This document shows, one piece after another, positions 1-55,744 of a DNA stretch of 55,744 nt. Within the stretch, counting starts at the first letter, position 1. The number at the start of each line of letters is the position of its first letter. The notes beneath the pieces were generated by a model. It did no database searches. It had not been told where the DNA came from and saw nothing but the letters and a program-made list of their open reading frames with translations. A program made the translations under genes and the position numbers. The DNA comes from Actinobacteria bacterium UBA7524 (lineage in GTDB: Bacteria > Actinomycetota > Coriobacteriia > Anaerosomatales > UBA912): NCBI GenBank assembly GCA_002478275.1, contig DLMY01000007.1, positions 1 to 55,744 on the forward strand, written 5' to 3'.

Positions 1-700
1 GTACCGGGGGTGTCGCGTACTGGGCTGGCGCGGCTGCGGGAGCCGTCCCGCCGTAGGCCGCCGTGGCCCACTGGCCGAAGATGTGTGCCGCCATCATGTA
101 GGTCGGGAAGTACACCCAAGGCAGCAGTATCGATCCGACGCCGGTCGCCGACAGCACACTGACCACCATGCCGGCGGCGAAGCTGATGACCAGACTCATG
201 GCCCATGCCATGAAGTAGCCGGTGCCTGACTTGATGCGCGCCATGATGTCGCTGAACGCGAACATCGCGCCGAACCTGCCGGTCATGGCGTAGTTGACCA
301 TACCCGCGGAGGCGAAGATCGAGACGACGATGACCCAGATTGTGGCTATTCCGCCGAACAGACACATCGTGCCTATTCCCGCTGCAGCAGCAGCATCGCC
401 ACCGTTCGTGGCGGCAGCAAAGATCAGGGGGATGAAGCTGACCGAGAACAGGATGATCGCGGGGAGCATGTATATACCCATGCCCAGGTAGAGCAGGAAG
501 CCACGAACCCACTTGCCACCGAAATCGCTCCAGTCAGGCAGCAGCTCGTTCCCTGATGCCACCGACCGGATGTAGTCCATCTGGGCCCCTCCGATGGCAG
601 GCGCGGTCACTCCGAGCAGGCCCCAGAGCCCGCCGAGCCCCACTTTGGGTAGCCATTGAGGGTCCTTGAAGGGGGCCCCGAACGCCCTTCCGATATCCAT
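1..700 (-). CDS. DUF4013-family membrane protein (runs off the window start)
   Basis: Not in the ORF track; translated by hand from ATG at 700 with AAAGGAG upstream: MDIGRAFGAPFKDPQWLPKVGLGGLWG...LPDWSDFGGKWVRGF..., followed by several hydrophobic segments. The PFxD..W and LPxW motifs fit DUF4013. Confidence 0.75.
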   Translation of the reverse strand, partial: MDIGRAFGAPFKDPQWLPKVGLGGLWGLLGVTAPAIGGAQMDYIRSVASGNELLPDWSDFGGKWVRGFLLYLGMGIYMLPAIILFSVSFIPLIFAAATNGGDAAAAAGIGTMCLFGGIATIWVIVVSIFASAGMVNYAMTGRFGAMFAFSDIMARIKSGTGYFMAWAMSLVISFAAGMVVSVLSATGVGSILLPWVYFPTYMMAAHIFGQWATAAYGGTAPAAAPAQYATPPV

Positions 701-804
701 ACATGCTCCTTTCGGCCGCCCGATCGGTCATCACTGCGACATCACCCGGGGATGCTGCCGGCAGTCTCTCGTCCCATTTATTTCCGCGAAGCGCCATTCA
801 TATC

Positions 805-829
805 ATATGCGAGAATGATTCATGCATAT
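805..829. promoter_or_regulatory. AT-rich inverted repeat, candidate operator in a divergent promoter region
   Basis: ATATGC-ga-GAAT-g-ATTC-at-GCATAT lies between the divergent DUF4013 and pgeF starts. Confidence 0.45.
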
Positions 830-851
830 TCGTCCACGGAGAGGTTCGTTG

Positions 852-1682
852 GTGAGGCCGAGACCGTTGCTGGTGAGGTGCGTGTGCGCGGACGGCCTCG
901 CTTACAGCACAGATGAGGACCTGTTCGCCAGGTCGGGTATACGCATCGCATTCACGGAGCGCTCAGGCGGTGTCAGTGACCCACCTTGTGATTCTCTGAA
1001 TCTCGCGACGCACGTGGGGGACGATCCAGGCGTGGTCGACGAGAACAGGAAGATCCTGCTTCGTACGCTCGGGTTGGGGGAGCTTGCCGATTCTCTCGTC
1101 ACGGCCTCGCAGGTCCATGGAGCGGCTGTTGCGTTCGTGGGTCCATCCGACGCCGGCCGGGGAGCGCGCGCTGGTGGGGCATCGCAGCCGCTGGCCGATA
1201 TCGACGCTATCGTGACATCGTCACCCGAGATCCCTCTGCTCATGGTGTACGCGGATTGTGTGCCAGTGATCTTGATCGCCGAGGAGCCCCTGCCGGTGAT
1301 AGCGGTGATACACGCGGGCTGGCGTGGTGTGCTTGCCGGAGTCCACACCTCGGCCCTCGACCAGGTGTGTCTGAGGGCAGGCTGCACGCCCGGAGGGGTC
1401 AGCGTCTACATCGGCCCCCATATCGGTCCTTGCTGCTACACGGTCGGTGACGAGATCATTTCGCATTTCTGCAACACATTTGGTACTATCGCCGCGGTCG
1501 AAGGTCGTCTCGATCTGGGTCGGACAGTCGCTGAGTCTCTCGTACGACAGGGCGTCTCAGCAAAGTACGTAGCCGATTCGGACGAGTGCACCTTCGATCA
1601 TGCTGACCGGTTCTTCTCGTACCGGGCCAGCCGTGTCACCGGTCGACACGGCGCGCTCGCTGTGATCACGAAGGTCGAGTAG
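852..1682 (+). CDS. pgeF: PgeF/YfiH laccase-domain protein (peptidoglycan editing factor / purine nucleoside phosphorylase)
   Basis: Motifs SLNLATHVGD, QVHG, ADCVP, HAGWRG, IGPHIGPCCY and FFSYR. GTG at 852 follows GGAGAGG. Confidence 0.9.
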   Translation: MRPRPLLVRCVCADGLAYSTDEDLFARSGIRIAFTERSGGVSDPPCDSLNLATHVGDDPGVVDENRKILLRTLGLGELADSLVTASQVHGAAVAFVGPSDAGRGARAGGASQPLADIDAIVTSSPEIPLLMVYADCVPVILIAEEPLPVIAVIHAGWRGVLAGVHTSALDQVCLRAGCTPGGVSVYIGPHIGPCCYTVGDEIISHFCNTFGTIAAVEGRLDLGRTVAESLVRQGVSAKYVADSDECTFDHADRFFSYRASRVTGRHGALAVITKVE

Positions 1683-2558
1683 ATGACTCACCGGCTCGTC
1701 CGGACGCGAACAACGGCAGGCTCTCCACTCCCGCGCGCCACACGGCTTGGGCTTGCTCTGGCATTGTCACTGTCATGCGTGGCCATCGCCGGATGTCAGG
1801 CTGCCGAGCACGACAATGAGATCACCGTGACCGGCTCGACGACGATCATGCCGATCGCCGAGATCGCGGCGGAGCATTTCATGGACGTGAAACCGGACAC
1901 GAAAGTCCTCGTATCAGGACTTGGCTCCTCGGCGGGTATAGAGACGGTGGCTAACGGCTCCTCTGACGTAGGTACGTCCTCTCGCGACCTGAAGCCCTCG
2001 GAACAGGACCTTCGTCTCTACGACACCCCGATAGCCATCGACGCCATTGCCGTGATCGTGAATCGGGACAACCCGGTGGACGCGCTGACGATGGACCAGG
2101 TGCGTGCGATCTTCGAAGGCCGTATCGAGAACTGGAGTGAGGTCGGCGGCGAGGACCGTCACATCGGGTTGGTGAACCGTGATGAGGCGAGTGGCACCCG
2201 GGAAGCCTTCTCCAAGATCGTGATGCAGGAGGCCCGGTTCGATCGCTCTGCAGCCGTACTGCCAGGCACCGGACAGGTGCGTTCGGTGGTGGCTGAAGCG
2301 CCCGGTGCGATCGGCTACATCTCACTGGGCTTCGTCAACGACGAAGTCAAGGCGCTCAGTATCGACGGTATCGAGGCGACTCCCGAGAGCGTTGTCGATG
2401 GCTCGTATCCTGTTCAGCGAATCCTGCATTTCTTCACGCGCGGTGAACCTGAGGGCCTTGCCGCACGCTATATCGCCTATGTGCTCTCGGACGAGATCCA
2501 GCAGACGGTCGTCAGGGACGCCGGCTTCCTGCCCATGCGCGGAGGGGTGGTCCGGTGA
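1683..2558 (+). CDS. pstS: phosphate ABC transporter substrate-binding lipoprotein
   Basis: Lipobox IAGC; motifs GSTT, GSSAG, SSR and RDEASGTR; first gene of pstSCAB. Confidence 0.92.
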   Translation: MTHRLVRTRTTAGSPLPRATRLGLALALSLSCVAIAGCQAAEHDNEITVTGSTTIMPIAEIAAEHFMDVKPDTKVLVSGLGSSAGIETVANGSSDVGTSSRDLKPSEQDLRLYDTPIAIDAIAVIVNRDNPVDALTMDQVRAIFEGRIENWSEVGGEDRHIGLVNRDEASGTREAFSKIVMQEARFDRSAAVLPGTGQVRSVVAEAPGAIGYISLGFVNDEVKALSIDGIEATPESVVDGSYPVQRILHFFTRGEPEGLAARYIAYVLSDEIQQTVVRDAGFLPMRGGVVR

Positions 2559-3523
2559 CCCGTTCTGCCGAGGACAGCCAGGCGTCCATGCCTGACTCCG
2601 CCGATCCTGTCAGCATGACGTCCGGGGAGCAGGGTTCCCTGCGTTTGGTCTCACGAGCGACCCACATCAAGGAACTTGCGCTGAAGAATCTCTTCTTGCT
2701 GTGTGCGTTCGTCGCTGTGATGGGCGTGGTGCTCATCTTCGCGTTCGTCGGCTTGCGCGGCTGGCCGATCTTCGCAGAGGTCGGCCCTATCGCGTTCCTC
2801 GGCGGTGCCGACTGGAGCCCGACCGTGGGCCAGTACGGAATCTGGCCGCTGATATACGGGTCGCTGGTGGTGATGTCAGGCGCATTGGTCATCGGTACGC
2901 CTCTCGCGGTGGGGACGGCCATCTTCCTGTCAGAGATCGCGACCCCGAGGGTCCGGGGTATCGTCCGGCCCGCGGTCGAGTTGCTCGCGGGGATCCCCTC
3001 GGTCATCTACGGATTCTTCGGACTGTTGATCCTCCGGCCCATCGTCGCTCGCTTGAGCGACGGGCTCGGGTTCGGGGCGGTCACCGGATGGTTGATCCTG
3101 GCCATCATGATCGTGCCCACCATCGCGACGCTGTCCGAGGACGCGCTGCGGTCCATACCTGACGGGATCCGCGAGGCCAGCTATGCGATGGGTGCGACGA
3201 CATGGCAGACCATCTACCGTGTCCTTGTGCCTGCCGCCAAGATAGGCATCATCGATGCGATCATACTTGGCATGGGCCGGGCGATCGGCGAGACCATGGC
3301 CGTGCTGATGGTCGTGGGTAACGCTCCTCACATACCCGACAGCGTGACCGAGCCTATCGCGACGCTCACCACACAGATCGTGATGGACATGCCGTACGCT
3401 GCCGGGATGCATCGCACGGCGCTGTTTGGCATGGCGATCATCCTGTTCGGTGTGTCCATGGGTCTCGTCGCTCTCGTAAGACTCCTGTCCAAGCTGCAGA
3501 GTTCGATGGATGCGGGCAGATGA
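2555..3523 (+). CDS. pstC: phosphate ABC transporter permease PstC
   Basis: ELLAGIPSVIYGFFG, EASYAMGAT and GRAIGETMAV; GTGA overlap with pstS. Confidence 0.93.
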   Translation: MTRSAEDSQASMPDSADPVSMTSGEQGSLRLVSRATHIKELALKNLFLLCAFVAVMGVVLIFAFVGLRGWPIFAEVGPIAFLGGADWSPTVGQYGIWPLIYGSLVVMSGALVIGTPLAVGTAIFLSEIATPRVRGIVRPAVELLAGIPSVIYGFFGLLILRPIVARLSDGLGFGAVTGWLILAIMIVPTIATLSEDALRSIPDGIREASYAMGATTWQTIYRVLVPAAKIGIIDAIILGMGRAIGETMAVLMVVGNAPHIPDSVTEPIATLTTQIVMDMPYAAGMHRTALFGMAIILFGVSMGLVALVRLLSKLQSSMDAGR

Positions 3524-4347
3524 ACAAGAGTGTGACCAACATCATCGCGCTTTCGATCCTATGGCTGGCGGCGGGTATCACGGTCGTGGTCCTGTTCGCT
3601 GTCATCTCATACGTGTTCGTCAACGGCATCTCTCAGATATCGCCGGCGTTCATCTTCACCTGGCCGCATGGTGTCAACGCTGAGGGCGGGGTCTGGCCCA
3701 CCATCGTCTCGACGATGTACGTGACGGTCCTTGCCATGCTCATCGTCGCACCGATCGCCGTGCTTGCAGCGGTGTACCTCGCGGAGTACGCTGTTCAGGG
3801 CCGCCTGGTGGGGATGATCCGGTTCGCCGCCGATTCGCTCGCGAGCGTTCCGTCTATCGTCATGGGGTTGTTCGGACTTGCTCTGTTCGTCGAGGCGGCC
3901 GGATTGCGCTTCTCGATGCTCTCGGCCGCGCTGGCGCTGTCATTCCTCATGTTGCCCATCGTCATGAGGGCGACCGAGGAGGCCATTCGAGCCGTACCGA
4001 AGTACATCAGGTGGGGGTCGTACGGTCTGGGAGCCACGAAGTGGCAGACGGTGAGCAGGATCGTCATCCCTGCAGCGATGCCGAGGATCATCACCGGTAT
4101 CATCCTTGCCACTGGCCGTGCGGTCGGAGAGACCGCCGTCGTGATATACACCATGGGACAGGCGATCAATCTGCCGATCACACCGCTGGATTCCGGTCGG
4201 CCGATGACGGTGCACCTCTATGTGCTGGCGATGGAAGGCATCAACCTGCCGGCGGCTTACGGGACCGCACTGTTGCTGATGGTCCTGATACTAGGGTTCA
4301 ATCTCGGTGCGCGGTACTTCCTGCGCAGGGCTTCCAAGAGGATGTGA
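3520..4347 (+). CDS. pstA: phosphate ABC transporter permease PstA
   Basis: YLAEY, LASVPSIVMGLFG, LGATKWQ and GRAVGETA; ATGA overlap. Confidence 0.93.
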   Translation: MNKSVTNIIALSILWLAAGITVVVLFAVISYVFVNGISQISPAFIFTWPHGVNAEGGVWPTIVSTMYVTVLAMLIVAPIAVLAAVYLAEYAVQGRLVGMIRFAADSLASVPSIVMGLFGLALFVEAAGLRFSMLSAALALSFLMLPIVMRATEEAIRAVPKYIRWGSYGLGATKWQTVSRIVIPAAMPRIITGIILATGRAVGETAVVIYTMGQAINLPITPLDSGRPMTVHLYVLAMEGINLPAAYGTALLLMVLILGFNLGARYFLRRASKRM

Positions 4348-4350
4348 CGA

Positions 4351-5169
4351 ATGTCCACTGACACGTTCAGCCATCTTTCGCAAGCGGCGGATGAGCGGCC
4401 CGACAAGATCACCGTGAAGGACCTTTCCTTCCATTACGGCGACTTCCAGGCTCTGACCGACATCAACGTCGGGATCAGCTCCAAGGCCGTCACTGCGTTC
4501 ATCGGGCCCTCGGGGTGCGGCAAGTCGACGTTCCTCAGATGCTTCAATAGGATGAACGACCTGATCCCGGGTACCCGCGTCGACGGTCTGGTGACGCTGG
4601 ATGATCAGGACATCTACGCACCCGGGGTCGACCCGGTGGACCTGCGACGACGCGTGGGGATGATCTTCCAGCAGCCCAACCCGTTCCCGATGTCGATATA
4701 CGACAACGTGGCCTATGGGCCCAGGCTACACGGAGTGAAGCGCAAGGCCGAGCTCGACGAGATCGTCGAACGTTCCCTGGAACGCGCGAACCTGTGGAAA
4801 GAGGTCAAGGATATCCTCGGCCGAAACGGGTTGTCGCTATCGGGAGGGCAGCAGCAGCGACTGTGTATCGCGCGTGTGCTGGCGGTCGAGCCGGAAGTGA
4901 TGTTGATGGATGAGCCTTGTTCGGCGATCGACCCGACAAGCGTGCAGAAGATCGAAGACCTGATGGCTGAGCTCACCGACCGCATCACCATCATCATCGT
5001 CACGCACAACATGCAGCAGGCGGCCCGTGTCAGCGAGTACACCGCGTTCTTCCTGCAGGAAGTCGCTGGCGAGCCGGCGGTGCTCGTGGAGTTCGACCGG
5101 ACGACCAACATCTTCACGAGCCCCAAGGACCGCCGTACAGAGGACTACATCACCGGCCGTTTCGGCTAG
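4351..5169 (+). CDS. pstB: phosphate ABC transporter ATP-binding protein
   Basis: [26 protein letters not shown] and C-terminal YITGRFG. Confidence 0.96.
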
Positions 5170-5182
5170 GCGCGCACCGGAC

Positions 5183-5232
5183 TGTAAAACGTTGGTGAAA
5201 CGCCGGTCCTGCGTATCACCGGCGCGTATAAT
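5183..5232 (+). promoter_or_regulatory. phoU promoter region: TATAAT -10 box with upstream 11-bp-spaced repeats
   Basis: TATAAT at 5227-5232; TGTAAAAC (5183) and GGTGAAAC (5194) are 11 bp apart. Confidence 0.45.
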
Positions 5233-5273
5233 GTGGACAGGTTACGAGTTGTTTTCCGCGAAGGAGTGCGCGT

Positions 5274-5936
5274 ATGCGCGAGGGATTCAGGCAGGAACTC
5301 AAGAATCTGAGGGCCGAGGTACACGACATCTCTCTGGGTGTCGCCGAGATGACTCGCAAGGCGGTCGCGTCTCTGGTCGAGGGAGACGTCGATGCCGCCC
5401 AGCAGGTCATCGACCAGGACTCGGAGTTCGACCGTAGGTGTTTGGGTGTGGAGGAGCACGCCATCGAGGTCATCGCGACGCAGTTCCCGGTCGCACGCGA
5501 CCTGAGGCTGCTCTACTCGCTGACCTACATCGCTCTGCACCTTGAGCGCATGGCCGATCTCGCGGTCAACATCGCGAAGGCGACCAAGCGTACCGCAGGC
5601 AGACGCGGCCCACAGACGTTGTACGATCTCATCCAGGCCCAGGGCAACCTCGTCTACCGCGTGCTCGACGCCACGAGTGAGGCGTTCGCCAAGAGCGACC
5701 TCGAGCTCGCGCGCAAGCTCGAGGACCTTGACGAGCCTATCGACCATCTTTACAAGCAGTTCTTCAGGGAGCTTGGCCGTCTGCATGATGAGGACGACAT
5801 CGAGTGGGCGTCCTCGATGGTGCTTGCGGCCCGCTACCTGGAGCGTATCGCCGATAACGCTGTCGACATCGGGGAGCGCATCGCATACCTTGTGACCGGA
5901 GAGTTCGACGGCGCGGGAGCGCAGGACGAGGAGTAG
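5274..5936 (+). CDS. phoU: phosphate signalling protein PhoU
   Basis: Two PhoU repeats (PVARDLR...LERMADLA; LERIADNA); AAGGAG RBS; follows pstB. Confidence 0.95.
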   Translation: MREGFRQELKNLRAEVHDISLGVAEMTRKAVASLVEGDVDAAQQVIDQDSEFDRRCLGVEEHAIEVIATQFPVARDLRLLYSLTYIALHLERMADLAVNIAKATKRTAGRRGPQTLYDLIQAQGNLVYRVLDATSEAFAKSDLELARKLEDLDEPIDHLYKQFFRELGRLHDEDDIEWASSMVLAARYLERIADNAVDIGERIAYLVTGEFDGAGAQDEE

Positions 5937-5946
5937 CCGGTCACAG

Positions 5947-6624
5947 TTGAGCGCTATCGCTCAGAGATACGAATCCGTGCGGCGTCAGGTCGAAGACGCC
6001 GCGGATTGCGCCGGACGGAAGGGCGGCGATGTCACGATCGTCGCCGTGACCAAGCATGTCGGTATCCCCGAGATCCGAAACGCCCTTGCCGCAGGCATCA
6101 GGGACTTCGGTGAGAACAGGGTCCAGGAGTTCCTCGGCAAGTGGGGGCTGTTCCCGGAGGCGCGTTGGCACTTCATCGGGACACTGCAGAGCAACAAGGT
6201 CAAGGACGTCGTCGGCAAGGCCTGCCTGATCCATTCGATAGACTCCGTCCGTCTGCTTGAATTCGTCGACCGCAAGGCGGCTGAGATCGGTGTTCTCCAG
6301 CAGGTCTTGCTGCAGGTCAACATCTCTCACGAGGCGAGCAAGCACGGGATGCACCCCGACGATGTGCGTGAAGCGCTCCTGGCTGCCGAGCGGATGGATC
6401 ACGTCCAGGTACGAGGTCTGATGACGATGGCGCCGCTCGGTCGCGCCGAGGACTCGAGATGGGTCTTCCACGATCTGCGCGAGCTGCGTGATTCACTCTG
6501 CGCGATGCCCTCTAATGGGGTAGAGTTAGATGAATTGTCGATGGGTATGACCAACGACTATCGTGTCGCGGTCGAAGAGGGCTCCACCATCGTGCGGATC
6601 GGGAGAGCGATCTTCGGCAAGTAG
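5947..6624 (+). CDS. yggS: PLP homeostasis protein, YggS/PROSC family
   Basis: [31 protein letters not shown] and VRIGRAIF. Confidence 0.95.
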
Positions 6625-6651
6625 CCGTACCTGAGTGGCCGAGGAGACAAC

Positions 6652-7218
6652 GTGGGCTTGTGGGACGACATCAGATCAAGACTCGGGCTCGGAGATGACT
6701 GGGACGACGAGTACGAGGACGAGTACATCGAAGACGAGCCTGACGACGAGGATCTGGCCGCCGGGTCCTCGCGTGCGGCGTATGAGTCGCCTTACGGAGG
6801 ACGCTCCACCGCGGTGCGCCGGCTGGAGAGAGAGCCCGATGTCGATCGTACGCGTGATATCGAGCGCTCGCGCGACCGCGATAGAGAACACCTGAGGTCC
6901 GTCCCGTCTGGGGCCGCACCGGGAGCGGTGGCGCCGCAGGTGAAGATGCACATCGTCGAGCCCAAGAGCTTCACCGAGGTACAGGGCATCGCCGACCGTT
7001 TCAAGCAGGGCACTCCCGTGATCATGAACATGTCGATGACCTCACCGGACCTCGCCAAGCGCCTCATCGATTTCGCCAGTGGTCTGACCTACGGTCTGGA
7101 CGGCGGGTTGCAGAAGGTCTCGGACAGGGTGTTCATGCTCACTCCGGCGAACGTTGACGTATCTGCGGGAGATATGCGGCGTTTGCGTGACAAGGGCCTG
7201 TTCGGCCTCGACGGGTGA
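6652..7218 (+). CDS. sepF: cell division protein SepF
   Basis: Acidic N-terminal linker; C-terminal [16 protein letters not shown]; follows yggS. Confidence 0.93.
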
Positions 7219-8048
7219 TCGCGGTGACACGCGGGGATCTCCGGGCGGCCGGGAGTATCGGCATCGTAGGTGGCGGGCGCATGGGCGAGGCCATCGCTGC
7301 AGGCCTGATCGGTGCCGACGCACTGGATGCGACGTCCATAGTCGTGGCGGAGCCTTCGGCCCAACGCCGCGCGACGCTTGAGTCGTCCTACGGGCTGAGG
7401 TGCGTCGGGCACGGGCGTGACGCTGTCGAGGGCGCAGGGACCGTCATACTGGCGGTGAAGCCTCAAGTGATCGATGAAGTCGTGGCTGAGCTGGCGGAAT
7501 CGCTCTCCGGAACCCTGGTGGTCTCGATCGCGGCCGGCATCACGACCGGACGTCTGGAGTCGATGATGCCGCCGGGTACAGCGGTCGTTCGTGTCATGCC
7601 GAACACCCCTGCGATGATCGGGCAGGGTATGAGCGTGGTCAGTGGAGGCACTGAGGCCAGTACCGAGCAGGTCGAATTCGTCCGTGAGCTATTCGCGACA
7701 CTCGGTGAAGCCGTCGTGTTGCCCGAACGATATCAGGACGCCGCGGCCGCGGTGTCAGGGTGTGGTCCCGCCTATATGGCCATCGTCGTCGACGCGCTCG
7801 CGCGAGCAGGGGTGAGGCACGGGCTGACCCGGGAGATCGCGCAGATGCTGGCGACACAGACGATGAAGGGCACGGCCGAACTCCTGATGGAGACCGGGAT
7901 GCATCCCGAGGAGCTCGTCGACGGGGTCACCAGTCCTGGAGGCACCACTATCGCAGCGGTTGAGCGACTCGAGGCCCTGGGCCTGCGAAGAGCCTTGGCC
8001 GAGGCCGTAGCAGCTGCCGTGGATCGCTCGAAGGAGCTGGGTTCGTGA
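7215..8048 (+). CDS. proC: pyrroline-5-carboxylate reductase
   Basis: GGGRMG, LAVKPQ, RVMPNTP, SGCGPAY and VTSPGGTT. Confidence 0.95.
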   Translation: MIAVTRGDLRAAGSIGIVGGGRMGEAIAAGLIGADALDATSIVVAEPSAQRRATLESSYGLRCVGHGRDAVEGAGTVILAVKPQVIDEVVAELAESLSGTLVVSIAAGITTGRLESMMPPGTAVVRVMPNTPAMIGQGMSVVSGGTEASTEQVEFVRELFATLGEAVVLPERYQDAAAAVSGCGPAYMAIVVDALARAGVRHGLTREIAQMLATQTMKGTAELLMETGMHPEELVDGVTSPGGTTIAAVERLEALGLRRALAEAVAAAVDRSKELGS

Positions 8049-8317
8049 TATCCGTTTCGGTGATCGTCGATCGTGCGATCAACTTCTACCAGCTGCTGAT
8101 CATCGCCTATGTGTTGCTGTCATGGCTGCCCGCTTCGGGTACTGTGTGGGAGATACGGAAGACGCTCGGCACGGTCGTCGAGCCATACGTCGGACTGTTT
8201 CGGCGTATCATCCCACCGATAGGGATGATAGACATAACGCCCATAGTGGCTATCCTGTTACTCTCATGGGTGGTAAGGCCGCTGTTGGTCGGCATCTTGA
8301 GGTCCGCGGGGCTGTAG
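8045..8317 (+). CDS. yggT: YggT/YlmG family membrane protein
   Basis: LLSW...VEPY...RRIIPPIGMIDITPI; position in the cluster. Confidence 0.9.
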   Translation: MISVSVIVDRAINFYQLLIIAYVLLSWLPASGTVWEIRKTLGTVVEPYVGLFRRIIPPIGMIDITPIVAILLLSWVVRPLLVGILRSAGL

Positions 8318-8332
8318 GAAGGGTTCGGCAAG

Positions 8333-9142
8333 ATGAAACTCACACCGCTCGATATCCACCATAAGGAATTCCGGCACTCGCTTCGCGGGTACAACGAGGA
8401 AGAGGTCGATGCCTTCCTCGACGAAGTCGCCGATGAGTTCGAGCGCTTGTTCAAAGAGAACATCGATCTGTCTGAGAAACTCGACACCGCACGTGAGCAG
8501 GTCCGCGGCTACGAGGCACAGAAGGAGACTCTCCACAACACGATGGTGGCTGCGCAGCGTTCTGCGGAAGACATCGTGACCAAGGCGCGGGAAGAGGCGG
8601 GCTCGCTACTGAAAGACGCCGAGGTCAAGGCGAAGGAGATCATCCACAACGCGCTGACGCAGAAGCAGAAGGTCGCTGGTGAACTCGTTCGGATCAAACA
8701 GGCCGAAGAGGATTTCCGCGCCAGGTTCAAGAAGATGCTCGAAGATCACGTCAAGAGCGTGGCCGAGATCGATCTTCCGAAAGACGTGACTGTCCTGATG
8801 GGTGAGACCGAAGAGGGAATGGTCGCTGACGTCGAGGTGGCGGCACAGCAGGCACGCGATGCGGTTCAGTCCCAGCCCGTCACCGCACCGGCGGACATGG
8901 GCACGAAGGTTCCGGCCCCACAACCTGCCCAGCCGGGAGGTCGGCAAAGCGTGGCAGCTTCGCAGGGAGCGACCGAGCCTCCCGCTTCAGGGTTCGTCCA
9001 GGGAGTCTCACTCGGTGAGGTCGACGGTCCGGATCTTGCGGCCGAGGTACCGGATTTCGGTCGTCCGAAGGAGTTCGACCTGACCCAGCTCGATGCGTTC
9101 GGCGAGCGCGAGGACGACATGGACATCGAGGAGATCGACTAG
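8333..9142 (+). CDS. divIVA: DivIVA domain protein
   Basis: LTPLDIHHKEF...RGYNEEEVDAFLD, a coiled coil and a low-complexity acidic tail. Confidence 0.93.
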   Translation: MKLTPLDIHHKEFRHSLRGYNEEEVDAFLDEVADEFERLFKENIDLSEKLDTAREQVRGYEAQKETLHNTMVAAQRSAEDIVTKAREEAGSLLKDAEVKAKEIIHNALTQKQKVAGELVRIKQAEEDFRARFKKMLEDHVKSVAEIDLPKDVTVLMGETEEGMVADVEVAAQQARDAVQSQPVTAPADMGTKVPAPQPAQPGGRQSVAASQGATEPPASGFVQGVSLGEVDGPDLAAEVPDFGRPKEFDLTQLDAFGEREDDMDIEEID

Positions 9143-9155
9143 GACGAGGTCGCTG

Positions 9156-9428
9156 GTGGCGGTCCGGCTGCGCGTTCATGTCACCCCAAGGTCTGGCCGC
9201 GATATCGTCTCGGGATGGCGCGGAGATGAACTCGCGATCAGGGTCACCGTCCCACCCGAGGGCGGCAAGGCCAATGCCGCGGTGTGCGCACTCATCGCTC
9301 GCGAGCTTGGGATCCCGAAGTCATCCGTCGATGTGGTGGTGGGTACCGGTTCACGCCACAAGCAGATCGCCATCGAGGGTGTGACCCAGGCGAGAATCAC
9401 CGATGCGTTCGGAGAACCCGGCGTCTGA
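9156..9428 (+). CDS. DUF167 (YggU) family protein
   Basis: VHVTPRS...PPEGGKANAA...GTGSRHK; GTG at 9156 follows GAGG. Confidence 0.85.
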   Translation: MAVRLRVHVTPRSGRDIVSGWRGDELAIRVTVPPEGGKANAAVCALIARELGIPKSSVDVVVGTGSRHKQIAIEGVTQARITDAFGEPGV

Positions 9429-9457
9429 AACGCATCTTCGGCGACCTCTCTTCGGCC

Positions 9458-12321
9458 CTAAGCCATAACCGCCTGTCGTGCCTTCCACCACGCCCTGAGC
9501 GCTTTGACGAGCTCGTCGATGATGAAGACACTGCTTGCCACCGCGAGGCAGCGAAGCCATTCCACCATGCTCAGAGGCGTCGTGTGGAATGCGGCCTGGG
9601 CCGGCGGCCAATGGATCACGATCGCCTGAAGGACCGCGGCGGCTCCTATGCCGGCGAGCAACCAGCGGTTCGTGAACGGGCCGATCTGGAAGAAGGTCTC
9701 GTCTTGCGACCTTGTCGACAGTGCCCGGAACCACTCGAAAGCAACGAGCGTGGTGAACGCGATGGTGCGTGCGTGCTCGTACGATCCGTTCTCGAGGGCG
9801 TACACGAAGTGCCCGAGAGTGCCGATGGCGATGATGGGCGCAAGCCCGACGATCCTCGTCAGTGTCAGGCGATCTATCACACCCTCTTTCGGGTCGCGAG
9901 GAGGACGCTTCATGACACCCGGATGTCCCGGCTCCAGTCCGAGCGGTATGGTGCACATCCCGTCGGTCACGAGGTTGACCCACAGGATCATCACGGCCGT
10001 CAGCGGAAGAGGGAGGTCGAAGACGATCGCTGCGGTCAGCGTGAGGATCTCCCCGAGGTTCGTGGTCACAAGGAAGAACACCGCTCTTCTGAGGTTCGAG
10101 AAGATCACGCGGCCGCGCTCCATGGCTTCGACGATCGTCGCGAAGTTGTCGTCAGCAAGCACCATGTCTGCGGCTTCCCGTGCCACCTCGGTCCCCGTGC
10201 GGCCCATGGCTATCCCGATGTCCGCCTGCCTGAGCGCAGGAGCGTCGTTGACGCCATCGCCGGTCATTCCTACTACGTTCCCGACAGACTGGAGGGCTTT
10301 CACGATCCTGTGTTTGTGTTGTGGCGACACCCGGGCGAAGACCGTCACGTCCTCGATCTGGTCCGCGAGTCCTTCGTCGGACAGTCCGTCCAGTTGTTCG
10401 CCGGTCAGCGTCAGGCCGTCGTCTCCCGAGATCCCCGCCCGGCGGGCGATCGCCTGTGCCGTCGCGGCATGGTCGCCGGTGATCATGACGACCCGCACAC
10501 CTGCTCGTTGTGCCCTGGCGATGGCTTCCACGGCCTCGGGTCGCTCGGGGTCGAGCAGCCCCCACATGCCTGCGAATACCAGTTCGTCGGCGAGGTGTGA
10601 TTCCTCGATCGAGGTGACCTTCTCGTCGAATCTCAGGTATGCGGCGGCGACAACCCGGAGTGCGTCAGCGGCGAGTTCATCGGCCGCCTTTTCGACCNNN
10701 NNNNNNNNNNNNNNNNNNNNNNNNNNNNNNNNNNNNNNNNNNNNNNNNNNNNNNNNNNNNNNNNNNNNNNNNNNNNNNNNNNNNNNNNNNNNNNNNNNNN
10801 NNNNNNNNNNNNNNNNNNNNNNNNNNNNNNNNNTTCGACCTCGCTTCGAATCTCAGGGGTCAGATCGCGGATCTCGCCGTCGATCTGGATCCTGGCGCAG
10901 CGCTCGAGGACGCGCTCTGGCGCACCTTTGAGAAGCAGGAGAGAGGTATCGTCGAAGCGGTTCAGTGTAGCCATATACTTGCGTTCACTGGAAAACGGCA
11001 ATTCGGCGATGCGCGGGTGGTCTCGGCTGAGCAGCTGGGTGTCGATGCCGGCCTTCATCGCCGCGACCAGGAGCGCGCCTTCGGTGGGGTTGCCTTCTAC
11101 CGTCCATCCGGACCCGGACTGTTCGTGGATGGCGTTGTTGGCCAGCGAGCCGACGTTAAGGAGTCGTTGCAGGTCCTGTTCGTCTTCGGGCGATGAGGGA
11201 CCGTCCTGGTCCCGCGCGGTTATCTCTCCCTCGGGGTCGAAGCCTTCGCCGCTCACGTCGTACCACGTTCGACCCGCCCACATCCGGCGCACAGTCATCT
11301 GGTTCTTGGTGATCGTCCCGGTCTTGTCGGAACAGACGACCGTGGTCGAGCCGAGCGTTTCCACGGCCGGGAGACGGCGGACGATGGCGTTGTGTTCGGC
11401 CATGCGCCGCACGCCGATCGCCAGCACAACGCTGATGACGGCGGGCAACCCCTCCGGTATGGCGGACACGGCTGCCGCGACCGAGAACAAGAGCATCTCG
11501 ACCACTTCGAAACCACGAGCGAGACCGAGGAAGAAGATCACGATGGCTACCGTGATCGCTGCTGCCCCGATGAAGGTACCGAGCCTCGCCAGCCTACGCT
11601 GGAGGGGGGTCTCGTCTTGGCCGGCCTCCTGGACACTGGAAGCGATGTCACCGATGACGGTGTTCATCCCCGTCGCAACCACGACGGCAGAACCACGTCC
11701 GCCCGTGATCGGCGAGGACATCCACAACATATCGACCTTGTCGCCCATCTGCGTGTCTTCCGATACCGGGTCCGTCACCTTCTCCACAGGATCGGACTCG
11801 CCGGTGAGTGCCGACTCATCGACCTGCAGGTCCATGCTCTCCAGCACCCGGGCGTCTGCGGCTACCCGGTCGCCGGTCTCGAGCATCAGGACATCACCGA
11901 TCACGACCTCTTGTGCGGGTATCACCAACACCTGGTCGTTGCGCAGGACGCGCGCTTTCGGGGAGGAGAGTCTGCGCAGCGCTTCGAGTGCTTTGCCCGC
12001 TCGGTACTCCTGCAGGACACCGATGAGGGTGTTGAGTGCTACGACCGCAGCGATCACGGCGGCATCGACCGGGTGACCGGCGGCCAGCGAGACGGCGGCC
12101 GCGGCGACGAGCATGTAGATGAGCGGGCTGCGGAGTTGGTGGAAGATGAGCTGCAGCACAGTGACGCCGTGTTCGGCGCTCAGTTCGTTCGGGCCGTACT
12201 CATCCAGGCGTTCTTCCGCCTGTTCGGGCGTGAGTCCTGACGCCTGCGAGTCCAGGTGTTCCAGGGTCTCCTCGGCGGTCAGGGCATGCCACATATGATC
12301 GGTGTCGCGGGTGGTCTCCAC
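9458..12321 (-). CDS. cation-transporting P-type ATPase (P2A/PacL-like, probably Ca2+); one gene spanning an N-gap
   Basis: YGPNEL, DESALTGES, IPEGLP, DKTGT, KGAPE, MITGD and GDGVNDAPAL. GTG at 12321 follows GGAGG. The two ORF halves join in frame if the gap is collapsed. Confidence 0.9.
10698..10833. other. assembly gap (136 N)
   Basis: Run of N flanked on both sides by TTCGACC. Confidence 0.97.
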
Positions 12322-12454
12322 GGGCGCCTCCGTGCCGTAGGGTACGAGTCGCGGTTTAGTAGTACCTACCCTGTTCTCGGATAGCGCAGCACTTCGATGA
12401 TGTGCCTGAGCGATGCGACGTGTCGCTCGGACGGCCCACTCGCGGGAGAGCGCG

Positions 12455-12483
12455 TTGACCCGGCTGTGGTCGCGCGCTACCAT
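12455..12483 (+). promoter_or_regulatory. sigma70-type promoter of the T-box/ileS leader
   Basis: TTGACC-N17-TACCAT, about 40 nt upstream of the T-box. Confidence 0.65.
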
Positions 12484-12524
12484 CGCACCTACGCGACCTG
12501 GCGTCGCGTGATGGTGTATATCGA

Positions 12525-12804
12525 GGCGACGACGAGGACGAGTAGGACCGCGGCCGGTCACCCACAGAGAGCGGGCTGGTTGGTGGGAACCCGCGTGGCG
12601 GACGGTCCGAATATCACCTCAGAGCTTCGGACCGAGAGCCGTGCCCGGTCAGGGACGGCAGGTAGGCTCCGACGGGCGCTCCCGTTACAGGGCGACCGAG
12701 TGGCGCGTGAGGTGGATGCCTCCCGCAAGCTGGGTGGTACCGCGGGGTGTGACCGATCGATGGCGCGCTTCGTCCCGGCAGACGTGGACGAGCGCGCTTT
12801 CGTT
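12525..12804 (+). ncRNA. T-box riboswitch (Ile specifier) upstream of ileS
   Basis: Stem I with AGTA, AGAGA bulge and GGTGGGAA distal loop; specifier ATC at 12613-12615; CCGTTA element; T-box GGGTGGTACCGCG at 12732-12744; terminator hairpin follows. Confidence 0.92.
12763..12804 (+). terminator. T-box attenuator terminator
   Basis: GCGCGCT(T)CGTCC / GGACGAGCGCGC stem followed by TTTCGTT. Confidence 0.7.
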
Positions 12805-12847
12805 GTCTCCGGCGCCGTGTGGATGCAGTGTTGATGAGAGGGATGAG

Positions 12848-15670
12848 ATGAGCGAGAAGCCCGAGTACAAGAGCACGATGAACCTGCCGCAGACGGAGTT
12901 CCCGATGCGGGCGAGTCTCTCTCAGCGCGAACCGCAGTGGTTGCAGTTCTGGGCGGACAACGATGTGTATGCCAAGCGGCTCGAGCTCAATCGTGACGGT
13001 GAGACATTCATCCTGCACGACGGGCCTCCTTACGCCAACGGGCACATCCACATGGGCACGGCGTTCAACAAGGTCTTCAAGGACCTCATCGTCAAGTACA
13101 AGTCGATGCGCGGGTATCGCTCCCCGTACGTGCCCGGCTGGGACTGTCACGGCCAGCCGATCGAGCACCAGGTCGAGAAGGACCTCGGTCCCGCCAAGAT
13201 GGCGGAGATCTCTCAGGCCGACCTGCGTGCGCTCTGCCGCGAATACGCGATGAAGTTCGTGGGAGTACAGTCCGAGGAGTTCCAGCGCCTCGGGGTCCAG
13301 GGGGATTTCGAGGATCCGTACCTCACGCTCAACCCGGCTTATGAGGCGGGGAATGTGCGGATCTTCAAGGAGATGTATCGCCGCGGGATGATATACAAGG
13401 GCTCGAAACCCATCCACTGGTGTGTCCGGTGCAAGACGGCGCTCGCCGAGGCGGAGATCGAGTATTCCGATGAGACCAGTGACTCGATCTACGTCAAGTT
13501 CTGGCTTCACGATGCCCCTGCGGAGTTCAGGGCGGTAGCCGACAAGGTGGCGGTGCTCATCTGGACGACCACGCCCTGGACGCTGCCCGCGAACGTTGCG
13601 GTCACGCTGGCGCCTGAAGCCGACTACGTCGGAGTCGATACGGGCGGGGAGGTGCTCGTGATCGCCGAGGAACTCGTGGAGCAGGTGGCCGAGGCGGCGG
13701 ACTGGCACGACTGGCGACTCGTGTCGACTGCGGACGGGACGCCGGTGCGGATCAAGGGTGCGGCTCTCGAAGGCCTGACGTACGAGCAACCTATCCATGA
13801 GGGCGTCAGGGGCGTCATCATCACCGGTGAGCATGTCGAGCTGTCCACGGGGACCGGGGCCGTCCACACCGCGCCCGGGCACGGCGAGGAAGACTGGCTT
13901 GTCGGTCAGCGTTTCAACCTGCCCTCACCGATGCCGGTCGACGATGACGGGGTATTCGATGTTGGAGGCGGACGATTCGCCGGGATGCGAGTAGGTGACG
14001 CGAACCCCGAGATCATCGCCTGGCTGCGCGACGAAGGCATGCTCACTGCGTCAGGTAAGACCTCGCACAGCTACCCTCACTGCTGGCGGTGCAAGCAGCC
14101 GGTCATATTCCGCGCGACAGAGCAGTGGTTCGTTTCGATGGACAGAGTCGCCGACGGGTTACGTCCCTTGCGTGAGGGTGCGCTTGAGGCCATCGATACG
14201 GTGAAGTGGATCCCGGCCTGGTCTGTCAACCGCATCAGATCGATGGTGACCGACCGTCCCGACTGGTGTATCTCGAGACAGCGGGCATGGGGTGTTCCGA
14301 TCCCCGTGTTCAGTTGTGCGTCATGCGGCGAGACGGTCGCGACCGATGAGACCTTCGATGCGGTCATCGAGCTGTTCGAGACCCAGGGTGCGGACGCCTG
14401 GTTCACGAAGGACCCCGCCGAATACCTGCCTGCAGGCATCTCGTGTTCCCGCTGTGGCGGTGAGAAGCTGGTGCGTGAAGACGACATCGTTGACGTCTGG
14501 TGGGAATCGGGAGTGTCGCACACGAGCGTGCTCGATGCGCGCGATGAGCTGCATCGTCCCGCAGAGCTCTATCTTGAGGGAACCGATCAGCACCGTGGTT
14601 GGTTCCAGTCAGCACTTCTGACCAGTGTAGGGGCTTACGATTCCGCGCCGTTCAACTCCGTCCTGACCCACGGCTTCATCGTCGATGGCGAGGGCCGGAA
14701 GATGTCCAAGTCCTTGGGCAACGTGATCTCGCCGCTCGAGGTCATCGAGAAGTCGGGCGCCGACATAATCCGCCTGTGGGCGGCGGCGGCCGACTACAGT
14801 CAGGACGTCTCGATCTCGGATGACATCCTTGCGCGGACGAGCGATGCCTACCGCCGCATGCGCAACACATTCCGGTTCCTGCTCTCGAACCTTGAGGACT
14901 TCGACCCCTCGATGGCTGTCGCGTTCGATGAGATGCCTGAGGTGGATCGTTGGGCGCTGGTGCGTCTCGCAGAGGTCGTCGAGCGCGTGACCTGCTCGTA
15001 CGATGAGTGGAGGTTCCACCAGGTCTATCACACGGTCTTCAACTACTGTGTGACGGATCTGAGCGCCTTCTACCTCGACATGCTCAAGGACCGCCTCTAC
15101 TCGGACGCCGCGGACTCCCTCTCGCGTCGTAGCGCCCAGACCGTGCTCGCAGCGGTACTGCGCGATCTCGTTCGTTTAGTGGCCCCCGTACTGACATTCA
15201 CCGCCGAGGAAGTATGGCAGTTCACCCCCCGGTCCCTGCGAGGTGACATCATCAGCGTTCAGCTCGCGGGATGGCCGAACACCGACGTCCTGGATGAGTA
15301 TGCCGATGAGGCTGCAGCGCTACGCTCCGCGTATGTGACGGTGCTGGACGTTCGCGAAGCTGTGACCAAGGCTCTGGAAGACGCTCGCAACGACAAGGTG
15401 ATAGGCAAGAGCCAGGAAGCTGCGGTCAGCATCGAGGCTCCTGCAGCTGTCCTGGAGGTGCTCCGCGAAAGGGGCGTCGCGGCTCTGGCGGAGATGCTCA
15501 TCGTTGCTGTCGTAGAGCTCGTAGAGTCGGAATCGCTGTCCGTGGCGATTCGTGCGGCTGAGGGGGAGAAGTGCCCCAGGTGCTGGAATCTGCGTGAACT
15601 CGGCGTCGATCCTTCTCATCCAGACGTATGCTCCAGATGTGCTGACGTGCTCACCGGTCTTGGTGTCTGA
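12848..15670 (+). CDS. ileS: isoleucine--tRNA ligase (IleRS1 type)
   Basis: LHDGPPYANG, HIGH-variant HMGT, WTTTPWT, GTGAVH, DWCISRQR, KMSKS and a C-terminal CPRC...CSRC zinc finger. Confidence 0.97.
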   Translation: MSEKPEYKSTMNLPQTEFPMRASLSQREPQWLQFWADNDVYAKRLELNRDGETFILHDGPPYANGHIHMGTAFNKVFKDLIVKYKSMRGYRSPYVPGWDCHGQPIEHQVEKDLGPAKMAEISQADLRALCREYAMKFVGVQSEEFQRLGVQGDFEDPYLTLNPAYEAGNVRIFKEMYRRGMIYKGSKPIHWCVRCKTALAEAEIEYSDETSDSIYVKFWLHDAPAEFRAVADKVAVLIWTTTPWTLPANVAVTLAPEADYVGVDTGGEVLVIAEELVEQVAEAADWHDWRLVSTADGTPVRIKGAALEGLTYEQPIHEGVRGVIITGEHVELSTGTGAVHTAPGHGEEDWLVGQRFNLPSPMPVDDDGVFDVGGGRFAGMRVGDANPEIIAWLRDEGMLTASGKTSHSYPHCWRCKQPVIFRATEQWFVSMDRVADGLRPLREGALEAIDTVKWIPAWSVNRIRSMVTDRPDWCISRQRAWGVPIPVFSCASCGETVATDETFDAVIELFETQGADAWFTKDPAEYLPAGISCSRCGGEKLVREDDIVDVWWESGVSHTSVLDARDELHRPAELYLEGTDQHRGWFQSALLTSVGAYDSAPFNSVLTHGFIVDGEGRKMSKSLGNVISPLEVIEKSGADIIRLWAAAADYSQDVSISDDILARTSDAYRRMRNTFRFLLSNLEDFDPSMAVAFDEMPEVDRWALVRLAEVVERVTCSYDEWRFHQVYHTVFNYCVTDLSAFYLDMLKDRLYSDAADSLSRRSAQTVLAAVLRDLVRLVAPVLTFTAEEVWQFTPRSLRGDIISVQLAGWPNTDVLDEYADEAAALRSAYVTVLDVREAVTKALEDARNDKVIGKSQEAAVSIEAPAAVLEVLRERGVAALAEMLIVAVVELVESESLSVAIRAAEGEKCPRCWNLRELGVDPSHPDVCSRCADVLTGLGV

Positions 15671-15725
15671 GCGGCTCTCTCTCTGTCTTTGATCCGATCC
15701 GTCGCATACCTCGATGCCGGTGAGG

Positions 15726-15734
15726 TGCTATACT
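15726..15734 (+). promoter_or_regulatory. extended -10 promoter for the dksA-like-lspA-rluD unit
   Basis: TGcTATACT; a GC-rich hairpin with TTT follows (15747-15773). Confidence 0.45.
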
Positions 15735-15797
15735 TGATGTGATCCCGAGGCGCCCGGAGACCCCGGGCGCTTTCAGATACCGGACAGGACGGAACCG

Positions 15798-16163
15798 ATG
15801 GACAAGACCATGCGTGATGGCTTGCGTGCACACTTGGAGGCCGAGCGTGACCGGCTGGTTTCTGAGGTTGAAGCCATCGACAGGGAAGGTCACGAGGCCC
15901 TCTCGGAGGCCAGCGGGGAGAACAACTACAGAGACCACATGGCCGACCAGGGCAGTGCCACGTTCGCCCGCGAATTGGACATGACGCTGGACGACAATGT
16001 CCGCGAAGCTCTGGACGCCGTCAATCATGCGTTGTTGCGCATGGAAGAGGGGACATACGGCACATGCGCCCGCTGCGGCAAGACGATATCCGAGGAGAGA
16101 CTGGAAGCGATTCCGACCGCCACTCTGTGCATCACGTGCAAGTCAGAAGAAGAATCTCGATAG
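15798..16163 (+). CDS. TraR/DksA C4-type zinc finger protein (YteA/YlyA-like)
   Basis: HMADQGSATFARE, GTYGTCARCG...ERLEAIPTATLCITC. Confidence 0.9.
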   Translation: MDKTMRDGLRAHLEAERDRLVSEVEAIDREGHEALSEASGENNYRDHMADQGSATFARELDMTLDDNVREALDAVNHALLRMEEGTYGTCARCGKTISEERLEAIPTATLCITCKSEEESR

Positions 16164-16699
16164 CGGCACGCAGACCGGCCCTGACCTTCTGGTCCATCGC
16201 CGGTATCCTCGTGCTCTCTGACCAGGCCACGAAGTTCGTGGCCAGGACGTGGCTCGTCCCACAGGAATCGGTTCGTTTGTGGCCGGGCGTCTTCCACATC
16301 ACTCTCGTGCGCAATACCGGTGCCGCATTCGGGCTGATGCCAGGCGCACGCCCGCTCTTCATAGGCACCTCGGTGCTGGTTCTCGTGGGAATCGCCGCGT
16401 ACTGGTGGTGGAGCCGTCCACGTGCCGCATGGGTCGCTGTCGCCCTCGCGCTTGCGGCTGGTGGCGCCTCGGGCAATCTGATCGACAGGACCCTCGCAGG
16501 CAGAGTGACCGACTTCCTGGATATCGCGCTGATCGACTTTCCTATCTTCAACCTTGCTGATATCGCGATCGTCTCGGGGGTCATGATGCTCGTGGTGTGG
16601 ATCCTGATCGGACCAGAGGGCTCAGAAGACTCCCTAGGCCAGTCTGAACAGGGGGACGAGGACCCAGGCGACGCCGTTGTCATCGAGGGGGACGCGTGA
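16160..16699 (+). CDS. lspA: lipoprotein signal peptidase II (start uncertain)
   Basis: DQATK, NTGAAFG, GNLIDR, VTDF and PIFNLAD. No ATG/GTG/TTG precedes the first TM outside the upstream gene; ATA at 16160 overlaps the upstream TAG. Confidence 0.9.
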   Translation: MAARRPALTFWSIAGILVLSDQATKFVARTWLVPQESVRLWPGVFHITLVRNTGAAFGLMPGARPLFIGTSVLVLVGIAAYWWWSRPRAAWVAVALALAAGGASGNLIDRTLAGRVTDFLDIALIDFPIFNLADIAIVSGVMMLVVWILIGPEGSEDSLGQSEQGDEDPGDAVVIEGDA

Positions 16700-17691
16700 G
16701 TTCGGTACACGAGTACATCGTCAGGGGTACCGAAGCGGGTGAGAGGATCGACCGCTTGCTCGGGAACGCCGAGTTCATGGCCTCACGCTCCGCCGCATCG
16801 CGCCTTATCGAAGAGGGTCTGGTCACAGTCAACGGCACGCCGGTGAACAAACGCTACACGGTGCGTTCGGGGGATCGCATCGAAGTCGACATCCCTGCGC
16901 GGGACAAGGGCGATCTCGTACCCGAGGACATCCCGCTCGATATCCGCTTCGAGGACGACGATCTCATCATCCTGAGCAAGCAGGCCGACCTGGTGGTTCA
17001 TCCGGCTCACGGGAACTGGACAGGTACTCTGGTTCATGCGCTGCTCGCCCATGCGCAGGATCTGGGGACCCTACAGGGCGCCGATAGAGCGGGGATCGTC
17101 CATCGGCTCGACAAAGACACTACTGGACTGATGATGGTCGCTAAGAGCGATGCTGCGCAGGCCGCGCTGGGTGAAGCAATCAAGATACGGGCCGTTGACA
17201 GGCGCTATGTGGCACTGGTTCATGGCTACATCGCCCCCGACAACGGACTGGTGGACGCTCCGCTCGCCCGCGACCAACGGGATCGGATGAAGATGGCAGT
17301 ATCCGATCATCCGAGTGCGAAACAGGCGGTGACCACGTTCAACGTCTTGGAGCGTTTCTCGGCCGGTACCCATGATGATGGGTACACCCTGATCGAGTGC
17401 AAGCTGTACACAGGGAGGACCCATCAGATTCGGGTGCACATGGCCTACATCGGTCACCCCTGCGTGGGAGATCAGTTGTACGGGAGTCGGAAGGTGAAGG
17501 CCGACAGGCATCTCGAGCGGCAGTTCCTGCATTCGTATCGCCTTGAACTGCAGCATCCGATGACGGGGGAATCCCTGTTCTTCCTCGACTCGCTGCCAGA
17601 AGACCTCACGGGGGTCATTCGCGAGATCCAGTGCGAATCCATGGGTAGGACGGCGCTTGGCGATGAGATTCTAAGTTCCATAGGTCTGTGA
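16696..17691 (+). CDS. rluD: RluA/RluD-family pseudouridine synthase with S4 domain
   Basis: RIDRLL S4 domain, VHRLDKDTTGL and TGRTHQIRVH. Confidence 0.92.
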   Translation: MSSVHEYIVRGTEAGERIDRLLGNAEFMASRSAASRLIEEGLVTVNGTPVNKRYTVRSGDRIEVDIPARDKGDLVPEDIPLDIRFEDDDLIILSKQADLVVHPAHGNWTGTLVHALLAHAQDLGTLQGADRAGIVHRLDKDTTGLMMVAKSDAAQAALGEAIKIRAVDRRYVALVHGYIAPDNGLVDAPLARDQRDRMKMAVSDHPSAKQAVTTFNVLERFSAGTHDDGYTLIECKLYTGRTHQIRVHMAYIGHPCVGDQLYGSRKVKADRHLERQFLHSYRLELQHPMTGESLFFLDSLPEDLTGVIREIQCESMGRTALGDEILSSIGL

Positions 17692-17716
17692 GCCATCGCA
17701 CGGCTGGGATACACTC

Positions 17717-19207
17717 ATGACGTCGAACCGCTCGATGTCGCGACAGAAAGAGCAGGGGATCTTGGGACTCGGGCCGAATCGCGTCGCACTGCGCATCGCA
17801 TCGGGCTACGTCGCCGCCGCCAGCGTCTGGATACTGGTGAGCGACCGGATGACGGAGCTGTTCGACCCTCATGTCTCGCAGGTGTTGCAGACCTACAAGG
17901 GCATCGCATTCGTCGTGGTGACCGGCGCGGTCCTGTACCTTCTCGTCCGAAAATGGGCGAACAGGTGTGAGAGCTCCACCCGAGCGCTGAGTCGTGCTGA
18001 GACTGAGGCGCGCGAGCTGGTCGATCGTTACCGCACACTTGTCGAGAACTCCATGCTCGCCATCGTCATGCTCGACGGAGACGGCAACGTTTCAGGCTGG
18101 AATCCGGCGGCAGAGAGGATGTTCGGCTGGACGGCCGACGAGATCCTGGGTCGGCCTAATCCTATCGTGCCACCGGAAGATGCCGAGGAGTACCACGCGG
18201 TCCTGAACAGCCTGTTCGAGGAGGAGCGCTCCAGGACCCTCACTGCGCGCCGCGTCCGCAAGGACGGAGAGCTGATCGATGTCCACATCTATACCGCATC
18301 CATGGTGGACGACGACGGCACGGCGCGCGGGGCGATGGCGATCCTGCTGGATATCACGGAGCAGCTTGCGGCCGAGGCGGAATTGCGAGAGAACCGAGAG
18401 CGTCTCGAGGAAGCGGTCGCTGATCGTACCCGGGAACTGATTCTGGCGAACGACCGCCTGAAGCGGGCAACGCGGGTCAAGAGCGAGTTCCTGACGAACA
18501 TGAGTCACGAGTTGCGCACACCGCTCAACTCGATCATAGGGTTCAGCGGGGTGCTCTTACAGGGCCTTGCCGGACCGGTGAACGAGCAGCAGACGCAGCA
18601 ACTCACGATGATCTACAAGGCGGGGCAGCACCTGCTTGCTTTGATCAACGATATCCTCGACCTGTCCAAGATCGAGGCTGGGCGCGCTGTGGTCAGTACG
18701 GTCGACTTCGATCTGCGCGACCTGATCTCATCGGCGGTGGACGCCGTTCGTGAGGAGGCGCGCGGCAAGGGGCTTGCGGTCGAGTCGGCGATGCCGGATG
18801 TGCCGTTGAGGACCGATACCGACCGGGCGAAGGTGCAACAGATCGTCAGCAATCTCCTGAGCAACGCCGTGAAGTTCACCGCTGAGGGTTCCGTGTACGT
18901 GAAAGTGGAGTCGCTGTGCGAGGGGGAACGGTTCAAGATCGTAGTCGCGGATACCGGTCCGGGGATACCCGATCGCGAACAGGCGGCGGTGTTCGACGAG
19001 TTCGTACAGTCTACGCGCAGAGCTGAGGGCAAGCCTGCGGGAACAGGGATGGGGTTGGCGATCTCCAGGCGATTGGCCAGGATGCTCGGAGGCGACGTGA
19101 CGCTGCGAAGCGTGGTAGGGGAGGGATCCGAGTTCGCGCTCGAGTTGCCTTCGAGCTACGAGGAGAGGCTTGCGCGCGACGGCATCGCTGACGTGATGCC
19201 CGAGTGA
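17717..19207 (+). CDS. membrane PAS-domain sensor histidine kinase
   Basis: Two N-terminal TMs (WILVSD...QTYKG); PAS (WNPAAERMFGW); H-box MSHELRTPLN; NLLSNAVKFT, DTGPGI and GTGMGL. Confidence 0.92.
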   Translation: MTSNRSMSRQKEQGILGLGPNRVALRIASGYVAAASVWILVSDRMTELFDPHVSQVLQTYKGIAFVVVTGAVLYLLVRKWANRCESSTRALSRAETEARELVDRYRTLVENSMLAIVMLDGDGNVSGWNPAAERMFGWTADEILGRPNPIVPPEDAEEYHAVLNSLFEEERSRTLTARRVRKDGELIDVHIYTASMVDDDGTARGAMAILLDITEQLAAEAELRENRERLEEAVADRTRELILANDRLKRATRVKSEFLTNMSHELRTPLNSIIGFSGVLLQGLAGPVNEQQTQQLTMIYKAGQHLLALINDILDLSKIEAGRAVVSTVDFDLRDLISSAVDAVREEARGKGLAVESAMPDVPLRTDTDRAKVQQIVSNLLSNAVKFTAEGSVYVKVESLCEGERFKIVVADTGPGIPDREQAAVFDEFVQSTRRAEGKPAGTGMGLAISRRLARMLGGDVTLRSVVGEGSEFALELPSSYEERLARDGIADVMPE

Positions 19208-19289
19208 CTCCAGGGATTTGTCGCCCAAATAGGGGACAATCCCATTAGCTGCGATACCTTCGGTTCGATACAGTGCCGGGAGGCGTGAA

Positions 19290-19673
19290 ATGGGTGCAAG
19301 GATACTTGTAGTAGAGGACGACCCTCAGAACCAGTACCTCGTGCGATTCTTGCTCGAGCGGGCAGGTCACGAGGTCATCGTCGCTGTTGACGGGCAGCAG
19401 GCCGTCGATATCGCCGAGCAGTCAGCCCCGGACCTGGTACTCATGGACATGCTGCTTCCCCGTATGGACGGCTGGGCTGCCACGCGCGCCCTGAAGCAAC
19501 AAGCAGGATTCTCAGCACCGATAGTCGCACTGACGGCGTACTCCATGAAGGGTGACCGCGAGTCCATCCTCGCGGCGGGTTGTGACGGATACATCTCGAA
19601 GCCGATAGACCCGGAGACATTCGTGGAGGAGATCGAAGAGTATATCGTCGGGCCGAACGGGAGCGGTGAATGA
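19290..19673 (+). CDS. single-domain response regulator (CheY/DivK-like)
   Basis: LVVEDD, LMDMLLP, ALTA and SKP; no output domain. Confidence 0.93.
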   Translation: MGARILVVEDDPQNQYLVRFLLERAGHEVIVAVDGQQAVDIAEQSAPDLVLMDMLLPRMDGWAATRALKQQAGFSAPIVALTAYSMKGDRESILAAGCDGYISKPIDPETFVEEIEEYIVGPNGSGE

Positions 19674-22171
19674 GAGTACTCGTCGTCGACGACGATGAGG
19701 CAGGCTTGCACCTGATATCCTCGATCGTTCGCTCCGGGGGTCACGAGGTGGTCACAGCGAACGATGGGATCGAGGCGCTCGATACCGCCCGTGTCACGAA
19801 ACCGGATGTCGTCATCACCGACATCCTCATGCCCCGGATGGACGGCTATCAGCTTGCACGCGAATGGAAGGCCGATCCGGTCTTGTCCACGGTCCCGTTG
19901 ATCTTCCTTACGGCTTCGTACACCGATCCCGCAGATGAGAAGTTCGCGGTCGAGTTGGGCGCCGATGGTTTCCTGAGCAAACCCGTCGAGGTCGAGACGC
20001 TGCTCGAGACCATCGAGTGCGTCGTATCGAATGCTGAGTCCAACCGCCCCGGTGTTCCTTTGCAGCGGGCCGAAGAGGACACGTTGCGAGAGTATAGTGA
20101 CAGGGTCGTGCACAAGCTCGAGCAGAAGGTCGCCGACCTCGAACGTTCGAATGCGCTGCTCCAGGACGCCATCAAGAGCCTTGGAGACGAGATGGAGGTC
20201 AAGACGCGACTGATCGAGCAGCTTGGATCGCAGATCGAAGGCACGGAGAGCGTACAGGGGGAACTTCACCGCGAGAGGGACGTCAAGAGACTCATCTTGG
20301 ATACCGCAGACGTCTTCATCTGTACGACGGATGTCGAAGGCAGGTTGAACCTCTTCAGTGCCGGTGCGGAGCTGATCTCGGGCTACAGCGCTCAGGAGGT
20401 CATCGGCAAGGACCATATCGAGATCTTCGCGCCTGCCGCTGAACGGCCCCGGCGTCGCCATCTCTTCCAGGCGGTCATGGAGTCGTGTGGAGAGACGACC
20501 CGTCTGAGGAACGAGTGGGTGATGAGCCGGGGGAGTGGCAGGGTCTTCGAATGGGCGATGAGTGCGACGTGTGAAGAAGACGGTGAGGTCGATGGTGTCA
20601 TCTTCATCGGGATCGATGTCACGGACCGGGTCCGGACCGTGGCTTTGGAGCGTGTACTGGGAGTCATCGACGTGGCGGTACTTTCCGGACGGAGTATCCA
20701 GGAAGTCTTTGAACTGACATGCGCGCAGGCGAGTGAAGACATGAACCTCGCGGCGGTGTGGGTGGCCGCAGGCGACACATCGGCAGATGGTGTCATCAGA
20801 GCCGCCGCTGGTGCCGCTGCGCCCGTGCTGATGCGAGCTATCGAGTCCGACTCACTCGTCGGGCTGCCGATCCCCCTCCTGGCACCGCCTCCAGTGGCCC
20901 TCAGCTTGAGGGACCTGGCTGACCGGTTGGGGGAACAGGCCCTGGCGGTCCTCGATGAACAGGGCATCATCGATGTGACATGGTCGCCGATCCAGGTGCG
21001 CGATGAGCTCGTAGGTGCCGTCGGAGCGTTTCACACACGTTCCGAAGAGGCAGCAGGAGTCTCCCAGGCGTTGTCCGTGGTGGCGGCGAGACTGGGGACC
21101 GCGTATCTGTTGACCCGGGCGCTCGAGGAGGCACGCCTGCACTCGGCCGCACTCGAGGCGGCTGCGAGCGCGATCGTCATAATCGAGGTCGATGGATCTG
21201 TCCGCTGGGCGAACCCTGCTTTCTACGGCCTGACGGGCTACACTCCGGATGAGGTGGTAGGTGCGAGTATCCTATCGGAAGGAAGAGGTTATCGGGAGCC
21301 GGGATACGTCGAAGCCTGGGAGGTCGTGCGCGCGGGATGGGTCTGGCACGGAGAGCTCACCAACCGCACCCGTGATGGCCAGGAGTATCTGGAGGAGGTG
21401 ACTCTCGCACCGGTCAAGGATGAGGTGGGCCGAGTCACTCATGTGGTGGTGGTGAAGACCGATGCCGGTGAACGAGGTCGCTTCGAGCAACTGAGGTCCG
21501 ATTTCGTCGCGATGGTCTCGCACGAGCTGCGCTCACCGTTGACTACCATCATCGGCTACTCAGACCTGCTTTCCTCGGCGATGGGGCTTGAGCAGGAGCG
21601 CGCAGCGGAAGCGTTGAAGGGTATTCGCGCCAGTGGCGAAAGGATGCGGGAGATCGTCGAAGAGCTCCTTGCAGTCAACGAGATGCGTGCCGAAGGCGTC
21701 AAAGTCAGCCCTCACACCGTCGACGTAGGGGCGCTGGTCCGTGACATCGCGCATCAGACCGTCGACAGCCCCCGGCACAGACTCACGCTCTCGGTGTCCG
21801 AAGGCATGCCTCCTGCATCCGTGGATCCCAGGGCGATCGGGCATGCGCTCCGCAATCTGCTGTCCAACGCGGTGAAGTACTCGCCGGATGGCGGCGAGGT
21901 CAACGTGGATGTCGACCGCGAGGGCGATGTCCTGGTCATCCGGGTGACCGATCAGGGAGTCGGGATCCCCGATAAGGAGATCACCAGGCTGATGGGAGCC
22001 TTCACGCAACAGGACATGTCCACCACGCGCCAGTTCGGAGGCGTGGGACTCGGGCTGTTCGTGGCCAATATGCTCGTGAAGGCGCACGGTGGTGAGATCT
22101 GTATAGACAGCAGTGAGGGCGAGGGTTCTACGTTCGAGATCCGTTTGCCGTTCGCGGGTGTGCGCTCCTGA
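19670..22171 (+). CDS. cytoplasmic hybrid kinase: REC-PAS-GAF-like-PAS-HisKA-HATPase
   Basis: N-terminal LVVDD...DILMP; PAS motifs; SHELRSPL, NLLSNAVKYS, DQGVGI and GVGLGL; ATGA overlap with the response regulator. Confidence 0.9.
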   Translation: MRVLVVDDDEAGLHLISSIVRSGGHEVVTANDGIEALDTARVTKPDVVITDILMPRMDGYQLAREWKADPVLSTVPLIFLTASYTDPADEKFAVELGADGFLSKPVEVETLLETIECVVSNAESNRPGVPLQRAEEDTLREYSDRVVHKLEQKVADLERSNALLQDAIKSLGDEMEVKTRLIEQLGSQIEGTESVQGELHRERDVKRLILDTADVFICTTDVEGRLNLFSAGAELISGYSAQEVIGKDHIEIFAPAAERPRRRHLFQAVMESCGETTRLRNEWVMSRGSGRVFEWAMSATCEEDGEVDGVIFIGIDVTDRVRTVALERVLGVIDVAVLSGRSIQEVFELTCAQASEDMNLAAVWVAAGDTSADGVIRAAAGAAAPVLMRAIESDSLVGLPIPLLAPPPVALSLRDLADRLGEQALAVLDEQGIIDVTWSPIQVRDELVGAVGAFHTRSEEAAGVSQALSVVAARLGTAYLLTRALEEARLHSAALEAAASAIVIIEVDGSVRWANPAFYGLTGYTPDEVVGASILSEGRGYREPGYVEAWEVVRAGWVWHGELTNRTRDGQEYLEEVTLAPVKDEVGRVTHVVVVKTDAGERGRFEQLRSDFVAMVSHELRSPLTTIIGYSDLLSSAMGLEQERAAEALKGIRASGERMREIVEELLAVNEMRAEGVKVSPHTVDVGALVRDIAHQTVDSPRHRLTLSVSEGMPPASVDPRAIGHALRNLLSNAVKYSPDGGEVNVDVDREGDVLVIRVTDQGVGIPDKEITRLMGAFTQQDMSTTRQFGGVGLGLFVANMLVKAHGGEICIDSSEGEGSTFEIRLPFAGVRS

Positions 22172-22201
22172 AAGATCGTACTCCGACGACGTCGCACGTC
22201 A

Positions 22202-24751
22202 TCACGGTCGTCGCAGGGCGGCCTTGATATCGAACTCCAGGTCGTAGGGCACCGCCGCCGGCCCTCCCAGGAACCTCAGCGATTCGACACTCGCTGAGTT
22301 CGCCCGGAGCCACGTCTCAAGTCTGGGCCCGGACCCGTCTGCAAGGATCAAAGGCGCTCTGTGCATGCCGAGGAGCGGTCCTGCAGCCAGTGAGTCGGGG
22401 AACGCGCGTCCTGTTGCCACACCCAGCGTCGAGTACGTGAGGACTCCCGACCCGACACCGTATCCGGCGACGACCCGGGACGTCTCGTACCGGTCCATGC
22501 CGGCGAGCCGCACAGGAGAGGGCAGCAAGGCCGCCACCTGTGATGAGATCGCCTGTTCGCCACCTATGATGAGGGACGACGTCGGTCCCAGTGTCGAGAG
22601 CGCGCGCGACGTAGCGGAAGGTATGCTTCCCCTCCGGCTGAGCAGTATCGGATAGCCAGCCGCGGCGGACAGCGAGGATGTGGACAGTGCGTCAGGGTAG
22701 TTCTCTCCGGAAGCGACGATGACGCGGCCATCAGGCAGCGATCCGAGCAGCGTCCGGACCTGTATGGCCACGAGCCTGGCTGTATCGTAGCGGTCTGATC
22801 CGGCAAGCCGGGTGACGATCGCCGAATGAGGCAGTTGGTCGATGGCGTCCTCGACCGCCCGGGAGACGGCCTGCTCACCCCCTACGATGTAGATGCGCTG
22901 GGGACCGAGTCGCATGATCTCGTCTCGAACCGTCAACGACAGTCTGTCTGCACGAGTGAGCAGCACCGGCGCCTCGGCCGCCGCGGCCAAAGCGCTTGCA
23001 GTCAGGCCGTCTGGCCAGTTCTGTCCTGATGCGATGACCAGGGCCGGTGCTGATACCGGGTAGGACGCCTCGCTTATCGCGGCTGCTGTCCTGTATCGAT
23101 CGGCTCCTTCGTGCCGTACCGATGTGAGCTGTTGAAGCCCGGTTGCGGGTTTGACCTGTTGGGACGCAGGAGCCTGCACCCCCCAGCGGTCGGTCGCGGT
23201 CGAGCGGACGTAGACCGTATGCGTGGTGTCCCCGGAAAGCGGCAGTCTGCCGGTGCGGGCGGTGGTGGCGTACTCGGGTCCTCCCTCGTAACCGTACGCG
23301 TAAGTCACGTTTGCGCCTGCAGCGGCCGTCCAGCTCAGCGAGACCTCCAATCCCGTTCCGGGGTCCACGGTCAGGGCGACCGGTGCCTGGGCCGAGACCG
23401 TACGCGTCATCTCCCCGTACAGTCCGTACGCGTCGAAGCGGCCGTAACCCGTCTCGTTGTCGAAGCCCGGCAGTGGGCCGTAGGAGTCGTCTGCGGACTG
23501 TCGGGCGAATTGCAGCATCTGGCTGCGTGACAGGTCGGGAACGAGCGACCATGCATAGGCGAGGGAACCCGAGACGAGCGGAGCGGCGAAGGAGGTACCC
23601 GACCTTGTGTTGGAGGCCACCCCGCCCGGATTGAGCGTCCAGACGTACTGGCCGGCGGTCACCACGTCCATCTCCGGTCCGTAGCTGGAGAATGTGGAGC
23701 GCTGGCCGGTCTCCGGGTCGAGGGACCCTACGGTAAGTACCCCCTGGCACGCTGCCGGATACAGTACGTGCGGATATGAGGTCGCGCCGTCGTTGCCGCT
23801 CGCGGCGACCACAAGCGAACCGCGTGCTGCGCAGTAGTCGACCACTTGCTGCCACAGATCGCGGACGGCAAGGTCGGGGACGGTACCTTCCACCCCGCCT
23901 GAGATCAGCGTCGCCCGGTGCCCGAGGGAGAGGCTGATGATCTTCGCCCCACGGTCCGCCGCGTCCATCATGGCCGTCATCACATCCACGGTGTCGCCGC
24001 TCTGGTCGCTCTGAAGCACCCGGTACACGAGTATGCGCGAGTCGAGCCGGTGCAGGGTGCCGGCCATGCCGAACCCGTTGTGGCTCTGCGCACCGATGAT
24101 GCTCGCCACCCGGGTGCCGTGAAATCCCGCCGTGTTGGCGTCGGCCGTGTCGGTGTCTTGGTCGATGTAGTCGTATACCGGCACGAACCTCCCCGAATCC
24201 TCTATCACAGACATGGTCACACCGGTGTCCATCGTCGCGACGGTGATCCCTCTGCGTCCGGGTTCGAGCTTGAACGAGTCGCCGTACAGTGTCGCGTCCC
24301 ACACACTCTCGAGAGCGCTTGCGTGCGCGTACTGAGGAACCGGCCCCAGGTACAGCCGCTGGTCCCTGAATTGCGGTCCACCTGTGACGAGCCAGTCGTA
24401 CCGGGTGTCGTTCGGTGGGACGGTCGCGAACGCCCGCACCTTTCGGACCGGGGCTGCGGCGAGGACTTCGGGCATCGTGCGGATCTCCTCGGCGAGGAGA
24501 GACGGATTCTTGCCTGGCGTCGGGCGCACCTCCAGCAGCGGGGCCTTGCGCATGCGTACCGTGGCGATGTCAGGGTCTGAGGACAGCGTGCCGATGGCGC
24601 GGGTCGCGTCGGCAGCGCGGCTGTAGAGTACGGCGACGGTTTCTGGCTGTTGCTCGGCGGCGGGTGGGCCTTCGCCGAGAGCGGTAGCGGGAAGCGCGAG
24701 CACAACGAGCAGCAGGGTGGTGAGCAAGCGTATGGACCCGGGTGTCGTCAT
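22202..24751 (-). CDS. secreted S8 (subtilisin-like) serine peptidase with three cell-wall-binding repeat 2 (CW_binding_2) domains
   Basis: Signal peptide from ATG 24751 (LLLVVLALPATALG); catalytic DTG, HGT and SGTSFAAP; oxyanion AASGN; C-terminal GADRYRTA / GSDRYDTA / GMDRYETS with ASGxNxPDxL repeats. Confidence 0.9.
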   Translation of the reverse strand: MTTPGSIRLLTTLLLVVLALPATALGEGPPAAEQQPETVAVLYSRAADATRAIGTLSSDPDIATVRMRKAPLLEVRPTPGKNPSLLAEEIRTMPEVLAAAPVRKVRAFATVPPNDTRYDWLVTGGPQFRDQRLYLGPVPQYAHASALESVWDATLYGDSFKLEPGRRGITVATMDTGVTMSVIEDSGRFVPVYDYIDQDTDTADANTAGFHGTRVASIIGAQSHNGFGMAGTLHRLDSRILVYRVLQSDQSGDTVDVMTAMMDAADRGAKIISLSLGHRATLISGGVEGTVPDLAVRDLWQQVVDYCAARGSLVVAASGNDGATSYPHVLYPAACQGVLTVGSLDPETGQRSTFSSYGPEMDVVTAGQYVWTLNPGGVASNTRSGTSFAAPLVSGSLAYAWSLVPDLSRSQMLQFARQSADDSYGPLPGFDNETGYGRFDAYGLYGEMTRTVSAQAPVALTVDPGTGLEVSLSWTAAAGANVTYAYGYEGGPEYATTARTGRLPLSGDTTHTVYVRSTATDRWGVQAPASQQVKPATGLQQLTSVRHEGADRYRTAAAISEASYPVSAPALVIASGQNWPDGLTASALAAAAEAPVLLTRADRLSLTVRDEIMRLGPQRIYIVGGEQAVSRAVEDAIDQLPHSAIVTRLAGSDRYDTARLVAIQVRTLLGSLPDGRVIVASGENYPDALSTSSLSAAAGYPILLSRRGSIPSATSRALSTLGPTSSLIIGGEQAISSQVAALLPSPVRLAGMDRYETSRVVAGYGVGSGVLTYSTLGVATGRAFPDSLAAGPLLGMHRAPLILADGSGPRLETWLRANSASVESLRFLGGPAAVPYDLEFDIKAALRRP

Positions 24752-24902
24752 CTCTGCCTTCCTGTCGCGCGATGGGTGGGTCGCGATGACCGGCTGCCGG
24801 CGTTCACGTGGGTGTGGCGTGTGGTGTACAGCGTAGATTGTATCGGACATCTTGGCCGAACACCCTTGGCAGCAAGGTTCGGGCCTGTTAATGTCGGTTC
24901 GA

Positions 24903-25638
<736 letters not shown>

Positions 25639-25639
25639 G

Positions 25640-26575
25640 GTGCTGAGCAATCGCCACATCATGACGATGGACGATCTGTCCACCGAGGACATCTCGCTCA
25701 TCCTGGACACCGCGGAGTCGTTCAAGGAGGTCAACGAGCGGCGCATCAAGAAGCTGCCGACGTTGCGCGGGCGGACGGTCATCAACCTGTTCCTCGAGCC
25801 CTCGACGCGCACGCGTACGAGCTTCGAGATCGCGGCCAAGCGGCTTTCAGCCGACGCGATCAACATGACCGGCTCTGCGAGTGCGACCGTCAAGGGCGAG
25901 TCGCTTCGGGACACAGCCAAGACGCTCTCGGCGATGGCGTGCGACCTGATCGTCGTGCGGCACAAGTACGCCGGAGCGCCGCAGGTGCTCGCGGAGTGCA
26001 TGGACGCGCACGTCATCAACGGCGGAGACGGCAAGCATCAGCACCCGACGCAGGCGCTCCTGGACCTGTTCACGATGCGTGCGCATACTGGACGCCTCGA
26101 GGGCCTGAAGGTCGGTATCGTCGGGGACATCTCGCACTCGCGTGTCGCGGGTTCGCTGGTCCCGGCGCTCGTCAAGGTAGGCGCGAGCCCCGTGGTGATA
26201 GGGCCGCCGACACTGATGCCCGCGCGCCCGGATGTGCTCGGCGCCGAAGTCTCCCACACGCTCGATGACGTCCTGCCCGAGCTCGACGTCGTCTACCTGC
26301 TGCGCGTACAGATGGAGCGCAGCGAGGGGATGCCGTTCCCGAGCGTCCGAGAGTACGCGAGCCTCTACGGGATGAACGCCACGAGGCTCGAGCGGATGAA
26401 GCCCGACGCCATCGTGATGCATCCCGGACCGATGAACAGGGGCGTCGAGATCTCCTCGGCGGTAGCGGATTCGGAGAGGACCGTCGTGCTCGACCAGGTC
26501 AACGCGGGGGTCGCGGTGCGTATGGCCGCGATGTACCTGCTTCTAGGAGGTGCTGACAGTGGCGCTGCTGCTTAA
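25640..26575 (+). CDS. pyrB: aspartate carbamoyltransferase catalytic subunit
   Basis: FLEPSTRTRTSF, HPTQALLD and MHPGPMNRG. Confidence 0.97.
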   Translation: MLSNRHIMTMDDLSTEDISLILDTAESFKEVNERRIKKLPTLRGRTVINLFLEPSTRTRTSFEIAAKRLSADAINMTGSASATVKGESLRDTAKTLSAMACDLIVVRHKYAGAPQVLAECMDAHVINGGDGKHQHPTQALLDLFTMRAHTGRLEGLKVGIVGDISHSRVAGSLVPALVKVGASPVVIGPPTLMPARPDVLGAEVSHTLDDVLPELDVVYLLRVQMERSEGMPFPSVREYASLYGMNATRLERMKPDAIVMHPGPMNRGVEISSAVADSERTVVLDQVNAGVAVRMAAMYLLLGGADSGAAA

Positions 26576-27854
26576 GGGCGGGCGGATCGTCGACCCGCAG
26601 ACGGGGTTGGACGCGGTAGGCGACATCGTGGTGCGCGACGGTCGCATCGTCGAGGTCGGCCAGGACCTGGAGATCGCGAAAGGACAGGTCATCGAGTGCG
26701 CCGAGAAGATCGTCGTACCGGGACTCGTCGACATCCACACACACCTGCGCGAGCCGGGCTTCGAGTACAAGGAGACGATCGAGAGCGGTACCCGCGCCGC
26801 GGCGCACGGCGGTTTCACGACGGTGTGCGCGATGCCGAACACCTCGCCGGTGACCGACTCGGGCTCGAAGGTCCGCTTCATCGTGGAGCGGGCGGCCGAG
26901 CGGGGCGTCGTGCGCGTCCATCCGATCGGTTCGTGTACGGCCGGCCAGAAGGGAGAGGCGCTCGCCGAGATCGGTGACATGGTGCGCGAGGGTGCCGTAG
27001 CGTTCAGCGACGATGGCCGAGGAGTGCAGGACGCGGGCATGATGCGCCGCGTTATGGACTACGCGAAGACCTTCGGCACGACGGTGATCAGCCACTGCGA
27101 GGACGAGAGCCTGGCTGCGGGAGGTGTCGTCAACGAGGGCGTCGTGTCGACGCGCCTTGGACTTGCGGGATGGCCGGCCGCCGCCGAGGAGACCGCGGTG
27201 GCCCGCGACATCCGCCTGTGCGAGCTGACGGGGTGCCGCCTGCATCTGGCGCATCTGTCGACCGCGGGCAGCGTCGCGCTGGTGCGCGATGCCAAGGAGC
27301 GCGGCCTGCCGGTGACCGCCGAGGTCACCCCGCACCATCTCTTCCTGACCGAAGACGACATCGACCCAGCCTACGACACGAACCTGAAGATGAACCCGCC
27401 TCTGCGAACGGCGGCGGACCGCGAGGCGCTCGTCGCGGCGCTCGTCGACGGCACGGTCGACTGCATCGCGACGGACCATGCCCCGCATGCGGCCCACGAG
27501 AAGGAGCTGGAGTTCGAGCTTGCCCCGTACGGCACCACCGGCCTGGAGACCGCGCTCTCGCTGGTCGTGACGAACCTGGTCGGTCCCGGGCTGCTCGATT
27601 GGACGGGGATGGTGCGGGTGATGGCGGTCGCTCCTCGTGCCGCACTCGGGCTTCCCGAGGTGCGCTTCGAGCCCGGAGCGGTGGCCGACATCACGGTGAT
27701 CGACCCTGAGGCGCGCGTCGAGGTCACGCGCGGATGGTTCGAGAGCGCCTCGGCGAACTCGGCTTTCCTCGGCATGAGACTGCTGGGGAAGGCGACCGAC
27801 GTCCTGGTTGAAGGGCGGTTCGCGCTACGGGGCGGGAAGGTGGCGGACAGATGA
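26559..27854 (+). CDS. pyrC: dihydroorotase
   Basis: DIHTHLREPG, MPNT, KMNPPLR and ATDHAPH; GTG at 26559 follows AGGAGG. Confidence 0.96.
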   Translation: MALLLKGGRIVDPQTGLDAVGDIVVRDGRIVEVGQDLEIAKGQVIECAEKIVVPGLVDIHTHLREPGFEYKETIESGTRAAAHGGFTTVCAMPNTSPVTDSGSKVRFIVERAAERGVVRVHPIGSCTAGQKGEALAEIGDMVREGAVAFSDDGRGVQDAGMMRRVMDYAKTFGTTVISHCEDESLAAGGVVNEGVVSTRLGLAGWPAAAEETAVARDIRLCELTGCRLHLAHLSTAGSVALVRDAKERGLPVTAEVTPHHLFLTEDDIDPAYDTNLKMNPPLRTAADREALVAALVDGTVDCIATDHAPHAAHEKELEFELAPYGTTGLETALSLVVTNLVGPGLLDWTGMVRVMAVAPRAALGLPEVRFEPGAVADITVIDPEARVEVTRGWFESASANSAFLGMRLLGKATDVLVEGRFALRGGKVADR

Positions 27855-29120
27855 GCCGCGATACGGCGATGCTCGTCCTGGAAGACGGCACCGCTTTCGA
27901 GGGGACCGCGTGCGGCGCGATGGGTGAGGCGACCGGCGAGGTCGTGTTCAACACTTCGCTCTCCGGCTACCAGGAGGTGCTCACCGACCCGAGCTATGCC
28001 GGGCAGATCATCACGATGACGATGCCGCACATCGGGAACTACGGCGTAAACGGTGTGGACATGGAGTCGGGACGCATCCATGCGCGCGGTCTGGTGGTTC
28101 GCCAGATGTGCGACACGCCGAGCAACTGGCGCTCCGAGCAAGACCTCCCGTCGTTCCTGCGAGAGCAGGACGTGGTCGCCATCGAGGGCGTGGACACGAG
28201 GCGCCTGACCAGGCACATCCGCGAAGCGGGCGCGATGCGCGCGGTGATCTCGACCACCGATACTGACGTCGCATCGCTCACCGGGAAGGCTCGCAGCGCG
28301 CCGGGGCTCGCGGGGCGTGACCTCGTGCGCGAGGTCGCGGTCGCCCAGCCCTACACCTGGGGCGAGGACGTGCCCGGCGAGGGCCTCCCCGTCGACACGG
28401 GCGTGCTCGTCGCCGAACCCGGGTTCAAGGTCGTGGCGATGGACTCGGGCATCAAGTACAACATCCTGCGCAGGCTCTCCGAGATCGGCTGTGAGGTCCT
28501 CGTGGTCCCGCCGACGACGTCCGCCGAGGAGGTCCTGTCCCACCAGCCGACCGGCGTGTTCCTGGCGAACGGCCCGGGAGATCCCGCGGCTGTGGACTAC
28601 CTGTACACGACCCTGCGGGAACTGGTGGGCAAAGTGCCGCTGTTCGGCATCTGTCTCGGACATCAGATGCTCTCGCTGGCGGTCGGATGCGCCACCTACA
28701 AGCTGAAGTACGGTCACCGGGGCGGCAACCAGCCCGTCATGAACCTTCTGACAGGTCAAGTCGAGATCACCAGCCAGAACCACGGCTTCTGCGTGGACTA
28801 CGCAAGCATCGGCGAGCTCGTGCCGGAAGCCTCGGGCGGGATGTCGGCAGACCCCGGCGACCTGGGGGCATGGGTCGAGGCCGGCGTCGCACCGGTGGTG
28901 AGCTCGATGGACTTCGGCCGGGTGCAGCTCACGCACGTCAACCTCAACGATATGACGGTCGAGGGGATACGCCTTCTGGACCATCCGGCGTTCAGCGTCC
29001 AGTACCACCCGGAGGCCGCACCCGGTCCTCACGATTCCCGTTACCTGTTCGGTGCGTTCGCGCGTTTGATGAACGGCGCCGATGATTACCTGTCCGTTGC
29101 CAGGGAACCTGGAGGCTCGC

Positions 29121-29134
<14 letters not shown>
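27851..29134 (+). CDS. carA: carbamoyl-phosphate synthase small subunit
   Basis: [24 protein letters not shown] and QYHPE. Confidence 0.97.
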
Positions 29135-32340
<3,206 letters not shown>

Positions 32341-32348
<8 letters not shown>

Positions 32349-33168
32349 GGCTTGCGGGGACTCCGGGAACAGGGACATGGCCGTCGAGCATGTGGTCGTG
32401 CGCTCGAACGACCGGGTCTGTGAAGGAGTCGGTCTGATGGTCCTGGAGGCCCCCGCGACCGCTTCGAAGGTGCGGCCCGGGCAGTTCGTCCACTTGAGGA
32501 TCGCGAGCGACCGCGAGTTCATGCTGCGGCGGCCGTTCTCGGTCCACCGCGCGCATGGCGGGACCCTGGAGATCCTCTACCAGGTGCTCGGGCGCGGGAC
32601 CAGGGCGATGTCGCTGACTCAGCGTGAGGACCGCATGGACCTGATAGGCCCGCTGGGGCACGGATGGGACATCCCTGACGGACTCACACACGCCTTGCTC
32701 GTGGCCGGGGGACTCGGCGCTGCACCATTGGGTATGCTTGCCGAGGAACTCGCCCGTCGCGGTGTGGCTGCGACGGTGGTGATGGGTGCGCCGACCGGCG
32801 AGCGACTGGTCGCTCGCGACCTGTTCGAGCGTGTCGCGCGACGGGTGGAGGCATGTACCGACGACGGATCGGCAGGCGAGAAGGGGTTCGTCACCGTGGC
32901 CACCCATCGTCTGCTCGACGAAGGCGGATTCGACATGGTGTACGCCTGTGGCCCGGAGGTCATGGCCAAAGCGGTGGCGGGGCAGGCCTTCGAAGCCGGC
33001 GTTGCGTGTCAGGTGTCGCTGGAGCGTCTGATGGCATGCGGTATCGGCGTATGCCTCTCATGCGTGGTGGCGACCGTCAACGGCCAGAAGCGCGCGTGTG
33101 TCGACGGTCCGGTCTTCGATGCCAGGGAGGTGAGCTGGGATGTCTCCGAGATCCCTCCTCGGCACTGA
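32341..33168 (+). CDS. pyrK: dihydroorotate dehydrogenase electron transfer subunit
   Basis: RRPFS, GPLG, CGP and [11 protein letters not shown]...CVDGPVF [2Fe-2S] motif. Confidence 0.93.
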
Positions 33169-33190
33169 TCAGGGCAGCGGTGGTGCGGCT

Positions 33191-34108
33191 TTGGACCTGA
33201 GTGTGAGGATCGCCGGCCTTACGTTGGCCAACCCGGTTCTGACCGCGAGCGGTACGTTCGCCAGTGGACGCGAGTATGCCGGACTGGTCGATCTGGACCG
33301 TGTCGGAGCGATAGTCACGAAGGGTGTGTCGCTCGAGCCTTGGGCGGGTAATCCCTCGCCGAGGATCGCAGAGACCGCCTCTGGGATGCTGAACTCCATC
33401 GGGCTGCAGAATCCGGGTGTCGAGGCGTTCATCGCCAAGGACCTCACGTGGCTTGCGGCGCATCACCCGGACGTGCCGGTCATCGTCAACGTGAGCGGGC
33501 ATACATGCGCCGAGTACGCGCGGGTGATCGAGCGGCTTGAGGAAACAGAAGGCGTGGCGGGCTACGAGGTCAACATCTCGTGTCCGAACGTCGAACACGG
33601 CGGCATGGCGTTCGGCACCGATCGCTATGCCGCCGCCGAGGTGACATCGGCATGCAGGGCCGCAACCGGGCGCCCGCTGGTGGTGAAGCTGTCTCCCAAC
33701 GTCACCGATGTCGCCGAGATCGCACGAGCGGTCGAGGACGCGGGGGCGGACTGCGTGTCTCTCATAAACACGTTGCTGGGCATGGCTGTCGATACCGAGA
33801 CGTTCCGCCCGATGCTTGCGCGGGTGGTCGGAGGGCTGTCGGGTCCGGCCATCAAGCCCGTCGCGCTGCGTATGGTCTGGCAGGTGGCCGGTGCTGTCGA
33901 TGTCCCCGTGATCGGCATGGGCGGCATCCGGGATGCGCGAGACGCCGCGGAATTCATGTTGGCCGGCGCCACGGCTGTCGCGGTAGGGACCGCGAACTTC
34001 GTAGACCCGGCGACCGTCACCCATATCGTCGATGGGCTCGCCGAGTTCTGTCGCACACGTGGTATCGTGCGGGTCGCCGATCTGACCGGCGCCCTTGTGA
34101 CTGATTGA
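33191..34108 (+). CDS. pyrD: dihydroorotate dehydrogenase 1B catalytic subunit
   Basis: [24 protein letters not shown] and [10 protein letters not shown]. Confidence 0.96.
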
Positions 34109-34154
34109 TGTCCGCGCATCGGCCCGCCGATCGGGCTTGCGCGCGTGAGGAAGG

Positions 34155-34868
34155 ATGACGATGCCCGTACCTGCTGGATCCGTGATAGTCGCACTCGATG
34201 CCGATGCCCACACTGCGTTGGGCTGGGCACGCTCGCTGCAGGGGCGTGCCGAGTGGGTCAAAGTCGGCATGACCCTGTACTACGCCGAGGGGCCGCAGGT
34301 GATCGCTGTGTTGCGCGAGATGGGCTTCAAGGTGTTCCTCGATCTCAAGCTGCACGACATCCCGCATCAGGTCGAAGGTGCCGCACGTCAGATCGCGCGG
34401 CTCGGTGTCTCGATGTTCACCGTGCACGCGAGCGGCGGCGTCGACATGATGAGAGCCGCGGTCAGAGGGGCTTGTGACGTCTCCGACGAGTGCGGGTTCG
34501 ACGCTCCCGACGTTCTGGCCGTCACGGTCCTGACCAGCATGTCGGGCGAGGTCATGCAGGACTTAGGAGTCTCACGCTCGCTTGAAGCACAGGTGGAGTC
34601 GTTGACGTCGCTCGCCCGGGACTCGAGCGTCCAGGGTGTGGTGTGTTCGCCCCGCGAGGCAGCCAACGCCCGGGCTATCCTCGGCCCAGAGGCTCTAGTC
34701 GTCACACCGGGTATCCGTCCGGCCTGGGCGTCCCAAGACGACCAGTCGCGCGTCGCCTCGCCCGAGGCGGCGATCGCCGCGGGTGCCACACATCTAGTCA
34801 TCGGCCGACCGATCACCGGCGCCGAGGAGCCCGCTCGCGCGTTCGAGCGGATCATCGAGGAAGGGTAG
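34155..34868 (+). CDS. pyrF: orotidine-5'-phosphate decarboxylase
   Basis: IVALD, FLDLKLHDIP, VTVLTS, TPGIR and VIGRPI. Confidence 0.96.
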   Translation: MTMPVPAGSVIVALDADAHTALGWARSLQGRAEWVKVGMTLYYAEGPQVIAVLREMGFKVFLDLKLHDIPHQVEGAARQIARLGVSMFTVHASGGVDMMRAAVRGACDVSDECGFDAPDVLAVTVLTSMSGEVMQDLGVSRSLEAQVESLTSLARDSSVQGVVCSPREAANARAILGPEALVVTPGIRPAWASQDDQSRVASPEAAIAAGATHLVIGRPITGAEEPARAFERIIEEG

Positions 34869-34875
34869 GGGACGT

Positions 34876-35466
34876 ATGGATACTGCCGAGATGACCGCCG
34901 ATGAGGTGCGGGATGCGCTGGAGAACGCGGGCGCGATACTGCATGGGCACTTCGCTTTGACGAGCGGCCGCCACTCGGAGACGTACGTCCAGTGCGCCCG
35001 CGTTCTCGAGGATCCGGCACTCACCACCCGGCTGGCGCAGACCATAGCCGCACGGGTGGAGGGGATGCAGGTCGATCTGGTGGCGGCCCCGGCCGTCGGG
35101 GGCATCATCATCGGGTTCGCCGTCGCGCAAGCCCTGGACGTCAGGTTCATATTCAGTGAACGCGAACACGGGAAGATGACGTTTCGGCGCTCGTTCCAGA
35201 TCGAGCCCGGAGCGCGGGTCTTGGTCGTAGAAGACGTGGTCACAACGGGTGGCAGCGTCGCAGAGGTCCTCTCACTCGTGCACGATGCCGGCGGCGTAGC
35301 GGTTGGCGTGGCATCCATCATCGACAGGGGTGGACCCAAAGCATTCGACAGCGAGCTCACGGCTTTGCTTCGACTGGAGGTCGAGTCTTGGGAGCCCGAA
35401 GAGTGCGTTCTCTGTGCATCCTCAACACCCCTCACTTCTCCCGGAAGCAGACGAATCTCCGGATAG
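34876..35466 (+). CDS. pyrE: orotate phosphoribosyltransferase
   Basis: GHFALTSGRHS and VVEDVVTTGGS. Confidence 0.95.
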   Translation: MDTAEMTADEVRDALENAGAILHGHFALTSGRHSETYVQCARVLEDPALTTRLAQTIAARVEGMQVDLVAAPAVGGIIIGFAVAQALDVRFIFSEREHGKMTFRRSFQIEPGARVLVVEDVVTTGGSVAEVLSLVHDAGGVAVGVASIIDRGGPKAFDSELTALLRLEVESWEPEECVLCASSTPLTSPGSRRISG

Positions 35467-35514
35467 GGGTTTATGTTTCGGCAGGTCAGGGGTAACATCC
35501 TTAGCATTGGACAG

Positions 35515-35544
35515 TTGTAAGCATGAGCGTTTTGTGCCTACAAT
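35515..35544 (+). promoter_or_regulatory. probable mIHF promoter
   Basis: TTGTAA-N18-TACAAT upstream of a GAGGAGG RBS. Confidence 0.45.
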
Positions 35545-35591
35545 CGTAGCGCGTCGGGAGCAAGCTCCGCCTAAGTGGACGAGGAGGAACC

Positions 35592-35900
35592 ATGGCACTT
35601 CCCAATCTTTCGGATGCGGATCGCCAGGCAGCACTGAAGAAGGCCGCAGAAGCGCGTCAGAAGCGTGCGGAACTCCGAGCGAAGATCAAGTCGGGGGATA
35701 TGTCCTTCGCACAGGTCATGGCAAAGAGCGATGATCCCATCGTCGCGCGTATGAAGGTATCGACCCTTCTCGAGAGTCTTCCGGGCTTCGGCAAGGCCAA
35801 GGCCGCGAAGATCATGGAGGAGCTCGAGATCTCGACCAGCCGTCGCGTGCAGGGTCTGGGTGCTCGCCAGCGCGAGCAGCTCATGGGCCGTCTCGGCTAG
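35592..35900 (+). CDS. mihF: integration host factor, actinobacterial type
   Basis: MALPNLS..RQAALKKAAEAR...KVSTLLESLPGFGK...RRVQGLG. Confidence 0.93.
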   Translation: MALPNLSDADRQAALKKAAEARQKRAELRAKIKSGDMSFAQVMAKSDDPIVARMKVSTLLESLPGFGKAKAAKIMEELEISTSRRVQGLGARQREQLMGRLG

Positions 35901-35940
35901 CCGAGCCCACGTACCGCTCGTTCCTTCGCGCGAATCCAGC

Positions 35941-36522
35941 ATGTCCGACATACCCGGGCGCACCGGGAATCTGTTCATAGTCTCCGGCCCTTCGGGGGCG
36001 GGCAAAGGGACCCTGGTTCGGGCACTGCTCGACAGGGTCCCGGACATCTGTCTGTCCATCTCTGCGACTACGCGCCCACCCCGACCGGGCGAGGTCGAAG
36101 GGGTCCACTACTTCTTCTTGAGCCCGGAGGAATTCTCACGGCTCATCGATGAAGACGGCCTTCTGGAGTGGGCGGAGGTGCACGGTAACAGGTACGGTAC
36201 CCCGAAAGAGGTCGTCGAGGCTCGTTTGTCCGAGGGCAGACACGTGGTGCTGGAGATCGACCCGCAGGGGGCTCAGCAGGTCAAGCGGGTCATGCCGGAA
36301 GCCGTCCTGATCTTCGTCCAGGCTCCTTCGTTGGGGGAGCTGAAGCGGCGCCTGACCAGCAGAGGTAGTGAGACGAGCGAGCAGATCGAAGGGCGGATGC
36401 GCACCGCCATGAGAGAGATGGAACTTGCGGGTACATACGACTTCGTGGTAACAAATGACGATGTCACGCGCGCCACGGACGAATTGGCGCGGATCATCGA
36501 TTCCTACTCTGACCGGAGCTGA
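35941..36522 (+). CDS. gmk: guanylate kinase
   Basis: SGPSGAGKGT, SATTRPPRPGE, YGT and LEIDPQG. Confidence 0.96.
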   Translation: MSDIPGRTGNLFIVSGPSGAGKGTLVRALLDRVPDICLSISATTRPPRPGEVEGVHYFFLSPEEFSRLIDEDGLLEWAEVHGNRYGTPKEVVEARLSEGRHVVLEIDPQGAQQVKRVMPEAVLIFVQAPSLGELKRRLTSRGSETSEQIEGRMRTAMREMELAGTYDFVVTNDDVTRATDELARIIDSYSDRS

Positions 36523-36559
36523 CAGGCCCGGTCGTGCCGAAATGTGAGGAAGATACAAC

Positions 36560-36808
36560 ATGGTCATCAAGCCAGAGGTCGATTTGCTGCTGTCCAAGGT
36601 CGATTCCAAGTACACGCTGTGCATCGTGTCTGCACGGCGTGCACGTCAGATCAACGACATGGTGCATGGTGTGCGTGATCAGGCCGTCCTGACGATGGCG
36701 CCCTCGCAGATCGCCGCGCTGACGAGCACCAAGCCGCTGACCCTCGCCATGGAGGAGATTGCCACCGGCGACGTCTCCTACGAGCGGGTTCAGGACAGCT
36801 ACAAGTAG
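36560..36808 (+). CDS. rpoZ: RNA polymerase omega subunit
   Basis: SKYTL...ARRARQI...KPLTLAMEEI; follows gmk. Confidence 0.95.
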   Translation: MVIKPEVDLLLSKVDSKYTLCIVSARRARQINDMVHGVRDQAVLTMAPSQIAALTSTKPLTLAMEEIATGDVSYERVQDSYK

Positions 36809-36818
36809 CCCCCGCGCG

Positions 36819-38081
36819 ATGTTCGAGCGCGCGGCACTCATCCACTATCACGAGATCGGCCTCAAGGGCCGAAACCGCTCCAGTTTCGAGAAGCGCCTTC
36901 GAGACAATCTGGCGCTTGCGTTGCTCGCGGTAGACGGGATCCGTGCCGAACGTATCTCCAGCCGTCTGCTGGTGCGCACTCCGGACTCTGCCGTACTCGA
37001 AGAGGTGGTCTCGCGGGTCTCCGTCATCCCGGGGGTGTCGAGCGTATCCCCCTGCTGGATCACGTCGAGGGAGCTCTCCGAGATGTGCAAGGCTTCCTCC
37101 CTGGCCATCGCCGACTCGGGAGAGTATCGGACGTTCGCGGTCGAAGCGCGCAGATCGAACACTGACCATCCTATGAACAGCATGGAGATGAACCGGGCGA
37201 TCGGACGACATCTCGTCGATGAGACCGCGAAGCGCGTCGACCTCTCGAATCCTGACGTGACAGTCAGGGTCGAGGTCGTCCAGGGAGATGCATACATCTA
37301 CAGCCGGAAGCTGCCCGGACCGGGAGGATTGCCGGTCGGGACCGGAGGGAAGGTCGTGGCACTGCTTTCGGCCGGTATCGACTCTCCTGTGGCGACTTGG
37401 CGGCTGGCGAAGAGGGGAGCGGTGCCGGTCGGCATCCACTTCTCCGGCAGGCCGCAGGTCTCCGCGAGTTCGGAGCGCCTGGTCGCTGAGATAGGCTCCG
37501 TGCTAGAGCGCCGTGGCGCCATCGCAAGGATCTACATAGTCCCCTTCGGCGACCTGCAGAAGGAGATATCCCTGCACGCCCCGCCGGACCTTCGCGTGTT
37601 GCTTTACCGGCGTCTCATGGTCCGCGTCGCCGAGGAGTTGGCGAGGATCGAGGGCGCGAAGGCGCTCGTCACGGGCGAATCACTCGGACAGGTCGCATCA
37701 CAGACATTGGAGAACATGGTGGTGGTCGATGACGCCGCGACCATGCCGATCCTGCGACCGCTCGTCGGCTCGGACAAGGTCGAGATCATCGCCGAGGCGC
37801 GCAATCTCGCCACGTTCGACCTCTCCACGCAGGAGCACGATGACTGCTGCACGCTGTTCATGCCTCGCACACCGGCGACACACGCCACGGTCGAGGAGAT
37901 CCATCAGGCCGAGGAGAGCCTGGACATGCGTCGGATGACCGGCGAAGCACTTGAGTCCATGACTTACCTGGAGTACCGGTGCCCTTCGTACAAGGCTCCC
38001 CGTACGTTGCCTGCCAGCGTCACTGCGGTCGCGGAACCAGCTGGACCTGTTGACGCTACCACGGCCGCCTCGGGTCGATGA
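36819..38081 (+). CDS. thiI: tRNA 4-thiouridine(8) synthase ThiI (no rhodanese domain)
   Basis: EIGLKGRNR, THUMP region, GPGGLPVG, PP-loop LLSAGIDSPV, TGESLGQVASQT, RPL and DCC. Confidence 0.93.
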   Translation: MFERAALIHYHEIGLKGRNRSSFEKRLRDNLALALLAVDGIRAERISSRLLVRTPDSAVLEEVVSRVSVIPGVSSVSPCWITSRELSEMCKASSLAIADSGEYRTFAVEARRSNTDHPMNSMEMNRAIGRHLVDETAKRVDLSNPDVTVRVEVVQGDAYIYSRKLPGPGGLPVGTGGKVVALLSAGIDSPVATWRLAKRGAVPVGIHFSGRPQVSASSERLVAEIGSVLERRGAIARIYIVPFGDLQKEISLHAPPDLRVLLYRRLMVRVAEELARIEGAKALVTGESLGQVASQTLENMVVVDDAATMPILRPLVGSDKVEIIAEARNLATFDLSTQEHDDCCTLFMPRTPATHATVEEIHQAEESLDMRRMTGEALESMTYLEYRCPSYKAPRTLPASVTAVAEPAGPVDATTAASGR

Positions 38082-39220
38082 CGGCTGCCAGACTCAGGAT
38101 CCTTGCTGTGGAGCCCTACTACGGGGGCTCTCATCGTGCCGTCCTCGACGGGCTGGCCGAAAGGTACGATGCCGACTGGACGCTACTCACGTTGCCTGCG
38201 CGCAAGTGGAAGTGGCGCATGCGCGGGGCCGCCATCGCGTTCTCCCGGCGCCTGCGCGAAGAACTGTCTTCGAGCGAACATGATTCGGGCGGCACCGGGA
38301 GACCCCTGTACGACCTCGTGTTCGCTTCTAGCTTCGTGAACCTGGCAGAACTCTACGGCATGGCCGGACCCGCGCTGAGCGGTGTACCCTCGATCGTCTA
38401 CTTCCACGAGAACCAACTCGTCTATCCCAATCGCCACACCGCAGAGTGGGACTACCAGTTCCCGCTCACGAACATCACAAGTGCGCTCTGCGCGGACGTG
38501 TGCGCGTTCAACACCGAGTGGAATATGCGCACCTTCCTGGAGGAGATCCCCGCCTTCATCGCCGCGTTCCCTGACCACCGCCCGCAGGGCGTGGCGGAGG
38601 CGATCGCCGCGAAGTCGGTCGTCGTGCCTCCGCCCTTCGACCCGGTACCCTTCGATGAGGTCGTCACAGCTTCATCACCCGGTGAGGGATCTCAGCGACG
38701 AGTCCGTATCGTGTGGCCACACCGCTGGGAGCATGACAAGGATCCCGAAGGGTTCTTCGAGGCGCTCAAGGTCCTGGTCGCAACGGGTCTTGAGTTCGAG
38801 GTGGTCATAGCCGGTCAGGCCTTCGCCGAGACGCGCGACGCGGTGCTGGAGCGTGCGGCGTTCCTCGGCGATAGGCTGGTTCATGCAGGGGAGCCGGAGT
38901 CGAGGGACGAGTACGCCCGGCTCCTGTGCTCGTCGGACATCGCCGTCTCCACCGCCATCAACGAGTTCTTCGGGCTGGCGATGATCGAGGCGTGCTACGC
39001 GGGATGTACTCCCGTGGTGCCCGACAGGCTCGCGTACACCGACATCTATCCTGACCGGTTCCGCTATACAGGCATGGACGGACTCGTCGGCATGCTGCAG
39101 TCGCTCATCGGGCGACCGCCACCGCGCGGAGCGGCCCGCCGGTTGGCAGAAGGCTACAGCTTCGAGTGTCTCCTCGGCAGGTATGGGGAGTTGTTCGAGA
39201 AGACGGCCGCCGGCCGCTAA
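38078..39220 (+). CDS. DUF3524-containing GT-B glycosyltransferase (GTDC1/QTMAN-like)
   Basis: EPYYGGSH, LPARKWKWRMRG, YFHENQLVYP, WPHRWEHDKDP and EFFGLAMIEA; ATGA overlap with thiI. Confidence 0.85.
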   Translation: MTAARLRILAVEPYYGGSHRAVLDGLAERYDADWTLLTLPARKWKWRMRGAAIAFSRRLREELSSSEHDSGGTGRPLYDLVFASSFVNLAELYGMAGPALSGVPSIVYFHENQLVYPNRHTAEWDYQFPLTNITSALCADVCAFNTEWNMRTFLEEIPAFIAAFPDHRPQGVAEAIAAKSVVVPPPFDPVPFDEVVTASSPGEGSQRRVRIVWPHRWEHDKDPEGFFEALKVLVATGLEFEVVIAGQAFAETRDAVLERAAFLGDRLVHAGEPESRDEYARLLCSSDIAVSTAINEFFGLAMIEACYAGCTPVVPDRLAYTDIYPDRFRYTGMDGLVGMLQSLIGRPPPRGAARRLAEGYSFECLLGRYGELFEKTAAGR

Positions 39221-39753
39221 CAGCCCGCGAGCCGGCTCGCGACGCCGTCGAGCTCGATGTGGTCGGCTTCGACCAGACTCACCGCGCCGAAGACCTCTTT
39301 GACGCGTTCGTTGGTGGCGCGGCCCATGGCATCGGCGTAGAACTTCGAGGCACGTTGCTCGCGAGCGACGGACTCCTCGATGTTCGCGCACCAGTCGTCG
39401 GATGCTTCGCCGGGAGTCGTCAGGTCCTCGGGTTCGGGTACCCCGGCGAGCTTGCAGAACAGCTCGCAGTGCTCCGCTTCGACCTTCGCGAGCCGCTTGT
39501 ATGTGCTCGAGAGCTTCATGTCGTCCTTGTGGGCGGCCATAGCGAAGTAGAAACGCGCATTGGAAAGCTCGAGCTCGATCGCTTCGAGCAGGTCGTTGCG
39601 CTCGATCTCCGTGATGTCGACCTGGTTGATGTCCTCGGGGTACTCGGTGGTGTCCACGATCGCCTCTCGATGGGCCCCACAGAACGGGCAGTGGCTCGGC
39701 GCCTCTGAGCCCAGGTAGGTCTCGCCGCAGATGCGGCACCGGTACATCTTCAC
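39217..39753 (-). CDS. reverse rubrerythrin-like protein (N-terminal rubredoxin-like domain plus ferritin-like di-iron domain)
   Basis: CRIC-x12-CPFC, then two E...ExxH halves (EAEH, EADH); GGAGG RBS. Confidence 0.88.
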   Translation of the reverse strand: MKMYRCRICGETYLGSEAPSHCPFCGAHREAIVDTTEYPEDINQVDITEIERNDLLEAIELELSNARFYFAMAAHKDDMKLSSTYKRLAKVEAEHCELFCKLAGVPEPEDLTTPGEASDDWCANIEESVAREQRASKFYADAMGRATNERVKEVFGAVSLVEADHIELDGVASRLAGC

Positions 39754-40286
39754 GTGCGTCCTCCTTGTTCCGTCGGCTGAGCGTCCAGTGAGTCGGCTAT
39801 GGCTTCCCCGAAAGCCCGGGCAGCATCAGGGCCGCTGGCGGTGATGATCGAACCGTCGATCTCGACATCCGCGCCCGTCCAGATCGCACCATGGATCTCA
39901 AGGTCCTCGCGCTGGCTCGGAAAGCTGGTGACCCGGATGCCGTCGAGCAGCCCGGCGTGTGCAAGTGTGGAAGGAGCGATACAGATCGCCGCGACGACCC
40001 TTCCGTCCTCGTGCAATGTACGGGCGATGTTGTGGGCGAGAGGGTCATCGAAGAACGTGGCCGCCCCTGCTCCTCCGATGAAAACGACGGCATCGTATCC
40101 CGATGCGACCGCGTCTTCCAGGGCGATGTCCGCCTCGACCTCGAGCCCGAAGCGACCGACCGCCGGCCCAGCCTCTTCGCTTGCGGTCACGACCTCGAAT
40201 CCGCGAGTCTCGAGCACATCCCGGGGGTGTGCGTACTCCTCGTCCCTGAAGATCCTCTGAGCGATCACGAACAGTACGGTTCCCAT
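39750..40286 (-). CDS. DJ-1/PfpI family protein
   Basis: FRDEE, YDAVVFIGGAG, AAICIAP (nucleophile Cys) and ITASGP. Confidence 0.92.
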   Translation of the reverse strand: MGTVLFVIAQRIFRDEEYAHPRDVLETRGFEVVTASEEAGPAVGRFGLEVEADIALEDAVASGYDAVVFIGGAGAATFFDDPLAHNIARTLHEDGRVVAAICIAPSTLAHAGLLDGIRVTSFPSQREDLEIHGAIWTGADVEIDGSIITASGPDAARAFGEAIADSLDAQPTEQGGRT

Positions 40287-40359
40287 CGATACCTCCACGT
40301 TCAGGCCGTATGCAAGAGATGATACCCACTGCTTCAGCTCACCGACGGCGAGAGGTCTC

Positions 40360-40388
40360 TGGTATCATGTGCACAAGTTTGTACACAT
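40360..40388 (+). promoter_or_regulatory. extended -10 promoter with an overlapping inverted repeat
   Basis: TGgTATCAT (40360-40368) and ATGTGCACAA-gt-TTGTACACAT (40367-40388). Confidence 0.45.
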
Positions 40389-40466
40389 CGACGGTGTCGC
40401 CGGGGTCTTTCGGGCAGATGGCCCGGGACCCGGCGGGGGCACGACTGACCAGAGGGGCGGCACGAG

Positions 40467-41690
40467 ATGGATACGGTCGAGCGTCAGGGGTCGTTGGTTG
40501 ACGGGGTCAGTGAACGGGTCGCGGGCTTCCTGGACCGTCGGGACATGCTGATCGCCGCGGACCGCTACTTCTACCTGCAGGCGATCGCCGGGCCCACGAA
40601 CAACCGTGTCCGGACAGCCGACGGCAGGGACCTGGTGATGCTTGCCTCCTACAGTTATCTGGGGCTTATCGGGCATCCCCGGATCGATGAAGCGGCCAAA
40701 GCGGCGATCGACGAGTACGGGACCGGTGCAGGCGGCGTGCGGTTGTTGACGGGCACGATGGACCTTCACGAACGGCTGGAGGAGCGTATCGCTCGGTTCA
40801 CGGGTCGTGAGGACGCCTGTGTTTACTCGAGCGGCTACGTCACCAATGTCGCGATCATCACCGGGTTGACCGGCCCGGGAGACCTGATCCTCATGGACAA
40901 GCTCGATCATGCGAGCATCGTGGACGGCGCACTGTTGTCCGGAGCCAAGTGGAAGACGTACCGGCACAACGACATGGACCACCTCGAGCGGCTGCTTGCC
41001 GATGCCTCGGGACGCTACGGTACGGTACTCGTGGTCGCTGACTCGGTCTTCTCGATGGACGGGGATGTGATGGATCTTCCGCGCACCTCCGAGCTGTGCC
41101 GCAAGCACGGTGCGCGCCTCATGGTCGATGAAGCCCACTCGGTAGGCTCCCTTGGGGCCACAGGGCATGGCATCGAGGAGCACTTCGACATGCCCGGCTC
41201 GATCGACTTCAAGATGGGGACGCTGTCCAAGTCCATCCCGTCGGTCGGGGGGTATCTTGCCGCGAACAGGGACATCGTGGACTATCAGCGTCACATGTCG
41301 CGGCCGTTCATCTTCTCGGCCGCGCTGCCCCCCGCACAGACCGCCGCGGCACTGGCGGCGTTCGATGTCATCGAAGACGAGCCCTGGCGTGTTCGGGACC
41401 TGCATCGCATCACCGAGACGTATGCGGCCGGCCTCAAGAACCAGGGATGGGACACGATGGATTCGACCACGTGCGTAGTGCCGGTCCTTGTCGGTGACGA
41501 GGCGATGACGATGGACCTCACCCGGATGCTGTTCGACAGGGGAGTCTTCGTCTGCCCGATCGTCCATCCGGCCGTGCCGCGCGGGATGGACCGTCTGCGC
41601 ACGTGCCTCATGGCCACGCACACCGACGAGGACATCGCCCTCGTACTTGATGCCTTCGAGGAGTCGGGCAAGGCGCTGGGACTGATCTGA
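40467..41690 (+). CDS. PLP-dependent alpha-oxoamine synthase (BioF/Kbl/serine palmitoyltransferase family)
   Basis: SYLGL, DHASIVDG, VFSMDGD, DEAHS, GTLSKS (PLP Lys) and RPFIFSAALPP. Confidence 0.88.
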   Translation: MDTVERQGSLVDGVSERVAGFLDRRDMLIAADRYFYLQAIAGPTNNRVRTADGRDLVMLASYSYLGLIGHPRIDEAAKAAIDEYGTGAGGVRLLTGTMDLHERLEERIARFTGREDACVYSSGYVTNVAIITGLTGPGDLILMDKLDHASIVDGALLSGAKWKTYRHNDMDHLERLLADASGRYGTVLVVADSVFSMDGDVMDLPRTSELCRKHGARLMVDEAHSVGSLGATGHGIEEHFDMPGSIDFKMGTLSKSIPSVGGYLAANRDIVDYQRHMSRPFIFSAALPPAQTAAALAAFDVIEDEPWRVRDLHRITETYAAGLKNQGWDTMDSTTCVVPVLVGDEAMTMDLTRMLFDRGVFVCPIVHPAVPRGMDRLRTCLMATHTDEDIALVLDAFEESGKALGLI

Positions 41691-41727
41691 CGCTATACTT
41701 CAGAGACGTCGCGCTTGAGCGGCTGCG

Positions 41728-43962
41728 ATGCCACAGCAGTATGCAAAGGAGACCCGTATGAGAGCCGGCACCGCCCTGTCATCGCACGCCGATATGGTGC
41801 GTGGCGGAGTTGCGGCTGTCGTGCTCGGGGATTCCGTCGCGTTCGCGGTGTTGCGGGCGACGGCCGGCGAACAGCCCGGCGGCGTCGCGGTCCAGATCCT
41901 GTATCTGTTACCGATGGCGCTGACCGTCGCGCTCGCACTCATGTGCATGAAGGTGTCGCAGGGCCAGGAGAGGCGTTTCTGGGCGATGCTGTCGTTGGCG
42001 GCTTCGGTCATCCTGGTATCCGAGACCGTGTTCAGCGTCACGTTGTTGCAGACCGGAGCTCCCGGCAACTGGCTGCTCGCATCGGTGGTTCTCACTCTCG
42101 GGGCGGCAGGCCTGTTCATCCCGGCGATGATCCTGACCACACGTGTCTATGGTGTTCCCTGGACGTTGAGGACGCGCTATCTGGCCGAAGTCATGCTCTT
42201 CGGGTTGCTGTTGTTCTTGGTGGTTCTATTCACCGTTGTCGCGCCGTGGTATACCTCGCTTGGCCTGCCGCTGATCGAGGCGGTGCTCGCATCGATCTAC
42301 AGCACAGTAGGTCTCCTGATCCTGACGGGTCTGCTGCTCAACACCTCCTCGCTCAGGCTCGACCGCTGGCGGTCATGGGAACGCATCGTGGCTGTGGGTG
42401 TGGGTCTGTACTCGCTTGCGACGGTAGTCTCGCCTGCGTGGCATGGTTCTGCGGCCGGTGTCTTGCCGCAAGTGTGGGCACATCTGGTCGAGATACTGTG
42501 GGTCGTAGGCTTCGCCACCGTGGCCATCGGGGCGGCCCACCGTCTCGTCACGAGCCGGGGGACCTCGGTCACGCGTGCTTTCTATCCCTATTCGGGCGTC
42601 GAACAGGTCTGGGCTACACGCGTGACGATCGCGATCAGTCTCGCTGCCGTTCCCGTTCTGGTCGTCGGGGCGGGGATGGCTCAGTCGGTCACGGCATCCC
42701 ATGTCCTGGTGACTACGGCCACGCTGATGAGCGTGATGCTCAGTGCCCGCTTCGGCGTTCAGAGCATCGAGTACGGGCTGCTCACTTCCGAATCGACGAC
42801 TGACTCGCTGACCGGACTCGGGAACCATCGCAGCCTCTACGACAGCCTTGCAGCAGGTATAGACAGGGCCGGACATATCTCCGATACGCTCGCAGTCGTC
42901 TCCATGGACGTCGACGGCTTCAGGAAGGTCAACGTGGAGCGCGGCAACACCGGCGGCGACGAGTTCCTCAGAATACTCGGGGAACGCCTGGCAGACCTGG
43001 TGGAACCCCCATTCAGGCTGTGCCGTCGCGCGAGCGACGAGTTCGTCGCGATCCTGCCCGGTGCCGCGTTGCCGGAAGCCATCGCCACGGGGGAGCGTCT
43101 GCGCAGCGAGGTCCTGGCTTCGTCGATCGAGTACGGAGTCCCGATGACCGCCTCTGTGGGCGTCGCGGCCTTTCCGCAGCACTCAGTCGATGCTGCTGAC
43201 CTGTTGCGAATGGCCGATACCGCGCAGTTCTGGGCCAAGTGCAGGGGGCGCGACCGGGTCCTTGTCTACGATCCCTCGCTTTCAAGTCCGCTCGAGGGCT
43301 CGAACGGGCTCACGTGCGATGCCACTACCGGTGATCTGGCCACGCTACGTTCCCTGGCGCTCGCCGTGGACGTCCGTGAATCCGCGACTCGCAACCATTC
43401 ACGGAACGTCGCCAGATTGGTCGTTCTCCTCGGCAGGGAGATGGGTCTGGCCGAGGAGCACCTGACGCTGCTGGAACAGGCCGCGATCCTACACGATGTG
43501 GGCAAGATCGGTGTGTCCGACCGCGTGCTGGGCAAGCCGACGTCGTTGACGCCGATTGAGACCGAGCACGTCCGCGAGCATCCTCTGCTTGGCGAGCGGC
43601 TGCTGGCGTCTGCCGGCATGCGTGAGGTGCTGCCGTGGGTCAGGGGTCACCACGAGCGGTGGGACGGGAAAGGCTATCCCGATGGCCTGGCGGGCCAGGA
43701 CATCCCGCTGGAGGCCAGGATCCTTGCGGTGTGCGATGCGTATGACGTGATCACGTCGGACAGGCCGTACCGTGCCAGGCTGTCCCATCAGGCCGCGCTA
43801 CAGGAGATCGACCTGTCGATGGGCTCTCAGTTCGATCCTATGGTCGCCGAGGTGTTCATCCGCATGATGTCTGCGGACCAGCATCACCGCCCGGGGGTGG
43901 GCGACGTGGCCGGGTTCAGAGATGGTTTCGCGGAACCCAGCGGTTCCGTACAGCCTTCCTGA
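41728..43962 (+). CDS. membrane protein with a degenerate GGDEF domain and an HD-GYP phosphodiesterase domain
   Basis: Many N-terminal TMs; TDSLTGLGN, DVDGFRKVN and A-site RASDEF; HDVGK and HHERWDGKGYP. Confidence 0.88.
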   Translation: MPQQYAKETRMRAGTALSSHADMVRGGVAAVVLGDSVAFAVLRATAGEQPGGVAVQILYLLPMALTVALALMCMKVSQGQERRFWAMLSLAASVILVSETVFSVTLLQTGAPGNWLLASVVLTLGAAGLFIPAMILTTRVYGVPWTLRTRYLAEVMLFGLLLFLVVLFTVVAPWYTSLGLPLIEAVLASIYSTVGLLILTGLLLNTSSLRLDRWRSWERIVAVGVGLYSLATVVSPAWHGSAAGVLPQVWAHLVEILWVVGFATVAIGAAHRLVTSRGTSVTRAFYPYSGVEQVWATRVTIAISLAAVPVLVVGAGMAQSVTASHVLVTTATLMSVMLSARFGVQSIEYGLLTSESTTDSLTGLGNHRSLYDSLAAGIDRAGHISDTLAVVSMDVDGFRKVNVERGNTGGDEFLRILGERLADLVEPPFRLCRRASDEFVAILPGAALPEAIATGERLRSEVLASSIEYGVPMTASVGVAAFPQHSVDAADLLRMADTAQFWAKCRGRDRVLVYDPSLSSPLEGSNGLTCDATTGDLATLRSLALAVDVRESATRNHSRNVARLVVLLGREMGLAEEHLTLLEQAAILHDVGKIGVSDRVLGKPTSLTPIETEHVREHPLLGERLLASAGMREVLPWVRGHHERWDGKGYPDGLAGQDIPLEARILAVCDAYDVITSDRPYRARLSHQAALQEIDLSMGSQFDPMVAEVFIRMMSADQHHRPGVGDVAGFRDGFAEPSGSVQPS

Positions 43963-43970
43963 CCCGCGGG

Positions 43971-44855
43971 TCAGGTGAGCGACCGAATGATGTGCTCGAC
44001 GTCGCGCGGGTTCATGGCGCGATGCCATCCAGGAACCTTCGTGGCCTCCAGTCCCTGCTCGTAGGTGGGCTCACCGGTCTTCTCGTAGTAGATGCCGATG
44101 GGCACGCGACATTCCTCGGGCGTACAGGTCAGATCGTGGAATGTCGACAGCGACAGGTCGAACGCGGCGCTGCGGTCTGAGGTGTCCCATGACTCGTCTT
44201 CGAGCTTGTAGACACGCTCGCGGAACCACTGGAACGTGTTGACCTTGTTCCAGGTGACGCAAGGTTGGAAGACGTCGACGAGCGCGAAGCCCTCGTGCGT
44301 GAGCGCGCGTTTGTAGAGCTCGGTCAGGTGCGGGATATCGCCGGCGAAGCCGCGTGCCACGAAGGTGGCGCCCTCGGCGAGAGCGAGGCCTATCGGGTTC
44401 ACCGGCTGCTCCAGTACACCGGAGGGCGTCGAGACCGTCTTCGCGAGGTGTTCGGTCGTGGGCGAGGCCTGGCCGGTGGTCAGACCGTAGATCTGGTTGT
44501 TGTGCGCCAGACACGTCAGGTTGACGTTGCGGCGAAGTGTGTGGACGAAATGCCCCATCCCGAGTCCATAGCCGTCTCCGTCACCCATCTGCACGATGAC
44601 CTTGAGGTCGGGGCGGGTGAGTGCGACCGCCGTGGCCGGCGGCAAGGCACGCCCGTGCAGCGCGTGAAAACCTTGCACGTCGAGGAAGTCTGCGCCGTTG
44701 CCGTGACAACCGATGCCCCAGAACGCCACGAACTCGTGTTTCTCCCAGCCCAGTTGAGATAGCGCGCGCTTGAGCGCCTCCCACATGCCGAAATTGCCGC
44801 AACCGGGGCACCAGGTCGGCTTCTGGGTCGTGACGAACTCCTTGACCGCAGGCAT
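43971..44855 (-). CDS. korB: 2-oxoacid:ferredoxin oxidoreductase beta subunit
   Basis: WCPGCG, GIGC, LHGRALP, GDGDG and NNQIYGLTTGQASPT. Confidence 0.93.
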   Translation of the reverse strand: MPAVKEFVTTQKPTWCPGCGNFGMWEALKRALSQLGWEKHEFVAFWGIGCHGNGADFLDVQGFHALHGRALPPATAVALTRPDLKVIVQMGDGDGYGLGMGHFVHTLRRNVNLTCLAHNNQIYGLTTGQASPTTEHLAKTVSTPSGVLEQPVNPIGLALAEGATFVARGFAGDIPHLTELYKRALTHEGFALVDVFQPCVTWNKVNTFQWFRERVYKLEDESWDTSDRSAAFDLSLSTFHDLTCTPEECRVPIGIYYEKTGEPTYEQGLEATKVPGWHRAMNPRDVEHIIRSLT

Positions 44856-46645
44856 CAGGCAAGCACCTCCTTGACCCACTCGGTGACCTGTTCGGGCGAG
44901 AAAGGTCGGCCGTCGTAGCGATGGAGCGTGTGGTCGACATCGCGTAGACACTGCTCGCGTACGAGACCCTGGAGCTGGCCGGTGTGGTTGCCCTCGATGA
45001 TCGCGGTGGTGCCTGCGGCGTCCAGGAACGTCGAGACCTCCTCGGCGGGGAAGGGCCAAACGGTGACGACCTGCATCACGTTGATGGTGACGCCGTCTTC
45101 GGCGAGCCAATCGAGGGCCTGGAGCACGGGCATCTTGGTGGTGCCGAAGAGCAGTATCGAGAGATCGGCGCTCTCGGGTCCGAAGCGAGCCGGCGGCGGG
45201 ACGAGGGTGCGAGCGAGTTCGAGCTTGCGCATGCGCTTGTCGTTCTGCGCGACGCGGGTGGGGGCGTCCTCACCCGGGGCGCCCCAACCGACCTCGTCGT
45301 GCTCGTAGGAGTTGACTATCTGTTGCGCACCCTTCACTCCGGGCAGCGCCCGGACGCTCAGGCCGTCGTCGGTGATCTTGTAGCGAAGGTAGCGGCCGTC
45401 TTCGGCGAGTGCCTCAGGATGATCGGCGATATCGCCTTCGGCAACCAGCTTTCCACGCTCGACGGTGACAGCCGAGGTGTCGAAGGGGGCAGTCGTGCGA
45501 CGGTTGTCGGAGAGGTAGGAGTCGCCGAGCAGGATGACGGGGGTCTGCAGCTGGTCGGCGAGGTTGAACGCCTGCCAGGTCAGGTGGAAAGCGTCGTCGT
45601 GGTCGCCGGGCGCCAGCACGACTCGCGGGAACTCGCCCTGGGCCGCATGCAGCGCGAAACGCAGGTCCGACTGTTCGGTCCAGGTGGGCAGGCCGGTCGC
45701 GGGGCCGGGGCGCGTGAACAGCCCCACCACACAGGCGCTCTCGCTCACTCCGGCGAAACCGAACGCCTCGACCATGAGCGAGAAGCCGCCGCCGGATGTC
45801 GCGCACATCGACCTGGTGCCGGCAAACGCGCCGCCGACCACCATGTTCATCGCTGCGAGTTCGTCTTCAGTGTGCTTGACGACGACTCCCTCGCGCTCGC
45901 CATGCTTGGCCATGAAGTGCAGAAGACTGGAGGCGGGCGTCATCGGGTACGCGCAGTACAGACCTACACCGGCGGCCAGTGCGCCGATGCCGAACGCTTC
46001 GTTGCCGTCGACCAACATGCGTGCTGGCCGGTCCGAAAGGGGCTGCAGGTTGTGGGGGAACGCGCAGTCGTGCTCACGCGAGAACTCGTAGCCCTTGGTG
46101 GCCGCCGCGATGTTCTGCTCTGCGATCTCGGGGGCCTTGTGTGCGAACTGCTGGCGGATCGAGTCGGCAAGCGGTTCGAGCGGGAAGCCGATGTAACCGA
46201 GTACCGCTCCGAGTGCGGCGACATTACGCATGATCTTCACACCGCCGACCTCGTAGACGATATCGTCGAGCGGCACCGGCACCAGGCAGTGGTGGTCCGC
46301 GTCGACCCCATCTACCTGCGCGGCGTCGAACGCCTTGGGGTCGAAGACGATCGCGCCGCCTTCGGTCAGCTCGTCGAGGTGCAGTCCGACGGTGGGCTCG
46401 TCGAGTGCGACCAGCACGTCGGTATCGAGCACGTGCGAGTAGATGGGTGTGTCGCTCACGCGCAGGTGGTAGGTGTTATGTCCGCCTTTGATGAGCGAGG
46501 GGTACTCGGTCAGGTCGAACGTCTCGAAGCCCGAACGCGCGAACACGCGGGCCAGTGACTGCCCAGCCGCCTTGATGCCGAACCCGGCCGGTCCACCGAT
46601 CCGGATGCGGACCTCGGTCGCTCCTTCGGGCACTTCGCGTCTCAT
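44855..46645 (-). CDS. korA: 2-oxoacid:acceptor oxidoreductase alpha(+gamma) subunit
   Basis: GGPAGFG, YPSLIKGGHN, GNEA, YPMTPAS, EDELAA, TSGGGFSLM and RPGPATGLPT; ATG at 46645 follows GGAGG. Confidence 0.93.
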   Translation of the reverse strand: MRREVPEGATEVRIRIGGPAGFGIKAAGQSLARVFARSGFETFDLTEYPSLIKGGHNTYHLRVSDTPIYSHVLDTDVLVALDEPTVGLHLDELTEGGAIVFDPKAFDAAQVDGVDADHHCLVPVPLDDIVYEVGGVKIMRNVAALGAVLGYIGFPLEPLADSIRQQFAHKAPEIAEQNIAAATKGYEFSREHDCAFPHNLQPLSDRPARMLVDGNEAFGIGALAAGVGLYCAYPMTPASSLLHFMAKHGEREGVVVKHTEDELAAMNMVVGGAFAGTRSMCATSGGGFSLMVEAFGFAGVSESACVVGLFTRPGPATGLPTWTEQSDLRFALHAAQGEFPRVVLAPGDHDDAFHLTWQAFNLADQLQTPVILLGDSYLSDNRRTTAPFDTSAVTVERGKLVAEGDIADHPEALAEDGRYLRYKITDDGLSVRALPGVKGAQQIVNSYEHDEVGWGAPGEDAPTRVAQNDKRMRKLELARTLVPPPARFGPESADLSILLFGTTKMPVLQALDWLAEDGVTINVMQVVTVWPFPAEEVSTFLDAAGTTAIIEGNHTGQLQGLVREQCLRDVDHTLHRYDGRPFSPEQVTEWVKEVLA

Positions 46646-46742
46646 CAAGCGGGCCTCCGGTCGCGTGCGTCGTTTGTTGCACTTGAGTGAGTTTGTTCCC
46701 GTTTGAGGCCCTGTGCTCGCGAAGGCGTGCGATAATCTCCGC

Positions 46743-48017
46743 ATGACTCTCGACAGCACACATCTGGCGTCCAGTCCCGGCCTTGCCGAGGAGACCCTCG
46801 CGGCTCCGTTGCGCGACCCCGACGATGCGCGCAAGACGGTCGTGCTCGGTGTCACGGGCTGCATCGCCGCATACAAGGCGTGCGAGGTGGTGCGCGCTCT
46901 CGTCAAGGACGGCCATCGCGTGGTCGTGGTGATGACCGAGGCGGCCACGCGCTTCGTCGGTCCACTGACGTTTCGCACGCTTACCGGCGAGCCGGTCGTG
47001 ACCTCGCTTTGGGACGACCCCGACGCCGCTCCCGTGCACCACATCTCGCTTGCGGAGGAAGCCGACGTCATCGCCCTCGTCCCGTGCACCGCCAACGTCA
47101 TCGCGAAGGTCGCCGGCGGCACAGCCGACGACATGCTCACCACCACCGTGCTCGCCAGCGAGGCGCCGCTCGTCGTCGCGCCGGCGATGAACACGCACAT
47201 GTGGCGCGATGAGCTCACGCAGGCCAACGTCGAGACGCTGCGCACGCGCGGGGCGATTATCGTGGAGCCGGGGACCGGCGACCTCGCATGCGGCGACGTA
47301 GGCGAGGGACGCCTTGCACCTGCCGAGGAGATCCTCGACGCGATCAGGACCGAGCTCGACCGCTGCGGCGACCTTGCTGGCGTTCGCATGCTGGTGACCG
47401 CCGGTCCGACCTACGAGCCGCTCGATGCGGTGCGTTTCCTCGGCAATCGGAGCAGCGGGCGCACGGGATACGCCATCGCCGAGGAGGCCGCCAGGAGGGG
47501 AGCGAGGGTGACGTTGGTCTCGGGACCCACGGCGTTGCCTGATCCATTCGGTGCGAGTACCGTGCGGGTCGAGACGGCAGCCGAGATGCTGGATGCGGCG
47601 CTTGCCGCATACGACGATATCGATGTGGTGATCGCGACGGCGGCGGTCTCGGATTTCGCTCCCGTGGATGCGAACGCAGGCAAGATCAAGAAGGGTGACG
47701 CTCCGGCGACGATCGAGCTGGCGCCGACAGAGGACATCCTCGCGCGGCTGGCGGCGGACAAGGGCGAGCGGCTGCTGGTGGGTTTTGCGGCCGAGACTTC
47801 GGACGTGAGCGCGTACGCGCGCGAGAAGCTACAGCGCAAGTCACTCGACCTCGTGGTCGCCAACGATGTCTCGCTGCCGGGTCTGGGGTTCGGATCGAAG
47901 CGTAATCGGGTCGTGCTCATCGATGCGCACGGGGAGTGGGAGTTGCCCGAGATGGACAAGCGGATGCTCGCGCGCGAGCTCCTCGATGAGGTCGTCACGC
48001 GACTTGCGAGTCGGTAG
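46743..48017 (+). CDS. coaBC: bifunctional phosphopantothenoylcysteine decarboxylase / phosphopantothenate-cysteine ligase
   Basis: GCIAAYK, PAMNTHMW, LACGDVGEGRL, TAGPT, NRSSG, AAVSDF, VGFAAET and VAND. Confidence 0.96.
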   Translation: MTLDSTHLASSPGLAEETLAAPLRDPDDARKTVVLGVTGCIAAYKACEVVRALVKDGHRVVVVMTEAATRFVGPLTFRTLTGEPVVTSLWDDPDAAPVHHISLAEEADVIALVPCTANVIAKVAGGTADDMLTTTVLASEAPLVVAPAMNTHMWRDELTQANVETLRTRGAIIVEPGTGDLACGDVGEGRLAPAEEILDAIRTELDRCGDLAGVRMLVTAGPTYEPLDAVRFLGNRSSGRTGYAIAEEAARRGARVTLVSGPTALPDPFGASTVRVETAAEMLDAALAAYDDIDVVIATAAVSDFAPVDANAGKIKKGDAPATIELAPTEDILARLAADKGERLLVGFAAETSDVSAYAREKLQRKSLDLVVANDVSLPGLGFGSKRNRVVLIDAHGEWELPEMDKRMLARELLDEVVTRLASR

Positions 48018-48032
48018 GAGAGGGAGATCACC

Positions 48033-48389
48033 ATGGTCCTGTCTGGCACTGCGAAGAAGCTCTCCGTCTACATCGGTGAGGCCGACCGCTATGAAGATAA
48101 GCCGCTCTACGAGGCGCTGATCGAGCAGGCGAGGATCGCCGGGTGCGCAGGGGCGACGGTGTTGCGGGGCGTCGCAGGTTTCGGGGCGACGAGCCGTGAG
48201 CACATCAAGCACGGCATCCGCATGTCGGTCGACCTGCCGCTCATGGTTCATGTGATCGACACGCCTGACCGCATCACCGCACTTGCCGAGGTCTACGGCG
48301 AGATGGTCACAGACGGGCTCATCACCGTCGAAGACGTCAACGTGCTCATGTACCGTGGCGGCGTGACCGGCGGGCCCGAGGAAGAGTAG
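48033..48389 (+). CDS. DUF190 (PII-like) protein
   Basis: YIGEADRY..KPLYEA...AGATVLRGVAGFG...DLP. Confidence 0.88.
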   Translation: MVLSGTAKKLSVYIGEADRYEDKPLYEALIEQARIAGCAGATVLRGVAGFGATSREHIKHGIRMSVDLPLMVHVIDTPDRITALAEVYGEMVTDGLITVEDVNVLMYRGGVTGGPEEE

Positions 48390-48391
48390 CG

Positions 48392-48431
48392 AAACAACGA
48401 CGCCCCGCCTGCGGTTAGACAGACGGGGCGT
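48392..48431 (-). terminator. intrinsic terminator of the cytochrome gene (possibly bidirectional)
   Basis: On the minus strand, ACGCCCCGTCTG-loop-CAGGCGGGGCGT is followed by CGTTGTTT. Confidence 0.7.
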
Positions 48432-48455
48432 GATCGAATCACGTATCGAGGTGCG

Positions 48456-51281
48456 TCAGCGCGCCTTCACCCTGATCGGCACGCTGGTGTAGCCCGGTGC
48501 TTTGACTTGCACAAGACAGTCTGTCTTGCCTATTCCAGAGGGTACGCGGCACCGGATACGTGCATCCGTCCATTGCGAGTACTCCGTCGCCGGAATCCCA
48601 TTGAATGTTACGACCGTAGGCCCTTGGGCCGGACCGAAGTTGATGCCATCAACGAAGGTCCAATCTCCCGGCTTGACCGTTGAGGCGGAGATCTTGGTTA
48701 TCCGGCATCCGACCGCACATGTTGTGGATGCGGTGCCGCCCTCGGTGGTGATCGTGACAGTTCGCATTCCGGGTGGGGTCTTGGGGACCGTGACGCGCAG
48801 AGTCGAATCGTCGACAACCGTGAAGTCGGCGAGTATGGGCGGCGCTTCTGCGCCGGTCAGCAAGACGGAGGCCGTATCCCAGGAGAAGCCGCTGCCTTTG
48901 ACCATGACGGTCTCTCCCGGAAGTGCGGACTGCGGTATCAGCTCATCGATGACCGGTGCCGGCACGAACGTGAAGCCAAGCGGCATAGTCGGGCCGGCAT
49001 CCGTGTGGACGACGACATCGACGGCTCCTGCAGGCAAGCCGGCAGGGACCACCGCGGTGATAGACGAGTCCGTCCACTGCAGCACCGCGGCGGGCTCCTC
49101 GCCAAAGTCGATGCTGCCACCGGCCGCCTCGGCGCTCGGACCGAAGTTCGTGCCCTCGATGATGACCTCCGTGCCCGAAGGACCACGTGCTGGTGAGAGC
49201 GATGTGGCCTCGCAGGTGACGGTGAACTGCGTGAGGGGGCTGGGTCCGTGCCCGATATCAAGACCGACGTCGTAGGTGCCGGGGGTGAGCTTAGGTACCA
49301 GGAACGTCATCTGGTTCCATTGCCTGTTGATCGGCTCGACGTATACACCGTTCTGGCCCATGCGCGAGACGATGATCCCTTCGGCGAGCCACAACCCGTC
49401 GCCTGTCATCGTCACCAGCGTGCCAGGAAGACCTGACTGCGTATCGAGCTGAAGATTCTGCGGTCTCCACGGGTCCGGGTGGCATGAGTAGCATGAGTCC
49501 ACCGCTCTCAGTGTGTCAGAACCGACAGAAGGTTGGTGGCATGGTTCGCATCGCAAGTCGCCGTACGAGATGATGTCGATCAAGTTGGGGGCGTGGCATC
49601 GAGCACATTCGCTGGTGAAGTCGTGCGCCTGGTAACCGATGGTGTCGAACGCGACACTAGCGGTGCCCGAATCCGTCACCACCCATGCCGTGTAGTGTTT
49701 GCCGAACGGCAACGTGATGAGCCCCTCTGAGCCAGCGTCGGAGGCGATGAGTGCCCCGCTACCGGCGTCCGCGACTCCCCAGCCTGTCATCTCGTCGTTC
49801 GCGCATGCAATCCGTGTATTCGCGTCGGTTCCGAGGAACGACTCGATCTGCGCGGAGACGTCGAGCTGTAGATTCGGTGTATGGCATTTGTCACACGGTG
49901 CGGTCGTGGGGCAGGGCGGTCCGAGCACGGTGAACGCAGGCGCTGGGACGGTCTGCCAGCCGATCACTACCTCCAGGGAGTAAGTGCCTGACGGGAGCTC
50001 AGGTACCTGGAACGTGAACTCGTAGTCACTCTTGACCGTGCAGGGCACGGTGGCCGTTCCGTTGGGACCCGATAACGTCACGGATACTGCCCCGAGCAGC
50101 CAATTGCCCGATGCGGTCACTACCTCGCCCGGGTAGCCACTCTCTGGATCGATGGAGTTGACGCCCCACGTCCCGTGGATGGAGTGGCAAGCCCGGCAGT
50201 CGATGTTCCTGGCCTCCATGGCCTCTATCACACTCGGGATGTTCGACTTGTGACACCAGTCGCACTCGGAGTGATGGGTGATCTGGACGTTGCTGCCATG
50301 ACAGTACACACAGGCGCTTGAGGGCGCGATGTGCGAGAACGGTGAGGTGACTGTCACTGAAGCCTCGGCGCGAGTACCGAACGAATCCAGGAGTACCAGC
50401 GTGTACACTCCTGGCGTCAGTTGAGCGATCGTGACCTGCATGCACGTGTCGGATTCGATCAGGCATTCGGCTGCGGTCTCCTCGGCTGCCGAGGACACGA
50501 AGAACACATCTGTGACCTGAGTGAGTCTGCTCCCGGTGATCTCGATGATCTGACCGACGCTGGCGGGGGAGGGCTGTATCGCCTCGATGGTGTGTGGGGT
50601 CAGTGGCGGCATCGGTCCATCGCCGTGACAGCCGGAGCACGCCTCGGAACTGGAGTTATGTCCCGCGATAGCGTGCAGGTGCTCGGCCGAATGACATCTC
50701 TGACACGCTCTGATTGGCGCGGGGTCGCCGAACGAGTGACACCACAGACATCTGGTGCTGTCCGGGAAGCTGAACGAATGGTGCGTGTCCGTCGGGTTGA
50801 GCACAGGATGGGGTTGGGCCGATGTATCGGCAATATGGCAGCCCCGGCATCGGTTGACTGTCGGAGTCCGATCGGTCGTCGGGCCGCTGGGCACTGCCGA
50901 GTTGAACGTTCCTATGAGGTCGGAAGAGTGACATCCGGCACCGGCACATTGTGGAGTGGAGGAGAGAGCCGCATCGTGGCGAGCGATCGTGTTGTGGCAT
51001 CCCGCTGTGACGCAGTTGCTCTCGATGGTGGCGAGGTAGTGTCCATCGACGAGAGTGATGTTGTGACAATCGGCGCATGGCAGTCCGAGTGCATGGTGAA
51101 GATCCGCGGAGGCTACCCCGAGGTGGCAGTTGGTGCACGTTGCGTTCTGCCCGTCCGGTCCGGCTTGATAGGCGTAGTCATACTTGCCGACCTGCTGTGG
51201 AACCGCCCCAAAGGCCGAGCCGACTCCAGTGATCAGGAGTAGCAGACAAACGGAAAGCAGCACACATAAGCGTACTCTCAT
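48456..51281 (-). CDS. secreted multiheme cytochrome c (13 CxxCH + 2 Cx4CH) with six IPT/TIG-like domains; N-terminal octaheme domain OmcZ-like
   Basis: Signal peptide MRVRLCVLLSVCLLLLITGVGSAFG. Heme motifs: CTNCH, CADCH, CVTAGCH, CAGAGCH, CRGCH, CLWCH, CQRCH, CSGCH, CVYCH, CDWCH, CRACH, CDKCH, CARCH, CEPCH, CYSCH. Repeats of the form I..i.P.sg.pG..v.i.G.nf. Confidence 0.9.
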   Translation of the reverse strand: MRVRLCVLLSVCLLLLITGVGSAFGAVPQQVGKYDYAYQAGPDGQNATCTNCHLGVASADLHHALGLPCADCHNITLVDGHYLATIESNCVTAGCHNTIARHDAALSSTPQCAGAGCHSSDLIGTFNSAVPSGPTTDRTPTVNRCRGCHIADTSAQPHPVLNPTDTHHSFSFPDSTRCLWCHSFGDPAPIRACQRCHSAEHLHAIAGHNSSSEACSGCHGDGPMPPLTPHTIEAIQPSPASVGQIIEITGSRLTQVTDVFFVSSAAEETAAECLIESDTCMQVTIAQLTPGVYTLVLLDSFGTRAEASVTVTSPFSHIAPSSACVYCHGSNVQITHHSECDWCHKSNIPSVIEAMEARNIDCRACHSIHGTWGVNSIDPESGYPGEVVTASGNWLLGAVSVTLSGPNGTATVPCTVKSDYEFTFQVPELPSGTYSLEVVIGWQTVPAPAFTVLGPPCPTTAPCDKCHTPNLQLDVSAQIESFLGTDANTRIACANDEMTGWGVADAGSGALIASDAGSEGLITLPFGKHYTAWVVTDSGTASVAFDTIGYQAHDFTSECARCHAPNLIDIISYGDLRCEPCHQPSVGSDTLRAVDSCYSCHPDPWRPQNLQLDTQSGLPGTLVTMTGDGLWLAEGIIVSRMGQNGVYVEPINRQWNQMTFLVPKLTPGTYDVGLDIGHGPSPLTQFTVTCEATSLSPARGPSGTEVIIEGTNFGPSAEAAGGSIDFGEEPAAVLQWTDSSITAVVPAGLPAGAVDVVVHTDAGPTMPLGFTFVPAPVIDELIPQSALPGETVMVKGSGFSWDTASVLLTGAEAPPILADFTVVDDSTLRVTVPKTPPGMRTVTITTEGGTASTTCAVGCRITKISASTVKPGDWTFVDGINFGPAQGPTVVTFNGIPATEYSQWTDARIRCRVPSGIGKTDCLVQVKAPGYTSVPIRVKAR

Positions 51282-51318
51282 GGTCCCCCCCACGGTCTTA
51301 TGAGTTCTTTCGACAGGA

Positions 51319-51327
51319 ATGGTAACA
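51319..51327 (-). promoter_or_regulatory. extended -10 promoter of the cytochrome gene
   Basis: Minus-strand TGtTACCAT about 38 nt upstream of the ATG. Confidence 0.45.
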
Positions 51328-51386
51328 CTTTGCCGTGAGGGAGAGGGTGTCTGGTGAATGTGGGTGCTCTCCGTCCCCCAGCACCC

Positions 51387-51415
51387 TTGCGTCGAACCCT
51401 GACGAGCCGTACTAT
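51387..51415 (+). promoter_or_regulatory. tRNA promoter
   Basis: TTGCGT-N17-TACTAT. Confidence 0.55.
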
Positions 51416-51455
51416 ACTGCCTTGCCGCCAAGTGCTTTCGGGCCAGCGGCGGAAA

Positions 51456-51532
<77 letters not shown>

Positions 51533-51572
51533 GCACACAACAGGGCACGTGATGCGTGTTCCTGACGAAGTG

Positions 51573-51601
51573 ACGGGACGGCCAAGCGGCCGTCCCGTTT
51601 C
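51573..51601 (+). terminator. terminator downstream of tRNA-Pro
   Basis: ACGGGACGGCC-aagc-GGCCGTCCCGT followed by TTC. Confidence 0.7.
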
Positions 51602-51619
51602 GCGTTCCGGCACCCATGT

Positions 51620-51666
51620 TTGCACGAGGCTGAATCGGCGGTTAGTATACTGAACATGTGTTCAGT
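51620..51666 (+). promoter_or_regulatory. tetR promoter (probably leaderless) with a palindromic operator
   Basis: TTGCAC-N17-TAGTAT, ATG 7 nt downstream; ACTGAACA-tg-TGTTCAGT at 51649-51666. Confidence 0.65.
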
Positions 51667-52321
51667 GAAGCGCCGAGACGATCGGACTGCAGCCGCGCGC
51701 ATCCGCGATGCGGCCGTTGAGTTGTTCGGCCGTGAGGGATTCCACAAGGCGACCGTCCGCGACATCGCTAAGGACGCCGGGGTCTCGCCGGCCCTCGTGC
51801 TGCATCACTACGGCTCGAAGTCGGGGCTTCGCGACGCGTGCGATGAATGGGTCGTCGAGGAGTTCGCGCGCGCAAGGACCGAAATGGTCGAGTCGGGAAC
51901 TTCCACCGACCCGTTCGCGGCGATGGCCTTGATCCAGGGCGAGGAAGTGCGGATGGCATACCTCCTGAGATCGCTTCGCGAGGGAACGCCAGCGGCCGGA
52001 CGCCTCTTCGACGGTCTGGTGGAGCACTCCCTTCGCATGATGGAGCAGGGAGTGCGAACAGGCGAACTGCGGCCGAGCCGGAACCTTCACGATCAAGCCG
52101 TGTTGCTGGTTGCATGGCAGTTCGGTGGGCTGCTGCTGCAGGGCGATGTCGCGCGCGCCTTCGGGACCGAGCTGAACTCCCGTGAGATGAAGGAGCGCTA
52201 TATCCGCGCCGTTCTCGAAGTGATGACGCACGGTGTGTTCTCCGACAGTCGCTACGAAGACGCCTGGAACGAACTTGAACCGACCGAAAGCGTAAGTGAA
52301 GGAGCGATGGAGCATGACTGA
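51656..52321 (+). CDS. TetR/AcrR family transcriptional regulator
   Basis: ARIRDAAVELFGREGF..ATVRDIAKDAGVSPALVLHHYGSK helix-turn-helix. Confidence 0.93.
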   Translation: MCSVKRRDDRTAAARIRDAAVELFGREGFHKATVRDIAKDAGVSPALVLHHYGSKSGLRDACDEWVVEEFARARTEMVESGTSTDPFAAMALIQGEEVRMAYLLRSLREGTPAAGRLFDGLVEHSLRMMEQGVRTGELRPSRNLHDQAVLLVAWQFGGLLLQGDVARAFGTELNSREMKERYIRAVLEVMTHGVFSDSRYEDAWNELEPTESVSEGAMEHD

Positions 52322-53237
52322 CATCATTCAGACCGTCGATCTTGAGAAGAGCTTCGGCAAGGTGCGGGCGCTGGACGGGCTCACTCTCAGTGTTCAGCAG
52401 GGCGAGGTACATGGCTTCCTTGGTCCCAACGGTGCCGGCAAGACCACTACGATCCGGGTTCTGCTCGGACTGCTCAGGGCCGATGCAGGCAAGGCGACGC
52501 TTTTCGGGCGCGATCCATGGGATGATGCAGTCGCGTTGCATCGTCGGCTGGCCTACGTGCCCGGCGATGTCGAGCTGTGGCCGAACCTCACGGGTGGTGA
52601 GGCGATAGATCTCCTCGGCAGACTCAGGGGGGATGCCGAAAAGTCACGCCGGGACACTCTGATCGAACGCTTCGGTCTGGACCCGACGAAGAAGGGCCGC
52701 ACGTACTCGAAGGGCAATCGGCAGAAGGTGGCACTCATCGCCGCCCTGGCCTCGAAGGCCGGGCTGCTCCTGCTGGACGAGCCGACCGCCGGTCTGGATC
52801 CACTGATGGAGGCGATCTTCCAGGAGGTCATCCGCGACATGAAGGCGGAGGGTCGCACGGTGCTTCTGTCGAGTCACATCCTCGCACAGGTCGAGGTACT
52901 TGCCGATCGGATCTCCATCATCCGTCAGGGCAAGATCGTCGAGACCGGTTCGCTGCGGGACTTGCGGCATCTGACCCGTACCACGTTCATGGTCGAGACG
53001 GCACAGCCTGCCGACGCGATCGCGCAGATGCCCGGTGTCCACCATTTCGAGGTTGCAGACGGGCAGGTTCGCTTCGACGTGGACTCCGAGCATCTCGATG
53101 CGGTCGTGCGTCATCTCTCGGGGCTGGGCGTGCAGGCCATGTCCTCTCGACCCCCGACACTGGAGCAGCTGTTGTTGCGCCATTACGGCGATCAGATCGT
53201 CCCCGAAGCCGAGGAGAGCGTGGGGGTGGCACGATGA
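52314..53237 (+). CDS. ABC-2 type exporter ATP-binding protein (TnrB2/tetronasin-resistance-like)
   Basis: GPNGAGKTT, YSKGNRQK, LLDEPT and SSH. Confidence 0.92.
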   Translation: MTDIIQTVDLEKSFGKVRALDGLTLSVQQGEVHGFLGPNGAGKTTTIRVLLGLLRADAGKATLFGRDPWDDAVALHRRLAYVPGDVELWPNLTGGEAIDLLGRLRGDAEKSRRDTLIERFGLDPTKKGRTYSKGNRQKVALIAALASKAGLLLLDEPTAGLDPLMEAIFQEVIRDMKAEGRTVLLSSHILAQVEVLADRISIIRQGKIVETGSLRDLRHLTRTTFMVETAQPADAIAQMPGVHHFEVADGQVRFDVDSEHLDAVVRHLSGLGVQAMSSRPPTLEQLLLRHYGDQIVPEAEESVGVAR

Positions 53238-54994
53238 GTGCCGCAGCAGCGGACGGTCGCGTACACACCCTGACAGGCACGTGGCAGCTTGTGAGGCTGA
53301 TGCTGCGCCGCGACCGCGTCAAGCTGCCATCCTGGATCCTGGGTGGCACCATCTTCTGGGCGTACTACACCCAGGCCCCCCAGCGCGCCTACCCGTCCGC
53401 GGAGGACCTGCAAAGCATCGTGACGATGGCGAGCGTGCCGACGGGTCGAATGTGGTTCGGGCCGACCTACTTTCTGGACAACGTGAGTCATGCGACCTTC
53501 ATTCCCGCAGGTTACGGACTCTATCAGCTGCTCTTCGTCGCCCTTATGAGCATCCTGCTCGTCATCCGCCACACTCGGGTCGAGGAACAGACCGGTCGCT
53601 CCGAGCTCGTGCGCGCCAATGCGGTAGGTCGCCATGCACCCCTCACCGCTGCACTGCTGGTCGCCGTCATGGCGAACGGCGTGTTGGCTGTACTGTCGGC
53701 GTTGATCATGATCGCCGACCCGATATTCGCGACTGAAGGCTCGCTGCTCTTCGCCGCAGGATGCTTCGCCACGGGGATGGCCTTCGCGGGACTCACCGCG
53801 ATCGTCGTTCAACTGACCGAGTACTCCCGCACCGCAACGAGTCTCGCTGCCGGAGGGGGCCTCGGGGTGGCTTTCGTGCTCAGAGCGCTCGGAGACATGG
53901 CGGACCCGCATGGGAGCTTCGTCTCCTGGCTTTCGCCGCTCGCCTGGGCACAGCAGACTGCTCCCTTTGTACTGGATCGCTGGTGGCCGCTCGCGGTCGC
54001 GCTCGCGTTCACGGTCGCAACGGCGATCGCAGGATACGCGCTCTCGACTCGTCGAGACGTCGGAGCGGGCATGCTCGCGGTTCGACGTGGGAAGGCGCGG
54101 GCAGTGGGATGGTTGGGCTCTCCGCTCGGTCTCGCCTGGCGTCTTGAACGGAAGGCTATCACGTGGTGGGCGGTGAGCATGTTCGTTGCGGGGGTGTCGA
54201 TGGGGGCGTTCGCTGATGCCAGCATAGACATGCCCGACATCATCGTGGATGCGATGGGCGGTGCGGAGAACATCGTCGCGGGCTACCTCGCCTACATGGG
54301 CGTCTTCATGGCGACGATCATCGCGATCTACGGGGTGCTTGCCATGCAGGGCATCAGTTCGGAGGAAACAGGTGGTCGTGGTGAGCCGTTGCTGGCGACC
54401 GGAGTCAGCCGCTGGGCGTGGCTCGGATCGAACATCGCGGTGGGCTCGTTCGGGGTGCTGGCCGTGATGGGTGCCACGGGGTTGGGCATGGGCATGGGCG
54501 CTGCATCCGTTGGCGCCGGGAACGATCTGGTCTGGGACACGACCGTGGCGTATCTGAATCACGTCCCAAGTATCCTGGTCGTAGTGGGTGCATCGGCGTT
54601 GTTGTTCGGGTTGGCGCCACGGTGGCAGGGCCTTGCGTGGGTAGTCGTCGGGTACGGCTTCGTCGTGGGCTCCTTCGGTCCCGTGCTGGGGTGNNNNNNN
54701 NNNNNNNNNNNNNNNNNNNNNNNNNNNNNNNNNNNNNNNNNNNNNNNNNNNNNNNNNNNNNNNNNNNNNNNNNNNNNNNNNNNNNNNNNNNNNNNNNNNN
54801 NNNNNNNNNNNNCCTTCGGTCCCGTGCTGGGGTGGCCCGACTGGCTCTTCGAGTTGTCACCTTTCGAGCACGCGGCCCGGATGCCGGTGGAACCGTTCGA
54901 CGCTTGGCCGGTCATCATCTTGTCAGCGATCGCGGTGATGCTCGCCGCTGTCGGTCTCGTCACTTTCAGGAGGCGAGATATCAGGTCGGTGTAG
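53234..54994 (+). CDS. ABC-2 type exporter permease (TnrB3-like), spans an N-gap
   Basis: LRRDR, RHTRVEEQTGRSEL, SPLAW, EETGGRGEPLLA, SPF and FRRRD; many TMs. Confidence 0.88.
   Translation: MSAAAADGRVHTLTGTWQLVRLMLRRDRVKLPSWILGGTIFWAYYTQAPQRAYPSAEDLQSIVTMASVPTGRMWFGPTYFLDNVSHATFIPAGYGLYQLLFVALMSILLVIRHTRVEEQTGRSELVRANAVGRHAPLTAALLVAVMANGVLAVLSALIMIADPIFATEGSLLFAAGCFATGMAFAGLTAIVVQLTEYSRTATSLAAGGGLGVAFVLRALGDMADPHGSFVSWLSPLAWAQQTAPFVLDRWWPLAVALAFTVATAIAGYALSTRRDVGAGMLAVRRGKARAVGWLGSPLGLAWRLERKAITWWAVSMFVAGVSMGAFADASIDMPDIIVDAMGGAENIVAGYLAYMGVFMATIIAIYGVLAMQGISSEETGGRGEPLLATGVSRWAWLGSNIAVGSFGVLAVMGATGLGMGMGAASVGAGNDLVWDTTVAYLNHVPSILVVVGASALLFGLAPRWQGLAWVVVGYGFVVGSFGPVLGXXXXXXXXXXXXXXXXXXXXXXXXXXXXXXXXXXXXXXXXXFGPVLGWPDWLFELSPFEHAARMPVEPFDAWPVIILSAIAVMLAAVGLVTFRRRDIRSV
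54694..54812. other. assembly gap (119 N)
   Basis: Run of N flanked by a duplicated 22-mer CCTTCGGTCCCGTGCTGGGGTG. Confidence 0.97.
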
Positions 54995-55072
54995 CCGAGG
55001 TTCGGACCGACACCCCTGCTTTGGGGCATATACCACCGTGAATCGCATACGTCGTTCTCGAAGGAGGGGCTG

Positions 55073-55687
55073 GTGTCAGGACGGGGTGACGAGCAGGTCC
55101 GGGCAGTTGAATCAGGTCGCGAGCACGAGCAGGACGTCTGGACGGTCGCCAACATCATCACCGTGCTGCGTCTGGTTCTCGTTCCGTTCTGCTTTGCCGT
55201 GCTCATCTCCAACCGCTCGGACGTACTGGCCTTCGCTCTGTACGCCGGGGCGGCCGGCACCGACTGGATCGACGGTCAGATAGCGCGGCGCACCGGTACG
55301 GTCACGAACATCGGCAAGGTCATCGATCCACTCGTCGACAGGCTGCTATTGGCGTCCGGGGTCGGTGGACTCTACCTCATCGGCCGCCTTCCGCTGTGGA
55401 TGCTCGTCGTCCTGGTCGCGCGCGATGTCTACCTGCTGTGGGGCGCCTACCGGCTCGAGCGCCATCGGCTCAGGATGCCGGTCACGTTCTCCGGCAAGAC
55501 CACGACCGCCGTGCTGCTGGCCGCATTCTCGTTCCTGATCCTGAACTGGCCGGTGATGACGATCGGGTCGACCGAAGTACCGTTCGGTCTCGCACTCGCC
55601 TACGTCGGCACCGGCCTGTCGCTGGTCACGGCGGTGCAGTACACCATCCTTGCCCGGCGCATGGTTGCCGGGGATGTGAGAAAGTAG
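55073..55687 (+). CDS. CDP-alcohol phosphatidyltransferase (PgsA/cardiolipin synthase-like)
   Basis: ANIITVLR and TDWIDGQIARR...GKVIDPLVDR signature. Confidence 0.9.
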   Translation: MSGRGDEQVRAVESGREHEQDVWTVANIITVLRLVLVPFCFAVLISNRSDVLAFALYAGAAGTDWIDGQIARRTGTVTNIGKVIDPLVDRLLLASGVGGLYLIGRLPLWMLVVLVARDVYLLWGAYRLERHRLRMPVTFSGKTTTAVLLAAFSFLILNWPVMTIGSTEVPFGLALAYVGTGLSLVTAVQYTILARRMVAGDVRK

Positions 55688-55744
55688 TGTCCTGACGAGT
55701 GGTCGAAGGGGGTAGATCGCTATAAAGGCAGTGATCATGGCGGG

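Follow-up and report, generated by a model that had tools for sequence, protein, structure and literature searches.

The window (the whole stretch of 55,744 nucleotides analysed here) carries on its reverse strand an open reading frame encoding a protein of 941 aa (48456-51281), and the segment 50625-51281 (-) singled out in a preliminary description of this DNA corresponds exactly to residues 1-219 of that frame. The predicted product begins with a putative Sec-type signal peptide, MRVRLCVLLSVCLLLLITGVGSAFG (residues 1-25, judged by eye and not by a signal-peptide program), and the predicted mature N-terminus reads AVPQQVGKYD. A G-rich ribosome-binding stretch lies ahead of the ATG. The features of the locus are listed in Table 1.

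Table 1. Features of the 941-aa protein and of its surroundings (nucleotide positions in the window; residue positions in the protein).
Feature	Residues	Position	Strand	Basis or remark
DUF190 gene, left border of the insertion		48033..48389	+	conserved after CoaBC in relatives
Terminator-like hairpin, 13-bp stem		48400..48431	-	25 nt past the stop codon 48456-48458
IPT/TIG domains 3-6	605-941	48459..49469	-	PF01833 E 0.0014, 5.1e-13, 2.6e-10, 2.5e-4
Triheme module B (CARCH, CEPCH, CYSCH)	556-604	49470..49616	-	motif scan
Monoheme site CDKCH 463 and ~90 residues	459-555	49617..49907	-	motif scan
IPT/TIG domain 2	376-458	49908..50156	-	PF01833 E 3.2e-5
Triheme module A (CVYCH, CDWCH, CRACH)	319-375	50157..50327	-	motif scan
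IPT/TIG domain 1	232-318	50328..50588	-	PF01833 E 0.0017
Pro-rich linker GDGPMPPLTPHT	220-231	50589..50624	-	candidate processing site
OmcZ-type octaheme domain	26-219	50625..51206	-	motif scan, alignments, mapping to 7LQ5 residues from PMC13748539
Hemes I-VIII	CTNCH 49, CADCH 69, CVTAGCH 90, CAGAGCH 112, CRGCH 145, CLWCH 178, CQRCH 193, CSGCH 215
Predicted Sec-type signal peptide	1-25	51207..51281	-	AFG/AVPQQ; hydrophobic core and AxG/A site by eye
tRNA-Pro(GGG), right border of the single-gene insertion		51456..51532	+	directly follows the DUF190 gene in relatives

The motif scan found eight heme sites in residues 26-219 (six CXXCH and two CX4CH), the number that had been claimed for the region after the signal peptide, and the landmarks quoted at the time (HHAL, PVLNPTDTHH, PIRACQRCH...HLH and GH...CSGCH) are all present, as is the linker GDGPMPPLTP followed by an IPT/TIG-like domain. 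Seven further CXXCH motifs lie downstream of the octaheme domain (324, 340, 362, 463, 559, 578 and 597), giving a total of 15; these seven hemes and the six TIG domains do not appear in the preliminary description. PF01833 matched the whole protein in six stretches with 123.6 bits (cut-off 20.9; E 3.3e-36), and TIG 1 scanned alone (residues 236-318) scored 18.8 bits, which is under the cut-off. TIG 2 and TIG 3 are 37% identical over 78-79 aa. The two triheme modules showed weak matches to the family HMM (module A to positions 144-193, iE 7.6e-6; module B to positions 19-74, iE 2.8e-5), residues 456-560 scanned alone matched no Pfam family at E <= 0.1, and an NCBIfam scan of the protein returned TIG-like matches only, all of them sub-threshold. 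At the C-terminus, read by eye and with Pfam, no LPXTG, CWB2, SLH or transmembrane anchor was found.

The reference for comparison is OmcZ of Geobacter sulfurreducens, GSU2076, an octaheme nanowire cytochrome represented by PDB entries 7LQ5 and 8D9M. OmcZ is associated with electrode biofilms that are thick and highly conductive, and relatives have been described in Desulfuromonadia and in methane-oxidising archaea and their Borg elements. When residues 121-235 were compared with all PDB chains by phmmer (E <= 10), two matches were returned, both to OmcZ (7lq5_A, 6.8e-5; 8d9m_A, 1.7e-4). Residues 26-235 alone aligned by hhalign with a 9-row OmcZ-type profile at 99.6% (E 7.3e-25, 189 columns, query 1-197). 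A profile built from the domain and 24 non-Geobacter relatives, which contains no OmcZ-type row, matched 8d9m_A at 5e-61 and 7lq5_A at 1.4e-39 (residues 7-253 of 258) in the PDB, and the next heme protein followed at 2e-18; such profile E-values are inflated for heme-rich proteins, unrelated cytochromes getting 1e-13 to 1e-18. The phmmer, hhalign and profile searches thus bear out the earlier notion of a divergent OmcZ homolog, and, as judged from these alignments, the N-terminal domain is almost certainly homologous to OmcZ and deeply divergent from it.

One might object that the likeness reflects a generic Cys/His-rich multiheme similarity without common descent. Against the family profile, unrelated multiheme cytochromes did score as well as E 1e-13 to 2e-18; the ESM Atlas, taken as a lead only, yielded just cytochrome c3/c7 clusters of a generic kind, scoring at best 0.87; and phmmer with the whole domain (residues 26-225) missed OmcZ in the PDB, its sole match being 6lod_A at E 0.11. 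With the whole protein as query, phmmer returned mostly TIG matches, with 7lq5 at E 0.06, and single-sequence phmmer reached significance for the C-terminal half of the octaheme domain only. Against this objection, which we regard as very improbable, OmcZ stands 20-40 orders of magnitude ahead of every other heme protein in the PDB profile search, BLASTP with composition adjustment gave 41% identity over 83 residues (E 3e-16), and the two proteins are colinear over all eight hemes (eight of eight motifs line up in a 30-row alignment) with equal spacing (15 residues from the heme III His to the heme IV Cys in both). Moreover, residues outside the heme motifs match too (VxQxxGxxD, DTHH, PIRxC, LH.I and GH).

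Like OmcZ, the 941-aa protein has a Sec signal, eight hemes in the same order, a loop and then Ig-like domains, and it shares the His-His pairs after hemes I and V, the PIRxCxxCH...LH at heme VII and the GH before heme VIII, at ~34% identity in aligned columns. The OmcZ features cited in the preliminary description agree with the sequence of PDB chain 7lq5, which starts AVPPPPVNQ and carries QQHHAL, DTHH, PIRQCEVCH..SLHNI and GHIGNNWDCQGCH. AVP does open both mature proteins, as had been pointed out, but the two AVPs do not align with each other, and the conserved motif is VPQxxGxxD in the relatives and VNQxxGxxD in OmcZ. The octaheme domain is ~60 residues shorter than OmcZ and lacks a stretch of ~25 residues that OmcZ has between its hemes VII and VIII; its heme II motif is CXXCH instead of CX14CH, and hemes III and IV have CX4CH. 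There are six TIG/Ig-like domains in place of two, and seven additional hemes are interleaved with them.

The residues that could serve as distal ligands were mapped on 7LQ5, and the domain retains seven of the eight distal His of OmcZ (candidates 62, 63, 102, 167, 168, 203 and 208), which largely upholds the distal His conservation on which the earlier reading had been staked. The His pair H40-H41 of 7LQ5, which follows heme I and ligates hemes II and III, corresponds to H62-H63 in LHHAL, in invariant columns; the pair H182-H183, which follows heme V and ligates hemes VI and VII, to H167-H168 in TDTHH; and the single ligands H215 (of heme VIII) and H241 (of heme V) to H203 in HLHAI and H208 in AGH, respectively. 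The Arg before heme VII (R203) is present as R191 in PIRAC. Two positions differ from OmcZ: the pair after heme III (H96-H97 in 7LQ5, ligating hemes I and IV) reads R101-H102 with the OmcZ spacing to both flanking heme motifs, R101 occupying a position at which the family, including 24 of 24 relatives in alignment A2, has His, and the Arg before heme III (R85, which forms a salt bridge to heme II) is replaced by Ser88 in ESNC. Because R101 stands for a ligand His and S88 for the Arg bridging heme II, one heme may be ligated differently or absent; His 81, 158 and 201 of the domain are spare residues that could replace the lost ligand. Of the "core quadrangle" regions, R1 (DGHY[VI]P) is absent after heme IV, a DGHY occurring elsewhere (79-82), while R2 ([LI]HNI[EQ]) reads LHAIA, R3 (GxGH[IL]G) reads AGHNSS and R4 (DCxGCH) reads ACSGCH, so that only the His and CxGCH of R2-R4 are kept.

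According to PMC13748539, the OmcZ family comprises 90 members in six groups, gathered by blastp at 1e-20, which retain the three His-His pairs and core quadrangle regions R1-R4 in full, and its genes adjoin serine proteases. The 941-aa protein differs from these members in the His-His pairs, the core quadrangle and the gene neighbourhood, and it falls outside the OmcZ-type clade in our tree (SH-aLRT 93 for that clade). We place the octaheme domain outside OmcZ proper because of the Arg-His pair, the loss of the Arg before heme III and of the DGHY region, the missing adjacent protease gene and a "pro-region" that itself bears hemes. The main text of PMC13748539 contains no mention of "Actino" or "Gram-positive", and its supplementary homolog list may include bacteria beyond Desulfuromonadia.

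Closer in architecture are compact OmcZ-like proteins, of which 43 cluster representatives were recovered at E <= 1e-3 among 1.84 billion (2 of the 43, without CXXCH, are spurious); the nearest relative shows 34-41% identity. These proteins (P0002-P0043) share with the 941-aa protein the VPQxxGxxD start, eight hemes in ~200 residues, the short spacing of hemes VII and VIII and TIG domains that follow. One of them, a hypothetical protein from a Spirochaetota MAG, is MDY6935130.1, and eight of the ten that were looked up had neither name nor organism. CX4CH sites also occur in relatives P0021, P0025, P0037 and P0040; several relatives share the one at heme III, and P0040 has CX4CH at both hemes III and IV; in contrast to the 941-aa protein, all of them have His at the R101 position, and its order of triheme and TIG modules was not found in any of them. 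Four relatives (P0003, P0005, P0010 and P0020) contain two octaheme domains per chain. A related-locus search with the 941-aa protein detected no relative in named genomes, and word-index searches among proteins of 517-1647 aa recovered the query alone, both with residues 20-235 (1 of 847 candidates) and with residues 300-620 (1 of 6695 candidates).

The gene is flanked by CoaBC and DUF190 on one side and by tRNA-Pro and TetR on the other. In two relatives (G113 and G129) CoaBC, DUF190, tRNA-Pro and a CDP-OH transferase follow in a row; in the host, 3.07 kb with the 941-aa gene alone separate DUF190 from tRNA-Pro. Its GC3 is 0.73, compared with 0.82-0.85 in core neighbours. A Logan contig covers 46000-51501 with no differences, and that assembly breaks inside the tRNA-Pro gene (51455-51533), so that the connection from the gene to the TetR-ABC block is not bridged there. 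Searches of 300 genomes from the class and of four from the same family did not find the gene; a survey of the phylum gave partial matches in 2 of 400 genomes, which were not colinear, and the host genome holds no paralog. Judging from gene order, the 941-aa gene is a single-gene insertion beside tRNA-Pro that the host has gained. The low GC3, the absence from the class and family genomes and the lack of a paralog are compatible with a recently acquired passenger, silent or useless to the host and kept because the insertion is young, as is a scan of 48000-51700 in which no sigma-70-like promoter was found (0.8 expected). We nevertheless think that explanation unlikely: the 941-codon frame is unbroken and has its 15 heme motifs, ribosome-binding stretch and terminator hairpin, the promoter scan covered a single promoter type, and the host has a maturation system and a cytochrome-rich lifestyle that would suit such a protein.

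The RpoB tree places the host with Coriobacteriia (genome 83% complete), in agreement with its earlier description as an actinobacterium; WhiB was not found in this 83%-complete genome, which is not counted against the placement. Its envelope is likely of the Gram-positive type, as had been supposed, because the contig encodes an S8 protease (22202-25048) that bears three CWB2 domains for wall binding, genomes of the same family contain many CWB2 proteins (12-16 matches to this protease per genome, nearly all to the CWB2 region) and no Omp85 was found in the 83%-complete genome. The heme maturation genes that one would look for in such a host are present as System II (ResB/CcsA) in 4-5 copies (five matches each to PF01578 and PF05140, the latter in four frames, all above Pfam cut-offs, on contigs C30, C24, C46 and C19), which adjoin large cytochrome genes. 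The genome contains 23 frames with at least two CXXCH, the maximum being 38. A search for sequencing runs with this DNA gave a single DNA run under the label hydrocarbon metagenome, possibly the source sample, and none of RNA.

An AlphaFold2 model of the octaheme domain is weak (pLDDT 59). The structural comparison that had been proposed did match 8d9m by Foldseek, but weakly (E 4.3e-4, TM 0.43, rmsd 19.6), and VIA gave Z 5.9 (rmsd 4.3 over 121 residues). A true OmcZ ortholog modelled as a control fared worse (pLDDT < 50 in the heme domain, TM 0.20 to 8d9m), and since heme-free AlphaFold2 fails even there, we give structure matches little weight either way. The prediction of a three-copy complex (score 0.00, mark 0.42) speaks neither for nor against binding.

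The preliminary description had gone further and envisaged conductive filaments, pointing to the way in which OmcZ is matured. Following that logic, the 941-aa protein would be a self-inhibited precursor cut by a serine protease in the Pro-rich linker after heme VIII, and the ~21 kDa octaheme domain would polymerise head-to-tail, yielding a conductive filament through which electrons leave a Gram-positive cell for minerals, electrodes or syntrophic partners. The homology to the filament-forming part of OmcZ from end to end speaks for it, as do the wall-bound S8 protease encoded on the same contig, the absence of an anchor in the protein and the tandem-octaheme relatives, which fit a polyprotein made for cutting. 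The order of parts (signal, octaheme domain, loop, Ig-like domains) is also that of OmcZ, and filaments solved from Geobacter and Methanoperedens at ~30% identity indicate that the ability survives deep divergence (PMC13748539). There, OmcZ2 of "Ca. Methanoperedens vercellensis" is reported to have an OmcZ-type core at ~30% identity across domains of life; like the 941-aa protein, it combines an octaheme core with an Ig-like C-terminal region in a host without an outer membrane, whereas the host of OmcZ differs from ours in this respect. The related, cultured order Anaerosomatales, moreover, makes thin appendages only on ferrihydrite (PMC9686372).

We consider this classical route rather unlikely, and OzpA-type maturation (for cleavage of OmcZ by OzpA see PMC13748539 and bioRxiv 10.1101/2023.08.01.549754) found no support in the gene neighbourhood or the linker. 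No gene for an ozpA-type protease, or for a prolyl isomerase, adjoins the 941-aa gene, although a protease gene is common in OmcZ clusters, and the linker has none of the bulky aromatic residues that follow heme VIII at both known OmcZ cleavage sites (PMC13748539). The S8 gene mentioned above, the only complete one, lies 23 kb off and is conserved in four of four relatives without the cytochrome (48-57% identity); as a dedicated OzpA analogue it was rejected for that conservation. Core quadrangle region 1 is missing, with regions 2-4 partly kept, and the discarded piece would bear seven hemes. A whole or partly trimmed surface cytochrome is judged more likely than a classical OzpA-matured OmcZ filament. 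It is a long shot that the 15-heme precursor is instead a polyprotein trimmed by wall-bound proteases, whose octaheme piece would polymerise with the R101 heme ligated by a His of the next subunit, making it the first cytochrome nanowire of Gram-positive type and the compact OmcZ-like group a second, unrecognised nanowire branch spread by gene transfer across phyla. Such a joint would be of the metal-coordination type that links the subunits of OmcS and OmcE filaments; OmcZ filaments are not known to have one.

Taken as a whole, we lean slightly towards a secreted, modular 15-heme c-type cytochrome with an OmcZ-homologous domain, encoded by a single-gene insertion and acting as an extracellular electron-transfer element; the extracellular electron-transfer role itself is probable. 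Sec would export the protein and System II would attach its hemes outside the membrane, where it may function in electron transfer alongside the other large multiheme cytochromes of the host. The OmcZ-type core would contribute eight hemes in a compact chain, the single heme and both triheme modules would add relay points, and the six Ig-like TIG domains might be spacers or adhesion parts. A location at the surface is an assumption, because no cell-wall anchor was found and the protein could simply be released. Gram-positive metal reducers are known for surface multihemes, e.g., OcwA of Thermincola potens and those of Anaerosomatales (PMC9686372). These resemble the 941-aa protein in that they are secreted, are matured by System II, belong to hosts that lack an outer membrane and are presumed to conduct electrons across the wall or past it; they are taken to have no sequence relation to the N-terminal domain.

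An OmcZ-type relative in an actinobacterium likely to lack an outer membrane extends the range of hosts known for this heme architecture, which moves as a single gene, and the ~40 mostly metagenomic, unnamed clusters make up a compact OmcZ-like group beyond the OmcZ family as published. The protein is a natural variant (compact, with two CX4CH, one broken His-His pair and extra heme modules) that could serve to test what heme packing and polymerisation need. If it polymerises, it would bear on how Gram-positive bacteria export electrons to minerals or partners in hydrocarbon-degrading, methanogenic settings.

The octaheme region lies in a long minus-strand frame for which the ATG at position 51281, preceded by a G-rich stretch, is the likely start codon. 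The protein read from this codon, P0001, is 941 residues long, and a 13-bp hairpin lies 3' of its stop codon. Read by eye, residues 1-25 resemble a Sec signal, and the mature end looks like AVPQQVGKYD. The preliminary description had reported exactly eight heme motifs; by motif count this holds for residues 49-219 (six CXXCH and two CX4CH, the latter being CVTAGCH at 90 and CAGAGCH at 112) but not for the whole protein, where seven further CXXCH (at 324, 340, 362, 463, 559, 578 and 597) bring the number of sites to 15. The Pro-rich linker and the IPT/TIG-like domain described as following the octaheme domain are both present, the latter as a Pfam TIG match in six stretches (E 3.3e-36), all of which also match when scanned singly (E 5e-13 to 1.7e-3). 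The order from the N-terminus is putative signal peptide, octaheme domain, Pro-rich linker, TIG1, triheme module A, TIG2, one heme with about 90 unassigned residues, triheme module B and TIG3-TIG6; residues 456-560 gave no match against Pfam. TIG2 and TIG3 are 37% identical, which suggests that a unit of triheme module plus TIG was duplicated internally. Both triheme modules match the OmcZ-like family HMM weakly (A at HMM positions 144-193, iE 7.6e-6; B at positions 19-74, iE 2.8e-5); the modules could be remnants of octaheme domains that were duplicated, or the matches may simply reflect the heme motifs. No wall anchor (LPXTG, CWB2, SLH or membrane span) was seen in the translation or by Pfam.

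Features in the window that bear on P0001 and its neighbourhood
Feature	Position (strand)	Remarks
N run	10698-10833	136 bases, in a P-type ATPase gene
S8-CWB2 protease	22202-25048 (-)	948-aa subtilase (S8) with three CWB2 wall-binding domains
GGDEF + HD-GYP-type (HD_5) gene	41728-43962 (+)	between aminotransferase and OFOR-beta
Logan contig	46000-51501	zero differences from the window
Frame of P0001	48456-51431 (-)	contains the octaheme region
Triheme module B	49470-49616 (-)	
Triheme module A	50157-50327 (-)	
Octaheme region	50625-51281 (-)	exactly residues 1-219 of P0001
TetR regulator + ABC transporter (ATPase, permease)	51620-54994 (+)	between the tRNA-Pro(GGG) 3' end and CDP-alcohol phosphatidyltransferase
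N run	54694-54812	119 bases, in the ABC permease gene

Single-sequence searches of the PDB gave mixed results. With the whole of P0001, OmcZ of Geobacter sulfurreducens (chain 7lq5_A) appeared only at E 0.06 amid TIG matches, and with residues 26-225 it was not found; with residues 121-235, the only two sequences at E <= 10 were both OmcZ (7lq5_A, 6.8e-5; 8d9m_A, 1.7e-4), and DTHH and PIRxCxxCH..LH were aligned between the two proteins. Residues 26-235 retrieved 43 proteins at E <= 1e-3 from 1.84 billion cluster representatives (best non-self match 2.5e-17), two of which contain no CXXCH and were discarded as repeat-driven noise. One match, P0015, is itself an ortholog of OmcZ (E 1.3e-175 to 8d9m_A), and in a 30-row domain alignment all eight heme motifs of P0001 fall in the same columns as those of P0015 and the other relatives. 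A family profile was built from the P0001 domain and 24 relatives, with every OmcZ-type row excluded. It matched 8d9m_A at 5e-61 and 7lq5_A at 1.4e-39 (residues 7-253 of 258); other multiheme proteins reached 2e-18 at best, which indicates that heme-rich composition inflates the E-values, and OmcZ stood at least 20 orders of magnitude above this background. The P0001 domain alone aligned end to end with a 9-row OmcZ-type profile (hhalign 99.6%, E 7.3e-25, 189 columns), and BLASTP against P0015 gave 41% identity over 83 residues (E 3e-16). The proposal of a divergent OmcZ homolog is borne out by these comparisons, and the octaheme domain and OmcZ almost certainly share common descent.

Structure prediction was of little help here. 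The AlphaFold2 model of the domain (41 rows) had a pLDDT of 59 and a pTM of 0.50; its one Foldseek match in the PDB at E <= 1e-3 was 8d9m (E 4.3e-4, TM 0.43, rmsd 19.6), and VIA-align gave Z 5.9 and an rmsd of 4.3 over 121 residues. The true ortholog P0015, folded as a control, had a heme domain with pLDDT < 50 and matched 8d9m through a sequence-like signal only (TM 0.20, rmsd 19.9). Heme-free prediction is unable to judge the OmcZ fold, and the relation to OmcZ rests on sequence evidence.

PMC13748539 (Nat Commun, Nov 2026) reports an OmcZ-type filament solved from a methane-oxidising archaeon and defines the OmcZ family from 90 proteins. The hallmarks given there are three His-His pairs (7LQ5 H40-41, H96-97, H182-183), R85 before heme III, R203, H215 and H241, four 'core quadrangle' regions, a cleavage site preceded by a bulky aromatic residue, and adjoining serine proteases. 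A recent preprint reports the use of Shewanella oneidensis, which matures multiheme cytochromes, as a host for OmcZ nanowires (bioRxiv 10.64898/2026.07.18.739370). P0001 has H62-63, H167-168, R191, H203 and H208 in common with OmcZ, and the spacing from the heme III His to the heme IV Cys is 15 residues in both. In contrast, the middle His-His pair of OmcZ is R101-H102 in P0001, the Arg before heme III is replaced by S88, DGHY[VI]P is absent after heme IV, and of core quadrangle regions 2-4 only His and CxGCH are retained. All 24 relatives in the alignment carry His at the position of R101. The Arg is not an assembly error of the window, because the Logan contig is identical at every base; the lost ligand could be replaced by a spare His at 81, 158 or 201. 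A tree of the 30 rows of the domain alignment unites the four of OmcZ type (SH-aLRT 93) and leaves P0001 outside them on a long unresolved branch. P0001 is thus built on the OmcZ blueprint, but stands outside OmcZ in the strict sense.

P0001 belongs instead to a compact OmcZ-like group, whose members start with VPQxxGxxD and have only a short stretch between hemes VII and VIII. Heme III has a CX4CH motif in several members of this group (one relative, P0040, has it at hemes III and IV), which favours reading the two motifs in P0001 as real heme sites; such sites are known from tetraheme cytochrome c3. The one relative that has a name comes from a Spirochaetota bin and is annotated as a hypothetical protein. 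Four relatives (P0003, P0005, P0010 and P0020) carry two complete OmcZ-like octaheme domains per chain with a TIG domain between them (one of these proteins has 1490 aa and 32 CXXCH), and their make-up suggests polyproteins, or nanowire cores dimerised within one chain.

The host bin comprises 1.81 Mb in 60 contigs and is 83% complete. Its assignment to an actinobacterium agrees with an RpoB tree of 80 named loci (the best 80 of at least 600 matches, the highest identity among these being 75%), which places it in Actinomycetota as sister to Eggerthellaceae (FastTree local support 99 and 97). Neither WhiB nor Omp85/BamA was found in the 83% complete genome; given the RpoB tree, the former absence may be a gap. 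The preliminary description had asked for heme c maturation genes, and System II genes are present in 4-5 copies, adjoining very large cytochrome genes. Four ResB/CcsA pairs occur in this genome of about 2 Mb, each next to its own large multiheme cytochrome(s) (C46:238-6156, C24:31142-34363, C30:4082-23250 and contig C9), with one frame of 1972 aa (38 CXXCH and 11 CX3-4CH), another of 1058 aa (18 CXXCH), and on C30 seven cytochrome genes clustered with an NHL-repeat protein. The S8-CWB2 protease has 48-57% identical counterparts in all four same-family genomes, each of which yielded 12-16 matches to it, nearly all to the CWB2 region; this points to a surface proteome anchored to wall polymers in this lineage.

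A search of 300 other genomes of the class, four of them from the same family, did not find the domain. Another 400 genomes from the phylum yielded two matches, both weak and partial; with the family HMM, one of these genomes had no match and the other showed only scattered pieces out of colinear order, such as other multihemes typically give. Two relatives, G113 and G129, share the order aminotransferase, OFOR, CoaBC, DUF190, tRNA-Pro(GGG), CDP-alcohol phosphatidyltransferase; they are the informative relatives, because the contig of G261 ends just past CoaBC and the copy in G265 is split over two contigs. The host departs from this order at two points: it has 3.07 kb between DUF190 and tRNA-Pro, with the P0001 gene alone inside, and the TetR-ABC block separates the tRNA from the transferase gene. 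GC3 of this gene is 0.73 vs 0.82-0.85 for CoaBC, OFOR, CarB and aminotransferase, with IleRS intermediate (0.78). The TetR-ABC block is likewise below the core genes (0.74-0.76) and contains no integrase gene among ORFs >= 150 aa. The aminotransferase gene directly adjoins OFOR-beta in G113, G129 and G261, and the GGDEF/HD_5 gene is a second lineage-specific insertion in the neighbourhood. The bases on the two sides of each N run are repeats of each other, a pattern seen where scaffolds are joined or sequence is masked. One public run, labelled hydrocarbon metagenome, contains the P0001 gene and may be the source sample; the identical Logan contig from this run indicates that the linkage to core genes is not an artefact of this assembly.

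In the literature searched, no paper was found to describe an OmcZ-type cytochrome from actinobacteria or other Gram-positives, and none to pair OmcZ with Anaerosomatales. Cultured members of this related order are Gram-positive, reduce Fe(III) and have 17-18 multihemes; PMC9686372, which reports on them, does not mention OmcZ. The OmcZ passages of PMC8446621, where omcZ serves as a metagenome marker, assign it to no actinobacterium.

From the export signal, the 15 heme sites, the OmcZ-type core, the Ig-like domains, and the maturation genes and many multihemes of the host, we infer that P0001 would be secreted, receive its hemes through System II and take part in extracellular electron transfer. 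The homology spans the filament-forming part of OmcZ, P0001 has no anchor of its own and the tandem relatives resemble polyproteins, as might be expected if P0001 were cut and its octaheme piece polymerised as in OmcZ; we consider this rather unlikely, because seven hemes would be lost with the part cut off in classical maturation, no protease gene travels with the P0001 gene, the gene for the wall-bound S8 protease is conserved in the lineage, and the known cleavage context is missing from the linker. For the same reasons we favour a reading in which P0001 would remain intact, or lose only some of its length, and form a modular conduit at or beyond the wall.
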